DNA from: Tubulanus polymorphus
Taxonomy: Eukaryota > Animalia > Nemertea
Reading direction: 5' to 3'
Assembly (NCBI RefSeq): GCF_964204645.1
Contig: NC_134027.1
Span: 20,918,560-20,982,559, forward strand
Length of the DNA stretch: 64,000 nucleotides
The position numbers were made by a program, and so were the translations under genes. A model generated the notes under the pieces. It had not been told where the DNA came from. It worked only from the letters and a program-made list of their open reading frames with translations, and did no database searches. Each line of letters starts with the position of its first letter. Within the stretch, counting starts at the first letter, position 1. Shown here piece by piece: positions 1-64,000 of the stretch.

Positions 1-852
1 ACCTGTTTCCGATTGTCGTGCCGATAATCAATGGACAACTTAAAACACAAAAACATACATTGAAGCAACAAGCTACAACTCTAACCCTTGGTATTGTAAA
101 GTGAGTTCTAGCGAAGAATGGCCTAGCGATCGAAATACACCTTTCTAAAACTAGCAGTACGGTTATCCAGTTTCTTGTCACATGTGCTGAGTTTCTCGGT
201 AACCAAGCTACCAGATAGACCCATGGCCGAATACCCCAACTCATACTCGTAGGTACTGTGAACATGTGACTTCCCTGAGTCAAAGCGGAGACGATGAAAC
301 GAAAAGGCTCTTGAATTATGCGGAATACAAGAAAAAGTACATCTGCCACTGCCAGACATCGCAGAAGATAGAGCGAAATGTGGTTTGAAGTTTGGCGACG
401 TAAAATCACAATGCTGAAACAATTCAAAACTATTCCGACGATGCTGATAGGAAGACTTCCAGCTAGTTTTACGCTGATTGACAACACGTTTTGGAATTTG
501 TAAGGTGGGCAGGGATTTCTAGTAGTTGTGGAGAGTACTGAAGTCGTCTGCGAGCTGAAATTCATCTCGAGAGAGAAACCTGTAATAATCTTTACAGCTC
601 AGCGTTTGCATACGGTGATGAAAATATGATAGGACGCGATAAAAATATAATACGTAGCGCTGCATTCATACAGATATCATTCCGGGACGCGACCATCAAG
701 TTTAGGTCACTGTAAGAGACACCGGCTAACTGCCCCCACGAAGATCCTTAAGCCTTACGGAGACATTTTAACAGGGTCCTACCATCCGACTGTAGGTAGA
801 TCCATGTTTAAGGACGGTCAGAAACGTGTGGTCGAAATCGCATTAAAGACAT

Positions 853-1257
853 TTGGCAAGACATTTGACTCTTCCCTCGAATTACGGGCTACTGCTCATC
901 AGAGCTTACAATTCTGGGCAGCCAGAACACTGTGCCATTTGTGGGGGATTTGAACATACATGGGTCGAGTGCCTCATTGCATGTACACATCCAACGCACA
1001 CACCCGACAAATGCCGGCAAATTCATTACCGTGAAACCCTTGCTGCAACGGCCATGAAGAGGTCGAATCCAACGCCGTCAGAACAACAACAGCCAACAAA
1101 TGATCCGCCAGCTCCATCGACGCATTCTGACAAGCGACTCTTGAAAGAAACTGAAACGAAAAAAACCGATGATGCAGGCAAAAAGAGGCCGTCTTCGCCA
1201 GATTTACCAGAGTCGCCAGAGACCGAGATTCCTGGCACGCCGAAAAAGAAAATATAG
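853..1257 (+). pseudogene. L1/Tx1-clade LINE ORF1 remnant (gag-like zinc knuckles)
   Basis: YNSGQPEHCAICGGFEHTWVEC matches the Y-x-GQP-x2-CX2CX4HX4C pattern of Tx1 ORF1. A second degenerate knuckle follows. ORF2 3' remnants lie downstream. Confidence 0.6.
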
Positions 1258-1535
1258 AAAGCGGCGTCTCCTGTGCCTGATGAAGACGGTGACACGGAGA
1301 TTGGGGAAATGACATCTGAATCCCCACCATTGAAAAAACAACTCCAGCCACCAGCAGAAGAAGTGAAAACCAAGAAAAGCCCATAAGCAAGAACCTCGAC
1401 CACAAAAGCCAGAATCAAAAAATCGACTAAGGTGATGTATCATTTTATCTCTTAACAAGTATATCATTCAATATGTTTGAACGAACAATACTCAAAACAA
1501 TGGAAATAAGGCCTAGATATGGGAAACTGGTACGC

Positions 1536-2804
1536 GGTAATAATGCCAGAGGTAAAAATGCCATAGGAAATAATGCCAGAAGTAAAAATTCCAGAGGTAA
1601 AAATGCCAGGGGAGTAGAAATGCCAGAGGTAAAAATGCCAAAGGAAATAATGCCAGAGGGGTAAATTGGTGAATTACAGCAAACTTACTCGTCGAAAACT
1701 ACTCAAATTTGTGGGAAAAGTTCCTGCTAGACCTTTGATTCCATTAATTACAACAAAAACAATCGTGTCCGAAATTTAATTGGACATAATCATCCCTCCA
1801 TTTGGCGGGCTATCAGAGCTTTCCAAATTGAACAGAGCGTCGCGTCCGCAAATATTTTACAAAATCGAATTGGAAATAGACCAGAGCATCGCGTAAGAAA
1901 TGTCTACCGTCAACGGCAACAGAGTTTGAGAAATCTTTGTGCCAGAAGGAAACTTGCCTATGTCAGAATTTTTATACGGAATAGGGCATAACATCCACCA
2001 TAACTAACGGCTGAGTAAATAAAGGACTGTACATTCGCATCATTGATCTAGAAATATATCTTAACTGTGCATTCATTTGTTAATATTCATTTTAATGTGT
2101 AATTAGATATTATTATTATGTTCACTTTTTGATTTCAATTATAATGGAATCCATGCATTCATTTTTTCAATAATCTAGTAATGTATCTACTGTGCCCAAT
2201 GTTGATAAATTTCTTGGCTATGTCTGACTTTATTTTTATATATTTGTGATATTGATTTCAATTGTCATACCTATTATTATACCTAGAAATAAGCTTCAAC
2301 TGAACTGTGCATTCAATATGTGAACTCTGTGCATTCATTTGTTAATATTCATTAATTTAGAAATGTGTCATATCATATATATCATGACTATTCGCTTTGA
2401 TATCAATTATATAAGATTATATTATATTATGTTATATGTGCATTAAGTTTTTAATTTCCAATGATCTAAAAATATGTTGTATCAATTACTGAATAAGAAT
2501 CTTGTGCAAATAAGAAAATCAAATTTTTTTAAAGAATTTCATGCTTATGTCAGTCATTATTTTATAGATTTGTGATCCTCTTTATCTTATAAATTTGTCA
2601 TTCACTTTTTGATTTTTATAACCGTATTATGTATATCTAATCTGTGCATTCATTACGTAAAAGCTAATGTAAATAAGAATATCAGGTTCAATGTTGATAA
2701 ATTCTTTGCTTAGTTTTCCTTATATTTCCCTCTGGCATTTTTACCTCAGGAATTTTACTTCTGGCATTATTTCCTATGGCATTTTTACCTCTGGCATTAT
2801 TACC
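1536..2804. mobile_element. Non-autonomous Mutator(MULE)-like DNA transposon inserted in the L1/Tx1 remnant
   Basis: Long TIRs built of ~15-bp subrepeats (ggtaataatgccagaggtaaaaatgcc at 1536; reverse complement ending 2804). Internal + strand peptides HNHPSIWRAIRAFQIEQ and EFLYGIGHNI resemble MULE transposase C-termini. No TSD identified. Confidence 0.6.
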
Positions 2805-3532
2805 TGGATTCAGATTAAAACATACACGTTTACACAACGCGATACCGCAACATTGGAAGATAATTCTATCGGACCAAAATTTAGAACCTGGTGAACTACC
2901 CAAAATCTATGCCCAATTTGATAATATAGATTGTACTATAGGGAAAATTGCATCATCTCAAATATATAGAATTCTATTATTCAAAAATCTCCATCAAATC
3001 ATACGGATTGTGCAAAGAAAAATTACTGAAATGTTAAATATCGATCTGAATTGGCCAGAAATTTGGAATGAACCATATAATAAACATATTGATAGACGAA
3101 TCAGTGATATTCATTGGAAACTACTACATAATACTCTTGCGACAGATTTAAAATTAATACTTTGGAAAATAAAAAACTGATCCAAATTGTAAAATTTGCG
3201 GACGGGCGGCAACAAATGATCATGTGGTATATTCATGCACGGAAGCTCAACAATTATATTCACGTATACAACCAATCATTGAACGCATACTAAACGCACC
3301 TATAAATATCACTCAAGACATCGTCTACACGGGAATTACCAAAACAATAGAAAGAGACTTTTTCAAACGCACACTCACAAAATATCTTTTATTTCTCGCA
3401 CAATCCATTTTGTACAAAAATCATTACAATCTAGAACGAGGCTCTGGCCGCATCAACACTATGATTTATCTCAAAAACTCACTAATAGATCGCCTAAACC
3501 AAGAAATCATGCTTCAACAATACCTAAGATAG
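2805..3532 (+). pseudogene. L1/Tx1 ORF2 3' end (zf-RVT region), disrupted
   Basis: AIPQHWK...HWKLLHNTLAT...CKICGR..NDHVVYSC cysteine-rich C-terminus, broken near 3180. A second copy of this 3' end is at ~33505-33830. Confidence 0.65.
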
Positions 3533-3924
3533 TTAGATAATTGCTCTTAGATTGAACTAACCAATGGGCACTCCATTTCTCCATTTTTTCCATTTCCCTG
3601 CTTTTCGATGCATTTATAATTGAATGGAATAAATTACCATGTATTTTTCATATTGACGCATAGATTGTCTACCTTTTTCTCTTACATGTAGGCTACAAAG
3701 TATACATGCTGTATTTATTTCATTTTGTAATGATTCTGAATCATTTCGTGACAATGATGCGTTATACTTGAATGAAATTACTGTACGTTATACAGTGAAT
3801 GGTATCCAGTTACACGGATTCTAGAGATGAGCGTGACGTTCGATGTCGTGTAGGGGAGTTAAAATATGCGTAAAGCTAAAGCTTGGCTGTTTATCCGATG
3901 TCACAGTTTTCGTAGATAGTAAAG

Positions 3925-4929
3925 ATGAACATCACCATAACCAGAGACGACGTAGCTGTTGTGGCCAAGTCATATTTTGAACGCGTGATTGATTTTTATC
4001 GCGCTTGTATTTTTCCTATATTTATACTGATCGGTATTCTAGGCAACTGTTTTTCGTTGTACATATTTCCTAGGATGCGACGCCGCGACCAGTCTACCGC
4101 CACATATCTGTCCTGTTTAGCAGCCAGCGATTTACTAAATCTATTGTCGAACGGTTTGCCAGAAACTTGGATGTTTCAAGCGCTGAAAGATTTCAGCGAG
4201 ATGGAGGTTTATGTGAACATTCTCGGCAATGATGTAATAGTCTGCAAGGTTTTTCGTTATATTTGGTATACATCGACGTTTACGTCTTCGTGGATCCTTT
4301 TGCTATTCAACGTTGAGAAATGCATCGCCGTTCGTCTGCCGCTGAAACGCAGCCTGATTATTACGTCATCGCGTCGTAAAACTGCATTATTAATTGTTGT
4401 AGTCGTTGCCTTGGCAATTCGAGCATCATTTGTACCCGCCTATGAGCTCGAAAAACCCGATAACCCTGTACACCCATTGTATTGCTCGTTGGATTTTTCT
4501 TACTTTACGGCGCGAGTAACTGTAATTATGATACTATTGGAATGGCTGACGACCTTTTTGATACCTTGGTTCACTATTTGCGCGTGTTGTATCCTCATTA
4601 CTTGTTCAATTCTAGAATCGCGACGTTTAAAACTCAAAACAACCGATAAACCTCAAAACCTTCGTTTTATTTTGAATTTAACACTTGTATCTGGAGTGTT
4701 TCTGGTTTGCATAGCTCCCGGTATTGCTTTGTGGGGCATGTTTTGGATAACAAATTTTCTCAACTCTGGACTCGGCTATTCAATCGGGTTTGATTTCGAT
4801 GTCCTCAAAATTGCCCTGTACTGCACGAATCTACAAGACCTGAATTTCTGTTTGAATTTCATCATTTATGTTTTATTTCTCGATTATTACAGAGCAGAAT
4901 TGAAAAAGATTTTTCATTCAGCTTGCTAG
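3925..4929 (+). CDS. Intronless class A (rhodopsin-like) GPCR, peptide-receptor-like/orphan, copy A
   Basis: 334-aa ORF with seven hydrophobic segments: GILGN (TM1), YLSCLAASD (TM2), CK and VEKCIAVRLPL (DRY-equivalent), IPW (TM5), NFCLNFIIY (TM7). Confidence 0.9.
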   Translation: MNITITRDDVAVVAKSYFERVIDFYRACIFPIFILIGILGNCFSLYIFPRMRRRDQSTATYLSCLAASDLLNLLSNGLPETWMFQALKDFSEMEVYVNILGNDVIVCKVFRYIWYTSTFTSSWILLLFNVEKCIAVRLPLKRSLIITSSRRKTALLIVVVVALAIRASFVPAYELEKPDNPVHPLYCSLDFSYFTARVTVIMILLEWLTTFLIPWFTICACCILITCSILESRRLKLKTTDKPQNLRFILNLTLVSGVFLVCIAPGIALWGMFWITNFLNSGLGYSIGFDFDVLKIALYCTNLQDLNFCLNFIIYVLFLDYYRAELKKIFHSAC

Positions 4930-5489
4930 CCGTAAAGATAATTTTCTTTTTTGATATTCTATTGTCAGCCTTTTGCCTATCTTGATTAATCAATCGATAA
5001 TTACAGAGCTGAATTAAAAAAGATTTTACCTCTCACTTGCTGTCGTAAAAAGTAAGGTGTGTGAAATTCTATTGTCAGCCTTTCGCCTATCCCTTGATAG
5101 TAGGTAGAACAATTTCAAATTACCCTGGAATTTATATGCCAAGGTTACGAAAACTGAGATGGTCATCCCATGAAACTGGCTTTTCACTGGTAATGATATT
5201 TCACTTTAAACAACCATAACAGCGTAAACAAATCTCATTTTCAAATGAGTCAGCAAATTTATTCAATGCGAAAGTTTTCAGGAACATTTCCCCTCATCAC
5301 GCATACAATTTTGATTTATCTGCTAATACGTTGGCAAATTCAGCTTGTAGACGGCTAGGTTTTCTATTAATTCAACACTTCAATTCAAACGGTCTAACCT
5401 TTAAGTCATTTTACCAAGATTTACGATGCTACTAATGGACTATGAGGTGTAAGGAATTTTGAATCTTGTAATTAAGTCCAATTCAGAGC

Positions 5490-8400
5490 CGCTAATTTTC
5501 ATACTATCTGGAAATATACCATCCTGAAGGGATTTATTGCAGAGAATTGTCAGGGGGTCGATAATATTGGATACAATTAGTTTAAGCATTCTATTATTCA
5601 GTAAGTCATTACCACCAGTGGTCTTTTTGGGGCTAGGTTGTTGATAATCCTCAAGATTTCCTCCTTGTTGGTTGGATTTAAAAAGATTGAGTGGGCATTC
5701 CTTGCCCCATGTAAGTTGTAAAATTGTTTTTAGAACTTGGACATTTGTTTGCATAAGAGCTACAAATCGAAGAAAAGAAGTTACAAAATTGTTGGCTTAT
5801 TGATTTAGGTTCCTCAACAAGTTTATTATCGATGATGAATTTATTAGGGATCCCCGATTTGTCATTTAATTTACCTGTGGATTGCTTCAAAAATTGCCAT
5901 AATTTGCGACTATCATTGGAAAATAATACAATTTTGTTTGCATAGTACGATTTCTTTTGACGCCTTTTAATGTAATTTAAATTATTTCTGTAAAGAATAT
6001 AGTTTTTAAAACGTTGGTCATATTTGTCCAGATTCAATACTTTTTTATAAAGTTGATCGCATTTCTTAGAGCATTTTAAAATTGATTTAGACATCCATGG
6101 TTCGTAAATATGAACTTTCTTCTTAACTTCTATTAGTGGGGATACGTTATTTATGACTAAATTTATATGCGACATAATGAAATCGTAACAACCATTACAA
6201 TCGAGCAGGTTGACAGGAGTCCAGTCTAGTTGTGAAAGCATACGATTTATCCTATCGATATTCTGGGTATTAAAATTCCGAGTATAATGTTTACTGGTTG
6301 TTGAAGGTTTTCGTTTATAACACACGGTCACGAGGCATGGTAAATGATCAGACAGGTGTGAAATCAGGATAGCACTTTGATGATCAGAACTCAGCGCCGG
6401 AGAGAGATATATATTGTCAATTAACGTGGCTGTCGCGTGTGTTATTCTAGTTGGCCGTAAAATAGTTGGAAAAAGATTATTTGATAAATTGATATCCAAA
6501 AATTTGGAAGTGTTTTTATGATGATTAATGTTCATATAATCTAGATTTTGGTCCATTCATAATATCATTTTGCACTTTTCATTCTTAATTTTGCTTATTA
6601 AATTTTCGTATTCGGAAAGAAATTCAATTTCACTAGTTCCTGGGACCCGGTAGAGTTCGCCAATGATTGTCCTTTTACTAGATTGAAAAGCCATATCAAT
6701 TTCAATAAAACAAGATTCGAATTTACCTTCAATGAACACTTCTAGATCCGGTCTCTTATTATAGATTAAGTTATTACTTATATAAATTGCTACTCCTCCA
6801 CGCTGTTTCAAAACTCTGTGATTCTCTATTAATTGATAACCAGGAATTTTGCATAACATTGAATTGTAGTCAGTCAAAAAAGTTTCACATAGCATAATGA
6901 TGTCAATGGTAACATTTTGGGATTTAAGTTTTTCAATCAATATTTTGAGTTGGTCAAATTTGTTGTTAAGACTATGTATGTAAAGTTCAATTATATTAAG
7001 GTTATTCGTATTCATACTGAAATGTTTTTTTAACTCGTGCAATTCGAGGTACGGGCATTGATTACTGAACATTTCCAATTCACTATCATTATCTAATAAA
7101 TTGTTGAGATGAAAATTTTCATTTTCCTTTAATCTGTCTAAATACGTAAAAAAGTTTGTGTTACCGAGACACATGTTTAATTAATTTATACCACGGTCAA
7201 ATAAGGATTATGAATCAGGGAAAAGAATAAAAAATAATTATAAAATAAATAAATAGATATAAATATAAATACAATTCCAGAACTTGGATGTATGAGTATA
7301 GGTCAGAAATGCATGACTGCTTTATGGACATGGTTTACAAGGTACACAATATATTGATCTACGACTGAATGGCCTACTCAGTGGTTTATATAGATACACG
7401 CGTTTCGGAACAGTTCATCGTAAAGATCATAAAGACACTACAGTTTACTCGCTCGTTGATTGTATTGTTTTCTCGAAGTCAGCATAACCACATAAATGAA
7501 TTTTGATGTCATCGATGATGGCCCATACCTTCCCATCGAGTGACCACACTGCCGATACCTTTTCGTGTTTGTAGAGAAATTTAACAAAGAGAAATTTAAG
7601 TCAGCTCTCGGTTTGGTCAGGTCTTCGGATATCGAAATTTTCGTACTTTTTAGTTTGCGTCGATTTTTTAGAATGTTCACTTTATCTAAGTGTCGAACGA
7701 ATTTGACAATCATCGGTCTCGGCTTCCGGGGGTCTCTGGATTTTCTTCCGACGCGATGAATCCGATCTATTTGAAGAGGTTCGACTATTATATCTAGTTT
7801 TGTTTTGAATAGATTAATGCATTTCGATAGGCAATCCTCATTGTCTTCTTCTGTCAAATTGAAGATTCTTACCGAGTTGCGCCGAGTATACATCTCGAGT
7901 TCCTCTGTTGCTGAGTTTGATTCGAAGATGCAGTTATCGTATTCGGACACAGTTCTTTCAAGAGCTTTAAATTTGGTTTGGAGTATTTCAATCTCCGAAC
8001 TTAGTGACTGAATTTTATCGTTTATGGATGATTGAAGGATGTCGATTGATTTGCCCTGGTCGAAAAGCATGGAGTGTAGTTTGTCAAACTTGTCTTCGAT
8101 AATTTGTTGAATGTCGCTTTTAAATTGTACTAGAGTGGATTTTACTATCAACGTTATTAAGTTCTTGATGCTATCGGACGATAAGGCTTCCATTACATTT
8201 GCCTCAATTAATTCCTGAGCAAGAGATGGTTCAGTTGAACTCTTAGATGTTCTGTCAGTAAACACATCGTCATCTCCAGTTGAGTTGCGACTAGCTGTTT
8301 TCTGCTTCTTTTTATCGTCTGATGAGGAGGAGGTGGACTGCTCAGAGATCTCGGAAGAGTTGTTTTTTCTTCGTTTCCTACCCATTTTGCACGGCTGAAC

Positions 8401-8880
8401 TATTTACTAAGCGATCCTTTCACGATCAAACGAACATTTGACGAACAAATTGAAATGATCATACATACGATCATACATACGAGAATGACGACAGTGACTT
8501 AAATCCGTAAAGTGACGATGAAGATCACGATCATGAACAGTTGAGCTTTTCACAATAAACACATAAATCCAGACAGAATGATTAAATTACGATCGTTTAA
8601 CGATCAGACGTACAGATTGAATGAAACGATCGTACATACGAAACTGACGACAGTTACTGAAATCCATACAATGACGATCGCGATCATGAACGGCATTAAC
8701 TTTTCATAATATGCTCATAAATCCAGACAGTTAAGTTGCCCATATCCATGACGAATTTTGATGATAATACCTATCGAACTAGTTTAAACATACATCAACT
8801 TCGGAGGCTCATGTCATAAAATGAATGCACTTCTGACGACTTTTTTAACGGAGCGTCATGGGACTGGCTACCACATTGCC
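5490..8880 (-). mobile_element. CR1/L2-group LINE retaining 5' UTR, ORF1 and endonuclease but lacking most of RT
   Basis: ORF1 7438-8385 (LEMYTRRNSVRI, IDRIHRVG, PRPMIVKF, ISEDLT). ORF2 endonuclease 5678-7174 (LCETFL, GGVAIY, PTRIT, IDNI, SDHLP) is split by one TGA at 6557-6559. The element is absent from duplicate copy B. Confidence 0.85.
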
Positions 8881-8901
8881 GCCGTGTTGAATCGAATTCG
8901 A

Positions 8902-9213
8902 TTAAGTAACCCTAAGAAGCAATTTACGTCCCTTGAACATCTGTCGGAGAAATTTTCCAATACGCTTTAAGAGATTGTTGGATGTGTTCATCAAATCTTT
9001 AAATTTATAAATGCTCGGATTATTCCAATAGTATTGGGGAAGAAAATTGCTTCCTGGGGTTTTATAGTGGGTACGGCATAGTAATACGTGGTATTCGTCT
9101 TCGATTTGATTCGAGTTACAGCTACACAAACGGTTTTCGCGTGGGGTATATATATATAGGTAACTCTTATTGGTTAAGCTAATTTGGTGTAGTTTTGTGA
9201 AACATGTTCTCAC
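8902..9213 (-). pseudogene. Short 3' remnant of a LINE ORF2 (also at 17331-17640 and, more diverged, ~11830-12130)
   Basis: RENRLCSCNSNQIEDEYHVLLC zinc-knuckle C-terminus typical of non-LTR RT proteins. Confidence 0.7.
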
Positions 9214-9323
9214 CGAATGTCATATCAACTAATTTTATCATAATATTAACTCATGTAGCTTAACCCTGTATCAAGTAAAACCTGTTTGAAATGTTTCTAA
9301 GAAAACCATGAGTAGAAATCATA

Positions 9324-9893
9324 GCCGCGTTCACAATGACACTAGTTAGCCCAAATGGATCAGCACCCGGGGGGACGGGCCAAATTTGAGACGGACCAAA
9401 CGAGAGTGCGGCTACAGATAGTTATGACGCAAGATGTCATGCCATGAATTATTTCACGTGCAATTTATACCTAAATGATGTACTTCATTTGAAAAATTTT
9501 GATGATTGCAGTTTATCATTGGGATAATTATACCTGGACAAATCAATCTATGGTAAATTGTGGGACATTTCAAAACAATCAGAATGGCCATTCCTCGAGC
9601 AACGCACGGAATATACCGATTATAAGATAAATAGCCAACACTTTAAGGCAATATAGAAATTGTATAATATCTGAGAACTATATATAAATCAGCTTGATGA
9701 CAAATTGGTGACGCGTATATTACAATTAGATTCTTACCGCTGATTACGATTTAGACCGGACCTGGAACCAGGTTCTGTCCACACGCAGATTCAGTCAGTT
9801 TTTGGAACGAACCTGTTCGGTCTTTTAGGTCGTTTTAGGACGCTTGGTCCGTTCCAAATTGGAACGGTCTTAATAACGTAGTGTGAACGCGCC
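9324..9893. mobile_element. MITE-like element with GCGTTCACA termini (duplicate at ~17751-18322)
   Basis: gccgcgttcaca ... tgtgaacgcgcc imperfect inverted ends. Confidence 0.45.
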
Positions 9894-9958
9894 TTTATGC
9901 GTGCACCTTATGACTGACTGAATACACATGAAATGATACGTTAACGCTCGTTGCAATA

Positions 9959-10151
9959 GCTGCGTTCACACTAGGATTTCAGTACGGTACTAAGCGTTCA
10001 CACTAGGAAACTATTCGAGGCCTATTCCCGGCATATTCCGTTCCGTACTGGAATACACGGCTTATTAAGCGCGGAATACGATTCCGCACCGAAAAACCGA
10101 TCTCAGTACGGAACTGAGCTGACTGTGTATTTTCTGTAGTGTGAACGCAGA
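9959..10151. mobile_element. Small MITE (duplicate at ~18382-18573)
   Basis: ctgcgttcacacta ... tagtgtgaacgcag inverted termini, with internal tcagtacgg repeats. Confidence 0.6.
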
Positions 10152-13106
10152 TTCAGCACTTAGCTAGCCGCGTATTTACACCCGCATAGTATTTACACCC
10201 GCATAGTACAAAACACTAAACACTAATTACACTTCCCTCTATTGGCACACTGGGTGACTACTATACTGGGCTTACTAAGTGCCGAATTGCCGTATTTTCG
10301 TGAATTCGGCACCAGTGAAGTACGGGAAGTGCCGAATCTAGTGTTAACGCGGCTAATGTTGCGTGTTTTGGTCACCTTAACGTGTTGAGGTGGTAATAAT
10401 CGTATTATAAGTCGCATTGACATACTCTAGGTTTTAAAGCTCCTGCTAAATAGCCATTTAAAATCTGGTTCTATATAATATAATTTGGGAGAGATATTTG
10501 GGATCTACGTTCAGAATTGTGCGAGAGACGCAAAACAGAGGTAATAAACGTTTGAATGAAATTGTTGGCATTGCTGAGGGGTTTCAATCCTTTGCCCGCT
10601 TGAGGTGGGGCTTCATAATGAAATACCGGTAGGTATTGCGGTTAAGTCAATTGCTTTCATATCGATGCCAGAAGTTGCAGCCCTGAGTCCATAGTTGTGA
10701 GATAGAGTTAACTGTAAGTTGAAATCAGTTCATTATCAATGGGTCAACTCTGAGCGAAGTCTTAGCTCATATATAAAACTGTAAAACTGGATCCTGGGCC
10801 CCATTCCACCGATACAATTATCTGATCTATGCATTCATGGGTACACAAAAACAGAAGTGTGTAGACATTTGACCCGTAAAAATGATTTACTAAATGGAAA
10901 CTTACCTTAATTTCAGAAACCGAAAATTCAATCTCCGCCATCTTGAAGTTTTTTTTTAGGAAATACCGGTAATTTACGTCATCCATCGGTATCTCAACAA
11001 GTTAACGTCGTCCTTTTAACGACAATTGTCATTTTCTGACGATTTTAAACAGATGACGATGAATATGACGTTCCGGGACGCGTATTAGACGATTTAAGTC
11101 GGAGCGAATACGGGAAATATCGCCGTCCGATGAAACGAACCGGAGTCAATATTTCAACAGCGTTATCCGACGTCAAAAGGACGTTTAAAGTAGGATAACA
11201 ATTCGGCAAATCACGTGAAACAACTCTTTTACAACTCATCCGACGAGGAACATCGGAAAAAATACAGGGAAGCGCAGTTATGATGTATTTGTGCGGAAAA
11301 CTAACGCAAAATGACGGAATTTCAATAAAATTCGTTTATTTTTCGACTTTTTGACGATCAAAATCGTGAAAGGATAAAAAACCGACGACTCTGGTGCTTC
11401 TTAGTAAAATCAGGGGGATTAACCCCCTTTACCTCTTTCCTATATGAAAGCTCATAACTGATTGAAAAAATAACCAATCTAGGAAGACAAATTCCACTTT
11501 CTATTTCAGTTATTCTGCCCCAATTTTGTATTCAGCGGATGCCCGTTGGCTACGGACGAGATAATGTTTTCATGATTTCGACATAGGCGACTTCGTCGAA
11601 ATTCGAACAAATATGACGAATTTTGACTTATCATGTGGACATCCGACTAATCTTATCATGTCGAATTTCCATTTTATTTTGTCGAATTCTGATTTAATTA
11701 TGTAGAAATTCGAGGTTCTTTTTTAAATTAACGAAACCTGGGATGATTATACCTATTTCACATTAAAGCGGCCATCTTTGGATTAGATACCGGATTGGGC
11801 GTGCATGCAAGACATATCGTTTGCAAGCAACCCCAAGAAGCAATATCCGTCTCCTCAACATCTGTTGAAGGAATTTCCCAATGCGCTTGAAGAGATCGTT
11901 GAATGTTTTAGTCATCAACTAATAAATCTATAAATGCTCGGAATTGGATCATATTACATTATGGGATACAATTGCTTCTTGGGATGTAATCGGAAGAGCA
12001 AAACATGGTATTCGTCTTCATTTTGGTTCCAATTATATCTTCAAACGGTTTTGCGTGAGATCTGTGGCCTACGTAGTTCATCTGCAATTGAGTATGGTTA
12101 ATGCCTAGTACCAATCTTGAACCATATGATATTCATCTCCCCGTTGTGAACATATATCGAAACCAATGAACTTGAAACACATCATTATCATAAGAAAAAA
12201 CCATGAACAACAATTTTTCAATTGAATAAGGTGACAAAAATACATGCGTAGGAACAATATAATGGGGTACCCGCAAAAACAGCTATCCAGCCAGATGGCG
12301 TGACGAGCAGTGGTCGTCCGTTGTCAAATAGTTATTTTTCAATGCATTTTAAACTGGATTTTTAGACTCCCCAATCCACATATTATCACATCACCCACCA
12401 AATATACAATACTTTCATTCTTCTACTCACTATATCGGTATAGTTTTGTTTAAGAGAAAAGTTCATTTAGATTTAATTGAAATGTAGTAGAAATCGATCG
12501 CGGACGACCAACTACTAGCAAACCTGGCGGATCCTCGCCTGCCATACGTAGTCCTCGATTGCCACAGTACCGCCTGCGGGTACCCTTTTGAAAATACCCC
12601 AGTTTCCCTCAGAAGTCTTGGAAAAGTATCCTTTTGCAAATATTTTTGTTATATCCAATAGAACCTCTTTTTCGGGTTTCTCTGCCACTAACCCCCTCCA
12701 AATAAGTTAAAATGCTAGGTAAGGCCCTGTATGAAAATTAACAATGACCTTGAAACCTACAACAATCATAGATGATGATGTGAGCTACAAATTTGGAATT
12801 TATTGTGGGTAGAGAGCATAGGTAACGGGAAAATTTCATATAAATGAATATCGAACTCCACCTGGGAGGGGGGAAGAACAAAAACTGGGTAACCTCAATT
12901 CCAAGTAATGTCTCATGACGATGATTATCAACTATCAAAACCAGAAGTTAAAACCTGCTAAATTATCCTTAAAAAGAAACCCTTTTTTCACATCTATCCA
13001 CGAGGACTGATTAGAGTAAGATGGCCGCCAATTATAGCCAAATGCATGAAAATGACAGATCGAAAAACCGTCTGACATGTTAAAGATCCCCAGAGTATTA
13101 CCACCC

Positions 13107-13260
13107 AGGGACCGTATTCACGAAGCTCCCGTAAGTTACGTGTCACGTAAGATTTACGGGTGAACTAACGGGTAGGTGAGTCTGCCCGTAAATTCTCGCT
13201 AGATTTACGGGCAGACTTACGTGACACGTAGGCTTACGGGTGCTTCGTGAATACGGCCCC
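13107..13260. mobile_element. Palindromic MITE (PIF/Harbinger-like termini)
   Basis: gggaccgtattcacgaagctcccgtaag ... cttacgggtgcttcgtgaatacggcccc inverted repeats. Confidence 0.65.
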
Positions 13261-14048
13261 AGGCACGTGCGGAGCTTTCTTTGCGCTGCGAAGCATTTTC
13301 GGGGTCCTGGTCCCTGAAATATGAACAATATACTCTCACAACTTACACTGCTATTTCCAGTGCTTTCCTCAGAAATGTTTTTTCTTAATTCAAGTATACC
13401 CTGATGATCTGATGGCATTTTTCGGGTTTCTCTACCGCCCAAAATTCAAATGCTAAGTTATCATCGGAACACTTTGAAATGAACATTTTCAATCCCCATT
13501 CTGGGATTATTTGAAGTGAGTCACTCCGATATCCAGAATCATTGTCTTGACATCAAACGAAAAAAATAAACTAAATTTTTTGTTAGAAAGTGTATCTAGC
13601 AAAAAAATGACACTTTTCCAAAGGGCCCAAACGGGCACCCCTGGGTCAGGAATCCCACTTAGGAGCCATGTCTATATCATATCGGGTATATCAAGCAATC
13701 TTATAAGGGCGCCTGTAGAAAAAGGGCACCCAGGTCAGATATTTCCAGTATCCAGAGCAGAATTCTGCTAGGCCAGCATCTTAGCTACGCTTTGAATGGT
13801 TTTCGCCGCACATACCCAACCAAACGTTTGAAATAATCAAGTCTTTGGTTAAACTTTGGTTAAACTGGTTGAAGCAATCAAACGGTATCCCAGTACAGTG
13901 GTACGTAAGTGGCCTATGGCGTGTGATCACCCGTGCCCGTAGAGACCATCATGGGATCCCTTCAGTCAATCACTGAAAATGTCTCATTCCGATGGAGGCC
14001 CAAGGTGACAGAACTATTATAGCTAACAAAAATGTTATAATTACTGGT

Positions 14049-14546
14049 GTATGGTGGCTGATAAGGGCCATAGCCTAAAATTCCTGGTATGTAAATGAGG
14101 GCGCCAGAACGCCAGAACGCCAAAACGAAAAAAACGTCGAAATTTCTCTGAAAGTTCGTTTTGGTGCTCCAAAACAAAGAAAATTCCGTTTTGGCGCCCC
14201 CGCCAAAACAACGAAAAACGTCGAAATTTCTCTAAAAGTTCGTTTTGGCGCGCCAAAACAAAAAAAAAATCCGTTTTGGCGCCCCCACCAAAACGAACTT
14301 TCATTTTGGCGCCCCCGCCAAAACAACGAAAAACGTCGAAATTTCTCTAAAAGTTCGTTTTGGCGCGCCAAAACGAAAAAAAAAAATTCCGTTTTGGCGC
14401 CCCCGCGGGGGCGCCAAAATGAAAGTTCGTTTTGGCGGGGACGCCAAAACGAAATTTTCTTTTTTTTCGTTTTGGCGTTCTGGCGTTCTGGTGCCCTGAG
14501 TTACATACCAGAAATCTTTCGCTATGGCCCTTATCAGCCATCATAC
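14049..14546. mobile_element. Foldback-like element with long inverted arms and internal tandem GC-rich subrepeats
   Basis: gtatggtggctgataagggccatagc...agggcgccagaacgccagaacgccaaaacg is mirrored at 14465-14546. The interior consists of repeated cgttttggcgcc/cgccaaaac units. Confidence 0.75.
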
Positions 14547-15488
14547 TGGTATGATCATTTTATAATGTATGAATTTTATGCGGCACTGAAGATCTGAACC
14601 CGTGGATGCAGCAGGTAGCGGATAACAAACAATAATTTCTAAGCCAATTACGATCACTCCACTGGTTTTAGTAAGTGAGTTAACTGCTTTTAACCGGCAG
14701 CAGTGCCTCGTAGGCTACAGTAAGTTGGCTTTTTTATTTACTATCGTCTGTTACATTTTAGTGACCCGGAAGCAGTAACTCGTGGAGTATTAACTGAAAA
14801 TAGTGACTAAAGTCAGTGGCTTTGCCAGCAGACCCATGCGCCCTCTATGAAAAGTATGAGAAATACAAAAATTTGGTAAATGACCCTGTGCATTATTAGT
14901 TCCAGAATGCATTTACAATGGAAACCATGCCCAAGCAATAAAAGACGTCGAGATCTACCACTTGGCACATTTTCAGGACGATACATACAGTAACGACGTA
15001 CAGTAACGACAGAGCAGTCGGTACGAAAATTCGGTATTATTATATATAAGGTAATGCAAAGGTCCATGTGTTAAGGTTACCCTGTGTTACATTGATGCAC
15101 AGTGGCGAGGCTAATTGAACTAACCAATGGGCACTCCATTTCTCCATTTTTTCCATTTCCCTGCTTTTCGATGCATTTATAATTGAATGGAATAAATTAC
15201 CGTGTATTTTTCTTATTGACGCATGGATTGTGTACCTTTTTCTCTTACATGTAGGCTACAAAAGTATACATGCTGTATTTATTTCATTTTGTAATGATTC
15301 TGAATCATTTCGTGACAGTGATGCGTTATTCTTGAATGAAATTACTTTACGTAATACAGTGAATGGTATCCAGTTACACGGATTCTAGAGATGAGCGTGA
15401 CGTTCGATGTCGTGTAGAAGAGATAAAATATGCGTAAAGCTAAAGCTTAGCTGTTTTTCCGGTGTTACAGTTTTTGTAGATAGTGAAG

Positions 15489-16490
15489 ATGAACATCACC
15501 ATAACCAGAGACGACGTAGCTGTTGTGGCAAAGTCATATTTTGAACGCGTGGTTGATTTTTATCGCGCTTGTATTTTTCCAATATTTATACTGATCGGTA
15601 TTCTAGGCAACTGTTTTTCGTTGTACATATTTCCGAGGATGCGACGCCGCGACCAGTCTACCGCCGTATATCTGTCCTGTTTAGCTGCCAGCGATTTACT
15701 AAATCTATTGTCGAACGGTTTACCAGAAACTTGGATGTTTCAAGCGCTGAAAGATTTCAGCGAGATGGCGGTTTATGTTAACATTCTCGGCAATGACGTA
15801 ATAGCCTGCAAGGTTTTTCGTTATATTTGGTATATATCGATGTTTACGTCTTCGTGGATTCTTTCGCTATTCAACGTTGAGAAATGCATCGCCATCCGTC
15901 TGCCGTTGAAACGCAGCCTGATTATTACGTCATCGCGTCGTAAAACTGCATTATTAATTGTTGTAGTCGTTGCCTTGGCAATCCAAGCATCATTTGTACC
16001 CGCCTATGAACTCGTACAAAATTACCCTACGGGGCCGTTCAACTGTGGGTTAAATTTTACTTACTTTACGGCGCGAGTAACTGTAATTATGATACTATTG
16101 GGATGGCTGACAACCTTTTTGATACCTTGGTTCACGATTTGCGCGTGTTGTATCCTCATAACTTGTTCAATTCTAGAATCGCGACGTTTAAAACTCAAAA
16201 CAACCGATAAACCTAAAAACCTTCGTTTTATTTTGAATTTAACACTTGTATCTGGAGTGTTTCTGGTTTGTATAGCTCCCGGTATTGCTTTGTGGGGCAT
16301 GTTTTGGATAACAAATTTTCTCAACTCTGAACTCGGCTATTCAATCGGGTTTGATTTCGATGTCCTCAAAATTGCCCTGTACTGCACGAATCTACAAGAC
16401 CTGAATTTCTGTTTGAATTTCATCATTTATGTTTTATTTCTCGATTATTACAGAGCAGAATTGAAAAAGATTTTTCATTCAGCTTGCTAG
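15489..16490 (+). CDS. Intronless class A GPCR, copy B (paralogue of 3925-4929)
   Basis: Same 7TM motifs. Nearly identical to copy A except in extracellular loop 2. Confidence 0.9.
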   Translation: MNITITRDDVAVVAKSYFERVVDFYRACIFPIFILIGILGNCFSLYIFPRMRRRDQSTAVYLSCLAASDLLNLLSNGLPETWMFQALKDFSEMAVYVNILGNDVIACKVFRYIWYISMFTSSWILSLFNVEKCIAIRLPLKRSLIITSSRRKTALLIVVVVALAIQASFVPAYELVQNYPTGPFNCGLNFTYFTARVTVIMILLGWLTTFLIPWFTICACCILITCSILESRRLKLKTTDKPKNLRFILNLTLVSGVFLVCIAPGIALWGMFWITNFLNSELGYSIGFDFDVLKIALYCTNLQDLNFCLNFIIYVLFLDYYRAELKKIFHSAC

Positions 16491-18606
16491 TCGTAAAGAT
16501 AATTTTCTTTTTGATAATCTATTGTCAGCCTTTTGCCTATCTCGATTAATCTATCGATAATTACAGAGCTGAATTGAAAAAGATTTTACCTCTCACTTGC
16601 TGTCGTAAAAAGTAAGGTGTGTGAAATTCTATTGTCAGCCTTTCGCCTATCCCTTGATAGTAGGTACAACAATTTCAAATTACCCTGGAAATGATATGCC
16701 AAGGTTACGAAAACTGGAACCCGAAAACTGAGATGGTCATCCCATGAAACTGGCTTTTCACTGGTAATGATATTTCACTTTAAACAACCATAACAGCGTT
16801 AACAAATCTCATTTTCAAATGAGTAAGCAAATTTATTTAATGCGAAAGTTTTCAAGAGCATTTCCCCTCATCACACATACAATTTTGATTTATTTACTAA
16901 TACGTTGGCAAATTCAGCTTGTAGACGGCTAGGTTTTCTATTAATTCAACACTTCAATTCAAACGGTCTAACCTTTAAGTCATTTTACTAAGATTTACGA
17001 TGCTACTAATGGACTATGAGGTGTAAGGAATTTTGAATCTTGTAATTAAGTCCAATTCAGAGCCATGCGATATTTTCAGGCACCGGGAAACATTTGAAGG
17101 TGATATTGGGTGGACTACAATTTCTATCAGACACAAAATCGGATTCTGCGTCCATTGTTTCGCCTCTGTGGGATGTCTGATGATTGACTTATTAAACGTT
17201 TATTCACATATAATTATATATATATTCATTTATTTATTTCGTCAAAGTAATTATAATACTTGTATGACAATCTTTCATTGATTTTACAGCTGGCGTTCTA
17301 TCTCAAAATGTACATACATATCTTTTACATTTAAGTAACCCTAAGAAGCAATTTACGACCCTTGAACATCTGTCGGAGAAATTTTCCAATATGCTTTAAG
17401 AGATTGTTGGATGTTGTGTTCATCAAATCTATGAATTTATTAATGCTCGGATTATTCCAATAGTATGGGGGAAGAAAATTGCTTCCTGGGGTTTTATAGT
17501 GGGTACGGCATAGTAAAACGTGGTATTCGTCTTCGATTCGATTCGAGTTACAGCTACACAAACGGTTTTCGCGTGGGTATCTACAGGTATCTCTTAATGG
17601 TCAAGCTAATTTGGTGTAGTTTTGTTTAACATGTTCTCACCGAATGTCATATCGACTAATTTTATCACAATGTTTACTCATGTAGCTTAACCCTGTATCA
17701 AGTAAAACCTGTTTTAAATGTTTCTAAGAAAACCATGGGTAGAAATCATAGCCGCGTTTACAATAACACTAGTTAGCCCAAATGGGTCAGTACCCGGGGG
17801 GACAGGCCAAATTTGATACAGATAGTTATGACTGGCCCCGCAAGATGTCATGTCATGAGTTATTTCACGTGCAATTTATACCTAAATGATGTACTTCATT
17901 TGAAAAATTTTGATGATTGCAGTTTATCATTGGGATTGTTATACCTGGACAAATCAATCTATGGTAAATTGTGGGACATTTCAAAACAATCAGAATGGCC
18001 ATTCCTCGAGCAACGCACGGAATATACCGATTAAAAGATAAATAGCCAACATTTTTAGGCAATATAGAAATTGTATAATATCTGAGAACTATATATAAAT
18101 CAGCTTGATGACAAATTGGTGACGCGTATATTACAATCAGCATCTTACCGCTGATTACGATTTAGACGGACCTGGAACCAGTTTCGGTCCACACGCAGAT
18201 TCAGTCCGTTTTTTTGGAACGAACCTGTTCGGTCTTTTAGGTCGCTGTAGGACGCTTGGTCCGTTCCAAATTGGAACGGGCTAAATCTAGACCGGTCTAA
18301 ATAACGTAGTGTGAACGCGCCTTATGCGTGCACCCTATGACTGACAACACGTGAAATGATACGTTAACGCTCGTTGCAATAGCTGCGTTCACACTAGGAT
18401 TTCAGTACGGTACTAAGCGTTCACACTAGGAAATTATTCGAGGCCTATTCGCGGCATATTCAGTTCTGTACTGAAATACGCGGCTTATTAAGCGTGGAAT
18501 ACAATTCCGCGCCGAAAACCGATCTCAGTACGGAACTGAGCTGACTGTGTATTTTCTGTAGTGTGAACGCAGATTCGGCGCTTAGCTAGCCGCGTATATA
18601 CATCCG

Positions 18607-21600
18607 ATTACGATTACGATTACGATTTATTTACACTCCAACCATTTCCATGGTATATGGAGGAAAACTATTACACATGTATATACAAATATTTACAAAA
18701 CAACACTGAAGTGATTAAAATTTAGAGAATGAAAACGTAACGAAATATATATATACATCAACTATTTACGATACTATATATACTATTATATACATCAACT
18801 ATTTACAATACTATATATACTATTGGAGGGATCTATATACATCTAAGCCGGTCTTAATGAATTTAGCTAAGTTGACCGTTGGGTTTTTCAGAATATCAAG
18901 GGTATTTAAGGTATTCAAATTCAAAAAGTTTTTGCGTTGTTCGTTAAGTAAGGTACAGTCAAACAGAAAATGGGATTCGTCACCTAAAGTATTACAAGTG
19001 GGGCATATTCTATCGGCTCTGTCTAAATGAAGGTTTGAAAATTTGTTCTCAGGTAAAATATAGGACCCGACCCTAAATTCAAATAAACTAGTTCCTAAGT
19101 CATCACCAAGTTCTATTATATACTTCTCTAACCTAATATCATTTTTATATTGCCTAAAGTTAGTGTATATCAGATTAGTATTTATGGCAGATACAGTTTC
19201 TTGAAGGTGCTGGTCACGGAGTATCTGTTTTATTCGTTTTGAAAAAGATTTACTGTTAGTCATGAATTGCTGCGTCCAAATGCAGGACAAACCACAGTCA
19301 TCAAACGTTTTCTTTATATATGATAACCAAGGGCTCTTAAATTTATCCCTTAAAAATAAATTGAAAGATATTTTATAGAGTATTGAATTAAGTTTGGTTT
19401 GCTTTCCAGATACTGTTTTAACCCAAAAGTTAATCATCCTGCGTCTAACATCTATATTCAAAGGGTAACGTCCTAGCTCTGATAAAACTTGTAAGTTGCG
19501 AGAATATTTCGTCACTTTCATTAAGATTTTACAGAAGAAGCAATGAATATTTTCTAATAAATCAAGATTTTCGTATCCCCAGATCTCACACCCATACATG
19601 GCTATTGAACAACACACGTATCAAATAATTTAAACATAACATCTATGGGCAATTTCAAACGTCTGCCTTTTTGAACGATCGAAAACATAGCTCTCATAGC
19701 TTTATCGTAAAGATACTTTTTTGCCTTAGCAAAGTTACCATTCCAATTGAATTTTACTCCGAGATAAACATAATCTTCAACTACCTCTAACTCTTGATCA
19801 CCAAACATAAATTTCGAAATCGTTTTTATCCGGGATTTACTACGCGTAAATACTAGTACTTAAGTTTTCTCTGAGTTAACAGTGACACCATTAGCCGCGC
19901 AATATTCAAATAAGGTATCTAAGTGTAGCTGAAGAGATTTCGCATCCTCAGCAAGAATAACTGTATCATCTGCGTATAGTATTATGAATAAATTCAGTAA
20001 AGTATCAATATCCTGATAACGATTCAAATTTAGTTTTTCTATAAATGACAAAGTCGGTTTTCCACGATCAATGAAAAATTCTTCAATGTCGTTTAAGAAT
20101 AACGAAAAGAGGATAGGTGAGAGATTTTCGCCTTGTCTTAAGCCTCTATCAGCTGCAAAGTATTGTGACGTGCAACCATTTAATTTAACACATGATTTTA
20201 TGGAGTTATACATATTTTTGACCACATTGAAAAAGTTTCCATTAATACTGTTAGCAATTAATTTTCGCCATAACGTTACCCTACAAATCGAGTCGAAAGC
20301 TTTCTTAAAATCAACAAAGGCGCAAAAAAATCTTCTTCCCTGACAAAGATACAGCTCTACGATTGTTTTAAGCGTGTAAATATGATCAATGGTGGAATAT
20401 TTCGATCTAAAGCCAGCCTGGGCTTCACTTATAATGTGATTCGTATCTAGGAATGTTGACAATCTTTGATTTAGGATACTTGTAAATAATTTACCAAGAC
20501 AGCTAACTAAGGTAATATCTCTATAATTATCAGGATTAGAGGGATCGCCATTCTTTTTGAAAATGGGTTTGATGACGCCTATAGACCACATCTCTGGAAC
20601 ATATCCTGTTTTAAGAACTAAATTGAATAATTTTTGTAATATATCAACTAAAAACGGATACTGACTAACTCCCAACAGCTCCTTCGTGATTCCATCAATG
20701 CCTGGGGCCTTATTGTTTTTGAGTAAAGAGATAGCCTTAATTACCTCATCACTGGTTATATCACTGTTCAAGATATAATTGTCATAGACAGGATGGTCAC
20801 CCACGTCTGGGGGCTCATCACCGTCATCGGTTTCATTGTTAACATTATTCAAATCATTTAATCTCATAAAATGTTCAAGAAAAATATCAATATCTATATT
20901 AGCCTCATTATTTTTTGTTCCGCTCGCAGAGTTTAGCATCGACCAAAACTTTTTTGGGTTATTAATTTCGCATTCTCTCAATTCCTTAATAAATTCATCC
21001 TTTTGTTTCTTCTTATTTCCTCGGATGACCTTTTTATAGTTTTTAGACGAGTTCTTCAGGGATTCAAAATTGGAAGGGGTAGGGCAACCCCTATATCTTT
21101 TTTTCATATAATTATATTTCTTCTGTGCATCTCTACAGTCCCTGCCAAACCATCCGTTGCGGACCGGTTTTTTGCAGTTATTACTTTTCCTACTTTTTCT
21201 ATGGTACATCAAATTACACTCATCAGCACTTGATAATAAAGAAGATACAAATCTATCGGTAAGTCCATTAATGTCATCTGGCGATTGATTTCCTAGATCT
21301 TGCAACCCGTCCAACAGTAACTTATCTAAATCATTATCTCGTAATCTTGATTCTACATTCAGGAAAAATTGATTTGATCTAGTACTGTCCCACCTAATTG
21401 AAGTGTTAAAGTTCGCGTGTTCATTACCCCTTTCATTATCGCTAGCAATGGTGTCCCTAGAATTCGTATACACGCACAGATTAATAGGATTATGTCCATC
21501 AGATAATAATGGGTCAAAAGGCATTATTTCAAAGTCCTCAACATAACCAAACAGTTCTAAATCACACACAAAATAATCGATGACACTAGTGTTCCTAAAA

Positions 21601-22327
21601 GTATAATTACCTGTCTGATCATTGCCACATCTGCCATTGAGGATAATTAGTGAATGGTTCTTACACAAATCTATTAGTTGATAGCCTGTATTATTCTTTC
21701 TTATGTCCTGATTATTTCTAGTTGTGGGAACGCCTAAATTAATCAATGAGTCAACAATAGGGTCTAAGTTATCATCTTGAATTATCTGATTATCAGGTTC
21801 CAAAAAGTCTGGCATACAAGCGGTGTGAGCATTAAAGTCACCAGAAATTAACACATTGAAATCATACTCAACTTTCAATTGCAATAACTCTATTTCAATT
21901 TCTCTGATAGCTAATTCTGAATAATAACGACTATTTTCTGGAGGAATATAAATTACACCTAGAAGTACATGTTTGTCGCGATTAAATAAATCTGTATCTA
22001 ATAAATACCAAGATACAAACTGAGAGTCAGTCGAAATTGGTTTTATTTTATTTTTCATGAACTTCCTATATATGATACCGACGCCACCTGATCCTTTTTT
22101 TGAAAACTTTTTCCTATTTTTAAAGTGCGCCATATGGGAGGCGGGCAAGCTACAACCTAAATTACCGTCTAAATCATCTAAGTGAGTTTCAGTTAGACAT
22201 GTGATGTCATTATTGCTAATCAATTCACAGAATTCTGGGATATCGAGTTTAGCTATAAGGCCACATACATTTAGCGTAGAAAACTTTAATGATGATTTGA
22301 TACAAGGAATTACACTTATGTTTGCTG
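18607..22327 (-). mobile_element. 5'-truncated non-LTR retrotransposon (CR1/L2-group-like), ORF2 nearly complete but disrupted
   Basis: EN motifs (NVCGL, LTETHL, GDFN, SVIDY, SDGH), RT motifs (DFKKAFD, GLRQG..LSP, LYADD) and a C-terminal CPTC...H..C. In-frame TAA at 19860 and a frameshift near 19610. The 3' tail is AATAAA plus (TCGTAA)n at 18607-18632. Absent from copy A of the duplication. Confidence 0.9.
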
Positions 22328-23529
22328 CCCGCGTAGTACAAAACACTCCCCTCTATTGGCACACTGGGTGACTACTATACTGGGCTTATTGAAGTGTCGA
22401 ATTGCCGACTCGTAGGGTGAACGTAACTGGCTGTGTAAGCGCCGTATTTTCGTGAATTCGGCACCAGTACGGTACTTCGTTAGTGCCGAATCCAGGAAGA
22501 AAGCCACTAAATATTTGGATGGATATATGAAAGCTGTGGCTACTGGAGTGTGTAATGGGTAGTGTAGTGTGATCTGTGTGCATTTGTGGCCAGCACACAG
22601 ATCGCATTGTTCATTGGGGTTAGGTCCAGGACTCGCGAGATTTTCAACAACACGGTAGTAACGTAAATGATGACTTGAATTGCATGACTACCTACCACCC
22701 CTCATTATTGTTGGAAAACTAAACGTTCCGCACTGACTAAAAATTAGTAATAATAATTAATAACATTTTAGAAATGGCCAGAATTTTAACTGGTTCTATC
22801 TCATTTTTATTTTACAATTGCGATTGGTATAATTTTTTTTTAAACGGCCGTTAAGGCTTCATGTTTCGTCTGCAATTCACTGCAAATAGTTACGCAACTA
22901 CGCACATTTCAGTGTTTTTGGCAGCTATACACTCAATCGGCACCGTTCGTGACTAGCTTCACTGCGGAATTATCATTAATTAACATCGCCATATCACATC
23001 ATCAACTTATATTGTGCCTTAAAACCCTAACAGCCGAAATAATTGAAATGCACACACGATTTCTATCATTGAAAATTGAGAGAGTGGCCGTGTTTGTGTT
23101 CTGCTGCTTCGCGTAAATCCCGCAGGGTGGCGCCACCGCGCGGAGTGGGGCCGATACGTCTAGCGTGAACGCGGCTGGCTAATGATGCGTGTTTTGGTCA
23201 CCTTAACGTGTTGAGTTACGTGGTAGTAATCAGTATTCACACCAATCCGGAAACAGATACGTACGTGCGTGTGGTATCCCGTTACCTTCTCACACCGCTT
23301 TTGTGTCCTGTTCTTGGAAGACCCTCTGGCTATATTGCAACCAAACGTTACGAACAAACCGGAATAACGCCATCCACAAAACAAGTGTGAACCACTCACG
23401 GAATTTGAAATTTGTACACATTATCATCAGTAGCACATAAATGAATTACTAAGTAGAATTTAAGACAATATTCTCCCCATGGTATTTGCATGTGTCCGTA
23501 ATGACGCTGTAATTTTATTGTGGACCCGT

Positions 23530-23762
23530 GGGTTGGATTTCTCTTACTTTGCGGCGCGAGTAACAGTGATTATGATACTGTGGAATGGGTGACGTCCTTC
23601 TTGATTCCTTGGTTCACTATTTGCACTTTATGCTGGACTGTGATAACTTCTCTAATTCTGTAATCAAGACGTGTAAAACTAAAAACGGTAGATAAGTCAC
23701 AAAATCTCCGTTTTATTTTGAATTTAACACGTGTGTCCGGGGTGTTTCTAATTTGTATTATT
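23530..23762 (+). pseudogene. Third, fragmentary copy of the duplicated GPCR (ECL2-TM5-TM6)
   Basis: DNA aligns with 4490-4710 (LDFSYF.ARVTVIMIL...FLIPWFTIC...NLRFILNLT.VSGVFL), with indels and a stop. Confidence 0.8.
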
Positions 23763-24744
23763 ATCAATATCAAAACAACATTTTCGAAATACTGGGTAGA
23801 ATTTTAGATACGCTGTTTTCCTCCTTGAAATTCGCAAATTTCGGCAATCGCGCTGTAGTTTTATCGATTAAGACTTCGTTTAATAAATTCCATTTTCAAT
23901 TGAATTAGATTTATTAAAACTTAAAGAAGGGGTCTAGCAAAATTATGATGACATATTAGGAATGGAAATAACAGGCTATTAAAAGCCAAATCCACATTCT
24001 CATTTAGACTAGTTTCAAATCGGCGAATTCAACTCAACCAGTCTTGTACGTACTTCCCAATTTTTCACAGCGAAATATGCGTACATATATAGACTACCAA
24101 AATAACCAACAAAAATACTCACTATTTCAAAACAACCATTACAGTGAGATAATATTCGTAATAAAAGTCGATGACATACTCTAGTTTTCATAGCTCCGGT
24201 TAGAAGGCCATTTAAAAACTGGTTCTGTATAATGTAAATTTGAAGTGACTTTTCGACTATATATCTACGTTCAAAATTGTATGAGGGAATTTGTACTCGA
24301 CGCAACGCAGAGGTAAGAAACATAAGAATGAAATAATATCAGTAGAATTGTGGATATTGCAGTGGTTTCGATCCTCTGGCTTGTGCATCCGAGTAAAACC
24401 AGGGGGATTTATTCTTTCTTTCCTATATGTGAAATTCACAACCGATTGAAACAACCAATCTAGTTTGACATATTCCCATTTCACATTAAAGCGGTCATCT
24501 TTGATTTTGATGAACGGATAGGGCGTACATACGAGACTTGATGGCAAATTGGTTCGCTTGGCAAATAAATTTTTTCCAAATGTCACTGGTGCCTAACCAA
24601 ATCATATACGTAATCCAAGATGACATCATGACATGACATATCATGACATATATTCCTAAACATCTTTGTATAATCGACGTCACTAACATTCACGTTTATG
24701 GTTACAGGAGTGATATACATGCTTCGATAATAACAGCGCAAGAT

Positions 24745-26978
24745 ATGGAATCAGATGAGATAGTTATTATAGCGAGCGCCGTAACGGTGGTACTGATAAC
24801 ATTGATAATCGCCGTTACTGTTTACATGATCTGCCGTTATAAATATAGAAATAAATTTGCATCTTTACAACAGGTAATTAATTAACCACCTTCCAAACTT
24901 AGTCAATGTTACAGGTAAAGGGATTGTCCATGCTCTTTCTGTCCTCAGCAATTGGACAAATTATAAGAGGTCTTTGGGGTCCTACACCCTTCGATATCGT
25001 TTTAAGATTGACATTAGTGTAGCTTGTCAATTCGGAAAAGTCAGTGTATTATGTATTGGATTGTGTAATTTCACTGTAAGTTTTTAATTTTTACAGAATA
25101 TAGCCTATATGTAAGCTTTCTTCTCCAACTAGAAGTGACCGTCGCGTATCTTGCCCAGTGTGGCAATTTCACTGTCGTGGCGAAATAATCTTATCTTATT
25201 TCATGATAAATTCCATTTCATCTTCCATTTGAAATAAAATCAGCATTGTTGTTAGAACTCCAGCTAATGCGAACAATCCTACATCCATTTAATCTGGGGA
25301 ACATTCCTGAACCTAGATCTAAACGTACTTGTAACTAAAAAACTAGCCTTACACCTATATGTAGTTGGAGGATACAGCTCGATTCTAATTGAATAATTTT
25401 CATTACAGACGACTTTGCCAGAGGCGCCATCTGATAACAAAATTACAGAACCTGGTTCCGACATAGAATCTAACAACGGCAACACATCCAATGTATGTAC
25501 CGTATCTATACGGGGTCATTGTAGGATCACTTTCAATTCATTTTCGTTTCAAACAATGCTTCTTTGCGTGACATTGCTCAAAACCCCCATTCAATTTTTC
25601 TCCGTGAAAAATCCAAGTACAAAGGACAATTTACTACTATTTTCTGTAATTAAATCTCTGCTGGATCTATTTAATGCTATAATGGACTTGAGCCGTATGT
25701 CGGTTTGTCGGTTTGTCTTGAAAAGTACGCAGCCGAATTACTCTTTTTCTAAAAATGAGCGGGGAACTATTCCACGCTATACTGGACTCGAACCAACAAA
25801 GCCAATATCATAATTTCGTAATCGAAATAGATCTCGTCAATTTAAGTGGGGAAACTAGCGCTGGTTTGACATCCTACTATAGCTTTTTACTGCTTCTCCT
25901 GATGGCGTTTGATTTGAATATCATAATTTTTTTCATACAGACACCGGATTTGTTAACAAATCCGAGCACTTCCGTGAAATCTAAAGGATGGAGTTATTAT
26001 CGTAGCGGTACGCCTGGAGCATTCACTCTCACAGATGCAGATAAGTGGCCGACAATGAAAGAACCCACAATGGATGATCGGAACAAACCTACAGATGTTC
26101 CATTCGATTCAATCCGGCGCATTGCTTTTTGCACTAGAAAACGCGTCAGGGGATTATTCAAATTAAGATCAATACCGGAAGAGCCGGCCCCTGGGATTTC
26201 TAATTTATCAATCGATTCAAATTTGTTTTCGATGGGTTCCGCAAATAGTGTAAATAAAACTAATTTCCCGGGCCAGAATCTAACTAGGAGTCAGTCAGTA
26301 GACTTGACTCAACAAGAAGCTGTCACTGACGTCATACGTAATACCGTATCATCTGCTGACATTGCAGAGCCCCCTAGTGGTCGTTATGTAGACCAGGCAA
26401 CTGTGAACCGAGTCGGCTACGAGACTTGGAGACAAGTGCCAGTTGATAATCCGGCGTATAAACTGAGAATTTTATTTCGTGAAAAGCCCACGACTATACC
26501 CAACTCCGTAAATGTGTATCAATCAGACATAACAGAAAGCTTTTCGGACGTACAATCAACCAATGAAATTAATACAGGTTCTGGATGCCAAAATGATAAT
26601 GATATCGAAGAAAATGATGGTCGACCAACTAAACCGAATACAGGCGCACCAAGCGTTGATAAGAAAAAAATGTCTCGGGCTAAGCGATCCTCGAAAAAAG
26701 ATGGACATTTATCAGTGAATAGTTCAGAGAAGCTGGCAACAGGGGGAGTATTTGACCCCATGTATAGTAAGAAATCAAACAGTTTTAAGCATATTAGTTT
26801 TTGGGACGAAGTGGAAGCTTTCAATGCGAAAGACAAGGAGCATGTCCGATCAGGTCGATCAAACTTCGATACTCCTCACAGTAGTACTCCAACGGCTAAT
26901 CACCAGTCAATACTAACGCCCCCTGTCGGCGATTCCTCTAGACGTACAATTCGTGTAGTGGGTGTGTGGAATATATAA
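24745..26978 (+). CDS. Predicted 3-exon single-pass membrane protein with a long low-complexity cytoplasmic tail (exons 24745-24873, 25409-25492, 25941-26978; ~416 aa)
   Basis: Exon 1 encodes IVIIASAVTVVLITLIIAVTVYMIC followed by basic RYKYRNK. GT-AG junctions with pyrimidine tracts are all phase 0 and join into the long ORF ending 26978. No family recognised. Confidence 0.65.
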
Positions 26979-27220
26979 TGATTTTGCGCTTGAAAGATCT
27001 AAGAACACAGGACAATTTTTTATTTTGTTTAATAGAAATAGAAATATATTTGTATGCAGATTGTATATAATGTATCTATGCCAGTATTGCGCTTATCTGA
27101 GAATAAAATGTCATTATAGCACCATTATAAATCGTAGAATTAAAGCATAAATCATTACACATTGGTCCCAGCATAATTGAGGTAGACTAGATGAAATATG
27201 AATGTAACATGCACATATTG

Positions 27221-27830
27221 CGGTAAGGTGGGGGCAAAATGGACCCGCGTGGCAAAACGGAATTTCTTTCTAAACATCTGTCGATACCATTTTTCCATAC
27301 ACAATGTCCCTAATGGCACAACATATAGTTTTGTGGGGTTGAGATGGTGAGATCGTGAAAAAGTTTTAAAGTTTTTCTGCTTCGAAAATTTCGAAAGAGG
27401 AGACACATTTTTGACATATGGATGTAGCATAGATTTACGGGCGATTTGTTGCAGAAGTATAATAGCTAACAAGCATAAGCCGTCAATAAGAATTAGGTTA
27501 TAACTAACACAATATTATATTTGTGAATCACGTGACAGGAATTCACTAGTTGTGCATATGGGGAAATGTGGAGCCGAAGTACTCGGTTGTAGGTGGAAAA
27601 CGAGGGGATGATTCGATGCCAAAAAGAATGGGCATATTTTGCAAGTGATGGAGAAGACCACAAACTTGAGGAACAAATTACCTGTTTGATTGCGGATTAA
27701 CTTTATATATGAATATTCATTACCTCCTGGTTTTGATATATCAAAACAACTCGAGAAGCTGTCACATTTTGAGTGAGCTAAACACTATCCTAAGTTAAGG
27801 GGTCCATTGATTTTGCCCCACCCTCACCTA
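27221..27830. mobile_element. Degenerate TIR element/MITE
   Basis: ggtaaggtgggggcaaaatggaccc versus imperfect inverse gggtccattgattttgccccaccctcacct. Confidence 0.45.
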
Positions 27831-27837
27831 TCTATAA

Positions 27838-28034
<197 letters not shown>

Positions 28035-28399
28035 CTATACATAAAAACATATTACAAAATGCACGACATATGAGGCCTTTGTTACAACTAAGTTGTTTGT
28101 TATGATTATAAGAAAACGATTTCTTAGTCAACTTAGTCAACTGTAGCCTAGGCCCACTGAGAATAATCCAAATTTTATTTTGAGTTATTGTCCTGTATAG
28201 TCCGCAAGTAGAATGCGTAGAATTACACCAAATACATGTACACTTTCGGCCTATCTTCATGCTTAAGCATTGAATCATTTGAATTTGAAGGAATTGGTTA
28301 TCAACATTTTGGTCAATGCCTCTTTGAAACATGGAACTCAATACGACACTGATTACCGAAACCGGGTGTGGGGGGTATTTCTTCCTGCCCACAAAATAC

Positions 28400-31300
28400 T
28401 TAAGAACACTTAGATCTATTAATTCCATTGATTTTATCTTTCCACATTCTCAGTAAATCACCTTTTGGGATATTTCTCAGTTTTCTAAGCATGTCCCATC
28501 CGCGCCTGGAGGTTGCCAGAACGTAGTCGTTACTCGTGTCAAGACTGTGGGTGTATGCGCCTAATGTGAGCGACTGGGCGTACCGCGACGCAACCAACAG
28601 GGGTATCATCGACATCTCAAGGTCATTCAAATGCACCTGACTTAGATATCCCGCCAAGCATTGCGCGCAGACGTCCATAAAATCAATATGTGACATCGCT
28701 ACGGAAGATGTGCAGTACATCATCAATGTTGCAACTTCGAATACTTTATAAGCCATATTTATGTCTCCGAAATCAAGAATACCGGCTACATGCAACTTTT
28801 TCACTCCATTTTCGTCAATTCTAGTATCAATAAGAATATTCTGTTCATTGAAATCACCGTGAATCATCACTGAAAATAGATGAATAAAAAACAAATACGA
28901 GTCTATTATCAAATTTGAATGTGTTCTGCATATTCATAGCGAAAGTTTTGTTTGTAGATTCACGTGTGAAAAAAAAATTAAAATGTAATTGTTACAACAA
29001 AATATCACATGCCCTAAAATTACCTAAACTACACACTTATAGTGTAGAATAAGTACAATTTGTACTGAAAAAATACAATACAGTATAATACAATTCCTTC
29101 TGCGTTCATAAGTCTTTAATCGCATGGAATAATGTACTTACAAACACTGTGCACACGTCGGGCAAGGGTCTGGCGCACACAACAAGAAAAATCTCGAAAC
29201 AAGAAACTGATTTTGAGTTTATGCGTTTCGATAAGTTTTACAACTTATAAAACTAGGGGTCCAGGGACACCACGCCCGCTTTGGAAGTGGTTTGAAATGC
29301 TCAGCAATTAGAAAATCTTTATAGTCAATGCCCCCAATGAACATATAATGAAATGAATGATCTTGAAACTCGCCACAATCATAGAACATGTCAATATTGA
29401 TAGATCATGTCATGAGCTACTGTGCAATTTTTTGTGGTTACAAAATATGCCGAGATACCAATACATTTCTTGTGTTGACTACATTCAATGCGCCCTGGTG
29501 ACCATATATAAAAAAACCAACGCCTTGAAATCCACTACAATCATGGAACATGTTTCTTGTTTCAGAAAACACCAACATGTTTCGTTAAACCGTATTTCTT
29601 GTTTCGGGGCAGCTAGGTCACGAAACAAACCAGAATAAGGTTTTGTCTATTTCGTTCTGTGGCTGCACTATGGCCTTTAATCTAAGAAAAAGATAGCATA
29701 TTGCCCGAACGTTACCGCTCATACCTTTCTTCAGATCGTGTAGATTTGGTACGACGTATGTCTCATAGTCGTTGAATATGTCGGATATCAGTTTATGTTT
29801 ATCGGCATCCTGTAGAACATACATATACTCCCTAACATCCAGCACATTCTTTAAATTCCATATCATCTGGTGTAGCCCTCCGTCTGTCATATCCTACAAA
29901 CAAATATCCGCCATATTTAATTTCACTTAAGCCGCAATTGAATATTACCATCTTTAAATCAATGATGCAATCAGGGGTGGGTTTAGAGGGTCTCGGGGGC
30001 CAGGATCCCTGCCTTCCCTTTTCTTTTCTTCTGAACCCCGTCCTCCCAAAGTGGCTAGATCCGCCACTGATTGACATAATCACTAATATGCTAGTAATTT
30101 TTCCGTACATCGTTTTGCCCCGCGTTGACAGTAAACGACCGAGGTCTTACAGAACAAGTGCGTATTTTTCCCCAAAAGTATTCTAAAATCTGTTCACAAA
30201 ATAATATGTTCACATACATGCTAAGAAACTCGATATAACACATCGAACCCACCCAAACTCGATATGATAAACTGAAAATCTATATTGCTGCAAGAAACCC
30301 CTGGACCTAAGGAAACGATTTTGTTTTCATTTTCTTGTCACGGAAAATAAGCAAAACATTTCTTCGACGGCATTTTTTCATGGCCACTGTAGTTTTGAAA
30401 TCGTCGCGGCATATCACAAAGAATTCAAAATCTAAAGAAATATTTTGACTGAGATCTCACTGAATTTCAGAGATCAAGAAATGCACAGCTTTGATGGAAA
30501 ATTCCCGAAACTTGACTCCCAACCAATGAAACATATCATAATCATACGACTCTCACTCAAGAGTCTTACTTAAATCTTAAATCTGTGAATTAAAGATCGC
30601 TAACTCATGACTGGACCCGTAGAAATGTACCGAACTTACTTCAATAGCGCAATCCATTTTGCCACAGACTGCTCCGATCTCGTACAGTAGCTCAGGAGTA
30701 ACGTCACTGGTTTTATCGAGAATCTGCCCCGGTATGAATGTGAACAGCCGCACAAGATGTTCTTTATAAGTCTCATTTTCTGTCGCATCTAAAAAGACAA
30801 CATTCTTTTTGATGACCACAAATACGTAGTGTGTACGCAATCTGGGGGTGCGCTACGCAAAATTCAGTTTTTTAGAAGGAATACGTGATTTTGTTTTTTC
30901 TGTTTATTGCATACTCATGAAAACTTATTTTCGGGGTTTAACTCAACAAATAAAGACGAATAGAGGACAATTTTCTGAACAGGCCGATCTTACAACGGAG
31001 CCCTTAGCGGCTAGGTTCAAGAAGACTATGTCTGAAAACAAGATGTTCTCAGGTCAAACTAGCTGCTATAGATACAAGTAGGCTATCATACGACGATCTT
31101 AAATGTTTCGACGAAAAGTGAAAAAATGCCACTTTAAGTGGATGCACTCGAATTGAGTGTATTACGGAAGTCTCGTAGGACCCCCTGGATCCACCCTGGA
31201 TGATCTTATGGGTTCCAGCCAGTGAGAGATATCCAGAATTAAACAAGACGACACGTCATATAGGATATAGAGGTCGGATGACGAGAAATAATCGATTGAT

Positions 31301-33404
31301 CACGCTGACCATATGACCATTTACCAATCACGCTGTATGCTGTATACATATACAGTATATCCTGGAATCGTTTTGAAAATATAGACATTAGACATAAGAC
31401 AAAAGAAAAATTCCTGTCTTAAATCAGTAACGTAATTGCATGATAATGAGAGCTCATATGTATTTGTAAATTGGAAATGTCCCAATAAAGCAAGTTCATT
31501 CCACAAAATTTCTTGGATTATATATTGATATTAAACTGACGTGGTCTGACCATATATCATTTGTCTGTAAAAAGATATCTCGTAAAATTGGTGTATTAAA
31601 TAGATTGGTTCTAAATTGTTTTACTTTGAATGCATGACTGTTAGGCAGAATCTGAAAAAGAGTTAGGCAGTAGTGAATTCTTATATATCTAAATATGAAA
31701 AAGCACAATTGAAATTTCGTCATTGCTCGAAAAGTAAGGATACCTAAGTTTTTGAAGATGGGGCTGTATGATCTAAAGGGGGAACCTTTGATATAACACG
31801 CTTTTGAAGTAGGATTATTGGCCTGATTCTCGATTCGTAGTTATACGATTATTATAGTTCATAATGGAAAAATAAAATTATATTGAATTATATTATGTAT
31901 TTATTGTGATTTAGTGAAGAACACTTACTTTAAAATCAAATTATATTATTATTCGCCGAGAGGAAAATGTATTAAGATACGATGACAACACGTAGCTTCG
32001 CTACACTGGATAACTTGGTTAAATGTGCGCGTTTTTCTAGTAAGCTTTACAACGAATTGCCTCCAGACTTCGGGTTCTACGTTGTCACGAACACTTTGAA
32101 TTGGAATACAATGTTGTAACCCGTATGGTCAGACTTTTCAGGTGAAAAATACGAGAAAGTCTAGTTCTTTTTGGCGAGGGGTAAACGTAGAAGTTTTCGG
32201 TAGAAATAATGGATGGCGTCATAACCTTGTTGCAGAACTCCATTTGTGTAGATTCTCTCCAGACTGTAAAACGATCCTTCTTTGTTCAGTATTGGAGCCT
32301 GCACTGGCAAGTGAGCATTGACCAGACGTTGCATGAATTCGAGTTGTCTATCTGAAACGTTCAAAATAAATAAAATGATATAACGATATAGTTTGCTAAT
32401 ATCTCGCGAATTACCGAATCTACGTACCGGTACGAGTTCAAACAAAATTTATTTGAAAAGTCTGGACCTCGGTCATACTTTATGTGTTAACATTAGTAAA
32501 TCACTCGCCTTAAACCGATGGTTAACTTACTACAACCTAGTCATTTGAGTTGCAAGGGGTCAAGTTCAGGGGCTGGTTGCTCAAACATTGGTGACCCTAA
32601 CCAGTCGTCAAGCTTAACATCTATTAGTAAAAATTCTTAAAGGGTCGTTAGTGGGTAGCTCATTTCATTCCAAAATGGCTACAATCAGTTCAAAAGAAAA
32701 TGCAACTGTTAATGAACGTTACAAGAAAAGGAAGACAATGTCTCTTCACAAGACGTTGATGGTGCTCTTTTATAAACGCATTGCCAAGCTAATCTTCAAT
32801 TAACGATGTGGTGAATTCAATTCCTTCCCGCGTCATCCAAGAAAAACATCTTTTTAGTGAACAGTTTTGGTTGATTTTGAGCTGTTTTATAATAGTACAG
32901 TGCTGAAATATAAGTCTATTCTATCAGTCTATTTACAATCCCCGACAGTAACGACACAATAAGTGATTTATGGATACGTTAGGAGTTAAACAACTTTTGA
33001 ACAATACCGGTCCTTAGTCTATAAAACTAACCCCAATGATAGATGGCCTGGACTCAAATGTGGAACCGGTTATACTTGTAACCATATCATCTGAATCAAG
33101 AGCTCGGTCAGACATTATCCAGTTACGTAAATGTTGCAATACATTTTGCACGGTACTCACCAAACGATTTTAAGTTTTTAGAATCCTCCGTATTCGTTAC
33201 TTTGAATACATAGCCATCCGGATGAAGCTGTTTAATGTTCGGATTGTCAAAGTTTTCTTCGAATTGCACGTAGAAATTCTTGTCGTCGTAGCCGTTCAAT
33301 GCTTTCATTTTTCGTATAGTGAACCCGTAAAGACTTTTAACAAGTTCGTGAATTTGTTTTTCGGAAACATTTGGCGCTATCACGTCGCCTGGTGAGGTGT
33401 TCAT
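28400..33404 (-). CDS. HYKK: Hydroxylysine kinase / aminoglycoside-phosphotransferase-domain protein, 5 coding exons (33404-33161, 32351-32226, 30788-30640, 29893-29725, 28869-28400; 385 aa)
   Basis: LNGYDDKNF, YVFKVTN, VRLFTFIPG, IWNL, IHGDFNEQNIL, GILDFGD motifs. All four introns are GT-AG with compatible phases (1,1,0,1). Confidence 0.88.
29252..29550 (+). repeat. Truncated copy of the Helentron-like repeat found at 63240-63960
   Basis: Shares actagggg.c.agggacacca start, cttgaaactc.ccacaatcatagaacatgtca and gccctggtgaccatat. Confidence 0.75.
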
Positions 33405-33504
33405 CGTCTCAGATTATCTACAGAAAGTAAACGAATGAATGTACACGTTGAAGCACAGAGCTGAACTTACATTGAGGGGCACCTTATGTCATTAAAACAA
33501 ACGG

Positions 33505-33830
33505 TCGCAAAATTTGTGGACGCGCGGCAACGAGTGACCATGTAATATACTCATGCACAGAAGCACAGCAATTATATCACAATTATATAACACACCTTTA
33601 AATATCACTCAAGACATTGTCTACACAGGAATTACTAAATTTCTAGATTTCTTCAAACGCACACTCACAAACTTCTCACATCTTTTATTTCTCGCACAAT
33701 CCATTTTGTACAAAAATCATTACAATCTAGAACAAGGCTCTGGCTGCACCAACACTATTATTCATTTCAAAAACTCACTAAAAGATCGCCTAAACCAAGA
33801 AATCATACTTCAACAAAACCTTCATATTTT
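33505..33830 (+). pseudogene. Second L1/Tx1 ORF2 3' remnant
   Basis: DNA is closely similar to 3190-3525 (NITQDIVYTGITK...LFLAQSILYKNHYNLE). Confidence 0.75.
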
Positions 33831-35589
33831 GAGTCTTAACAATATACTTATACACCTGGACGCAAGCGGACTGAACGTAGTAAACAGAATCACCCTCGAC
33901 ACCATTAGCGTAACGCCAGTTTTTATTACTTACACCAGGGAAGTGTGATGAGATGTGATGTGATAAGCGTAGCTTACTGCTGTTGCGGTAACCTTTGATG
34001 TACGGGCTGAATTGAATAGCCTACATCCGGCAATTAAAAGCGTCCGTATTCCATCTCATCACACTTCCCTGCTTACACCTACATATCCCGACTTTGACAC
34101 TTGAGGTATGTTCTGATTTAGATCAAACTGTTAGATAATTGCTTCGTAGTTTAGATCGAACAGGGATGACGGTCTATCAATACGCATAGAACTGTCTCAC
34201 CACTTTTGCTCTATACCATCACATACGCATTAGTTTACTGTTTCTGATGTTTTGACTGTAAACTCAGTCTCATTGCCGCGATAGCTGGAACGCTGCCTCC
34301 GTTTTTGGCCTTAGGATAGCAAGCTCAGTCTATCTACGCGCAATGGTGACTGGAAAGTTGCCTCTTGACATCAGTCTCATTAAAAACTGCCAAAAACCTA
34401 ATCGTGACAATGTAAATAGAACCCGATCAAGACTGTATATATGCAAATGTACAAACATGTATCCAATATTCACGTGACTGTGCCGCTTTCTTCCTTACGG
34501 TCTATCAATGCGCATAGCACTGTCCGTTTGATTGCGATACATTCACGGACCTAACTATGCACTGTACATTAGAAACACAAAACTGCTCCCAGTGTAAAAC
34601 TTTTACTTTTAGGCAAATTCAGCACCAGATGTGAAGTACCAACTGCGCACCCCTTGACGGAGAAACCCATCCTCATCGGAGCTGCACCGTCGATGTCATA
34701 CAACTACACTTCGGATACCCCAGGGCCATACTCACATCTGGAAAATTTGCGTTTCGAAATGTGCTTTCTTACTCTGGTCAGGGACACTTCCCTGCTCTGG
34801 TCAACACGCGGGATCATCAACTTAGACAAACTTCTACATCAAAATCTCGAGAAAAAACCACAATAAACTATCGTACTATTTACACGTCCAAAAACGACCA
34901 AAAAAATAAAAAATTGGACAAAATGATCTTCAACCTTGTAATATAGCTATTTCCAGAATCTCGATGTATTGAATTAGGCAGCCAGAAAAGTTCATCCCAA
35001 TCAGTCGCTTGCCGGTTCAGACTGAATGGAAGATTGTCACGATTGTTAGGATGAACCGGAACCGAATTTCCAATTATGTACTTCGATTTTTTTTAAAATT
35101 CTGTTAATTCGACCGCCGATCACACAACTATATCTGTACTTCGATTTCCGATTTAACAATTAAACCCCCCTGTTTCGCTCCCGGCAGGTGTGGTGGGTCT
35201 GTATGGGACACTCAATCGAAAAATCAAACGAAATTTACCAACCAAAAAAATAAATAACGGGGACAATCCCTATTTTAAGATCAAACGGTCGCAGATGGTC
35301 AGTGCGTCGTACTGTGCATAAACGGAAATATGAACGCTAAATCTCTTTGATGAAATGTTTAATCAATGATAATATTTATCTATTTACCGCTCTCCGTTGC
35401 GTACTAAAGCGGTTTACTAAGATATGTCATAAATGTTGTTTTAAAAAGGCGAGTTTTCATACCAGACTTGAATTTTTCAATATCTGCGCCGTATATATGT
35501 TTCGCGATATGATTTATTTGATAGTATGGTTAAGCCGATTTTGCTTAATGCTTGTGAAATATGGGGCTACGAAAGTCCAATATCATTGA

Positions 35590-36495
35590 AAATGTGCAAT
35601 CTCTTATCTGTAAGTCCGTCCTTAGACTGAATAAGTCGACACCCAATTCTATGGTGTACGGAGAACTTGGTCGAATCCCTCTTGAAATTGACATTAAAAG
35701 TGTAAATTAAGATGGTAAAATTCTGGGCAAACCTCGTATCAAAAAAACAGAGAAACACTCTCTAGTGAAACATATTTTATCCAATACGATTTAAGCACGT
35801 CACAAAATATCAATTTCAAGTAGTTATCTTCTGTCGAAAATATACTCCAGTGTGGAATGTGGAATGGCTAATTTCTGGTTCGGGCAAAATTTTCCTAACG
35901 TCTTGTATATTTATGAATCTGTAAAGTTACGACGTACTGATCAATTTATTCAGAAATGGCACGCAGACTGTATAGAATCACCTAAAGCGTTATCTTATCG
36001 TCGTATCAAACCGACTTGTATTACTCTTGAGCCTGAAAATTACAACCTCTCGTTACCTGCGTCATACCGTATTTCCATCTGTACAGTTAAAATGTAGCAA
36101 CCATAATTTACCCATGGAATTAGGCAGGCGACACAGAATACCTCGGGGAGAACGACTTTGCACGAACTGTAACCTCGGCGTTTTTGGGAACGAGCGTCAC
36201 CCTATTATCAGAACGTAATTTTTTTGCCATGTACAACGCGAAAAACTAATCCCTAGAAGATTTTGGTCGACTCCAAATTTTGAAAATAGAAAATAAGAAC
36301 TCCCTTTTCTGTACAAAAAAACCTAAGAATCCAGATAAATCTTTCTGAATTTATTCGAATATGCTCAAATTGAATTGTAAACATGTATAATAGATATGTG
36401 AACTCCCCACTTTTTACCGTCATTTTGTATTTATGTATTATTAATGTACATTTTTTTTCAATGCGAATTGTAAAATTTGTGAACAATAAAAGTTG
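35590..36495 (+). pseudogene. Decayed LINE ORF2 3' end
   Basis: YGELGR.PL, KFWA, SNHNLPMELGR...PRGERLCTNCN...ERH fragments in shifting frames, ending in AATAAA. Confidence 0.7.
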
Positions 36496-37570
36496 AATCG
36501 GAGTGAAAGTTTTTTTTCTCGTGAAATACCCTACGCTCTGGGACTAAATTGCATTGCCTGAATGATATGACTAATAAAACTGAATAAACTTTTATAAATT
36601 TTTTAGCACCTGATGCATGGTCTCGACATAGATCGAACTACTATACAGCTAGAAAAAAATGAAACATCGTTTTTCCTAATCGGCCGGGTCACTTTTGAAA
36701 ACTTCAATACAATTTGTAATCAATTCATTTCTATAGCCCCCGAGTCTATTATGCCTAGCTTGATCATGGTTTTATGAGAAGTCATGTACAGGGTTGTAGA
36801 CATGAAGCAGAAATGAGAAAGAAGGTATTAATTCGTTTCAGCCTATACTTAAAAAAGGGATGATTTAGAGACAGAATACAAGCAGTTATCCTCTTTTTGA
36901 TTACATTTCGATTACCCTTAGAAACCACCCGGACACATGTCAATGGCAGATGAGATTTTTACTCCGCGCACCGGATAATGAATAGAATCGCAGAATCGCA
37001 GAATAAGTCCCGCTCTTTCCCCAATGAAAAAAAAACAATAATGTACAAAATTACCCCGGCCCTTTCCCGTTGCCATTATATGTCATTATCTTTTTAAATC
37101 ATATTATGATCAAGGCTCCAATTACCGCTCATACAGAAGTACCAACATATTATAATCCCCAGTTATTCTTACACGTGAAATATTCATAGAAATTTTTCTC
37201 GAATTCATCGAATGTACAACCATACCTTAGCTTCTTTTGTTTCGCAAACAATGCTAGTCACAATTTTCCATTTTTATCACGAAAATTTACGAAGGATTTG
37301 TAGAAGCAAATCGATTAATAAAACGCGAATCAAATGTTTAAAAATCATCAATCATAAGAATTGTACGTTGATTTCACAATCCCATGGCTATATCCGTCAT
37401 GGTCCCAGAGCAATGACTCAGTGTCGTTACTCGTGAATTATTTATATAAATCAGACTACAGTCTCAATAGATTGTATTAATGAAGCGTGGAACCATGAAA
37501 CCATTTTCAGATCTCTTAAGCGGCGAATGTTTTAAACAAGTTTTCTTTGCTAGGTTGACCCATAAGAACA

Positions 37571-37734
<164 letters not shown>

Positions 37735-40412
37735 TTGGTCTTTAATCAAAAATTTATGAAGACTTCGTTATGCTAATTTTAATGAGATCATAGGAAGTAA
37801 GGACATAGTCATATGAAGACATTTCTCCGGCGTGACTTTGTGGCTAATTCATATGTTTTTGGTATGGGCTCGCATCCGCGACCCCCCTGGTGGGGGAAAA
37901 TATATATTTTGCTTAATTTCGTTTGATATTTATATCGTATCTAGGGGTGTCCGATGGTTTGTACGTAAACTTATTTAATGCAATGGAATTTACCATAAAT
38001 AGAGATGTAACAATTTGATACGCGTGCCAATTCCAAGCACCATCCGCCAATTGTTAAAGAATATTTGGGTCGATTCAAATATGAACCCAAGGGCGGATTT
38101 AGGGGGAGGGGTGAACTGGATGGACTGGTCAGCTCCCATCAAATTTCGAATGTGCCCTCCTAAAAGTCTGAAAACTTTGTTTAAAAAGAAAATTTCCAAA
38201 AGACGAAAAAAAATTTCAACCGGGCCTGATTAGGGCCAAAAAAGGCCCGTGTTCGTTCTGAATTTTCTATTGGAGAGCTACGAGAACCCCTACCAATGTT
38301 TCGCACCATCAGCCTTTGCATTGCAAAATCTGCCCTTTCAAATAAGCCAAAATTTCTGGTCCACTCGTTCAAAGAATCTTGTCGGTTAAAACATAGAAAG
38401 ATCGTACATAATATGTGTGTGCGTTATTTAAATGATCACACTATTTAGAGACTATAAAGGAGGCTGAGTTGCAATTTGCAGAGCTTGGTTATGACCAGTG
38501 CATCATTCCCATTGGCCTCGCAACGGTGACGCCGCATTACTAAAGATAAACCGCGTGCATCATGTCTGATCTGGATCATGTACGTAGGCAGCAGATGTCA
38601 TGTCACATGGCCTCACAAACATAAAAAGCCAAACCGATTTTTTCAAATATAGCTCATTTCTAGACTACGTTAGTCCTACTTTGTTGTAATACAAATATAT
38701 GCCATGCGGTACAGACATTTCGCGGAGAAAATATCAAAATTCGAGGTTTACACGCTAACATACGTAACAACCCTCTGAATGTAGGCCTACTCGCAATTTT
38801 TTTTCAAAATGATCATAAATAAAGAGTTCGAAATAAAGCTTATGAACCTTTACAGTCGTGACAACAATATGATAAGGTAGATTAATGATCATATGATAGG
38901 GTCTGTATTTTTTTTCTAATTCAATTAGATATATATGTTACCTTTCAAACTGCCAATAAAGTACGTTTATTCCACACCACAGCGCCTACGGTTAACATTG
39001 CAACACCAATATAAGTATATATAAACGGATGTTCAAAGTACAGTAGCGATTGTGTTGATTACTAAATTAGGACGCGTTGATTGGAAATGGGAAGATTAAT
39101 GTGCATATATACAAGGTCTGTTTTTATCACGTGCGCGGAGGTTTATGCAGATCCTGGACCAACAGTAAAAGTTATACTAACACCTAATACGGAAAATGCA
39201 AAGCGTGTATTCGTTTATCTTTCAGCCCTACAAGCTGAAGAAGCAGGCCTATACTACGTCATAGATGGAAAGACATTGCCATACAGATGTGACCTGGCAA
39301 GTAGGCCTAAGCGTTAACTAACTGATACTGTAGAAAATAAGACAGTTTTATAATTTATTTTCACCACTGGGGTACCAGCAATAACCTGGCCCCATTTGCT
39401 CAAAAGTGGGTCCGAGTTATCCAGTACCACGGGAACAAAGCAATTTCAATCATCACTTGAGAGTTATACAACGTTGACAAATTTTCGAGCAACAAGGAAA
39501 GGAGTACTCGTGAGTGGATCCCGGGTTCCTGGGTTGCGCATCAAGATAAGGCATATACTACATATCGGGGCACCTGATCAAAAAAATGGTTCGTTTGTTA
39601 TTGGAAATGGAGAACAAGCTTGTATGAATTTACGTAGAATTTTTAGGTATCAGTTTAATATTTTTCATTTTCCCGTAAAATTCCAGGGCAACATGACATT
39701 TTAGTGGGGAGGGGGATGCACGGGATGACCTCTGCAATCGAACATTGACCAACCTGTTCGGATATTCCACGTCAATATTGTGTATCCCATATTACACAAA
39801 TCTATAATGATTCATCGTAGATTTCAGAAAGTATCTCTTTCAAATTAGATTCGTTTTCCAATACAAGCAAGAAGCAGAAGGTCCACTATCTCCACGTACT
39901 AAACACAGACAGCCAAGAATACACCTCAAGGCAGTCAGGACAAGCTCGGAAAGTCTTTCTTTCGCTTCTCGTTTATCATGAATTCAACTCGGATGCAGAT
40001 CGATCGAACATATAATAGTTATATCATAGTTATAACATATAATAGTAATAACATAGGTATATAGTTATATAATAGACTTATGTCAGTGGCAAACAAGTTT
40101 GGACGCTACCGCGCACTGTCATTGGTTATTCTGCCTATTATTGTTTCTGTTAGGCACCTTCGGGAATTCAGCGACGTTCTTGATAATGATAAATCACTGA
40201 TTCCGCAGTACGCTAACTATCTAATAGTTTTGTCTGCAAGTGATTCAATCTACTGCAATAATCTATCTATAACTCCTGTTTTACAGTTTGTTCTCTTGAA
40301 CGTACGAGAAAGTCATATATTCGTGATGAAGTCGCTGATCAGTTGTCAAATCTATGAATTCATAATGGCACTTGCGGCCTGCAATAGTTCGTGGTTTATA
40401 GTAGTGTTAGGA

Positions 40413-40855
40413 GACTGAGATATATTGTTATTAGGAATTTTGGGTAAAAAGCTGAAACTTGGTACTAGGTCACTGGGTCATTTAAATATTATATAAATTT
40501 ACATGTGAGCATAATGTGACTGACGTATTAGGTGATATTCACGTCAGATCACGTACCAGTAATTCTATTTAGTGACCACATGTTTCTGGGGAATTATTTG
40601 TGGAATTAGTTGTTCAAATAGGGTGGATTGATATTTTACGTAACACTTGGATTATAATGGAATGTGGGGAAATGTGTTCAAACTTGGTCATTAGCTGTAG
40701 TCAAAACAGACCACAGTATATAAGGGGGACATATCGAATGTGAGTAGAACCGGGACTGACTAATACAGAAGTTATAAATAAAAATCTACAACATCATAAT
40801 GACATACAGTTGTTAAGAGTTCCTCGATAGTAAGGACCTATCAGTAGCTATATAA
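40413..40855. mobile_element. ~443-bp insertion of unknown class (LTR-like) in TM3 of the GPCR pseudogene
   Basis: Its removal restores the GPCR frame exactly. It contains TATATAAGGG (~40717) and AATAAA (~40777). No clear TSD or TG...CA ends. Confidence 0.55.
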
Positions 40856-40907
40856 CTAGAACGTACGGTAGTTGTGTTCTTCCCGTTCACGTCTCGTATC
40901 ATACGTA

Positions 40908-41027
40908 AGTAATTGGGAAAGTAGGCTTTCAGATCAGAGTACGAAGTACGAGACACCACTCATCACCACAAGTAATTTTTTTCCTAACACTCATCACCAC
41001 AAGTAATTTTTTTTCCTAATAAATGGG
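40908..41027 (+). repeat. Left terminal inverted repeat (120 bp)
   Basis: Exact reverse complement of 57225-57344, including T-run lengths. Contains two tandem CACTCATCACCACAAGTAAT(T)nCCTAA units and the ATG of the first ORF. Confidence 0.97.
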
Positions 41028-41349
41028 AGATAGAAAAGCATTCTTAGCAACAATAAATAACAGAATAAAACCAGCAAAAAAACAATTTGAAATAAAAAAG
41101 TTAGTTGATGTTACAAAAGAAATTGAACATAAAATATTGAAATTAGAAAAGATAAAAACTAAATATGGAGAGAAAGTATCAGCTAATTTAAGCTACTGTA
41201 ATGTTAGTACATCGCGAGAATTTAAAGTGTTTTTACCTGATAAATGGGTTTCATTGAGTACGGAGGAATTGAAAGATTTAGTAGGATTTAAAATAATATA
41301 TCATGGGAAAAATGAAGACGGTCATCATGATTTAGAAATTGTTGATTAA
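41023..41349 (+). CDS. Polinton small basic protein of unknown function (108 aa)
   Basis: Starts at TAAATG inside the TIR. Lys-rich, no motif recognised. Confidence 0.75.
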   Translation: MGDRKAFLATINNRIKPAKKQFEIKKLVDVTKEIEHKILKLEKIKTKYGEKVSANLSYCNVSTSREFKVFLPDKWVSLSTEELKDLVGFKIIYHGKNEDGHHDLEIVD

Positions 41350-41528
41350 ATTTAAAAAAAAATAAATTAATAGAAATAATGAATATCTAGAATCCGAAAT
41401 GACTTATCTGGACAATTTAATTGCTCCACATAGATGGTGCCATAAACAGCACCCACACAGTGATAGACAAAAGTAGTGAGATATTCAATTAATTAAAAAA
41501 AATTATTTTTTTGCTTTTTTCTAAAATA

Positions 41529-41897
41529 TTAATCCATTTTTTTTATTATCAATTTTGGAATTTCAGAAGTATTTTCATTTTTGATAGCAGTTGTTTCAGA
41601 ATTATTACTATCATGAATTTTATTTGATTTCTTATACCAATTACACCCAATCAAAATGAATACAATTACAAATCCAACTGTAAAATATAGATATTTATCA
41701 AATATTCTACTATCAGAAGGAGTAGAAATAACAATATTTTCACCATTTTTATTAACATTTTTATTACTTATTTTTTCTTTTACAGCTTTTTTATATTCTT
41801 GTGATTTAATTCCTAATTGTCGAGACCATTCAATTTGTTTCTGAGTTCTCGGTTTTTTCTTCACAGTTAATTCCTTCACTTCTTTCACTTCGCTCAT
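41529..41897 (-). CDS. Polinton single-pass membrane protein (122 aa)
   Basis: TAAATG start, basic N-terminus, hydrophobic YLYFTVGFVIVFILIGC. Confidence 0.75.
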   Translation of the reverse strand: MSEVKEVKELTVKKKPRTQKQIEWSRQLGIKSQEYKKAVKEKISNKNVNKNGENIVISTPSDSRIFDKYLYFTVGFVIVFILIGCNWYKKSNKIHDSNNSETTAIKNENTSEIPKLIIKKMD

Positions 41898-42435
41898 TTA
41901 TTATAGAAATATTTTTACTTTCAATATTTGAAAATGTTATAACCCCGGTTGATAATAATGTCATAAATCCACCTAATTGAAATGATAAATATCCAATCCA
42001 CTTATTTAATTCAGTCATAACTAAATAATCATTTTTTAAATCGGAATATAATCTATTTTCATCTTCAATTGGTAGTATATAATTACATAATTTACTATAA
42101 CCTTTTACTACATTTTCTGATATCGCGTCATTAATTTTAGCTGTTCTCGCGGCTTCATAAATCTTAAATAATCTAATAATTTCAACTGATTTCATTGTAT
42201 CTAATTCATTATAAGTTAAATTTTTATCAACAAATTTTTTACATTTTCCAGATGCTATTAATATTTCTAATTGATGTTTGCAATAAAGATAATATTCATA
42301 ATTATTATTTGTTGTAACATTATTTAAAGCACCATCATCTGGAGGTAATTTTGTTTCTGTTATTCCTAAATCATCTAAAGTTTTTTCAATTGGAACATCA
42401 CCATTTTTAGATTTTATTTTCTTTTCACCTCCCAT
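41830..42435 (-). CDS. Polinton protein of unknown function (201 aa), hydrophobic C-terminal segment
   Basis: TAAATG start; WIGYLSFQLGGFMTLLSTGVITF near the C-terminus. Confidence 0.75.
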   Translation of the reverse strand: MGGEKKIKSKNGDVPIEKTLDDLGITETKLPPDDGALNNVTTNNNYEYYLYCKHQLEILIASGKCKKFVDKNLTYNELDTMKSVEIIRLFKIYEAARTAKINDAISENVVKGYSKLCNYILPIEDENRLYSDLKNDYLVMTELNKWIGYLSFQLGGFMTLLSTGVITFSNIESKNISIINERSERSEGINCEEKTENSETN

Positions 42436-42466
42436 TTATAAAACAAATAAATTAGTTGTGTTGTTG

Positions 42467-42714
42467 CAACTAGAATTCAACTAGAATGTAATTAGAATTC
42501 AACTAGATTAACAAGCTAGTTGAAATATTGTTGTTTTTGTTTATTTCTTGTTAAATCTAGTTGATTTTTGTTCCAACTACTAACAACTAGAATTCAACTA
42601 GAATGTAACTAGAATTAAACTAGATTAACAAGCTAGTTAAAATTTGATTTTTGTTACAACTACTAATAACTAGAATTCAACTAGAATTCAACTAGATTAA
42701 CAAACTAATTGAAT
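42467..42714. repeat. Internal non-coding array of 11-bp (CAACTAGAATT) units in three blocks
   Basis: Blocks start near 42467, 42584 and 42668. Each ends in AACTAGATTAACAA(G/A)CTA. Confidence 0.9.
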
Positions 42715-43323
42715 TTAAATAAATTCATATTTAAATGGGTGTTGTAATCTAAATAGTAATTTTGATCTTTTAATATTTTTCAACTTATCCATATATTCAT
42801 TATGTAAATCATGTGGAATAATGTCATTTTCCTCAAGTGCATTTTTCATTGATTTTCTATCTTTATTGTAGAATAAAACTAGAAATCTAATGTTTTCTCT
42901 AAAGTCTTTAACAATTGAATTATATTTTTGATTTAAAACCCAAGTTGTTATCCCAAAATGTCTCCCAGAGAAAGCTAAATAACATAACTCACTTTCTCTA
43001 ATTTTAGAATCATGTAAATTTGCGCAATCATCTATGATAAATAATGTATTTGATCCTTTATAAATATCAATTGCTATTTTTATACAATTATCTAAATTTT
43101 CTTTTATTGTTTTAGGATCTAATATAATAAATTTATTATTCCTAGTAATATTTCTATCATAAGTTTGATTAAATTCATATGTTGGACAAAATAATACTAT
43201 ATTATCAAAATAGTTTTTGTAAACAGTTTCTAATAAATTTAATATAAAATAAGTTTTTCCACAATTTGTTACGCCAGAAATTAACATATTATGAGGCTCA
43301 AATATGAATAATTCCTTATTCAT
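42715..43323 (-). CDS. A32/FtsK-HerA-like genome packaging ATPase
   Basis: Walker A SGVTNCGKT, Walker B LFIIDD, GRH arginine motif and downstream Q, as in A32-family ATPases. Confidence 0.9.
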   Translation of the reverse strand: MNKELFIFEPHNMLISGVTNCGKTYFILNLLETVYKNYFDNIVLFCPTYEFNQTYDRNITRNNKFIILDPKTIKENLDNCIKIAIDIYKGSNTLFIIDDCANLHDSKIRESELCYLAFSGRHFGITTWVLNQKYNSIVKDFRENIRFLVLFYNKDRKSMKNALEENDIIPHDLHNEYMDKLKNIKRSKLLFRLQHPFKYEFI

Positions 43324-44451
43324 TTATATATTTTTAATTTTACTTGATAATATCCATTCATTGAATTTATCTGGCCATCCAACCCATTTTACTAAAGAAT
43401 ATTTTTTTCTTTTAACAGTTTTTGTTTTTAGTACTTTTTCAATTTTATATTCTTGTTCTAGATTTTCAGTAGTTAAACTTAATTCTTCTTCATAAAAATA
43501 TCCATCAACTTCTTCACCATCTAAATCTTCTAATTTATAGACATATGGTTTTGTTGTTATTACCTTTTTTATTTTATATATTTCTCTAGTAAAATTTCGA
43601 TCGTATCCTTTGTCAAATATCTTTTTATACTTAGAAATTCTAACATTTTGACCAACTTTAAATTTAGGTTCACCAAAATCATCAACAAGAAATGCTCCAT
43701 ATAAATTATTCCAAACAATTTCAGCATTTTCAGGTTTTCTAGCATCAATAGGTTTCATTCCAATAGAAGAATGATAAGAATTATTATATCCTTCTATAAA
43801 TTTTGGTAAAACATCAATCCATTTATAAGTATTATTTGCTGTAAAATATTTCCACATTCTTGTTCTTAATGTTCTATTAAATCGTTCAACAACTGCTGCT
43901 TTTTTATCTGATTTTGTTGAAAAATATTTAATATTATGAAAATCTAAAAGTCCATGAACTAATGAATTATCAAATTCTTTTCCATCATCAAATTGTATTT
44001 TTTCTGGTTTTAGTTTACCACCTGAAAGAAATTTTCTTAAAACATGTGATGTTTGTGCAGCATCTTTTCTATAAAGTGGGAAGCTCCATACATAACGACT
44101 AAAAATATCAATTATATTCAATATCCACCAATAATCATTATTATCTTTTTTAAGATTTTTCATATCAATTAAATCTCCTTGCCACTGTTGATCTACATAA
44201 CTTACCATAGTTTTACGAGTTTTATATTTTCTAACAATTTTTTTATGTGTTGTATATGTTGGTTGTTCTAACATAAATTCATTTATATCTTTATATTTAA
44301 CTAAATTTTGTGGGATTATCTTATCTAATTTATCTTGTTTTACTTTACGCCATATATTTTTAGTAGAAGAATAAGCAACCGAACTCTCAGGGTTGTAATA
44401 TAAATTTCTTAAATATTGTTCTTTAGTATTAGGAGTTTTTTTACCACTCAT
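43324..44451 (-). CDS. Retroviral-like (rve) DDE integrase with C-terminal chromodomain
   Basis: WQGDL, IDIFSRY, IQFDDGKEF, VVERFNRTL catalytic motifs. The C-terminus YKIEKVL...LVKWVGWPDKFNEWI is chromodomain-like. Confidence 0.95.
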   Translation of the reverse strand: MSGKKTPNTKEQYLRNLYYNPESSVAYSSTKNIWRKVKQDKLDKIIPQNLVKYKDINEFMLEQPTYTTHKKIVRKYKTRKTMVSYVDQQWQGDLIDMKNLKKDNNDYWWILNIIDIFSRYVWSFPLYRKDAAQTSHVLRKFLSGGKLKPEKIQFDDGKEFDNSLVHGLLDFHNIKYFSTKSDKKAAVVERFNRTLRTRMWKYFTANNTYKWIDVLPKFIEGYNNSYHSSIGMKPIDARKPENAEIVWNNLYGAFLVDDFGEPKFKVGQNVRISKYKKIFDKGYDRNFTREIYKIKKVITTKPYVYKLEDLDGEEVDGYFYEEELSLTTENLEQEYKIEKVLKTKTVKRKKYSLVKWVGWPDKFNEWILSSKIKNI

Positions 44452-44481
44452 TTATATATCCTTAATTTTAACTTTATATTT

Positions 44482-45729
44482 CTAATATTGAATACTATCT
44501 AATTGTGAATTTACAATATTTAATTGTGCGTCAGATATAATATAAATGTGCATTTTAAAATTTTTGATTCCTTTATTCTTTTTCATGAATAATTGTATTC
44601 CATCTTTAGTGTTCTGTAGTTTTTTTCCAGAACCATGTAATAAGTTATCTTCAGTTGTTCTAAAATCTAACCATAATGCATATTTATTACCGGTATAATA
44701 ATCAATTTGATTAATGTTACAATTTTCAGATGATTTCACTTTTTCATTCATAAAATGTTTTCTAATTTCTGGCCATTGATCAATCATTCTCATTCCTTGA
44801 CAAAATATTTTATTCGCTATTCCTTCGATAGTTATTTCTACTTTTGTTATTTCAGGATTATAATAATTATCAACATTTATTGCACCATTAGAATATGTTG
44901 CAATAGTAAAAAATATTAATATACCTTTAATAGATCTTCTAGGAAAGTTAATATTCTCATTAATTATTTCATCATTTGCATTAATAGTTACAGTTTTAAA
45001 TTTATCAATATAATCATATAATAATGAAAATCCTTGATTGTATTGAGTTTGAATTGTGCTAGCAATATTTTCATTAGTTATTGTGTTATATTCTAAACAT
45101 ATATTCGATAATTTATAACTCATATCTTTAACAACGCTAGATAATACAATTTCATTTACAGGAGCAAATGTTATCTCAAATATAATATCTTCTTGAATTG
45201 CGTATTTATATAAAGGTGCATTATTATTTATCAATTCAAAGTCTAATGGAATTTTATATTTGCTTCCATAAATCTTTTTAATCAAATTATCTGTGGCACG
45301 AGTTACTACTGCATTATTGGCTTCAGATCTTAATTTATTATGGTTTTCCGATTGGATGCCTTGAAATATCATATTATTTCTATTTTCTTTAGTTAACCAT
45401 AAATCTTTATAATGCATAAATAAATTATAATCATCTAATGAGAAAACTGTTTCTGGACCAATCTTTATTGTTAACTTTTTAATCAAATATCTTCCAACAT
45501 TATCAACAACATAATTGTTATCATGGCCAGTTACTTTTATATCGGCTGATAAATAAATACTGTTTGGAACATAAAAAGTATTTTGTGTTAATCGAGGGAT
45601 TCTAACATATAAAGTTTCATCGGGATTAATATTTGAAGGGTTATGAGTAATTATATGATGTGATCTTTCTGCTTTAAAAGCATTAGATATTCTATGATTC
45701 TTCGAAGGACTTATATAACTCCCACTCAT
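44482..45729 (-). CDS. Probable double jelly-roll major capsid protein (415 aa)
   Basis: Size, beta-strand-like alternation, N-terminal NPSNINPDETLYVRIP / LIKKLTIKIG / YKIPLDF pattern resembling Polinton/PLV capsids, and genomic context. The fold is inferred, not computed. Confidence 0.7.
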   Translation of the reverse strand: MSGSYISPSKNHRISNAFKAERSHHIITHNPSNINPDETLYVRIPRLTQNTFYVPNSIYLSADIKVTGHDNNYVVDNVGRYLIKKLTIKIGPETVFSLDDYNLFMHYKDLWLTKENRNNMIFQGIQSENHNKLRSEANNAVVTRATDNLIKKIYGSKYKIPLDFELINNNAPLYKYAIQEDIIFEITFAPVNEIVLSSVVKDMSYKLSNICLEYNTITNENIASTIQTQYNQGFSLLYDYIDKFKTVTINANDEIINENINFPRRSIKGILIFFTIATYSNGAINVDNYYNPEITKVEITIEGIANKIFCQGMRMIDQWPEIRKHFMNEKVKSSENCNINQIDYYTGNKYALWLDFRTTEDNLLHGSGKKLQNTKDGIQLFMKKNKGIKNFKMHIYIISDAQLNIVNSQLDSIQY

Positions 45730-45773
45730 TTATTTAACAAAAAAATTAATTATTTATTTTTTGATATCATGGT

Positions 45774-47210
45774 TTACTTGATATTTTTTGATATCATATT
45801 TACTAAACCAAAAATAATAGCACTTACAACTGTAATTAAAAATAAAATAATATGTTCAGCAGCAAAGTTGATAATGTTTCCTGCAGATTTCAATATAAAA
45901 CCAACAATTGAAGCAATAACTCCTGGTAAAGCTGCAGCAGATTTCTTTGATAGTTCCCATAAATATTTTGCTAATTTCTTTAAACCATCCTTAACTTTAT
46001 CTTGTATAGAATTATTACCTGGAGGTTTATCTGGTTTGTTAGGAGTGGGAGTAGGAGTAGATTTCAAAGCATTTGATATAGCTAAACCTATTGTTGTAAA
46101 TAACATAGTAACAGATGTTAGAATTGAAAGAATTGTTATTCCTTCTAATTTAAATAATAATTTTATTCTGTCTTTCAATGATATTTTAGAATCTGGTTTT
46201 ATCAACAAATCTTTAAAAATAACTTTTAATCTATTAATATTATAATCATATGATTTTAACAATAATTTAATTTCTTCTTTTTGTAATTCTATGTTATATT
46301 CTAAATCATCTTTTTCTTTTTCTAAACGTAATTCTTTTTGCCTATATTCTATTTCATCAATTACTTGATGATCTAAATCAGACTTTAGTTGTTCTATTTC
46401 TTTATTTTTATCAGTTAATTCTTTTTCTAAAGTTCTAATTTTAAAATCTCTTATACTTTTATTATGTGCAATTTTATCAGATGCAAGTCTTATACTAATA
46501 ATTTCTCTAATTGCTTTATCAGAAAATATATTTAAATCTTCTAATTGTTGATTTGTTGCATCAAGTAATCCATTTGGTAAAAGTTTTACAGTTTGAACTT
46601 TATTTGATTTAAGTTTACTATTTTTGGAAGTTATATTCTGTTCAGAAGTTGTTTCTGTTTCTAAATTTTCATTAATTATCTTAAAAAATTTAGCATTTCT
46701 TTGTTTAAATTCTTTTATATTATAATCTCTTTCTTCTTGTGTAACATCAATTATAGCATCATTTTTTATTTTCTTAATTCTAGATTGTTCTAATAAATTA
46801 AAAGTTGATTGTGTTATTATTTTATCACTATTTTTAAGATTTGAAATCTTAAAATAATAGTCGCCTTTCAATTTCCAATAATATTCACCATTTAAAAATT
46901 TTAAATCTTCTACTAAATGATCCATACCTTTATTTGTTATATTGAAACCAGATTTTTCTAATATTGGTTTAAATTTATGAATAATTTCATTATAATTGTA
47001 TTCTTTTTCTGTTATTTCTGGTACTTCATTTTCAATACTTATCTTTGAACGTGCTTTGTCAATAAATTGGGGTGTAGTTAAATTAGAATTATATGCTGAT
47101 TCATTACCATCATTAAAACTTGTTTCATCAAAATCAGGTGGTTGTTCATCAGTTATACCAGGTTCATCAAAAGGATCCATTCCAATATCTTCTACACCTT
47201 CTACATCCAT
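45774..47210 (-). CDS. Coiled-coil protein with C-terminal membrane segments (478 aa)
   Basis: Acidic N-terminus, EK-rich heptad region, hydrophobic GITILSILTSVTMLFTTIGLAI and IILFLITVVSAIIFGLV. Confidence 0.8.
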   Translation of the reverse strand: MDVEGVEDIGMDPFDEPGITDEQPPDFDETSFNDGNESAYNSNLTTPQFIDKARSKISIENEVPEITEKEYNYNEIIHKFKPILEKSGFNITNKGMDHLVEDLKFLNGEYYWKLKGDYYFKISNLKNSDKIITQSTFNLLEQSRIKKIKNDAIIDVTQEERDYNIKEFKQRNAKFFKIINENLETETTSEQNITSKNSKLKSNKVQTVKLLPNGLLDATNQQLEDLNIFSDKAIREIISIRLASDKIAHNKSIRDFKIRTLEKELTDKNKEIEQLKSDLDHQVIDEIEYRQKELRLEKEKDDLEYNIELQKEEIKLLLKSYDYNINRLKVIFKDLLIKPDSKISLKDRIKLLFKLEGITILSILTSVTMLFTTIGLAISNALKSTPTPTPNKPDKPPGNNSIQDKVKDGLKKLAKYLWELSKKSAAALPGVIASIVGFILKSAGNIINFAAEHIILFLITVVSAIIFGLVNMISKNIK

Positions 47211-47226
47211 TTATATAATAATAAAA

Positions 47227-48528
47227 TTAAAATTTAAAATATAATATTCCTCCGATTACAATTCCTATACAAGTTATAGCTAATTTAGTATTTTCATGGG
47301 ATTTATTATCATCATTTAGTTTAATTATATCATGTTGAATATTATCAGTTCTATTATTTTCTGATGTATTATAATCTTTTATTTTAGAATCATTATTTAA
47401 TTTAATATTCTTAGTTTTAGTTTCTGTTGATTGAATGTGTTTTTTATTTTTTTCACCTTCCATTAATTTTGGAGCAGTAATAATCTTTTTATTTATATCA
47501 TTCAATCCAAATGAATTATTTATTGTTGCAGTTTTAATTAGATTATTATAACCAATTATATTTCCCATCTTCAATACTAAATCATTAGAAATAATTAATA
47601 GATTAGGGCCTATACAATAATTAAGTCTTACATGAGATTTATCTAAATATTTTTGATATCTTATAATGTTTTCTGGAATCGATCTATTTTTATCATTATG
47701 TATGGAATCTTCAAATAAAACTTTAAACTGTTTCTGCGCATCGAATGAAGTGTTATCATTTCCAATTATTGGGGATCTTGTTTCAACTTGAGCGCCTAAA
47801 ATACATATCAAATAAATTCTAATAGATTGATTTATTCTTTGTATACCTGATTTTGTAAAACCTTCACCATTTTCTAAAATGAAATTAACCCAACCATTAT
47901 TATTATCAATTTTATAATTATGATAAGCTCCAATTCTATGCATATAATCAATTCTTTTTATTTCATACTGTTCACCGACACCTTGCAATTTACCATGCGC
48001 TCTAAAATCGGAATTAATATTTATATTAAATTCATTACATATTTTATAAAACTTGGATATATTAATATTATTATCCAATTCTTTAAAATATTTAGACCCG
48101 GGTAAAGGACATTCTAATTCATTTAATATTATTCTGATTTGAAAATATGTGTGAAATCTAAATATTGTGTGAATTAATTTTAAATCAGAATACTTCAAAT
48201 TTTTATCTAAGTTATTTAAATGATCATTCCAACTAATTCCACATCCTGTTGTTGCACAATAAACAGCAAAATTTAATTGATTCTGCCAATATTTCATATT
48301 AGATTTTACTTTATATATATGATATTCATCTCGAGTAAAAGTAACTTCATATGTATTAAATATATTTTCCATTTTAGAAATAAAAAACTGTGATTCATTA
48401 ACATAAATTTCTAAATTAGTTAATGAATTTAAAACTATATTTTTATATGTAATATTTTTCTTAAAATCTATTGCTGGAATATTATATTTAATTGATTTAT
48501 TATATTGGAAAGCTTTTGGAAACCCCAT
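47227..48528 (-). CDS. Polinton protein of unknown function with C-terminal membrane anchor (433 aa)
   Basis: TAAATG start, WQNQLNFAVYCATTGCG core, terminal LAITCIGIVIGGILYF. Confidence 0.8.
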   Translation of the reverse strand: MGFPKAFQYNKSIKYNIPAIDFKKNITYKNIVLNSLTNLEIYVNESQFFISKMENIFNTYEVTFTRDEYHIYKVKSNMKYWQNQLNFAVYCATTGCGISWNDHLNNLDKNLKYSDLKLIHTIFRFHTYFQIRIILNELECPLPGSKYFKELDNNINISKFYKICNEFNININSDFRAHGKLQGVGEQYEIKRIDYMHRIGAYHNYKIDNNNGWVNFILENGEGFTKSGIQRINQSIRIYLICILGAQVETRSPIIGNDNTSFDAQKQFKVLFEDSIHNDKNRSIPENIIRYQKYLDKSHVRLNYCIGPNLLIISNDLVLKMGNIIGYNNLIKTATINNSFGLNDINKKIITAPKLMEGEKNKKHIQSTETKTKNIKLNNDSKIKDYNTSENNRTDNIQHDIIKLNDDNKSHENTKLAITCIGIVIGGILYFKF

Positions 48529-48544
48529 TTATATAACTAAAAAA

Positions 48545-48979
48545 TTAATAATTTATTAATTCTTTTAATAATTTATCTTGTTCTTCAACTGTTATATGAC
48601 CATTTAAACTTATTATATAATCTAGTGTGTTCTTTAATTTATTAATTTCTTTTATATTAGTTTTAATTTTTTCTTTATTACTTTTTATATTTAATTTTGA
48701 ACTTATACCAGTTAAAACACTTGAACTTAATCCTTACACACCAATTGATATAGCTAAAGGTGTTAATGGACTGAATATTGCTAGAAATGTTATTACAGAA
48801 CTAATTGTAACCGAACCACTTATAATCAAATAATATATAATTTTACTTTTTAAATATTTTTTCTTTTTTATCTTTAAGTCACTTTCAAATTCTAATATTT
48901 GTTTTTCTAAATATGTTTTTAATTTAGTTTTATTTATATCATGAGGAATAATATCAATACTATCAACTTTATCTTCCAT
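48545..48979 (-). pseudogene. Two-TM membrane protein gene with one in-frame TAA (48734-48736)
   Basis: The frame continues past the stop (GLSSSVLTGISSKL...) to TAA at 48545, which is the first triplet of the next gene's upstream motif. Confidence 0.75.
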
Positions 48980-48998
48980 TTATTTAGAATAAAAATTA

Positions 48999-49421
48999 CT
49001 AATTAGTAAACTTATAAGCAACAAATATAACAATAATAGTTCCACCTAAAATCCAAATTATTTCATATTTCTGTTGTTCTTTACTCGGGGTATAATAATC
49101 TGATAATTTAGGTTTGTATAGATTTAATTTTTCTTTATTTGTTACTGCGTTATATAAACTCATTGCATCATCAACTGATTGAAAATCTCTATGTGAAATC
49201 TTCTGATCATATAATTCTTTATTGATGTAATCCATATAGTTTTGTCTCTTTTCTCTATATTCTTCTGCAGCTTTATTGTATTTCTCTAACGCTAAGTTAT
49301 GTCTTCTTTGTTCTCCTAATGAACTATTTTTATCAATATGTTTAAATAAATAACCACCACCAGTAAATGCTAAAGCGTTAACAATTGCCGATCCTATAAT
49401 AGTTATAATTGCAGAAGCCAT
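48999..49421 (-). CDS. Polinton membrane protein (140 aa), hydrophobic at both ends
   Basis: MASAIITIIGSAIVNALAFTGGGYLF ... IIWILGGTIIVIFVAY; TAAATG start. Confidence 0.8.
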   Translation of the reverse strand: MASAIITIIGSAIVNALAFTGGGYLFKHIDKNSSLGEQRRHNLALEKYNKAAEEYREKRQNYMDYINKELYDQKISHRDFQSVDDAMSLYNAVTNKEKLNLYKPKLSDYYTPSKEQQKYEIIWILGGTIIVIFVAYKFTN

Positions 49422-49445
49422 TTATTTAACAAAAAAATTATGCAT

Positions 49446-49667
49446 TTATATGGGAGGAATATATTTTTGTTTTTCCAAATAATCAATAGTTAAATTGGAT
49501 AAAGTAACTGCTAATGTTAATTTTAGAATATCATTTATATCAAATCTATCAACATTAACACTTCCCATTTTGAATACTTTTTTTAATACCATTGAATAAC
49601 CAACAGTTCCAACTGATAGTAATGCGCCATTATATAATCCAGTTATTATCCACTTATTATCACTCAT
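49446..49667 (-). CDS. Small hydrophobic Polinton protein (73 aa)
   Basis: TAAATG start overlapping the upstream stop codon; two hydrophobic stretches. Confidence 0.7.
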   Translation of the reverse strand: MSDNKWIITGLYNGALLSVGTVGYSMVLKKVFKMGSVNVDRFDINDILKLTLAVTLSNLTIDYLEKQKYIPPI

Positions 49668-50027
49668 TTATTTATCAAAAAAATTACTATCATCAAAATA
49701 TTTAGTTAACTTATTTATGATTAATTCAACATTTATTTCATTACTAGTTTTATGATTATCATATATTTCGGTTAATATGTTTTTAATATCATCGATGATA
49801 AAATCTTCATCTAATTCATAAAATCTTAAAGATTCTCTAATTAAATTAGTAATCTTTTCTACATTTAAAATTTCTTTATCTATTGTTGTTTCATACTCAA
49901 ATGTTGTTTCATTAGAAAATGTAATATTTTTGATATGTGTTATTACATCATTAATGTTAAATTTCATTTCTTTCTCACGTTTAAAATCAAATCCAAAACA
50001 TATACTCGGTCCAACAGTTATATTCAT
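49668..50027 (-). CDS. Polinton protein of unknown function (119 aa)
   Basis: TAAATG start with the full upstream motif; acidic, no motif recognised. Confidence 0.7.
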   Translation of the reverse strand: MNITVGPSICFGFDFKREKEMKFNINDVITHIKNITFSNETTFEYETTIDKEILNVEKITNLIRESLRFYELDEDFIIDDIKNILTEIYDNHKTSNEINVELIINKLTKYFDDSNFFDK

Positions 50028-50043
50028 TTATAAAGGTGAAAAA

Positions 50044-50802
50044 TTACTCTTTACATCTTATAACTAATTCATAAATTACAGGAAAGTTATTCAAATCAAT
50101 TAAATAACCATTATGATTTCTTATTTCTAATTTAAAATTATTGAAATGTGGAATACAAGGTTTGAAATCACATTCGGTTAAATTATAATTTATTTGCGTT
50201 CCAAATTGTTTGACATTTTTTAATGGTAAAATATTTAATAAACCAGAATTACAAATTGTATCTTTAGTTGCTTCAAATGTTTTTGTAGGATCGATTAAAT
50301 TGCAATAAATATAAAAGTGTGTAAAAGGTATTATATTTGAGTTACCTTCTGCGTATGCTGTAACGGTATCTGGTGCAATTCCTAACAGTTTAGCTAAAGG
50401 TTTTCTTATTGTAAATTTAAATTGTTCGTCATTAGCTAACCTAATCTTTATTTTATTAGAACTAGCACTTTTTAAAATTCTAATACTAAATCCGGAATCA
50501 CTTCCTAATTTAGCTCGAGCTTTTCTATTAATTTCTTGTGTTAATGTATCTAAATTATATAATCCTGGTTTTAAATATATAAAAAACCATTTATTCCTTT
50601 TTTTGTAAAAGATTGAAAAAATTAAATGTTCTAGACTTTTATCCGATATATTATAAAAAGAATTACATAAACTTATATTAACTAATTTTAAATCTACACA
50701 ATTCTTGAATTCTCTATCTAATTGTACTAGTAAATTATGAGATTTATAATTTGTAAGTTTTCTAGAATCAATAAATATTCTGTATTCTTTTAATTCTACC
50801 AT
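50044..50802 (-). CDS. Probable minor capsid (penton, single jelly-roll) protein (252 aa)
   Basis: IFIDS start, SFYNI, PGLYN, FYIYCNLI and terminal IRNHNGYLIDLNN..V.YEL pattern typical of Polinton/virophage pentons. Confidence 0.7.
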   Translation of the reverse strand: MVELKEYRIFIDSRKLTNYKSHNLLVQLDREFKNCVDLKLVNISLCNSFYNISDKSLEHLIFSIFYKKRNKWFFIYLKPGLYNLDTLTQEINRKARAKLGSDSGFSIRILKSASSNKIKIRLANDEQFKFTIRKPLAKLLGIAPDTVTAYAEGNSNIIPFTHFYIYCNLIDPTKTFEATKDTICNSGLLNILPLKNVKQFGTQINYNLTECDFKPCIPHFNNFKLEIRNHNGYLIDLNNFPVIYELVIRCKE

Positions 50803-50870
50803 TATTTATAACATAAAAAAATTACCGCTCATCACTAAAAATTAATTTTAATAAAATTTTTCCTTAATAA

Positions 50871-52169
50871 ATGGATGAGAAGATAGCATGCGAAATTTGT
50901 GGTGAACTTCTAAGAAAAAGTAATAAGGCTCGACATATGAAAAAACATGATGAAAATTATAAACCCCCTAAAATAAACTGTCCAAAATGTAATAAATTAT
51001 TCTCAAGAAATTATGTTAAAAAACATTCAGAGAAGTGTAGAATTAATGGTGCAACGGCTAATGTTGATAGTAATTCTGCTGAAGTTGAACCTGAAGTTAT
51101 TTGGAAAAGACCTTTCTTATTCTATGATAAGGATAATATAAAAGATCATTTCTGTGAGCCTTGTCAAGTAAAATATAGCCCTGAAAATATAGAAGATTGG
51201 GAGAATCATCAATTTCGTAAAGCACATATAGATAAAATTTCTAATAAATTTGAAACTGAATTCAATGAAAGAAAAAATAATTTATTAGAAAAAATAAAAT
51301 ATGAGAAAACGTTACCAGATAATAAAGAAACAGTTGAAAAGTTAGAAAAACAATATAATGAATTAACAAGAAAAACATATTATTGTAAATATTGTAAATT
51401 GATTATTACAACAAGTAATTCAAATCTACATAATAGAACAATAAAACATAAAGAAAACGTAAGAAAATACCAAGAGCTTAATGAAGATCTATTACCAAGA
51501 AATTATAAACAAAAATGCCCACAATGTAGTTATGCGACCTTAAGGCAAGAAGGTACTGTGTTATTTTGTGTTGAATGTGGATGGCAAAAGAATTTATGGG
51601 GTGAAGAAAAAACTAGAGATTTTCTCATAGAACCAAAATTAAATTATCTAGATGAAATTTTTAAAATATTTTCTATAGAAGATCATACACCAGAATATAT
51701 GCAATGGCTTGAAAAAATGAAAATAATAGAAAATAAAAATGGTGAAATAACTAAAAAAGATATTATAAAAACAATTATTCCACCAACATTTAACACAAAA
51801 CAAAAGAAAATGTATTTATATTTATTATTTAACGATTATTATGAAAAACCTAAATTAACAGAAGAAGATATGGAAAATATAAAAAAAATATTTAAACAAA
51901 TATTAATGTATCATTTGGAAAATAGAATAACAGATTCAATAAATTATGAATTCTTTTTAAATAAGATTGTAAATTATTTAAACCTAGATATTATAATTCC
52001 ATTTGATGAATTAACAAACAAAAAGAAACAAAGAGAGCGAGATGAAATGTGGAACAAGATAGAACTTTATTTAAATGAGAAAAATGGAATGGAAGAAGAA
52101 CCTGAACAATTAAATGAAAATGAAGAAGCCAATAGTGATTTCGAGTTTGATGATATAGATCCATTTTAA
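50871..52169 (+). CDS. Zinc-finger protein with C-terminal poxvirus/NCLDV late transcription factor VLTF3-like domain (432 aa)
   Basis: Four N-terminal C2H2-like fingers and a Zn ribbon CPQC...CVECG. The tail SINYEFFLNKIVNYL...LTNKKKQRERDEMWNKI resembles VLTF3 C-termini. Confidence 0.7.
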   Translation: MDEKIACEICGELLRKSNKARHMKKHDENYKPPKINCPKCNKLFSRNYVKKHSEKCRINGATANVDSNSAEVEPEVIWKRPFLFYDKDNIKDHFCEPCQVKYSPENIEDWENHQFRKAHIDKISNKFETEFNERKNNLLEKIKYEKTLPDNKETVEKLEKQYNELTRKTYYCKYCKLIITTSNSNLHNRTIKHKENVRKYQELNEDLLPRNYKQKCPQCSYATLRQEGTVLFCVECGWQKNLWGEEKTRDFLIEPKLNYLDEIFKIFSIEDHTPEYMQWLEKMKIIENKNGEITKKDIIKTIIPPTFNTKQKKMYLYLLFNDYYEKPKLTEEDMENIKKIFKQILMYHLENRITDSINYEFFLNKIVNYLNLDIIIPFDELTNKKKQRERDEMWNKIELYLNEKNGMEEEPEQLNENEEANSDFEFDDIDPF

Positions 52170-55100
52170 TAACCATAAGGTAATGTTTTTATACCATCAT
52201 CTGAAATATGCCTTTTATCATCAAATGGATTTAAACTAGTTTTTTCAACTTCATTAATGTACATCTCATGATCTTCTGATCTTAAACAATTCATCTTGTG
52301 TTTCATTACAATTGATTTATATAAACACTTTATATAATCTTGAAATTCTATATGTTTATCAACCACATGTTTTGTTATTCCTTTTAACTTTTTAGCTTCA
52401 TGATCTTTTGTTCTGTAACTATACATTTTACTTCTTATCCCAACAAATTCAATCATTTCATCACCTCCTAATTCATCTTTAAATTTACCAGGAATCTTTT
52501 TATTATCATTGCTAAATAGTTCATGATCTTTAGGATAATTGCTAAAATCAAAATGATGTTTTAATGTTTTTAAGTCTTTTGTTATGTCATTTGTCTTGAT
52601 TTTTAGTATGTAACTGTCAGTATTTTTTTGGATTAATGGGAACCCAGAATTGAATGTTCCATCATCTGTTGATAAATCATAAACATAGTCAGTTGGGTTA
52701 TATATTTCAAATAAATCTTTAACTTCTTCTGTTAATTCTTTTTCTACATGCCTTAAATTAAAACAATTTGGTTTAGATTTAATTAATTCTATATTCATAT
52801 TAAATCCTAATGAACTGCATAACACATTTAACCCACTTATTGCACATTTTCCTTTCTGTGCAAAGGTTATCGTTTTATCCTTTATAAATTTTTTAGTACC
52901 ATCGGCTGCGTAGAACCCAATGAAGAACCATTTTCTAAGATTATATTCTGAATTTAATATATAATCTGGTACTATTTTTTCTTTAGTTGAAGTATTACTT
53001 TTCACTATTGCATGAATATAGAATTCATCATTATATTTTATAGCAAAATCTTTAGGATTATTTACAAGTATTCTATAAACCGCGGATGATTTCATAACAT
53101 CCATGATTCTAAATGTTTTATGTGAATAAACTTCTTCACAGAATTTCTTAATTCTTTCTAATAATTTTAAGTCTTGATTGCATAAATACCAACAATATTT
53201 ATTACCCCAAACATATTTATACACACCTGCTGAACCATCACCCATGAAAAATCCTTTGATAAAATATTCTTTTTCTTCCAATGTTTCGGGTTCTATATTA
53301 TAAATATTATCAATTATTTCATCAAATGACATATGATTCATTCTTGGGAAAAATCTTTTATGTAATAATTCATCTCCAATTTTTATATCAGTTGGTTTTA
53401 TTTCATCACCATTTCGTTTAATTAAACTGTGGTCTTCAGTAACATCTACAAATCCTAATTTAGTTCTAACTCTATAGATTTTCTTATTTGTTTTATGTCT
53501 AATAATATTCTTTAATTTTTTCCATCCATTTCTTGTCCAAACATCTATTAAACCATTTATTTGTATTAGTTCTTTTTCACCATATGAAAAATAAGATTTA
53601 TTTTGATTAGGAATTATTTCTGAAATTCTTCTAATTAATATTTGGTTATTGTATTTTAATAATATTGGGGTGTCAGCTGTTACAGAATCGAAGTATAGAA
53701 TTTCTATATGTTTTTCCCCAAACAATGGTTGTAATACATTGTAATAAAAATCATACATTAATAATTTTGATATTTCTAAAACTGTTGAACCAATGAAAAT
53801 GGGTTTATTAAATTTCATTGACGTTCTTTTTAATTTTACTGCTGTTAAATAATCTTCAAATCTTTTATTTCCTAAATGTCTAGGACTTGATTGTAGGTGT
53901 CTCAATCGTTCAGAATTATTTACTAATTCAATATCATTTCTATTTCTAATATTTTCACATGTTTTACCATAAAAACTATTGTTCATTAATTTGAAGAAAT
54001 CTTTTTCAAAATCTGTTTTTGATATGGTTCTCTGTTGAGTATTGAAATCTATATATTTTTCTAACCACTTTGATTGATTAAATTCAATATATCTATGTAC
54101 TTTCTTTAATTTCATTCCTTGTTTTAGATAAAATTTTAACATTCTATAATGAACAATATAATTGTATTTATTATTTTGAGTAAGTATTAATTTTTCTGTA
54201 AAAACATGATCTTTCGGTTTTATTTTCTTCTGGTATTCACTTAAATAACTATCATCTACAGTTAAATGTTCTGGGCAATAAGGTAAGTTTCTTGTTTTAA
54301 ACTTTATGTTATCAGGATATTCTAAATCAACTACAAAGAAATAACCAATTGGTGCTTCATCTTCTAAACTCATAATTGCGCTTTCCCAATTAGTTTTATC
54401 ATCATTTTCAACTTCTGTTAATATAAAATTTTTATATGGTTGAGGTTGCATCATTGCCCAACCATATAAATTATTGGCGTCAATATATAATAATTTATAT
54501 TCATCATTTGCTTTAAAATACCTATCTCCCATAACACCACTAATTCCACCTCTAATTGATTTTTCAAATAATAAAACCATATCTGGTTCTTTTAATAAAT
54601 CTAATTCTACATTTGTATATTTTAAACCACATTGCCAGGTTAAACCAGGACTTGAATAACAATAACAAGGATCAACATTAAAATGATTCAAATTAACTTC
54701 TCTAAATTTTTCAAATATGTCAGCCAATATCATAACATCTGATTTTAAATATAAATCAACTAATTCGCCATGATTTTTCATCTTAAAATGGTTCCAAATA
54801 TTTAATGTTCTATTAAACACTTCGTCTTTCACATACTCCTCTTTTAATTTATCATAAAATTGATCTTTTAATAATTCTGTTACATTAAAATCATCATGTG
54901 TTTTATAAAATGAATAAGGAATTGCGCCTTTATATCTCAATAATTTAAAATCTTGTTCATTTGGATAATAATATCGAGTTATAACAAAATCATTATCAAC
55001 TAAACTTTTTGATAAATTATCTAATGAACTTGCTAGAAATCTATAAGAATCTAAAAATCTAATGCAACCAAATTGAAATGAAATATAATTTTCAGATGTT

Positions 55101-57229
55101 TTAGCTAATAGTTTAAAATAATATTTTCTTACATTTGCTTCATTCATAGCATTATATTCTTCTATTTCTTGATTAATTGCGCCCAATTTTCCTGATAATT
55201 GTTTTATAAATAGATGGGTATCATAGCCTGATAAATTATGAAATAATATTGGTACGAAATTAACTTTCTTAGCTTGTAAATTGCAATCTTCATGAGCAGC
55301 TCCACGATATTTTGAATTCAAATGATCATGATCTCTAACTCTTTTATCAAATGAATAAAAACGTTTTTCACAATAACAACAATGAGTTGCATAATTAAAA
55401 TCAATTTCATCTTCTTTTGTCATAACTATTCTTTTATTTTTGTTTAATAATTTTGTAAAATCACTTTCTAATTCAATCATTTTATCACAAAAATCATTAA
55501 CTACATTTTCACCTCTAAAAGAAATATATTGACTTTCATATAATTCGGGATAATTTGATTTGATGTAAATTCCATAAGCAGCAGCTCTTTGATGAACTTT
55601 TTTTAATTGTATTTATAATTGGCGGGTCTTGTATTGTGTCTTCATTTAATTCATTTCCTTTATCCATTGATTTTAATAATTGCTTTTTGTTATATATTTC
55701 TTTTCTATCTTGATCAGTTAATTCTTTATTCAACGATTCAAAATCCCCATAAATTACAAATGGAACAATATTTTTAAATTTATGATTAGTAAATTTCAAT
55801 TTATAATCTTTTTCTGTTGGCATTATTAATTTACAAAAATCTTTATTATCACATAATTCTTTATGTTTTAATAATGTATTCTCAGTCATAAATTTGGATA
55901 AACATTTTCTACATAGATAAATTTTATCATGATGATCACTTTCTGTTCTAAAGAATAAATCAATTTGTTTTAACCACATATAATGTTCATTTTCATCTTT
56001 TTTGTAATATAACAAATCTATAGCATTTTCATCATCATAATATTCTGTTAAATATAAAGCTTCCAATGTATAATCTTTAATATTTTCACCTTTTGTCTTT
56101 GGTAATTGCATTAATTCGAATACATTTATTTTTAAATTATTAACTTTTTCTATTTTAGGAATCATTTTTATAGTTACTGGATATTGATCAATTTTATATA
56201 ATGTTTCATATTTCCGATAATCTGTTATTCTACAAACATTTTCCTGTGTTGGATGTAAACAACTAATAATTGACCATAGAAAACATTTATAATCTTCATT
56301 TTGAACATTTATTACTGCTTTTGTTGTAAACGGTAATTTGATATAACTTGATGCTTTCATATCCTTTTCTGTTGTAAAGTTTGAATCATTTTTAAACATT
56401 TTATTACTTTTTGATGTTTTATTCCTTTTTGTATTATAAACATTTAAATCTAAATATATGATTTCATTCAATGTTAAGCCAGAACCCTCAAAATATCTTT
56501 CTTCAATATGACGTTTAAATTCATTTAATATTTTTTCTAACTTCTCTTTTATTTGTATTTTTGAAATTATTTCTTCAGAGTGTGTTTGAATATTATAATC
56601 CATTTTTTCTTCTGACTTTATAAAACTTACTTTCCCAGAGATACTAATTTTTGGATATTCAACATCTGTTATCAAATCTAGTATTTTTTCTATTATTTCA
56701 TTAAATTTACTATAATCTTCTATTGTTGTGTCTTAAAAAATCTAAATATAATAGCTGCAGGACCAATTTTACTATGTAATGTTTCTAAGATTTCAATTGT
56801 ATCTTTTATTTCTAGTGAATCAATATAATTTCTAATATTTTCCATGTAAGGTTTATTTGAAATGGATTTAGTTTTTGAAGTTGATTCTTTTACTTGTTGA
56901 GGTTTATCATCAAAATAATCTATTCCTAAAACATTATTTCTCAAATTTTGATGGTGTTTTTCTGTTTCGAGATGTTTATTATAATTCCTTTTTGTTATAA
57001 ATTCATCACAAACTTCACATTTTATTTCATCCACATTCATATTTTCTAATCGTTCTTTTCTTTCAATGGAATTTTCTGGAGTTTCAAAATCTATAACATT
57101 TTTTATATGATTTGAAGATTTTTCATGTTTAGATTTATTAGATTTATCGATGTATTTTTTACAATATTGACAATAATATTGATTTTTATTGATATTATTG
57201 TTTTCTAGTTGGTGTTCATTCTCCCCCAT
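52166..57229 (-). pseudogene. Protein-primed family B DNA polymerase (pPolB) gene, broken into three ORFs by two single-base frameshifts, intein-containing
   Basis: ExoI VIYGDFES (ORF 55536-56675), ExoII FHNLSGYD, ExoIII YLKSDV, PolA YIDANNLYG, PolB FKLMNNSFYGK, PolC LYFD/TDS. EndoVII-like CCYC...VRDHDH..GAAHEDCN insert. The frames join at ~56732 and ~55600. Confidence 0.93.
52622..53686 (-). mobile_element. Intein (355 aa) with LAGLIDADG homing endonuclease inserted in pPolB motif C
   Basis: YFD|SVTADTPILL...VDVTEDHSL (block B)...FIKGFFMGDG...FFIGFYAADG (two LAGLIDADG motifs)...VYDLST (block F)...IQKN|TDS. Confidence 0.93.
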
Positions 57230-57344
57230 TTATTAGGAAAAAAAATTACTTGTGGTGATGAGTGTTAGGAAAAAAATTACTTGTGGTGATGAGTGGTGTC
57301 TCGTACTTCGTACTCTGATCTGAAAGCCTACTTTCCCAATTACT
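57225..57344 (-). repeat. Right terminal inverted repeat (120 bp)
   Basis: Exact inverse of 40908-41027. Supplies the ATG of the polymerase N-terminal ORF. Confidence 0.97.
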
Positions 57345-57740
57345 TACGTACGCCAAGATTCGCGAGATTTGCTATATTGATGACTTTTCCTTATCTTGTA
57401 CCCGTCTTGCTGATGCATTTCTTTCCGACCAGTTTTTCGGATGTTACTATGAAGTATTTGACCAATTAACATATTTCATCGTTATCGCCATTAATTACCT
57501 TTACATTGTACCTTTAACGTTGATTGTTATTTCAAATTCTGTTGTCGTTCAGTTATTCAAGGGTTCGAAAATGGTTTCGACTGATACGAAAACCACAAAA
57601 TCGAAACGTACAACAATAATGCTTGTAACAGTTTCACTCGCATTTGAAAAATGATTCCCGTAGTTTTAAGTAGGAGCTTGGCACTAAGCTGCTGACCAGT
57701 AGCCAACCGCCAAAGGCATGTAGTTCAGTTAGTTCAGTTA

Positions 57741-58092
57741 AGCCGGGCGTAGGTCGACCTTGCGACGCGACGCGACGCGACGCGACGCGATCGTCACGTT
57801 GCGTCACAAGTGGGGGCGTAAGTCGGTTGCGACACGATTGTCAGCGACTGTGTGCGACTAGTTGCTCCCAGTCGCAAGAGCGCGTAGATCGGTTGCGACG
57901 GTCGTGTCGCGTCGCAGAAAGTAGAACATGTGCGACTCATTGCGACTGGCGTCGCTGCCAGTCGCAACCCGTCGCTGGCAGTCGCAAGGTAGCGTAGGTC
58001 GGTTGGTCGTTGAGACGCGATCGTCGCTGGCGTCGCAGTGAGTCGCGTCGCAGTGAGTCGCAAGCCGTCGCAAGGCCGACCTACGCCCGGCT
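57741..58092. mobile_element. PIF/Harbinger-type MITE, GC-rich
   Basis: 27-bp TIRs agccgggcgtaggtcg(a/g)ccttgcgacg with one mismatch, TTA on both flanks, internal GTCGC/GCGAC repeats. Confidence 0.85.
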
Positions 58093-59664
58093 TTAGTAAT
58101 CAGGTAGTCTCAGGTGTGCGCCACAGGAAAATTTTGGAAATTAATTTCTGGAGCAATTTCACGGTTTCTGGCATATTGGGGTGAAAACGAAAAATGTTCT
58201 GCTTCATTTTCCTGCAACTTGACCTCGAATCAATTAGTAAAAGCATGTTTTAATAGACGAAAAAGTGTCAATAGCCACGATCACGCGAGCATTTTTGGCC
58301 CGTGCCAAATTTCAGCACGAGACAAATGATTGCGTTTGAATTGTAACTGGTACCGGAAATGACCCACTTCGCTTTGTTTGAGCATTGAGTATCGAGTTAA
58401 TGGTTTGCGTTTGCCAACGCGCTATATAATTAGGCACGGGCCAAATTTGGCTCGGGCCTGATCCGTGGCCAGATCGTGTTCCGATCGATGCTCACATTTT
58501 CATCGACCTTCGTCGACAAGCGGGCCCCTCACCTAAATACAGGCCCGACTCACAACTATAGAACAGGATCTTGAATTATGTGACTTTATTCAGACCTGTC
58601 GAAACGGATGCTTATTTAAGTAATTTGAGTGCAAAACAATTATTTCTTAAAAAGCAGTGGCGGATTTAGGGGAAGCACAAGGGGCATGTGCTCTCCCTAA
58701 AAGTGACAGCAAAATAAATCTGAAACGAACTTTTCAGGCAAAACATGCCAAAAAATTTTCTCTTTTTCTGATGACTGAAATTTAGTGGCTACACTCCATC
58801 TTTGACCTGAGAAATACACTTCCAAATTTTTCTGGCGGAGTCCGTATTGATATTGGGGGGTCTGTTTCAAAATACCCCCCTCTAAATAAGTCCCGCAGTG
58901 GATCCGCCCCGGAAACGAATACGCGGGCTTATCAAATAGCTCAATCACCTTAAATCTCAATTTCACTTCATATTGAATACGTAGGCCGTTTGGTAACATT
59001 TCCAGACTTCTCCAAAATTTTATTCTTATGAACACATGGACAGCTTTATCAATATCTCTCATGTTTACGCTCGTTTTCCGGGTAGAACCGGTGCACTTTT
59101 TAAATCGATCGTCAGGAGGTATTGCTAAGTTTTATTATGTTTCACGGGTTACAGAGAATTAATTTTTATTAGCGCTAACAATAAACTTTAGTTTTGGATG
59201 GTTTCTTTTTACGTGAATATTAGTTTTCCCGTATAAGAAATTATTGATGTGAATTAGAAATTCAAATCGATTTTCCAACATGTTTTCAGTAAAACCATCG
59301 CGTAAAAATTACGGATTGCAAACATATTCGTCCTCGTGATATATACCGGTACAGTCGACGTCGATTTATTCGTATTTTCACATATTTTGGAGACGTTTCG
59401 CAAGTCCGGATTTTTTTTTTATAGGTCAAACCGAATAATTAATTTTGATACTCGTAGAATTGACAGGGAACATTTTAAAACCTTTTGTCGACAGGGGAAA
59501 ACGGTTCTCGGGTTCAGAATCGAACTCCGAAACTACCATGCCTAGCTCTCATTGCACTTTGGATACAAATGTTGTATCTAGGGCCAATAACAATATTTTG
59601 TCAAAACAACTTTTTAAATTTCGTCGGCGTTCCTCAGTTTATGAGGCCATTTTGCCGATAGAGC

Positions 59665-59952
59665 GAGCGGTGTGGGCGAGTGGTAAGAGTGTTCGACTCT
59701 GGGACACCAGGTAGTGGGTCCGAACCCCATACATTACCGTAGTGTCCAAAGGCAAGGTACTTATACTCATCACCTCTCTCTACCCATGAGTAACTGGGTA
59801 CGTACCTGGCCCTAGCAGCAGCTCGGATGTTACTTCTCCCAAAGGAGAGATGACTGATACATGGAAGAGAGTTATAGGCTGGGAGTAAATTTGGAGCGCA
59901 TTTGTATCTGGTTGGGATACGCGCTATATAAATGACACTATCATCATTATTC
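59665..59952 (+). mobile_element. tRNA-derived SINE with Nin/Deu-like core and L2-type tail
   Basis: A-box-like gtgggcgagtggtaag, B-box-like ggtccgaaccc, core gtgtcc..ggcaagg.actt...ctacccatg...tgggtac, tail gcgctatataaat...(cat/tat)n. Confidence 0.65.
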
Positions 59953-60330
59953 TAATATACACAGTTTTTCGGTGCCAAGTTCTGCCACTGGGTGGTGCAC
60001 TGGTAATTCTTTTTCATGAACATTTCTGACAGGAGAAAATTTGAAAGTCGTACAAGCCATATTGCCGGCACCACTTTGCAGGGGAATGTGTGGTTACGCC
60101 CCACGAATGGTCCCGGTAGCTCATGACAGTGGAATATTGGAAACCGAATACCACACGATAATTGTTTGTTTCTGTTGGGCCTGCGCCAGCGGGAATGCAG
60201 CTACCCAAAAATACTTGGGTGGAGTAATAGACCAATGAAGGGTTGATGTGAGCTTCAGCGGGAGGCAATCAACCTTTAGTAAGCGTGGATGGTAAAGACT
60301 AGATTGAACTACACGTTGCACATGTATACA

Positions 60331-60510
60331 TACAATGAAACCTCGTTACAACGAACTAAACGGGACCAGAAAAATCTGTTCGTTGTAACCGATAGTTCGT
60401 TACATCCAGTATGAAAACAATTAAATTCTCGTACATGGGACACAATTCTATATTTGTTATTTCCGATGAATCGTCGTATCCGAGATCGTTATGACAAGGT
60501 TCCTACTGTA
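60331..60510. mobile_element. Tc1/mariner-pogo-like MITE
   Basis: ta|caatgaaacctcgttacaacga ... tcgttatgacaaggttcctactg|ta imperfect TIRs with TA flanks. Confidence 0.55.
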
Positions 60511-62134
60511 CACTGTACCATATGCATTTCTCTATGTTTTACGAATACTTACTTAAATTCAGTACTATATATTTCAATTATACAAAATGTCAATTTTGAA
60601 AAATCCCGAAGGCGCTGTGTCTAGTCGGCAAATGAGAATGATCAGGAGGGAATATACAGAAGAACCCGCTTGATTTGGATCATTTGAGACTGATGAAATT
60701 ATTCCGGTTTGAATACGTAATCATCGGATTGAATATCGTGTTTTACATACATTCATGTATAGATGGAGTGCAGTCAATATCCGGATAAGGTCAAAATCCG
60801 GATAAAGCAGGATTGACTAGTTATTTGATCAATTATAAGGCCTTTTTTCTAATAGCTTGGTTTACGGGGTAGACGTATTAAAATATCATTTCGGAGGAAA
60901 AAATTTTTTTTTTTTAATTCCCTCAGTGAGATAAAATCACTATTCGAAGGAAGAGGGAACTGTCGATATAGGGCAATATACTTATGTCCAAACAAATGAT
61001 TCTTGGAAAGTTCGAATCCAGCAAGCTGTAATAAAAAAAGAACCTTGGTTTTTCAACTTTTTAATTTTTTTGCTCATTTTTTCGCTGAATTTGTTCCACG
61101 GACGGAAATTAAGAAAAAGAATTTTATTTTCATTTGAATTTTCTTCAAATTTCGGAGGCGGTTTCCGTAAACCAGGCTATTAAAAAAAGGCCTAAGTTAA
61201 AAACACCTGACCAGGTCTCAACTGACTTCTCACATCATTCAAGGATTATAGTCATCCGGGATAACTTATGGTATTATTTTCATACCCTTATTCCGCCATC
61301 TTCCAGCAGTGGTTGCTCAATGACAAGCCTGTACTCCCCCAACCCTAGTCAGGAACTCGACACTAGATCGACACCATTTTCATTTTATGACTGTCAGGAT
61401 TCGACATCAAAACACTCATCATCATTAGCCTTGATCAACATGTTTTCGCTCGATCATAAGATCATCGAAGGTTTAGGAATTGACATCTGGACATCGTTAC
61501 CCGAGATTAACCAGAGTTCCTTATCATTATAATCACTTTTATCGAGTAAGATTAATAGAATTAATGAAAATTGATGATGTCGAAAATGTCGTTGAGGTTG
61601 AATTAGTTGTTGAGGTTGTTTACGTGTTGATGTCCGACCAGGGGCTCACAGGATTGTCACTGACTGTTGCGTCAGTAGACCGATGCCATCTAGTAAATTT
61701 TGTGAAATCATGTTTCCCATCAGACCAGTTTGAATAACTGTCATGACCAATAAATATACAATAAAGTAAACCTCGTCTTACTCGTACATGGCAAACTTGA
61801 ACATTTGTCTAACTCAAGGCAAAAACGAAATCATTTTTCTCACTTCCTTATGTATTTTCCTATCCTCAACTCGGACTTCGCTTACCTCGGACCTCAATTT
61901 GCCAGTCCTAGTTTATTCGAGTAAGGGCAGGTTTACTATCTACTACTATCTGAAAAACTCAGAATTTGAGGGATTTTGTGCCCTCTAAATTGTATGCTGG
62001 AATTTGAGGGGTTTTTGAGGGATTTGAGGGGCTGTAAGAACCATGCTACACTAATACATGTATATTCATCCAAGACGAGTTTATAGATAACATCACATGT
62101 AAATAACAGAAACATTTATGTATTTCGCTGCAAT

Positions 62135-63025
62135 TTACAAGAACAAATCATCTAAATATTCCTCAAATTCGTCGTCCTTTGATTTTTCAACGTCCAATTT
62201 CACCGGTCCTTCCCAAATCGAAGTCGACGCCTGCGAGTCGACTGTTTTTACGTTTTTCTCGGCAGATTTCTCGCCCACAGACTGTTTTTCGGTCGTCCCC
62301 GTCGATCGACGACTCGTCGACGGACCTTTGACGACTTCGCGTTTTCGACTGTTGTAATTCAACTTATACGAACACCGCGGGCACAAACGTAATTTCACCA
62401 ACGCGTTTTTCTTTTCGTTCGCTTCTACGTACGCGAAGTTCACTTCCCAACTGCGCAGCCCTTCGCTTTCCGCGCACTTCTTATTCCCGCAAACGAACTG
62501 CCCCTTGCCGGCAATCAGCTCCTTCTCGATTCTCCAACGCAACGCGATTTTATTCTCTTTGTACCGACTCAAATCGGCAATGCAATATTCCTTGAACAAC
62601 TTATCGTAATATTTCTTCGCCAGTTTTTTCTCCCACGTCAACGAATCGTCGTCCCGTTCGTCGTCGTCGTCCCAGAGAAATCGATGGTTCTCTCTGATGA
62701 TGTCCAAGTCGGTTTTATCGCGCGACGAGTCGCGTCCGAAGTCGCTCTTGCTACCGTTGTAGTACATCAGATAATTGTTCACCATCATCTTGTGACGGGA
62801 GTAAGCGTCCATGCTCAGAACGTGGAACCGTCGTATACGCGCTTCTTCCCGGTCGCTTTCCGATTCGTGCAGTCGTTTCGAAGGCGGTACCGCCGCGACG
62901 TCAGACGATTTCGCGCGATCGTCTCCGGCGAGGTCGCGGCGTCGTTTTCGCTTATTTTCGACTTCGGAATCGTTTTCGAATTCCGAGCCGTAATCACCGC
63001 CTTGGTGCAGCGTAACGAAATCCAT
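62135..63025 (-). CDS. FRA10AC1: FRA10AC1 homologue (spliceosome-associated protein), single coding exon, ~296 aa
   Basis: AYSRHK, DLDIIRENHRFLW, WEKKLAKKYYDKLFKEYCIADLSRYKENK.ALRWR, GKGQFVCGNKKC, LRSWEVNFAY.E..EKKNALVKLRLC..CSYKLN, FEEYLDDLFL. A splice acceptor lies 9 nt upstream of the ATG. Confidence 0.93.
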   Translation of the reverse strand: MDFVTLHQGGDYGSEFENDSEVENKRKRRRDLAGDDRAKSSDVAAVPPSKRLHESESDREEARIRRFHVLSMDAYSRHKMMVNNYLMYYNGSKSDFGRDSSRDKTDLDIIRENHRFLWDDDDERDDDSLTWEKKLAKKYYDKLFKEYCIADLSRYKENKIALRWRIEKELIAGKGQFVCGNKKCAESEGLRSWEVNFAYVEANEKKNALVKLRLCPRCSYKLNYNSRKREVVKGPSTSRRSTGTTEKQSVGEKSAEKNVKTVDSQASTSIWEGPVKLDVEKSKDDEFEEYLDDLFL

Positions 63026-63239
63026 TTTCTCGATCTGAAAATATAAAGATAAGTTAAAACTTCGTAATAATCTGATGATCAAATTTTTGGTATTTGCTAA
63101 TTGGTAGGTACATCAAGTTTCAATGATGACATCAACTGAAAACTTAAACTGGATAGGGGATCATTCATTCATTACACACGCATTAGGGGAGGGGGGAGGG
63201 GTAAGTGCAATTACTAACTGTAATGATTATTGTATATGA

Positions 63240-63960
63240 ACTAGGGGTTCAGGGACACCATGCCCACTTGGGAAGTGGTTCCAAATGCTCAACAATCTAA
63301 CAATTTCAATATTCAACGCCCCCTGGTGACCATATACAAAAACCAATGCGAAACCTTGAAACTCACCACAATCATAGAACATGTCAGCAGCTACAATTTT
63401 GTAATTGATTGTGATAACAAAATATGCCTCGTTACCAATTTAATATGGAAAAACTAAGTTATTCTACTATTTAACGCCCCCTGGTGACCATATTCAAAAC
63501 CCAATGACCTCGAAACTTACCACATTCATAGAACATGTCATGAACTACAACTTTGCAATTGATCATGGTAACAAAATATGCCTAGGTACCAATATAATAA
63601 GGAAATATTAAGTTATTCTACTATTCAACGCCCCCTGGTGACCATATATAATAACCAATGTCCTTAAAACTCGCAACAATAGTAGTTGATGTCATGAGCT
63701 ACAACTTTCCAATTGATTGTGGTTACAAAATATGCATAGGTACGAATATAATATAGAAATGCTAAGATATTGCATTATTCAACGCCCCCTGGTGGCCATA
63801 TACAAAATCCAATGACCTTGAAACTCACTACAATCATAGAACACGTTATGAGCTACAACTTTCTAAATGATTGTGGTAACAAAATACGCTTAGGCATCAA
63901 TATAAAGTCCCAAGTGGGCTAAAAAATGGCCGATTTTGCATACAGGGGGGTTGAAAAAGT
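63240..63960 (+). mobile_element. Helentron/HINE-like non-autonomous element with an internal ~154-158-bp tandem array (about four monomers)
   Basis: aacgccccctggtg recurs at 63315, 63473, 63627 and 63781. Subterminal inverted repeat gcccacttggga (~63262) / tcccaagtgggc (~63908). A related copy is at 29252. Confidence 0.7.
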
Positions 63961-64000
63961 CAAATTCCGTGCGTACGTAATAAATGAATGATCCCTAGTA

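What the first reader, a model, noticed from the sequence alone, without database searches (positions are those of the whole stretch)
40908..57344. Endogenous Polinton-like virus that looks built for a poxvirus/NCLDV-type transcription system: candidate animal virophage
Seen: a complete element (perfect TIRs, 6-bp TSD) with intronless, very AT-rich ORFs. Nearly all start at one uniform TAAATG motif. It has a VLTF3-like transcription factor gene, no RNA polymerase gene, and a PolB intein at the site also used by giant-virus PolB inteins. Established: the virophage mavirus integrates via an rve integrase and its genes carry its giant host virus's late promoter; vaccinia late promoters are a T/A-rich run, a short spacer and TAAAT(G). 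Inference: this element is silent in the nucleus and is expressed by the RNA polymerase of a co-infecting cytoplasmic large DNA virus, making it a provirophage-like parasite or defence element in an invertebrate. Whether this lineage is already described cannot be determined from the window.
Basis: partly seen in the sequence, partly recalled or inferred. Interest (0 to 1): 0.92.

Follow-up and report, generated by a model that had tools for sequence, protein, structure and literature searches.

The report
Animal Maverick with poxvirus-type promoters
A virus-like transposon (Maverick) integrated in an animal genome carries a poxvirus-type late-promoter signal at the start of essentially every gene, as do its relatives, so it is likely switched on by a co-infecting large DNA virus rather than by the host, which would make it an animal counterpart of the virophages of protists.

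Summary
40908-57344 is a 16.4-kb Maverick/Polinton with 120-bp perfect TIRs, a 6-bp TSD, pPolB, rve integrase, A32 ATPase and a probable capsid gene. 14 of 15 true gene starts are TAAATG, inside a fixed-spaced two-part motif (A at -18, T at -12) resembling vaccinia post-replicative promoters. The motif marks a clade: 64 of 80 ORFs in 16 loci, including 40-44% GC relatives and lineage-specific genes, against 0 of 18 in outside Mavericks and 50 of 550 in giant-virus-type loci. The VLTF3 domain is real; its best non-element matches are poxviral. The PolB intein sits at the giant-virus site and nests among RNA-primed PolB inteins. AATAAA is not avoided in coding DNA, as in cytoplasmic viruses. Corrections: this copy is broken (two pPolB frameshifts, one premature stop), it belongs to a multicopy family, and VLTF3 in animal polintoviruses and poxvirus-associated elements are already published. 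Helper-virus dependence is inferred (about 0.55): I have no RNA data and found no helper, and polymerase-less nuclear viruses also keep VLTF3. The clade-wide promoter was not found in 10 literature searches.

The parts
40902..40907 (.). left target-site duplication (TACGTA, palindromic)
40908..41027 (+). left TIR, 120 bp; holds two copies of a 31-bp unit and the promoter and start codon of the first ORF
41023..41349 (+). 108-aa ORF of unknown function, TAAATG start inside the TIR; 74% identical homolog in L001
41529..41897 (-). 122-aa conserved ORF with a hydrophobic segment, TAAATG start inside the upstream gene
41830..42435 (-). 201-aa conserved Maverick ORF, unknown function, TAAATG
42467..42696 (.). 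non-coding repeat block (11-bp units within a 117-bp duplication), not seen in four relatives
42715..43323 (-). A32-like packaging ATPase, TAAATG
   Evidence: Pox_A32 E 8e-13
43324..44451 (-). rve integrase with C-terminal chromodomain, TAAATG
   Evidence: rve E 8e-9, Chromo E 2e-4
44482..45729 (-). probable major capsid protein (415 aa), TAAATG
   Evidence: Capsid_N weak: E 0.042 here, 18 of 46 and 12 of 22 homologs hit, best E 2e-4, below cut-off; 764 homologs; fold not predicted
45774..47210 (-). 478-aa coiled-coil protein with C-terminal hydrophobic segments, TAAATG
47227..48528 (-). 433-aa ORF conserved also in Mavericks outside the clade, TAAATG
48734..48979 (-). small hydrophobic ORF cut short by a premature stop in this copy, TAAATG
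48999..49421 (-). 140-aa conserved ORF, TAAATG
49446..49667 (-). 73-aa conserved hydrophobic ORF, TAAATG
49668..50027 (-). 119-aa ORF, TAAATG
50044..50802 (-). probable minor capsid (penton) protein; TAAAT 3 nt upstream of the usual place
   Evidence: DUF5901 E 1e-3; penton label recalled from sequence signature, fold not tested
50871..52169 (+). 432-aa protein: N-terminal zinc fingers plus C-terminal VLTF3 (poxvirus A2-like) domain at about 51504-52100, TAAATG
52166..57229 (-). protein-primed DNA polymerase B gene starting inside the right TIR at TAAATG; broken into three frames (breaks near 56730 and near 55600)
52622..53686 (-). 355-aa intein with LAGLIDADG endonuclease in PolB motif C
57225..57344 (-). 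right TIR, holds the pPolB promoter and start codon
57345..57350 (.). right target-site duplication (TACGTA)

Best explanation
This is a defective copy of a multicopy, integrated Maverick/Polinton whose genes all start at a poxvirus-like post-replicative promoter motif, and which is likely expressed by the transcription machinery of a co-infecting cytoplasmic large DNA virus, working like a provirophage. Shown: anatomy, motif, its clade-wide conservation, VLTF3, intein, no RNA polymerase or capping gene detected. Inferred: the motif is a promoter with the start site in TAAAT and a slippage-made 5' poly(A) leader; the integrated copy is largely silent until a helper infects the cell; helper late factors or polymerase start expression, the element's own VLTF3 (zinc ribbon plus cyclin-like fold, weakly TFIIB-like) then biases or boosts the helper's late machinery towards the element; pPolB replicates the linear genome, it is packaged, and the integrase makes new copies. 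Which virus helps is open: VLTF3 points to poxvirus-like viruses, the intein to other giant viruses. A defence role is a further, untested step.
For: (1) 14 of 15 true starts TAAATG; two-part motif with A at -18 in 14 of 14 and T at -12 in 11 of 14, against 18 and 12 of 34 non-start TAAATG; in the clade 59 and 65 of 71 against 36 and 39 of 118. Vaccinia late promoters have TAAAT(G) over the start codon with a T about 10 nt upstream, intermediate ones an AT-rich core 15-19 nt upstream (PMC11980589 passages). (2) 64 of 80 ORFs in 16 clade loci, 0 of 18 in five outside loci, 50 of 550 in 80 intein-bearing viral loci; kept in 40% and 44% GC relatives, through gene-order changes, and on lineage-specific genes such as a deoxynucleoside kinase and an HNH gene; the motif-bearing loci group on the MCP tree. 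(3) No separate early class: pPolB, integrase and VLTF3 itself use the motif, so the element has no obvious way to start itself; mavirus likewise carries its helper's late promoter and is silent without it (10.1101/068312 passages). (4) AATAAA is not depleted in ORFs: 73 vs 65 expected, 180 vs 189 in relatives, 128 vs 135 in an entomopoxvirus-type locus, but 8 vs 17 in outside Mavericks. (5) VLTF3: the only non-element hit among 1.84 billion proteins is entomopoxvirus-like; Foldseek top hit is cowpox VLTF3, with 3 poxviruses in the top 6. (6) pPolB inteins form one clade (0.996) nested among RNA-primed PolB inteins; the five best IMG/VR matches are giant-virus MAGs. (7) Precedent: PLVs, one lineage a Maverick group-2 branch, in entomopoxvirus occlusion bodies (PMC11296320).
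Against: No expression data and no helper virus identified. VLTF3 is retained by nuclear nucleocytoviricots that lack RNA polymerase (10.64898/2026.08.29.747986 passages), so it does not imply a viral polymerase. Coral polintovirus genes are reported expressed in host transcriptomes with no helper named in the passages read (10.1101/2023.10.06.561300; different clades). Tens to hundreds of genomic copies need repeated germ-line integration, which is harder under strict helper dependence. The two viral signals disagree on the helper, and the intein is patchy (absent in L008) and records past contact only. The outside control is small (18 ORFs, five fragments), and L024 has a related AAA-ATG context on all its starts. 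The fold model was built with entomopoxvirus rows in its alignment, which may favour poxvirus hits; other NCLDV VLTF3s score close behind.
Confidence: 0.55

Rival explanations
1. The element is self-sufficient in the nucleus: its VLTF3 redirects host RNA polymerase II to the TAAATG motif after leaky first expression, as nuclear giant viruses without their own polymerase presumably do.
For: VLTF2/VLTF3 are kept in polymerase-less ariadnaviruses and in mriyaviruses and some PLVs. The domain has a zinc ribbon plus cyclin-like fold, best PDB match yeast TFIIB (Z 6.5, rmsd 4.5, 96 aligned; weak). VLTF3 relatives appear in at least two subclades (L001; P0322 and MCP P0025 share a 12,994-bp contig length). 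High copy number fits autonomy.
Against: VLTF3's own gene uses the same motif; no VLTF2, TBP-like or other partner was detected; about 5 AATAAA per kb of ORF with no depletion would be expected to truncate Pol II transcripts; a start inside TAAATG would give nearly leaderless Pol II mRNA (inference).
Confidence: 0.2
2. Legacy: the clade descends from helper-dependent ancestors but now spreads as an ordinary nuclear transposon or virus, the motif persisting as an AT-rich core promoter or translation context.
For: Multicopy family with diverged subfamilies; the motif contains TATAAA or AATAAA and a purine at -1/G at +4; polintovirus expression in corals.
Against: Fixed spacing of the -18/-12 element, retention at 40-44% GC and on lineage-specific genes imply continuing selection; a TATA box at the ATG would start transcripts downstream of it, and the motif also heads genes with no upstream same-strand gene, so it is not a poly(A) signal.
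Confidence: 0.12
3. The helper is not an infecting virus but a resident source of poxvirus-like polymerase, such as a cytoplasmic linear element or an endogenous giant virus, as pGKL1 depends on pGKL2 in yeast.
For: Yeast linear elements have TIRs, pPolB, about 74% AT and a TAAAN initiator giving 5' poly(A) leaders by slippage (PMC6211774 passages).
Against: No such element is known to me in animals (recall); this element has capsid and integrase genes and a late factor rather than the UCS early-type motif; the host genome was not available to search.
Confidence: 0.08
4. Compositional artefact: AT richness and stop-start coupling make TAA-ATG common.
For: 76% AT; two starts abut the upstream stop codon.
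Against: 5-7% background in shuffles and non-start ATGs; 11 of 110 in AT-rich viral control loci; present in GC-richer relatives; 12 of 14 starts are not coupled to a stop.
Confidence: 0.02

Closest known systems
Maverick/Polinton elements of animals (Polintoviricetes; Alpha-PolB adintoviruses, group 2)
   Same: 15-20 kb, TIRs, 6-bp TSD, PF03175 pPolB, rve integrase, A32 ATPase, probable capsid genes; MCP 38% identical to a bivalve protein (P0105). VLTF3 has been reported in a subgroup of coral polintoviruses and in a MELD virus map.
   Different: Uniform two-part TAAATG promoter on all genes, no detected protease, giant-virus-type intein in motif C, no AATAAA avoidance. Group assignment rests on gene content and recall, not on a tree with named references.
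Mavirus and endogenous mavirus-like provirophages of Cafeteria
   Same: pPolB, rve integrase, TIR/TSD integration, helper-type late promoter on its genes, no RNA polymerase.
   Different: Protist host; virophage-type capsid and protease; helper and dependence shown by experiment; motif is CroV's, not TAAATG; no VLTF3 that I recall.
Entomopoxvirus-associated PLVs (Barth et al. 2024, PMC11296320)
   Same: Animal-associated small DNA viruses proposed to parasitise poxviruses; one lineage is a divergent Maverick group-2 branch.
   Different: About 12 kb, insect hosts, encode a protease, use tyrosine recombinase or no integrase; the paper has 0 occurrences of 'promoter', 'TAAAT', 'transcription factor' or 'intein'.
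Gezel-14T (PgVV) PLV virophage
   Same: Non-lavidavirus element dependent on a giant virus and sharing its promoter motif.
   Different: Algal host, early AAAATTGA motif on five genes, different replication and integration genes.
Poxvirus intermediate/late promoters; yeast pGKL linear elements
   Same: TAAAT(G) initiator over the start codon with upstream A/T element; 10 of 21 ORFs in the entomopoxvirus-type locus L026 start TAAATG.
   Different: Those systems encode their own polymerase and have an early class; here nearly all genes share one class and no polymerase is encoded.

Membership tests
Maverick/Polinton (Polintoviricetes) | Terminal inverted repeats and 6-bp TSD, 15-20 kb | tested here: met
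   TSD palindromic
Maverick/Polinton (Polintoviricetes) | Protein-primed PolB | tested here: met
   PF03175 E 2e-18; three pieces collinear with an intact relative; broken in this copy
Maverick/Polinton (Polintoviricetes) | rve integrase | tested here: met
Maverick/Polinton (Polintoviricetes) | A32 packaging ATPase | tested here: met
Maverick/Polinton (Polintoviricetes) | Double and single jelly-roll capsid proteins | tested here: inconclusive
   Capsid_N hits below cut-off in 18 of 46 and 12 of 22 homologs; no PDB sequence match; folds not predicted
Group 1 Maverick-Polintons | Cysteine maturation protease (most members) | tested here: not met
   none among 17 ORFs; group 2 has variable content
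Group 2 Maverick-Polintons / Alpha adintoviruses | OTU-PF03175 (Alpha) PolB; MCP and ATPase phylogeny with named members | tested here: inconclusive
   PF03175 met; OTU motif recalled; MCP tree had no named references
Virophages (Virophaviricetes/Lavidaviridae) | Virophage-type MCP | tested here: inconclusive
   MCP profiles did not retrieve virophage capsids from PDB sequences; no fold comparison
Virophages (Virophaviricetes/Lavidaviridae) | Cysteine protease core gene (recalled) | tested here: not met
Virophage lifestyle (works like) | Genes carry a large DNA virus promoter and no own RNA polymerase | tested here: met
   (motif match; function not shown)
Virophage lifestyle (works like) | Expression and replication only during helper infection | not testable with these tools
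   no infection data
PLVs in the narrow sense (Aquintoviricetes) | Core genes highly divergent from Mavericks; pPolB and rve often replaced | tested here: inconclusive
   has pPolB and rve and MCP homologs in animal assemblies; reference HMMs not available
Poxvirus post-replicative promoter | TAAAT(G) over the start codon with T about 10 nt upstream | tested here: met
   T peak at -12 from the ATG, i.e. 9 nt before the T of TAAAT or 10 before its first A
Poxvirus post-replicative promoter | [quoted passage not shown] | not testable with these tools
   needs 5' end mapping
VLTF3 (poxvirus A2-like) | Zinc ribbon plus Pox_VLTF3 helical domain | tested here: met

The most novel reading that the evidence does not exclude
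A whole clade of germ-line Mavericks in marine animals are true provirophages: silent until an as yet undescribed virus with poxvirus-like transcription infects the animal, then reactivated through TAAATG promoters and their own VLTF3, parasitising that virus and giving the host an inherited antiviral defence. The promoter would be a fingerprint of the missing helper virus.
Probability: 0.3. Interest if true: 0.92.

Novelty: new variant of a known kind. Interest (0 to 1): 0.7.

Why it matters
How animal Mavericks are expressed and spread is open; no virions have been observed (10.64898/2026.06.19.733378 passage). A clade-wide poxvirus-type promoter gives a concrete, cheap test (5' end mapping; reporter with and without a poxvirus) of whether some of them are virophage-like, would extend provirophage biology from protists to animal germ lines, and predicts an unknown large DNA virus of these hosts. 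Promoter type could then sort Mavericks into autonomous and helper-dependent lineages from sequence alone.

Tried and rejected
No host genome is held, so sister copies and helper markers were not searched in the assembly. No RNA holder was listed; the run guessed as RNA and one other gave a single partial contig each: no evidence either way. Single-copy depth calibration was not obtained, so copy number is a range. IMG/VR gave no MCP relatives with three queries, none for the VLTF3 alignment or the TIR; GTDB none with A1. The word-index search found no VLTF3 homolog, nor did GenBank phages. Single-sequence fold was unusable (pLDDT 49). PDB Foldseek gave nothing under E 0.001. No PDB sequence hit for pPolB or MCP. 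Poxvirus early terminator T5NT: depleted in ORFs (11 vs 43 in relatives, 9 vs 17 in the window) but so are other homopolymer runs, and it is not enriched after stops (23 of 82 sense vs 30 antisense): rejected. Host/TE ORFs as an AATAAA control were uninformative (6 vs 8). No Rfam match. Poly(A)-signal, TATA-box and stop-start readings of the motif rejected (see rivals). L018-L022 (partial, degraded matches; 0 of 18 ORFs with the motif) were left out of the clade/outside count. Earlier-findings look-ups gave nothing on this element.


Full report
Anatomy. The stretch 40908-57344 is 16,437 bp at 23.7% GC in flanks of about 38%. The TIRs are perfect for 120 bp and TACGTA flanks both ends; as it is palindromic, the border rests on the AGT terminus recalled for Polintons. 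Seventeen intronless ORFs fill it: A32 ATPase, rve integrase with chromodomain, PF03175 pPolB, a probable MCP (weak Capsid_N hits in 18 of 46 and 12 of 22 homologs), a probable penton (label recalled), a zinc-finger/VLTF3 protein and conserved small ORFs. No RNA polymerase, capping enzyme or protease was detected. The flanks hold GPCR genes, LINEs and FRA10AC1, so the host is an animal; 'invertebrate' and 'marine' are inferred.

This copy is defective. pPolB runs from 57229 through three frames with breaks near 56730 and 55600, and the ORF at 48979 stops early; the three pPolB pieces map in order onto an intact relative. In an independent DNA run most reads differ from this copy at these places (594 of 604, 264 of 312, 211 of 300), so the lesions are private to this copy or assembly. 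The family is multicopy: median element depth 311 against 35-40 in the left flank in X7, and single contigs at depth 928-9,337 against 26-28 for flank contigs in X1. Without a single-copy calibration this means tens to hundreds of copies.

The motif. 14 of 17 ORFs start TAAATG; two exceptions are pPolB fragments and the third has TAAAT 3 nt upstream. Background is 5-7%. The motif has two parts: AA at -18/-17, an A/T-only tract to a T at -12, a 7-nt spacer that tolerates G/C, then ATAAATG. Window alone: A-18 14 of 14, T-12 11 of 14, against 18 and 12 of 34 non-start TAAATG (p 1e-3, 7e-3). With relatives: 59 and 65 of 71 against 36 and 39 of 118 (homologous genes are not independent). A review of vaccinia and mpox promoters describes late promoters as TAAAT(G) over the start codon with a conserved T 10 nt upstream, and intermediate ones with an AT-rich core 15-19 nt upstream (PMC11980589, passages); the element's motif fits both within a base.

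It marks a clade. An MCP search gave 764 homologs and 22 metagenome loci, plus three from MAGs. Of ORFs of 100 aa or more, 64 of 80 in the window plus L001-L014 and L017 start TAAATG, 0 of 18 in L015, L016, L023-L025, and 50 of 550 in 80 intein-bearing viral loci (11 of 110 in the AT-rich ones). L018-L022 are degraded partial matches and were left out (0 of 18). The groups were drawn after seeing the motif, but the MCP tree separates them (support 0.87-0.97; 123 sequences, 12 of the loci included). The motif persists at 40% and 44% GC, through inversions, and on lineage-specific genes. In an entomopoxvirus-type locus (L026; 232 kb contig, 18% GC, NAD ligase, MSV199, NPH-I-like genes; matches my recall of Amsacta moorei EPV) 10 of 21 ORFs start TAAATG.

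Coding DNA looks cytoplasmic. Against synonymous-codon shuffles AATAAA is not depleted in the element (73 vs 65), its relatives (180 vs 189) or L026 (128 vs 135), but is in outside Mavericks (8 vs 17, z -3.5; small sample). A T5NT terminator reading failed.

VLTF3. The C-terminal 199 aa pass the Pfam cut-off; 27 of 30 ESM Atlas hits are VLTF3 clusters, though the recognition score was low. An exhaustive search found four hits: three element-type proteins and P0323, 63% identical to the L026 gene. A model from nine sequences (pLDDT 82) hits cowpox VLTF3 first, with entomopoxvirus and other NCLDV VLTF3s close behind; the alignment held entomopoxvirus rows. The best PDB match is TFIIB, weakly (Z 6.5). 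Shared contig lengths suggest VLTF3 in a second subclade; complete genomes were not available to test this.

Intein. 355 aa with LAGLIDADG motifs in motif C. Of 120 listed homologs the top five are pPolBs or their fragments and most others RNA-primed PolBs, 105 with both junctions at the same site. In IMG/VR 31 of the 80 best loci, including the top five, are giant-virus MAGs, 34 of 34 checked at YGD|S. pPolB inteins form one clade (0.996) whose sister is an RNA-primed, Pol-delta-like PolB of unknown carrier. This shows past contact with a giant-virus-type polymerase gene, not present dependence; L008 lacks it.

Mechanism. One promoter class on all genes, VLTF3 and pPolB included, with no polymerase, is the mavirus pattern: helper-type late promoters, silent until CroV infects (10.1101/068312, passages). 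I put helper dependence at 0.55. The main rival is host Pol II redirected by the element's VLTF3, since polymerase-less nuclear viruses keep VLTF3 (10.64898/2026.08.29.747986, passages), at 0.2. A legacy motif (0.12), a resident pGKL2-like helper (0.08; PMC6211774, passages) and artefact (0.02) follow. Unchecked notes on other genomes describe similar initiators in non-pox giant viruses, so the helper need not be a poxvirus.

What is known. VLTF3 in coral polintoviruses and expression of their core genes (10.1101/2023.10.06.561300, abstract and passages); VLTF in a MELD virus and the Alpha/Beta PolB classes (PMC8502044, passages); PLVs in entomopoxvirus occlusion bodies with no promoter analysis (PMC11296320, passages and sections 5, 10); groups 1 and 2 (10.64898/2026.06.19.733378, passages and section 5); Gezel-14T (10.1101/2022.07.28.501842, passages); endonuclease insertions in pPolB ascribed to inteins (PMC11161782, passages; 10.1101/2023.08.22.554363, passages). 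Passages of 10.1101/2024.03.23.586382, 10.64898/2026.10.13.758929, 10.1101/2025.04.19.649669 and PMC3671162 added nothing on the motif. Ten searches showed no paper describing TAAATG promoters in animal Mavericks; no listed Maverick or polinton paper contained TAAATG. The library lacks most subscription papers, and I saw no supplements, which may already catalogue this clade.

Verdict. A real, clade-wide feature on a known kind of element: new variant of a known kind. It works like a provirophage by inference and is not a member of the virophage family. Interest 0.7, because it makes the question of how animal Mavericks are expressed directly testable.

Noticed in passing
window 40908-41027 and 57225-57344: Both terminal genes start inside the TIRs, so the TIR itself carries the promoter (in a 31-bp unit present twice) and drives pPolB from one end and a small ORF from the other. 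Reads show sister subfamilies with a different outer TIR (691 loose ends at 40988).
   Followed up: partly
L024:1-3992, L023: Mavericks outside the clade have a related TAAA-ATG / AAA-ATG start context (L024 all starts), which might be an intermediate-type or ancestral version of the motif in a wider group.
   Followed up: partly
P0129, P0132 clusters: The same intein is in pPolBs of other multicopy elements (136 and 121 member sequences on long contigs); their start motifs could not be checked. L008 has the intein-free site.
   Followed up: partly
L001:10340-10981: A close relative carries a deoxynucleoside kinase gene (Pfam dNK E 2e-31) with the TAAATG start, a gene typical of large DNA viruses.
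   Followed up: partly
window 42467-42696: Non-coding block of 11-bp repeats within a 117-bp duplication between the ATPase and the 201-aa gene; not seen in L001, L002, L003, L005.
   Followed up: partly
window 40908-57344: CpG observed/expected is 0.51 in the element against 1.13 in the flanks, mostly explained by codon use; A and T homopolymer runs are avoided in ORFs of the clade.
   Followed up: partly
window 62135-63112 (-): Intronless FRA10AC1 reading frame (Pfam E 3e-55); possibly a retrocopy.
   Followed up: no
window 3551-5447 and 15114-17021: Tandemly duplicated intronless rhodopsin-family GPCR genes 11.56 kb apart, with LINE remnants between; supports an animal host.
   Followed up: partly
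L023, L024, L025; P0046: Maverick contigs sit in prokaryote MAGs or assemblies (Burkholderiales, Saprospiraceae, Iainarchaeum, Bartonella labels), most likely host or environmental contamination.
   Followed up: no

Follow-up and report, generated by a model that had tools for sequence, protein, structure and literature searches.

The element and its genes

The 64,000-nt stretch of the nemertean genome analysed here (the window) contains at 40908-57344 a Polinton/Maverick element of ~24% GC, against a host background of 35-45% GC (flanks ~38%). The element has 120-bp perfect terminal inverted repeats with TACGTA on either side, and it encodes a protein-primed DNA polymerase B (pPolB), an rve integrase, an A32-like packaging ATPase and a double-jelly-roll major capsid protein. 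Since the TACGTA hexamer is palindromic, the end of the element was placed with read data. Reads from four DNA runs joined the left element end to differing flanks; the many insertion sites, along with inverted repeats and a target duplication that are both perfect, suggest that the family was recently active in the worm germ line.

40902..40907, no strand: left target-site duplication TACGTA, 6 bp; read ends break before 40907/40908
40908..57344, no strand: Polinton/Maverick element, 16,437 bp (16.4 kb), multi-copy family
40908..41027, + strand: left terminal inverted repeat, 120 bp, perfect, starting AGTAAT; contains a 31-bp tandem unit and a full promoter-like motif, and the first ORF has its start codon there
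52166..57229, - strand: pPolB gene in three pieces (57229-56720, 56603-55536, 55480-52166)
57225..57344, - strand: right terminal inverted repeat, in which the polymerase gene has its start codon and promoter-like motif
57345-57350: right copy of the 6-bp target-site duplication TACGTA

Profile searches with the 17 ORFs of the element matched the polymerase to PF03175 (E=1.6e-18), the integrase (44451-43324, with a C-terminal chromodomain) to PF00665 (E=7.9e-9) and the ATPase (43323-42715) to PF04665 (E=8.3e-13). The structural model of the 415-aa major capsid protein (45729-44482; pLDDT 91) matched the PBCV-1 and SGIV capsids with a Foldseek E of about 1e-17. ORF 50802-50044 (252 aa) is a candidate for the single-jelly-roll minor capsid protein, with a weak, sub-threshold match to DUF5901. 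In this copy the polymerase gene is broken near 56.7 kb and near 55.6 kb, and its third piece carries in motif C a 355-aa intein with a LAGLIDADG domain (residues 599-953). The closest relatives of the intein belong to other pPolBs; the three checked are from RB69-like and delta-like polymerases and none is pox-like, a kinship that we count against a large-virus helper.

The largest ORF left without assignment (48528-47227, 433 aa) is helical and gave no family match and no fold match. ORF 47210-45774 (478 aa) is conserved, with a coiled coil and a hydrophobic C-terminal part; ORFs 49421-48999 (140 aa) and 49667-49446 (73 aa) are likewise conserved, ORF 42435-41830 (201 aa) is kept throughout the family, and ORF 41897-41529 (122 aa), with one predicted-looking hydrophobic stretch, is kept in relatives. 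ORF 48979 is broken near 48.73 kb, giving 81 aa here versus 144 aa in locus L001, and the stop at 48545 ends its 3' piece. ORF 50871-52169 (432 aa) has several zinc fingers and one homologue among 83 loci, most of which are fragments. Across the 17 ORFs there was no Pfam or NCBIfam match to an RNA polymerase and none to the TBP or protease families; the adenain that characterizes adintoviruses (Starrett et al. 2021, PMC8502044) was not found among them. An adenain catalytic pattern was also absent from the six frames, a weak test given that it occurred in 0/509 related ORFs. No annotation was obtained for six conserved ORFs, and the several conserved ORFs without assigned function leave room for an element-encoded factor.

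A fixed-spacing motif before the genes

The preliminary description had reported a promoter-like motif of fixed geometry in front of nearly every ORF. The sites are as follows ("full motif" denotes TAATTT-N10-TAAATG).

41004..41025, + strand: TAATTT-N10-TAAATG before ORF 41023-41349 (108 aa)
41895..41917, - strand: ATAAATG, its upstream TAA lying one base farther away, before ORF 41897-41529
42433..42454, - strand: full motif before ORF 42435-41830
43321..43342, - strand: TAAAAT variant before the packaging ATPase; the TAA of TAAATG doubles as the integrase stop
44449..44470, - strand: TAAAAT variant before the rve integrase
45727..45748, - strand: full motif before the major capsid protein
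47208..47229, - strand: full motif before ORF 47210-45774; its first TAA is the stop of the preceding gene
48526..48547, - strand: full motif before ORF 48528-47227
48977..48998, - strand: full motif before the broken ORF 48979
49419..49440, - strand: full motif before ORF 49421-48999; same letters as the capsid-gene copy
49665..49686, - strand: full motif before ORF 49667-49446, with the upstream stop as the TAA in TAAATG
50025..50046, - strand: full motif before ORF 50027-49668 (119 aa)
50800..50824, - strand: TAATTT-N10-TAAATA, then ATG, before ORF 50802-50044
50852..50873, + strand: TAAAAT variant before ORF 50871-52169
57227..57248, - strand: full motif in front of the true polymerase start

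Counting bore this out. TAAATG was present at 14 of the 15 gene starts, all 14 reading ATAAATG, and 50802 has TAAATAATG. The full motif, with its block at a fixed 16-nt spacing, occurred 10 times in the window, every one at a gene start; 9 of these 10 are independent, as the copies at 41023 and 57229 are twins within the terminal inverted repeats. This is far above chance: 100 dinucleotide shuffles gave a mean of 0.14 copies and a maximum of 2, and the 47.6 kb of flanking host DNA held 0. As within-element controls, TAAATG was at 34/633 other ATGs and at 22/308 out-of-frame ATGs on the coding strands; inside a reading frame no ATG can have TAA directly before it, and the 0/77 found there carries no test value. 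Among TAAATG sites only, TAA-N13-TAAATG marked 13/14 starts versus 1/34 others (Fisher p about 1e-9, for a pattern chosen on the same starts that the test scored). The upstream block was better described as TAAWWT, found at 13/15 starts and 0/633 other ATGs.

Finer points of the earlier account were also present in the sequence, namely the identical copies at 45729 and 49421, the three 16-nt spacers whose first TAA is the upstream stop (47227/47210, 48545/48528, 50044/50027) and the two TAA|ATG junctions (43324/43323, 49668/49667). The polymerase ORFs that lack the motif are indeed fragments, but the polymerase gene itself carries it, because ORF 57229 is its N-terminal piece. At 50802 the block still lies 16 nt from TAAAT although the ATG is 3 nt further downstream; the spacing of the A-then-T block is fixed to TAAAT, not to the ATG.

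Restriction of the motif to one capsid clade

Conservation in homologous elements had been put forward as a check, and the motif proved to be kept through one capsid clade, at 74/89 ORFs in 17 clade loci, against 7/419 ORFs in 67 other loci. This clade comprises 15/60 rows of a capsid tree (SH-aLRT 99; a quick, midpoint-rooted tree with four clade rows flagged for composition). Clade GC spans 20-46% and the motif is still present at 36-46% GC (L006-L008), while outgroups of 28-31% GC are without it.

It is very unlikely that TAAATG serves translation alone, either as a start context or by coupling stops to starts in a genome that is compact and AT-rich. A purine at +4 in 55/57 clade starts and the TAA|ATG junctions at two window genes would suit such a role. 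Position -3, however, is T in 52/57 trusted clade starts and a purine in 115/136 outgroup starts, including 32/33 AT-rich outgroup starts, and clade starts therefore do not follow the host Kozak context. Coupling is rare: an upstream stop abuts only 3/67 TAAATG starts, a divergent gene faces 15 of them, and for 10 the locus has no ORF upstream. In the clade the triplet at -3 is TAA 67 times and TGA once, though true stops are TGA or TAG in 20/76. Furthermore, where the ATG is displaced 2-3 nt downstream (50802, the L005 integrase, L008, L011) TAAAT is retained, and in 50802 and L005 the block remains 16 nt from it.

Very short AT-rich leaders are found in diplomonad and amoebozoan genes. The clade could have its home in another host with such leaders, for instance a protist that is a symbiont or parasite, with the motif as that host's initiator and the worm copies as repeated integrations from outside. 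The low GC of the element relative to its flanks fits this account, and the clade relatives are metagenome contigs with no recorded host, the window alone being tied to an animal genome. We nevertheless consider it very unlikely in view of the signs of recent germ-line activity, the persistence of the motif across the GC range of the clade and the presence of a bivalve copy (P0105) among the family outgroups.

Another alternative is host RNA polymerase II assisted by an element-encoded factor, such as the 432-aa zinc-finger protein or the product of one of the conserved unassigned ORFs, producing near-leaderless nuclear messages with no helper. The element has a chromodomain integrase and must reach the nucleus, and the six unannotated conserved ORFs could supply a factor. 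Against these stand the missing TBP and RNA polymerase matches, a zinc-finger ORF with a single homologue for a clade-wide motif, and a motif spacing that misfits TATA geometry, being shorter than the 25-30 bp from host TATA box to start site given in PMC5294985. The host poly(A) signal AATAAA, at one per ~200 coding bases, would also invite premature cleavage; clade genes do not avoid it, with 200 versus 201.7 expected, and the window's 15 kb has 73. AT-rich outgroups hold 0.76 of expectation, a weak contrast in that AATATA is likewise low there (0.82) and GC-rich outgroups are not significant. This alternative is unlikely.

Likeness to large-virus promoters and a putative helper

The preliminary description had matched the architecture to poxvirus late promoters. 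Indirect support was found for a promoter or initiator of the cytoplasmic large-DNA-virus type, from the clade-wide conservation, the T at -3, the spacing tied to TAAAT and a T-run at the vaccinia late position; the specific attribution to poxviruses was not supported. Vaccinia late and intermediate promoters likewise have TAAAT over the ATG, as at 14/15 window starts, a T-run ~10 nt upstream and an AT-rich block 15-19 nt upstream (PMC11980589, PMC12917281, PMC5294985, PMC6211774). In late promoters the T ~10 nt upstream of TAAAT lies within the T-run (PMC11980589), and the intermediate design is described as an AT-rich core, one helical turn and TAAA (PMC12917281). Compared with vaccinia, the element motif is more rigid (TAAWWT, near-invariant A at -4), forms one class for all genes and serves an element without a recognisable RNA polymerase of its own.

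Loci L172-L183, which we take to be invertebrate iridovirus-like from gene content, carry TAAATG at 64/155 ORF starts, and an orthopoxvirus locus at 10/24. A at -4 occurs in 56/66 clade promoters, 60/60 iridovirus-like starts and 10/20 orthopox starts, and so fits the iridovirus-like set better. T at -13 occurs in 52/66 clade promoters (11/13 in the window), 15/20 orthopox and 24/60 iridovirus-like starts. A two-way matrix test placed 29/66 clade promoters on the pox side, no better than the internal control (27/51). The "poxvirus" label is too narrow because iridovirus-like TAAATG is as common and this test gave 29/66. Upstream profiles correlated at r=0.40 (p=0.05, n=10) with one orthopox locus and at 0.31 (p=0.10) with the other, rising to 0.64-0.67 after a one-base shift (best of five shifts, uncorrected), and with iridovirus-like loci at r=0.17. 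Iridovirus-like starts have AATAAATG in 55/60 versus 29/66 in the clade and are without the upstream A-block and T-run; in the relevant passages of two reviews the element given for IIV-6 is AAAAT and not TAAATG (PMC5294985, PMC5923455). The motif thus resembles those of several large-virus groups and is identical to none.

These comparisons bear on a narrower version of the helper explanation, which assigns the late or intermediate promoter to poxviruses (Chitovirales) in particular and takes the helper to be a pox-like virus, as yet undescribed, that infects marine invertebrates. The order of A-block and T-run, the T at -13, the shifted correlation and the Polinton-like viruses of entomopoxvirus occlusion bodies (Barth et al. 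2024, PMC11296320) speak for it. The A at -4 speaks against it, and the pox reference consists only of two related orthopox loci; moreover, the hosts given for poxviruses are vertebrates and insects (PMC4542343), whereas a marine worm and nautilus are the reported sources of iridovirus-like particles (PMC5923455). We regard this version as unlikely; a pox-like and an iridovirus-like helper would fit the motif about equally.

Helper-shared promoters have precedents. Mavirus and EMALE04, integrating elements of 15-20 kb with pPolB and rve integrase, bear one motif across their genes, the CroV late motif, and only they are reported to react to CroV (PMC10945749). The genes of Gezel-14T/PgVV similarly share a motif like the PgV early promoter (10.1101/2022.07.28.501842), and in these groups different element types bear different motifs. 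Those elements live in protists, use TCTA or AAAATTGA as their motif and have a documented helper and reactivation, whereas the present one sits in an animal, has a TAAATG-type motif and would depend on a putative helper. The Polinton-like viruses that accompany entomopoxviruses are likewise animal-associated and proposed nucleocytovirus parasites, set apart in their description by residence in occlusion bodies and an adenain-type protease; the words "promoter", "motif" and "transcription" each occur 0 times in the main text of that paper (PMC11296320). Vertebrate Mavericks (Barreat and Katzourakis 2021, PMC8097293) and adintoviruses (PMC8502044) share with the element AGT-type repeat ends, a 6-bp target duplication, pPolB, integrase, ATPase and capsid. 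Yeast pGKL linear cytoplasmic elements are also pPolB-based, with a TAAAN initiator and poly(A) leaders made by slippage, but they remain unintegrated and carry genes for an RNA polymerase and a capping enzyme of their own (PMC6211774).

On this sequence evidence, the motifs are probably promoters that a helper nucleocytovirus (Nucleocytoviricota) reads in the cytoplasm with its late or intermediate transcription machinery, as in mavirus and CroV. They likely mark start sites for the RNA polymerase of that larger virus, which would make the element its parasite. The A-then-T block and, ~16 bases downstream of it, the TAAAT over the start codon would form a two-part promoter read by the co-infecting virus. 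Transcripts would start inside the AAA, in which case the unfavourable T at -3 would never enter the message, and their 5' ends may gain A residues through slippage of the polymerase, as happens in poxviruses. Integrated copies would stay silent until the helper infects the cell, whereupon all genes would come on together, as for mavirus and CroV, with polymerase and integrase switched on through the inverted-repeat promoters.

It is possible, though we lean slightly against it, that the whole Polinton clade switched in one evolutionary step from host-type starts to the cytoplasmic large-virus TAAATG initiator, and that its members are endogenous virophages of animals, with at least one multi-copy family recently integrated in an animal germ line. 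From that reading one would expect marine invertebrates to have an undiscovered virus, either pox-like or iridovirus-like, by which these elements are awakened, and possibly a mavirus-style antiviral defence for the worm.

Whether animal Polintons are autonomous nuclear elements or helper-dependent is debated, and in the account of vertebrate Mavericks an iridovirus helper was proposed from host-range overlap alone, with no promoter evidence in the passages concerned (PMC8097293). The signature described here separates, within one Polinton family, a clade whose initiator is of large-virus type from its sister clades, whose starts are of the ordinary host type, and thereby allows animal Polintons to be sorted by likely lifestyle from DNA alone. 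The lifestyle question becomes open to a cheap reporter and 5'-end experiment, and nemerteans or their relatives are predicted to be hosts of a large DNA virus.

Borders, genes and copy state of the Polinton

The element stood out as an AT-rich block (about 24% GC, against 35–45% in the flanks), and its main features were as follows.

40908–57344: Polinton/Maverick, recognized from the AT-rich block, inverted repeats and target duplication.
Element ends: terminal inverted repeats of 120 bp, perfect, beginning AGTAAT.
Both sides of the element: target duplication TACGTA, 6 bp.
52622–53686 (residues 599–953 of ORF 55480–52166): intein of 355 aa, carrying a LAGLIDADG domain and lying within motif C of the protein-primed polymerase (pPolB).

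Family searches of the ORFs identified an A32-like ATPase, an rve integrase with a chromodomain and the intein-bearing pPolB, together with two zinc-finger ORFs, and returned no match to RNA polymerase, TBP or adenain families. The structural model of the double-jelly-roll capsid protein (pLDDT 91) matched the PBCV-1 and SGIV capsids in Foldseek (E ~1e-17); the capsid profile had no sequence match in the PDB, and capsid searches among viral contigs found nothing. A 433-aa ORF gave neither an Atlas nor a fold match.

This copy is damaged, with the polymerase in three pieces and ORF 48979 (ORFs are named by start position) broken. In a relative 1693 aa long, residues 1–120 match the 169-aa ORF at 57229 (E=1e-7) and residues 165–458 match a 355-aa polymerase piece, so the polymerase gene begins at the promoter inside the right repeat. 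The inverted repeat (40957–41022, 57230–57295) contains a tandem unit of 31 bp, and the upstream block of the promoter lies, without TAAATG, within its first copy. Between the ATPase gene and the 201-aa gene, 42467–42712 is non-coding and holds nested 10-bp units (CAACTAGAAT-like), with copies 117 and 72 bp apart.

The intein site was empty in four pPolBs of the outgroups (the loci of the Polinton family lacking the trait described below), and relatives of the intein were found in other pPolBs (46–64%) and in RB69-like and delta-like polymerases (~40%). Intein ancestry was uninformative as a pointer to a helper virus, with three of 120 listed relatives checked (one RB69-like, two delta-like). 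No publication on a pPolB intein in a metazoan Polinton appeared, by title, among the matches listed.

Four DNA runs carried different flanks at 40907/40908, indicating that the family is multi-copy. In run X1, single element contigs (window 40900–57350) reached a depth of ~4,000–5,000 against ~30 in the flank, and the element/flank ratio was roughly ten times that in X2, another sample; contig depth in runs X1–X4 is not equal to copy number, and one possible cause of the high X1 value is extrachromosomal amplification. One RNA run yielded three partial contigs with 25–116 bases of match. In the surrounding host DNA, two near-identical intronless GPCR-like genes (3925–4929 and 15489–16490, ~11.6 kb apart) and LINE-like remnants (5678–8385 and 18820–22352) were labelled by eye, and just outside the Polinton a GC-rich inverted-repeat element with GCGAC/GTCGC units (57740–58093) is probably a host MITE.

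Geometry of the start signal and its distribution among relatives

The element has 15 genes, with the signal before every one. The preliminary description had reported a TAATTT block at fixed distance from TAAATG, with identical spacers and stop overlaps, and all of these counts held on re-examination of the sequence. The enrichment over internal ATGs, which it had left as a check, was likewise borne out: TAAATG stood at 14/15 gene starts compared with 34 of the 633 other ATGs in the element, and at 22/308 out-of-frame ATGs on the coding strands, the fairest control. Among TAAATG sites, 13/14 starts had a TAA 19 bases before the ATG, compared with 1/34 non-starts, and A at −18, −17 and −4 and T at −14 were invariant over 13 independent starts (excluding the repeat twin 57229 and 50802). 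At 50802, a 252-aa ORF, the block lies 16 nt from TAAAT with the ATG 3 nt further on, and the integrase of L005, one of the fetched loci, behaves alike, its block spacing also kept to TAAAT. The geometry is tied to TAAAT and not to the ATG, which is what a transcription signal should show.

Capsid alignment supplied the relatives: the 80 best of 176 metagenome loci, plus three genome loci. They have core genes in common with the window. The motif proved to be conserved in one clade of these homologous elements, another point that the preliminary description had left for checking: TAAATG stood at 74/89 ORFs in 17 clade loci (the window and 16 others of at least 49% capsid identity; ORFs of at least 70 aa) versus 7/419 in the other 67 loci, counts that include spurious ORFs and near-duplicate contigs. 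A quick midpoint-rooted tree of 60 capsids, four of its rows flagged for composition, confined the trait to one branch of 15 rows (SH-aLRT 99); L030 and L073 were placed in the clade by identity, not by tree. Locus L014 had TAAATG at 0/2 starts, yet carried it 4 nt before the called capsid start. The literal TAATTT is local to the window's subfamily, the clade-wide block being A at −18 to −16 and then T at −14 to −12. Because the motif was kept at 36–46% GC and absent in outgroups at 28–31% GC, base composition does not explain it. In L001, a close relative, the position where accessory genes vary is taken by a deoxynucleoside kinase (10340–10981) that has this promoter as well. NCBI lists capsid proteins of the clade (cluster P0046, 54% identity) under Bartonella isolates; they are likely contaminants derived from an animal or vector host.

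TAAATG could also be read as a translation context. Against this, the −3 base was T in 52/57 clade starts and a purine in 115/136 outgroup starts (32/33 in AT-rich outgroups), tallied over starts whose N-terminus agreed with the window homologue and with eight near-duplicate loci removed. Sister clades have an ordinary Kozak-like context whereas the motif clade has the opposite base, and we regard a translation context as very improbable. A T at −3 is hard to explain if it lies within the message and easy if transcription begins in AAA; in poxviruses, according to passages of PMC6211774, slippage at the AAA start yields poly(A) leaders. Stop–start coupling was ruled out as the cause of TAAATG, since 3/67 starts directly adjoin the stop codon of an upstream ORF and the TAA bias of the −3 triplet (TAA 67 times, TGA once) exceeds true-stop usage (TGA or TAG in 20/76). 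The motif, its geometry, its clade restriction and its anti-Kozak base are established.

Likeness to promoters of large DNA viruses

In the portions of the sources consulted, vaccinia late promoters combine TAAATG with T as the tenth upstream base (PMC11980589), and intermediate promoters have an AT-rich stretch 15–19 nt upstream (PMC11980589), about one helical turn from a TAAA to which the viral polymerase responds by direct readout (PMC12917281). Clade promoters unite features of both. The match to poxvirus late promoters asserted in the preliminary description stood for TAAATG and the T-run, which resemble orthopox, but A at −4 and the classifier were not pox-specific. T at −13 occurred in 52/66 clade promoters versus 15/20 in two orthopox loci, and the iridovirus-like set (24/60) was further from the clade in its T-run; A at −4, in contrast, was closer to the clade (56/66) in the iridovirus-like set (60/60) than in orthopox (10/20). 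A matrix classifier of pox versus iridovirus-like promoters, in which pox meant two orthopox loci, put 29/66 clade promoters on the pox side. The upstream profiles of the two orthopox loci correlated with that of the clade at 0.40 and 0.31, the profile of the iridovirus-like set at 0.17 and that of internal TAAATG controls at 0.00. Depletion of the pox early terminator TTTTTNT in clade genes (0.44 of expected) was rejected as a pox signal and attributed to general homopolymer avoidance: TTTTTN[ACG] was also depleted (0.57), and outgroups were alike (0.64–0.65).

That an element-encoded factor and host polymerase II drive the motif seems unlikely to us. The host TATA box lies 25–30 bp from the transcription start (PMC5294985, in part), a spacing that would place starts inside ORFs. 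The host cleavage signal AATAAA was not avoided in clade genes (200 seen vs 201.7 expected from codon shuffles) and mildly avoided in AT-rich outgroups (63 vs 82.8, z −3.2), a weak contrast because AATATA was low there too and GC-rich outgroups were not significant. Short head-to-head spacers (19–30 bp, four clade loci) were discarded as evidence, being equally common in outgroups.

A motif search of viral contigs gave 77 matches. Among loci chosen by pattern, TAAATG stood at 8/17 and 6/12 ORF starts in two giant-virus bins, and ATAAATG-type starts at 6/8 ORFs of a small-virus contig (L124, 1–7198), four ORFs of which, when tested, had no Pfam match. Genome-wide pattern counts in giant-virus bins were modest: two bins gave 5 vs 1 and 4 vs 1 relative to reversed controls, and four gave 47/29, 32/28, 17/9 and 31/13. 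L085 (1–9034), a pPolB/ATPase/integrase element of 38% GC found by polymerase similarity, had TAAATG at 7/7 ORFs; it is unrelated to the window's element and had no capsid match to the window. Its integrase has an N-terminal extension of roughly 200 aa, presumably protease-like by its motif and with no family match. Iridovirus-like loci had TAAATG at 64/155 starts in 10 of 12 loci fetched by their XRN1 gene, two short loci being excluded; their family label is a presumptive one, based in part on genes such as MSV199, DUF3627 and SWIB. Of the 60 distinct TAAATG starts in these loci (L172–L183), 55 had AATAAATG, A standing at −9; the consulted portions of two reviews make no mention of such an initiator.

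Prior work and a proposed mode of expression

According to the consulted parts of the literature, protist virophages and PLVs are firmly known to share promoters with a helper (PMC10945749; 10.1101/2022.07.28.501842), as is a transpoviron (PMC11788076). PLVs also occur in the occlusion bodies of entomopoxviruses (PMC11296320, whose main text contains no 'promoter', 'motif' or 'transcription'), host range has led to the proposal that vertebrate Mavericks have an iridovirus helper (PMC8097293), and iridovirus-like particles are reported from a marine worm (PMC5923455). In the literature searched, mostly passages of open-access main texts, no animal Polinton was described as having a promoter of the TAAATG type; none of the matches listed joined TAAATG with polinton, maverick or adintovirus, and 'promoter' is absent from PMC8502044, PMC11131425, 10.1101/2023.08.22.554363 and 10.1101/2024.03.23.586382.

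A host exon beside the element matches, at 100% identity, a hydroxylysine kinase named by NCBI from the nemertean Tubulanus polymorphus. A different natural host for the clade appears quite improbable. The TAAATG signal of this animal Polinton is real and clade-defining, and it is rather probable that the element's promoters are read by the post-replicative polymerase of an infecting cytoplasmic nucleocytovirus, the helper. We infer the start site, poly(A) leader, helper and silence as parts of one model, in which the integrated element would likely be silent in its host until such a virus infects the cell. The viral polymerase would then transcribe every element gene from 25-bp promoters, that of the element's own polymerase gene being supplied by the inverted repeats, and the helper's factory would be the site where the element is replicated and packaged.

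What the first reader, a model, noticed from the sequence alone, without database searches (positions are those of the whole stretch)
52622..53686. Full-length homing-endonuclease intein in the polymerase active site, sitting in an animal chromosome
Seen: motif C (YxDTDS) is split as LYFD|S...KN|TDS by an open 355-codon insert with Ser1, TxDH block B, two LAGLIDADG motifs, terminal Asn with a penultimate Lys instead of the usual His, and Thr+1. Established: this is the pol-c site used by archaeal and mimivirus PolB inteins, and inteins are not a normal feature of animal host genes. Inference: a selfish element nested in a selfish element, possibly acquired from a co-infecting large DNA virus and able to home between Polinton copies within one genome.
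Basis: partly seen in the sequence, partly recalled or inferred. Interest (0 to 1): 0.82.

Follow-up and report, generated by a model that had tools for sequence, protein, structure and literature searches.

The report
Homing intein in animal Polinton polymerase
A virus-like Polinton transposon integrated in an invertebrate animal's chromosome carries, in the active site of its DNA polymerase gene, a complete intein (a segment predicted to splice itself out of the protein) with a DNA-cutting domain; sister copies occur with and without it, so it likely spreads by homing, although inteins have been described as absent from animal genomes.

Summary
Confirmed. 52622-53686 (-) is a stop-free 355-codon insert that splits polymerase motif C (YFD|S...KN|TDS). 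It has the intein splicing blocks and two intact LAGLIDADG motifs, and its model matches solved homing-endonuclease inteins. It lies in a 16,437-bp Polinton (AG...CT ends, 123-bp inverted repeats with one mismatch, 6-bp target duplication) among animal genes. DNA reads of the same species show sister copies lacking exactly these 1,065 bases; intein depth is 37-50% of flank depth. At least seven other Polinton-type polymerases carry related inteins. These form one clade (100/100) among giant-virus-type pol-c inteins, and intein identity tracks polymerase identity (r 0.93). So this is an old Polinton-resident intein family, not a recent capture from a giant virus. Presence/absence between polymerases 97-99.5% identical, a foreign-looking flank tract and one jump to another polymerase class point to homing. 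Splicing and cleavage are untested. The penultimate Lys is common in the family. This copy's polymerase gene is broken twice upstream. Ten literature searches found no Polinton Hint/LAGLIDADG intein; the scan had not noted it elsewhere.

The parts
52622..53686 (-). Intein, 355 aa: Hint domain plus tandem LAGLIDADG endonuclease; Ser1 ... Lys-Asn355
   Evidence: boundaries from reads that skip exactly 1065 nt
53660..53686 (-). Block A (SVTADTPIL), Ser1 nucleophile
   Evidence: same block in relatives
53429..53440 (-). Block B TEDH (TxxH)
   Evidence: T83, D85, H86 invariant in 45 aligned inteins
53234..53254 (-). First LAGLIDADG motif (GFFMGDG) with its Asp
52898..52918 (-). Second LAGLIDADG motif (GFYAADG) with its Asp
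   Evidence: PF14528 over residues 252-306
52673..52687 (-). Block F (YVYDL) with its Asp
   Evidence: V335, Y336, D337 invariant
53687..53695 (-). N-extein half of polymerase motif C (YFD)
52613..52621 (-). C-extein half of motif C (TDS), Thr+1
52166..55480 (-). Main open piece of the protein-primed family B polymerase gene (exonuclease and polymerase motifs, intein inside); motif A 54464-54487, motif B 53966-53992
   Evidence: PF03175 E 1.6e-18; motifs
55536..57229 (-). Upstream part of the same polymerase gene, in two further reading frames; the gene is broken near 56.73 kb and near 55.6 kb
   Evidence: tblastn of whole-length homologues P0158-P0160 covers three frames; ORFs 55536-56603 and 56720-57229
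40908..57344 (.). Whole Polinton/Maverick element, 16,437 bp, about 23.5% GC against 37-42% in the flanks
   Evidence: 413 reads end at 57344 with mixed flanks, agreement 0.36
40908..41030 (+). Left terminal inverted repeat, 123 bp, begins AG
57222..57344 (-). Right terminal inverted repeat, 1 mismatch to the left one
40902..40907 (+). 6-bp target-site duplication, left copy
57345..57350 (+). 6-bp target-site duplication, right copy (identical)
43324..44451 (-). Retroviral-type integrase with chromodomain
   Evidence: PF00665 E 7.9e-9, PF00385 E 2.3e-4
42715..43323 (-). A32-type packaging ATPase
   Evidence: PF04665 E 8.3e-13
44482..45729 (-). Candidate double-jelly-roll major capsid protein (lead only)
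   Evidence: Atlas neighbours at 0.97-0.98; some clusters carry PF21738, PF16903 or PF04451 on 10-24% of members; recognition score low; no Pfam hit
62135..63025 (-). Host gene FRA10AC1, used to place the host among animals

Best explanation
The insert is a complete intein with a tandem LAGLIDADG endonuclease that splits the catalytic motif of a Polinton's DNA polymerase; it likely splices itself out to restore the enzyme, and likely persists by homing, in which its nuclease is predicted to cut intein-free sister copies and repair copies the intein across. Shown: the anatomy, the fold by model, the exact presence/absence among sister copies, the membership of a Polinton-specific intein clade. 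Inferred: (1) splicing by the standard Ser1 / TxxH / Asn / Thr+1 route, required because motif C holds catalytic aspartates; (2) cleavage of the empty motif-C site; (3) gene conversion when intein-plus and intein-minus Polinton DNA share a nucleus, during extrachromosomal replication or between integrated copies; (4) a single old entry into Polintons from the pol-c intein pool of large DNA viruses, then co-descent with the polymerases, with repeated loss and regain and at least one move into another polymerase class. This particular copy has a broken polymerase gene, so the activity would come from sister copies or from an internal start.
For: All splicing blocks and both endonuclease Asp motifs are present here and in 8 of 8 full-length Polinton inteins examined, which are only 42-77% identical. 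The model matches homing-endonuclease inteins. In DNA run X5, from another study than the best holders, 38 reads skip exactly 1065 nt and 37 more skip a net 1065 nt; depth steps at both boundaries, ratio 0.37 by medians and 0.50 at the 53687 junction. In the protein collection, P0139 (intein) and P0142 (empty) are 99.5% and 100% identical in the exteins; P0003 and five of six empty cluster members are 97-98.5% identical in the N-extein, the sixth 94%. In that family the intein-bearing allele matches empty relatives at 93-100% outside about -10 to +45 residues but at 50-67% from -10 to +15, where other families reach 87% on the C side: the pattern expected of a co-converted flank. Intein state needs 11 changes on a 49-row extein tree, at least 8 forced by starred branches. 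P0005 has a 42-49% identical intein inside the Polinton clade but exteins that barely align.
Against: No splicing, cleavage or expression data. The Pfam Intein_splicing score is under its cut-off. Scattered presence/absence also fits repeated precise loss without gain; counts of changes cannot tell gain from loss, and I chose the 49 rows (quick tree only). The divergent flank in the P0003 family may instead mean that surviving empty alleles resist cleavage. At 85% likeness the skip joint was not among the 15 of 92 joints shown; it appeared at 80% on a shorter stretch, so the empty copies may belong to sister subfamilies; all joint reads come from one run. The nesting of P0005 among the other seven is not significant (AU p 0.082). 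The sister group of the Polinton clade is unresolved (70/86 for the GFPL viral group). The hosts of the other Polinton-type hits are unknown. This copy's gene is broken twice.
Confidence: 0.72

Rival explanations
1. The intein splices but no longer homes: it entered the common ancestor of these polymerases, was inherited vertically and was lost precisely many times.
For: Intein and extein identities are strongly correlated (r 0.93); the pairs P0003/P0004 and P0139/P0010/P0011 group together in both trees. 111 of the 120 closest polymerases are empty.
Against: Both endonuclease motifs are kept in 8 of 8 inteins at 42-77% identity, with no mini-intein among them, though my search favoured full-length ones. 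A foreign-looking flank tract surrounds the intein in the P0003 family. P0005 carries the intein in another polymerase class.
Confidence: 0.12
2. The endonuclease mainly serves the element as a weapon: intein-bearing Polintons cut the polymerase gene of co-resident empty Polintons and outcompete them, and empty families answer by changing the site.
For: Empty alleles differ from intein-bearing ones mostly right at the site; many empty polymerases have variant motif-C residues such as CDS, TDA or TDG; 37 empty-allele reads have other letters at the junction.
Against: The same pattern follows from co-conversion. P0142 is empty with a flank identical to its intein-bearing sister. No direct data. 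Not exclusive of homing.
Confidence: 0.08
3. This element captured the intein recently from a co-infecting giant virus.
For: 104 of the 120 listed relatives sit at YGD sites typical of RNA-primed PolB; the best loci in the viral collection are giant-virus MAG contigs at 43%; the closest viral models are phycodnavirus, pandoravirus, marseillevirus and megavirus PolB inteins. The four closest polymerases are empty.
Against: The five best hits are Polinton-type polymerases, 46-64%; a fragment with Polinton-type C-extein is 75% identical (P0398). The Polinton clade has 100/100 support. GC of the intein (25.4%) matches the exteins (24-25%), which is weak evidence.
Confidence: 0.04
4. The intein is dead: with Lys in place of the penultimate His it cannot splice, and the insert inactivated the polymerase.
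For: Loss of the penultimate His can impair splicing (PMC5874633, passages). This copy's gene is broken upstream.
Against: Lys is the commonest penultimate residue in the family, 54 of 105, including essential viral polymerases. The element has near-identical repeats and an intact target duplication, so it inserted recently. 7 of 15 listed members of the 136-member P0003 cluster are full-length and intein-bearing.
Confidence: 0.04

Closest known systems
pol-c allele inteins of family B DNA polymerases (Mimivirus PolB intein at YGD|TDS, archaeal position III; PMC549080, passages; phycodnavirus, pandoravirus and megavirus PolB inteins)
   Same: Same motif-C insertion point, Ser1/Asn/Thr+1, Hint plus LAGLIDADG layout; 30-43% identity to giant-virus-type relatives.
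   Different: The host is a protein-primed Polinton polymerase (PF03175), not an RNA-primed PolB; it lies in an animal chromosome; the Polinton inteins form their own clade.
Homing-endonuclease inteins of known structure: PI-PkoII, TliVMA, PhoVMA, PI-PfuI, PI-SceI
   Same: Same predicted two-part fold (E 5e-16 to 4e-10).
   Different: Only 10-18% identical; compact (355 aa); activity here untested.
Inteins in viral-like DNA polymerases on nuclear scaffolds of Klebsormidium, Tetrabaena and Hondaea, and the Anaeramoeba nuclear inteins (PMC10710043, passages)
   Same: An intein reaches a eukaryotic nuclear genome inside a viral polymerase gene.
   Different: Those hosts are algae and protists and the carriers are giant-virus-like genes. 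Here the carrier is a multi-copy integrating Polinton in an animal, with empty target alleles in the same species.
HNH and VSR nuclease insertions in Polinton pPolB (10.1101/2023.08.22.554363, passages), described as possible 'intein invasions' in PMC11071308 (passage)
   Same: A nuclease domain inserted in a Polinton polymerase; this polymerase class also has a weak Endonuclease_7-like domain (E 0.036 here, 4.6e-7 in P0139).
   Different: Those passages describe bare nuclease domains; the preprint has no occurrence of 'LAGLIDADG' or 'intein'. This insert has a Hint domain, splits the active site and is present or absent as a precise unit.
Inteins of invertebrate iridoviruses (14 inteins in Iridoviridae; PMC5784728, passages)
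   Same: Inteins in a DNA virus of animals.
   Different: [quoted passage not shown]

Membership tests
Class 1 intein | In-frame insert absent from homologues of the host protein | tested here: met
   111 of 120 closest polymerases are empty at the site, 7 carry the intein, 2 end before it; reads skip exactly 1065 nt
Class 1 intein | Ser/Cys at position 1, block B TxxH, block F Asp, terminal Asn, Cys/Ser/Thr at +1 | tested here: met
   S1, T83-E-D-H86, D337, N355, T+1
Class 1 intein | Penultimate His (usual, not universal) | tested here: not met
   Lys354; shared by 54 of 105 relatives
Class 1 intein | Hint domain by profile or fold | tested here: met
   TIGR01445 above cut-off; Foldseek to solved inteins; PF14890 E 1.1e-6 but under cut-off
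Class 1 intein | Self-splicing activity | not testable with these tools
   needs a reporter assay
LAGLIDADG homing endonuclease (intein type) | Two LAGLIDADG helices, each ending in an acidic residue | tested here: met
   GFFMGDG and GFYAADG, both at ends of helices in the model; PF14528 above cut-off; match to I-DmoI
LAGLIDADG homing endonuclease (intein type) | Cleaves the intein-free allele | not testable with these tools
   indirect signs only
pol-c intein allele | Insertion between YxD and TDS of PolB motif C, and kinship with inteins at that site | tested here: met
   YFD|TDS against YGD|TDS in Mimivirus; 104 of 120 relatives at YGD sites. Archaeal pol-c inteins were not put in the tree.
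Polinton/Maverick | Terminal inverted repeats with AG...CT ends and 6-bp target duplication (features recalled) | tested here: met
Polinton/Maverick | Protein-primed PolB, retroviral-type integrase, packaging ATPase | tested here: met
   the polymerase gene is broken twice in this copy
Polinton/Maverick | Double-jelly-roll major capsid protein | tested here: inconclusive
   Atlas lead for 44482-45729; no Pfam hit
Polinton/Maverick | Adenain-type maturation protease | tested here: inconclusive
   No Pfam hit among the 15 element ORFs scanned besides the intein; ORF 47227-48528 has no Atlas hit
Named Polinton polymerase class (pPolB1/pPolB2, Alpha/Beta) | Branching with reference polymerases of the class | not tested
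   No named reference sequences in hand; only shown that P0005 and this polymerase belong to different classes

The most novel reading that the evidence does not exclude
Polintons host their own old family of homing inteins, and in this animal the endonuclease converts intein-free Polinton copies inside the germline chromosomes: a natural homing system at work in an animal genome, able to cross between polymerase classes, and a standing route by which protein splicing can reach animal host genes.
Probability: 0.35. Interest if true: 0.9.

Novelty: new variant of a known kind. Interest (0 to 1): 0.76.

Why it matters
Papers on eukaryotic inteins speak of their absence from metazoan genomes (PMC5784728) and call that absence 'a puzzle yet to be explained' (PMC6805012). 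Here a complete endonuclease-bearing intein sits in an animal chromosome in many copies, beside empty target alleles. That narrows the puzzle: inteins can be inherited in animal chromosomes, so the barrier would lie in reaching or being tolerated in host genes. It makes homing in an animal testable from long reads alone. It shows exchange between the large-DNA-virus intein pool and Polintons, and between Polinton polymerase classes, so it can serve as a marker of co-infection history. The limit: the intein is in an endogenous virus-like element, not a host gene, and inteins of free animal viruses (iridoviruses) and of endogenous viral genes in algae are known.

Tried and rejected
No whole genome is held for this window, so copies could not be counted or mapped locus by locus; reads were used instead. 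No RNA holder was listed, and the one run guessed to be RNA gave no laid contigs: no verdict on expression. Scans of viral and metagenome contigs returned 37 loci and the best 80 of 132, none above 43% over the full length; I did not examine their host genes beyond L001's ORF list and contig names, so they give no DNA context for the other Polinton inteins. The representatives search (2102 hits, 150 listed) added only one Polinton-type protein among the 139 new rows, P0398. The shared C-terminal GFPL motif suggested one viral group as donor; the trees do not establish this (separate branches; 70/86). P0012, a PolB with a Pol-delta-type C4 zinc finger, was sister at 91 but not. Careful trees for the 105-row and 49-row sets did not finish; quick trees are cited; 16 of 121 rows were dropped because the boundary motifs were not found. 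Codon positions of 40 listed read differences inside the intein (21 third, 14 first, 5 second) lean towards purifying selection, but these are the best-supported rows of a much longer list, so I put no weight on them. PDB sequence search gave two weak hits. No second Polinton piece was found in the window. The idea that the penultimate Lys is a special adaptation was rejected. Earlier scan notes held no Polinton intein.

Full report
Observation. The stretch 52622-53686 on the minus strand gives 355 residues without a stop. It lies in the ORF 52166-55480 between ...EILYFD and TDSYILK, so it splits motif C of a family B polymerase (PF03175, E 1.6e-18). It starts with Ser, has TEDH at residue 83, GFFMGDG at 145, GFYAADG at 257 and YVYDL at 334, and ends Lys-Asn. 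TIGR01445 and LAGLIDADG_3 score above their cut-offs; Pfam Intein_splicing gives E 1.1e-6 but stays under its cut-off. A model built on 45 aligned inteins has pLDDT 86.9. It matches PI-PkoII, TliVMA, PhoVMA, PI-PfuI, PI-SceI and I-DmoI among solved structures and giant-virus PolB inteins among viral models, best E 1e-30. The penultimate Lys is real but ordinary for the family: 54 of 105 bounded inteins have it (16 of 121 rows were dropped for missing boundary motifs).

The element and the host. The intein lies in a 16,437-bp element, 40908-57344, with AG...CT ends, 123-bp inverted repeats that differ at one base, and an identical 6-bp duplication on both sides. It is 23.5% GC against 37-42% in the flanks. 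It encodes an integrase with chromodomain and an A32 ATPase and a candidate jelly-roll capsid protein (lead only). This is a young Polinton insertion. Whole-length homologues show that the polymerase gene runs from about 57.2 kb to 52166 in three frames, broken near 56.73 kb and 55.6 kb; most sister reads differ from this copy at both places. The flanks hold two rhodopsin-type GPCR genes and FRA10AC1. Every FRA10AC1 hit with an organism name among the 120 listed (of 1763) is an animal, the best being a chiton, bivalves and a nemertean at 53-57%; the protein is on record on a 27.8-Mb contig. The host is an invertebrate, possibly a lophotrochozoan; this was not resolved further.

Sister copies with and without the intein. 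Four runs of one study hold 44-62% of the gene's words, and a raw-read DNA run from another study carries the same species label. In that run 413 reads end at 57344 with mixed flanks, as expected of many insertion sites. On 52440-53870 at 80% likeness, 38 reads join 52621 to 53687, skipping exactly the 1065 nt, and 37 more skip a net 1065 nt with eight other letters at the junction. Depth falls at both boundaries; intein to flank is 0.37 by medians and 0.50 at the 53687 junction. This is a rough measure, since divergence also lowers depth. Against this: at 85% likeness on the longer stretch the joint was not among the 15 of 92 rows shown, although the depth step was there, so the empty copies may be sister subfamilies; and the joint reads come from one run. 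These are DNA reads, so the skip is not RNA splicing.

A family of Polinton inteins. A search with the intein region gave 326 hits among 4170 candidates. The five best, and three more, are Polinton-type polymerases with the intein at the same site: P0002 (64%), P0003, P0004, P0005, P0006, P0010, P0011 and the partial P0089. Seven of these eight match this element's N-extein at 40-55%. The rest are mostly RNA-primed PolB at 43% or less; 104 of the 120 listed have YGD before the intein; the best viral loci are giant-virus MAG contigs. The eight full-length Polinton inteins form one clade in all three trees: 99 in the 105-row quick tree, 100/100 in the 44-row and 21-row careful trees of rows I chose. 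Their sister group is unresolved. Among the seven hosts of the same polymerase class, intein identity follows extein identity (65/61, 66/67, 77/80, 59/53%), Mantel r 0.93, 6 of 5040 permutations. The family is therefore an old resident of Polintons, and a recent capture by this element from a giant virus is not supported. P0005 is the exception: its intein is 42-49% identical to the others and inside the clade, but its N-extein aligns only over 27-126 residues at 21-38%. It is a protein-primed PolB of another class (PF03175, E 9e-32). Its nesting among the seven is not significant (AU p 0.082), but its place in the Polinton clade means the intein crossed between classes, or predates their split and was far better conserved than its hosts.

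Signs of mobility. A search with the N-extein listed 120 of 6325 hits: 111 are empty, 7 carry the intein and 2 end before the site (24 of the 111 were first flagged 'other' because of variant motif residues). The four closest polymerases (70-82% in the N-extein) are empty. In the 136-member cluster of P0003, 7 of 15 listed members carry the intein, 6 are empty and 2 lack the site; in the 121-member cluster of P0006, P0139 (intein) and P0142 (empty) are 99.5% and 100% identical in the exteins. On a 49-row N-extein tree the state changes 11 times, as often as in shuffles (11.6), with at least 8 forced by starred branches (rows chosen by me, quick tree, gain and loss not separable). In the P0003 family the intein-bearing allele is 93-100% identical to eight empty relatives outside about -10 to +45 residues but 50-67% from -10 to +15, where other families reach 87% on the C side (87 of 100 other-family rows usable). 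This fits co-conversion of flanks from a foreign donor, or survival of resistant empty alleles. Both endonuclease motifs keep their Asp in 8 of 8 inteins. The hosts of these other elements are unknown; the P0003 cluster lies on contigs of 57 kb to 1 Mb.

Mechanism. Motif C carries catalytic aspartates (established for family B polymerases, recalled), so the precursor must splice. The standard route is available: Ser1 N-O shift aided by block B, transfer to Thr+1, Asn cyclisation (PMC5874633, passages). The freed endonuclease is predicted to cut the empty motif-C site, and repair from an intein-bearing copy would carry the intein and some flank across. Whether this happens between replicating extrachromosomal genomes or between integrated copies is open. 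Confidence 0.72; rivals are passive inheritance with loss (0.12), interference between elements (0.08), recent capture (0.04) and a dead intein (0.04).

Literature. Ten searches (listings and abstract starts) returned no paper that describes a Hint/LAGLIDADG intein in a Polinton polymerase or in an animal chromosome. I saw passages only, by term search, of: PMC11071308 (suggests that nuclease insertions in pPolB stem from 'intein invasions'; I did not check which paper its reference 10 is), 10.1101/2023.08.22.554363 (HNH and VSR domains, no 'LAGLIDADG'), PMC8502044 (no 'intein'), PMC5784728 (absence from metazoan genomes, inteins in Iridoviridae), PMC6805012 ('a puzzle yet to be explained'), PMC10710043 (viral-like polymerase inteins on algal and protist nuclear scaffolds), PMC549080 (pol-c site), PMC5874633, PMC12220804, PMC3671162, PMC13768754, PMC5718144 and PMC10991399 (a flatworm cox2 insert judged not to be an intein). 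I read no supplements; the sequence sets of the Polinton surveys, Repbase entries and subscription papers could hold such inteins. Four look-ups of earlier scan notes found no Polinton intein; they list group I introns in flatworm Polintons (e1-8583675, unchecked), and one note gave the identifier of PMC8502044.

Verdict. A real and apparently undescribed variant of a known kind: a pol-c homing intein that has become a Polinton resident and is carried, polymorphic, in an animal genome. Interest 0.76.

Noticed in passing
window 55536-57229 (-): The polymerase gene is broken near 56.73 kb and 55.6 kb although the repeats are 99% identical. Most reads of sister copies differ from this copy at both places, so the breaks are copy-specific decay or assembly error.
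   Followed up: partly
window 40908-57344: This copy is atypical of its family in run X5: 1,573 of 22,232 laid reads are 99% or more alike over 51800-57800. It may be a minority subfamily, or the run is from a divergent individual.
   Followed up: no
proteins P0128-P0135 and P0173-P0273: Many empty Polinton polymerases have variant motif-C residues after the first Asp (CDS, TDA, TDG), unusual for so conserved a motif; possibly escape from the endonuclease.
   Followed up: partly
proteins P0025, P0007, P0102, P0104, P0116, P0121: Inteins of the same family sit in a DHFR-thymidylate synthase (P0025) and in type II topoisomerases at sites ending D|S...N|TD: non-allelic spread to look-alike sites.
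   Followed up: no
proteins P0111 and P0012: A related intein is at the same site in a protein named Pol delta of Chloropicon primus (P0111) and in a PolB with a Pol-delta-type C4 zinc finger (P0012).
   Followed up: partly
window 62135-63025 (-): FRA10AC1 is a single 296-aa ORF that covers its homologues end to end, so it is intronless here.
   Followed up: no
window 3925-4929 and 15489-16490 (+): Two intronless rhodopsin-family GPCR genes, 93% identical; a third GPCR-like ORF at 2-565 has no Pfam hit.
   Followed up: partly
window 5678-8385 (-) and 18820-22133 (-): LINE-like remnants: RVT_1 at 19860-22133; the ORFs at 5678-8385 look like ORF1 and endonuclease pieces by eye, not tested.
   Followed up: no
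window 47227-48528 (-), 45774-47210 (-), 50871-52169 (+): Three large element ORFs of no assigned function; no maturation protease was recognised in the element.
   Followed up: partly
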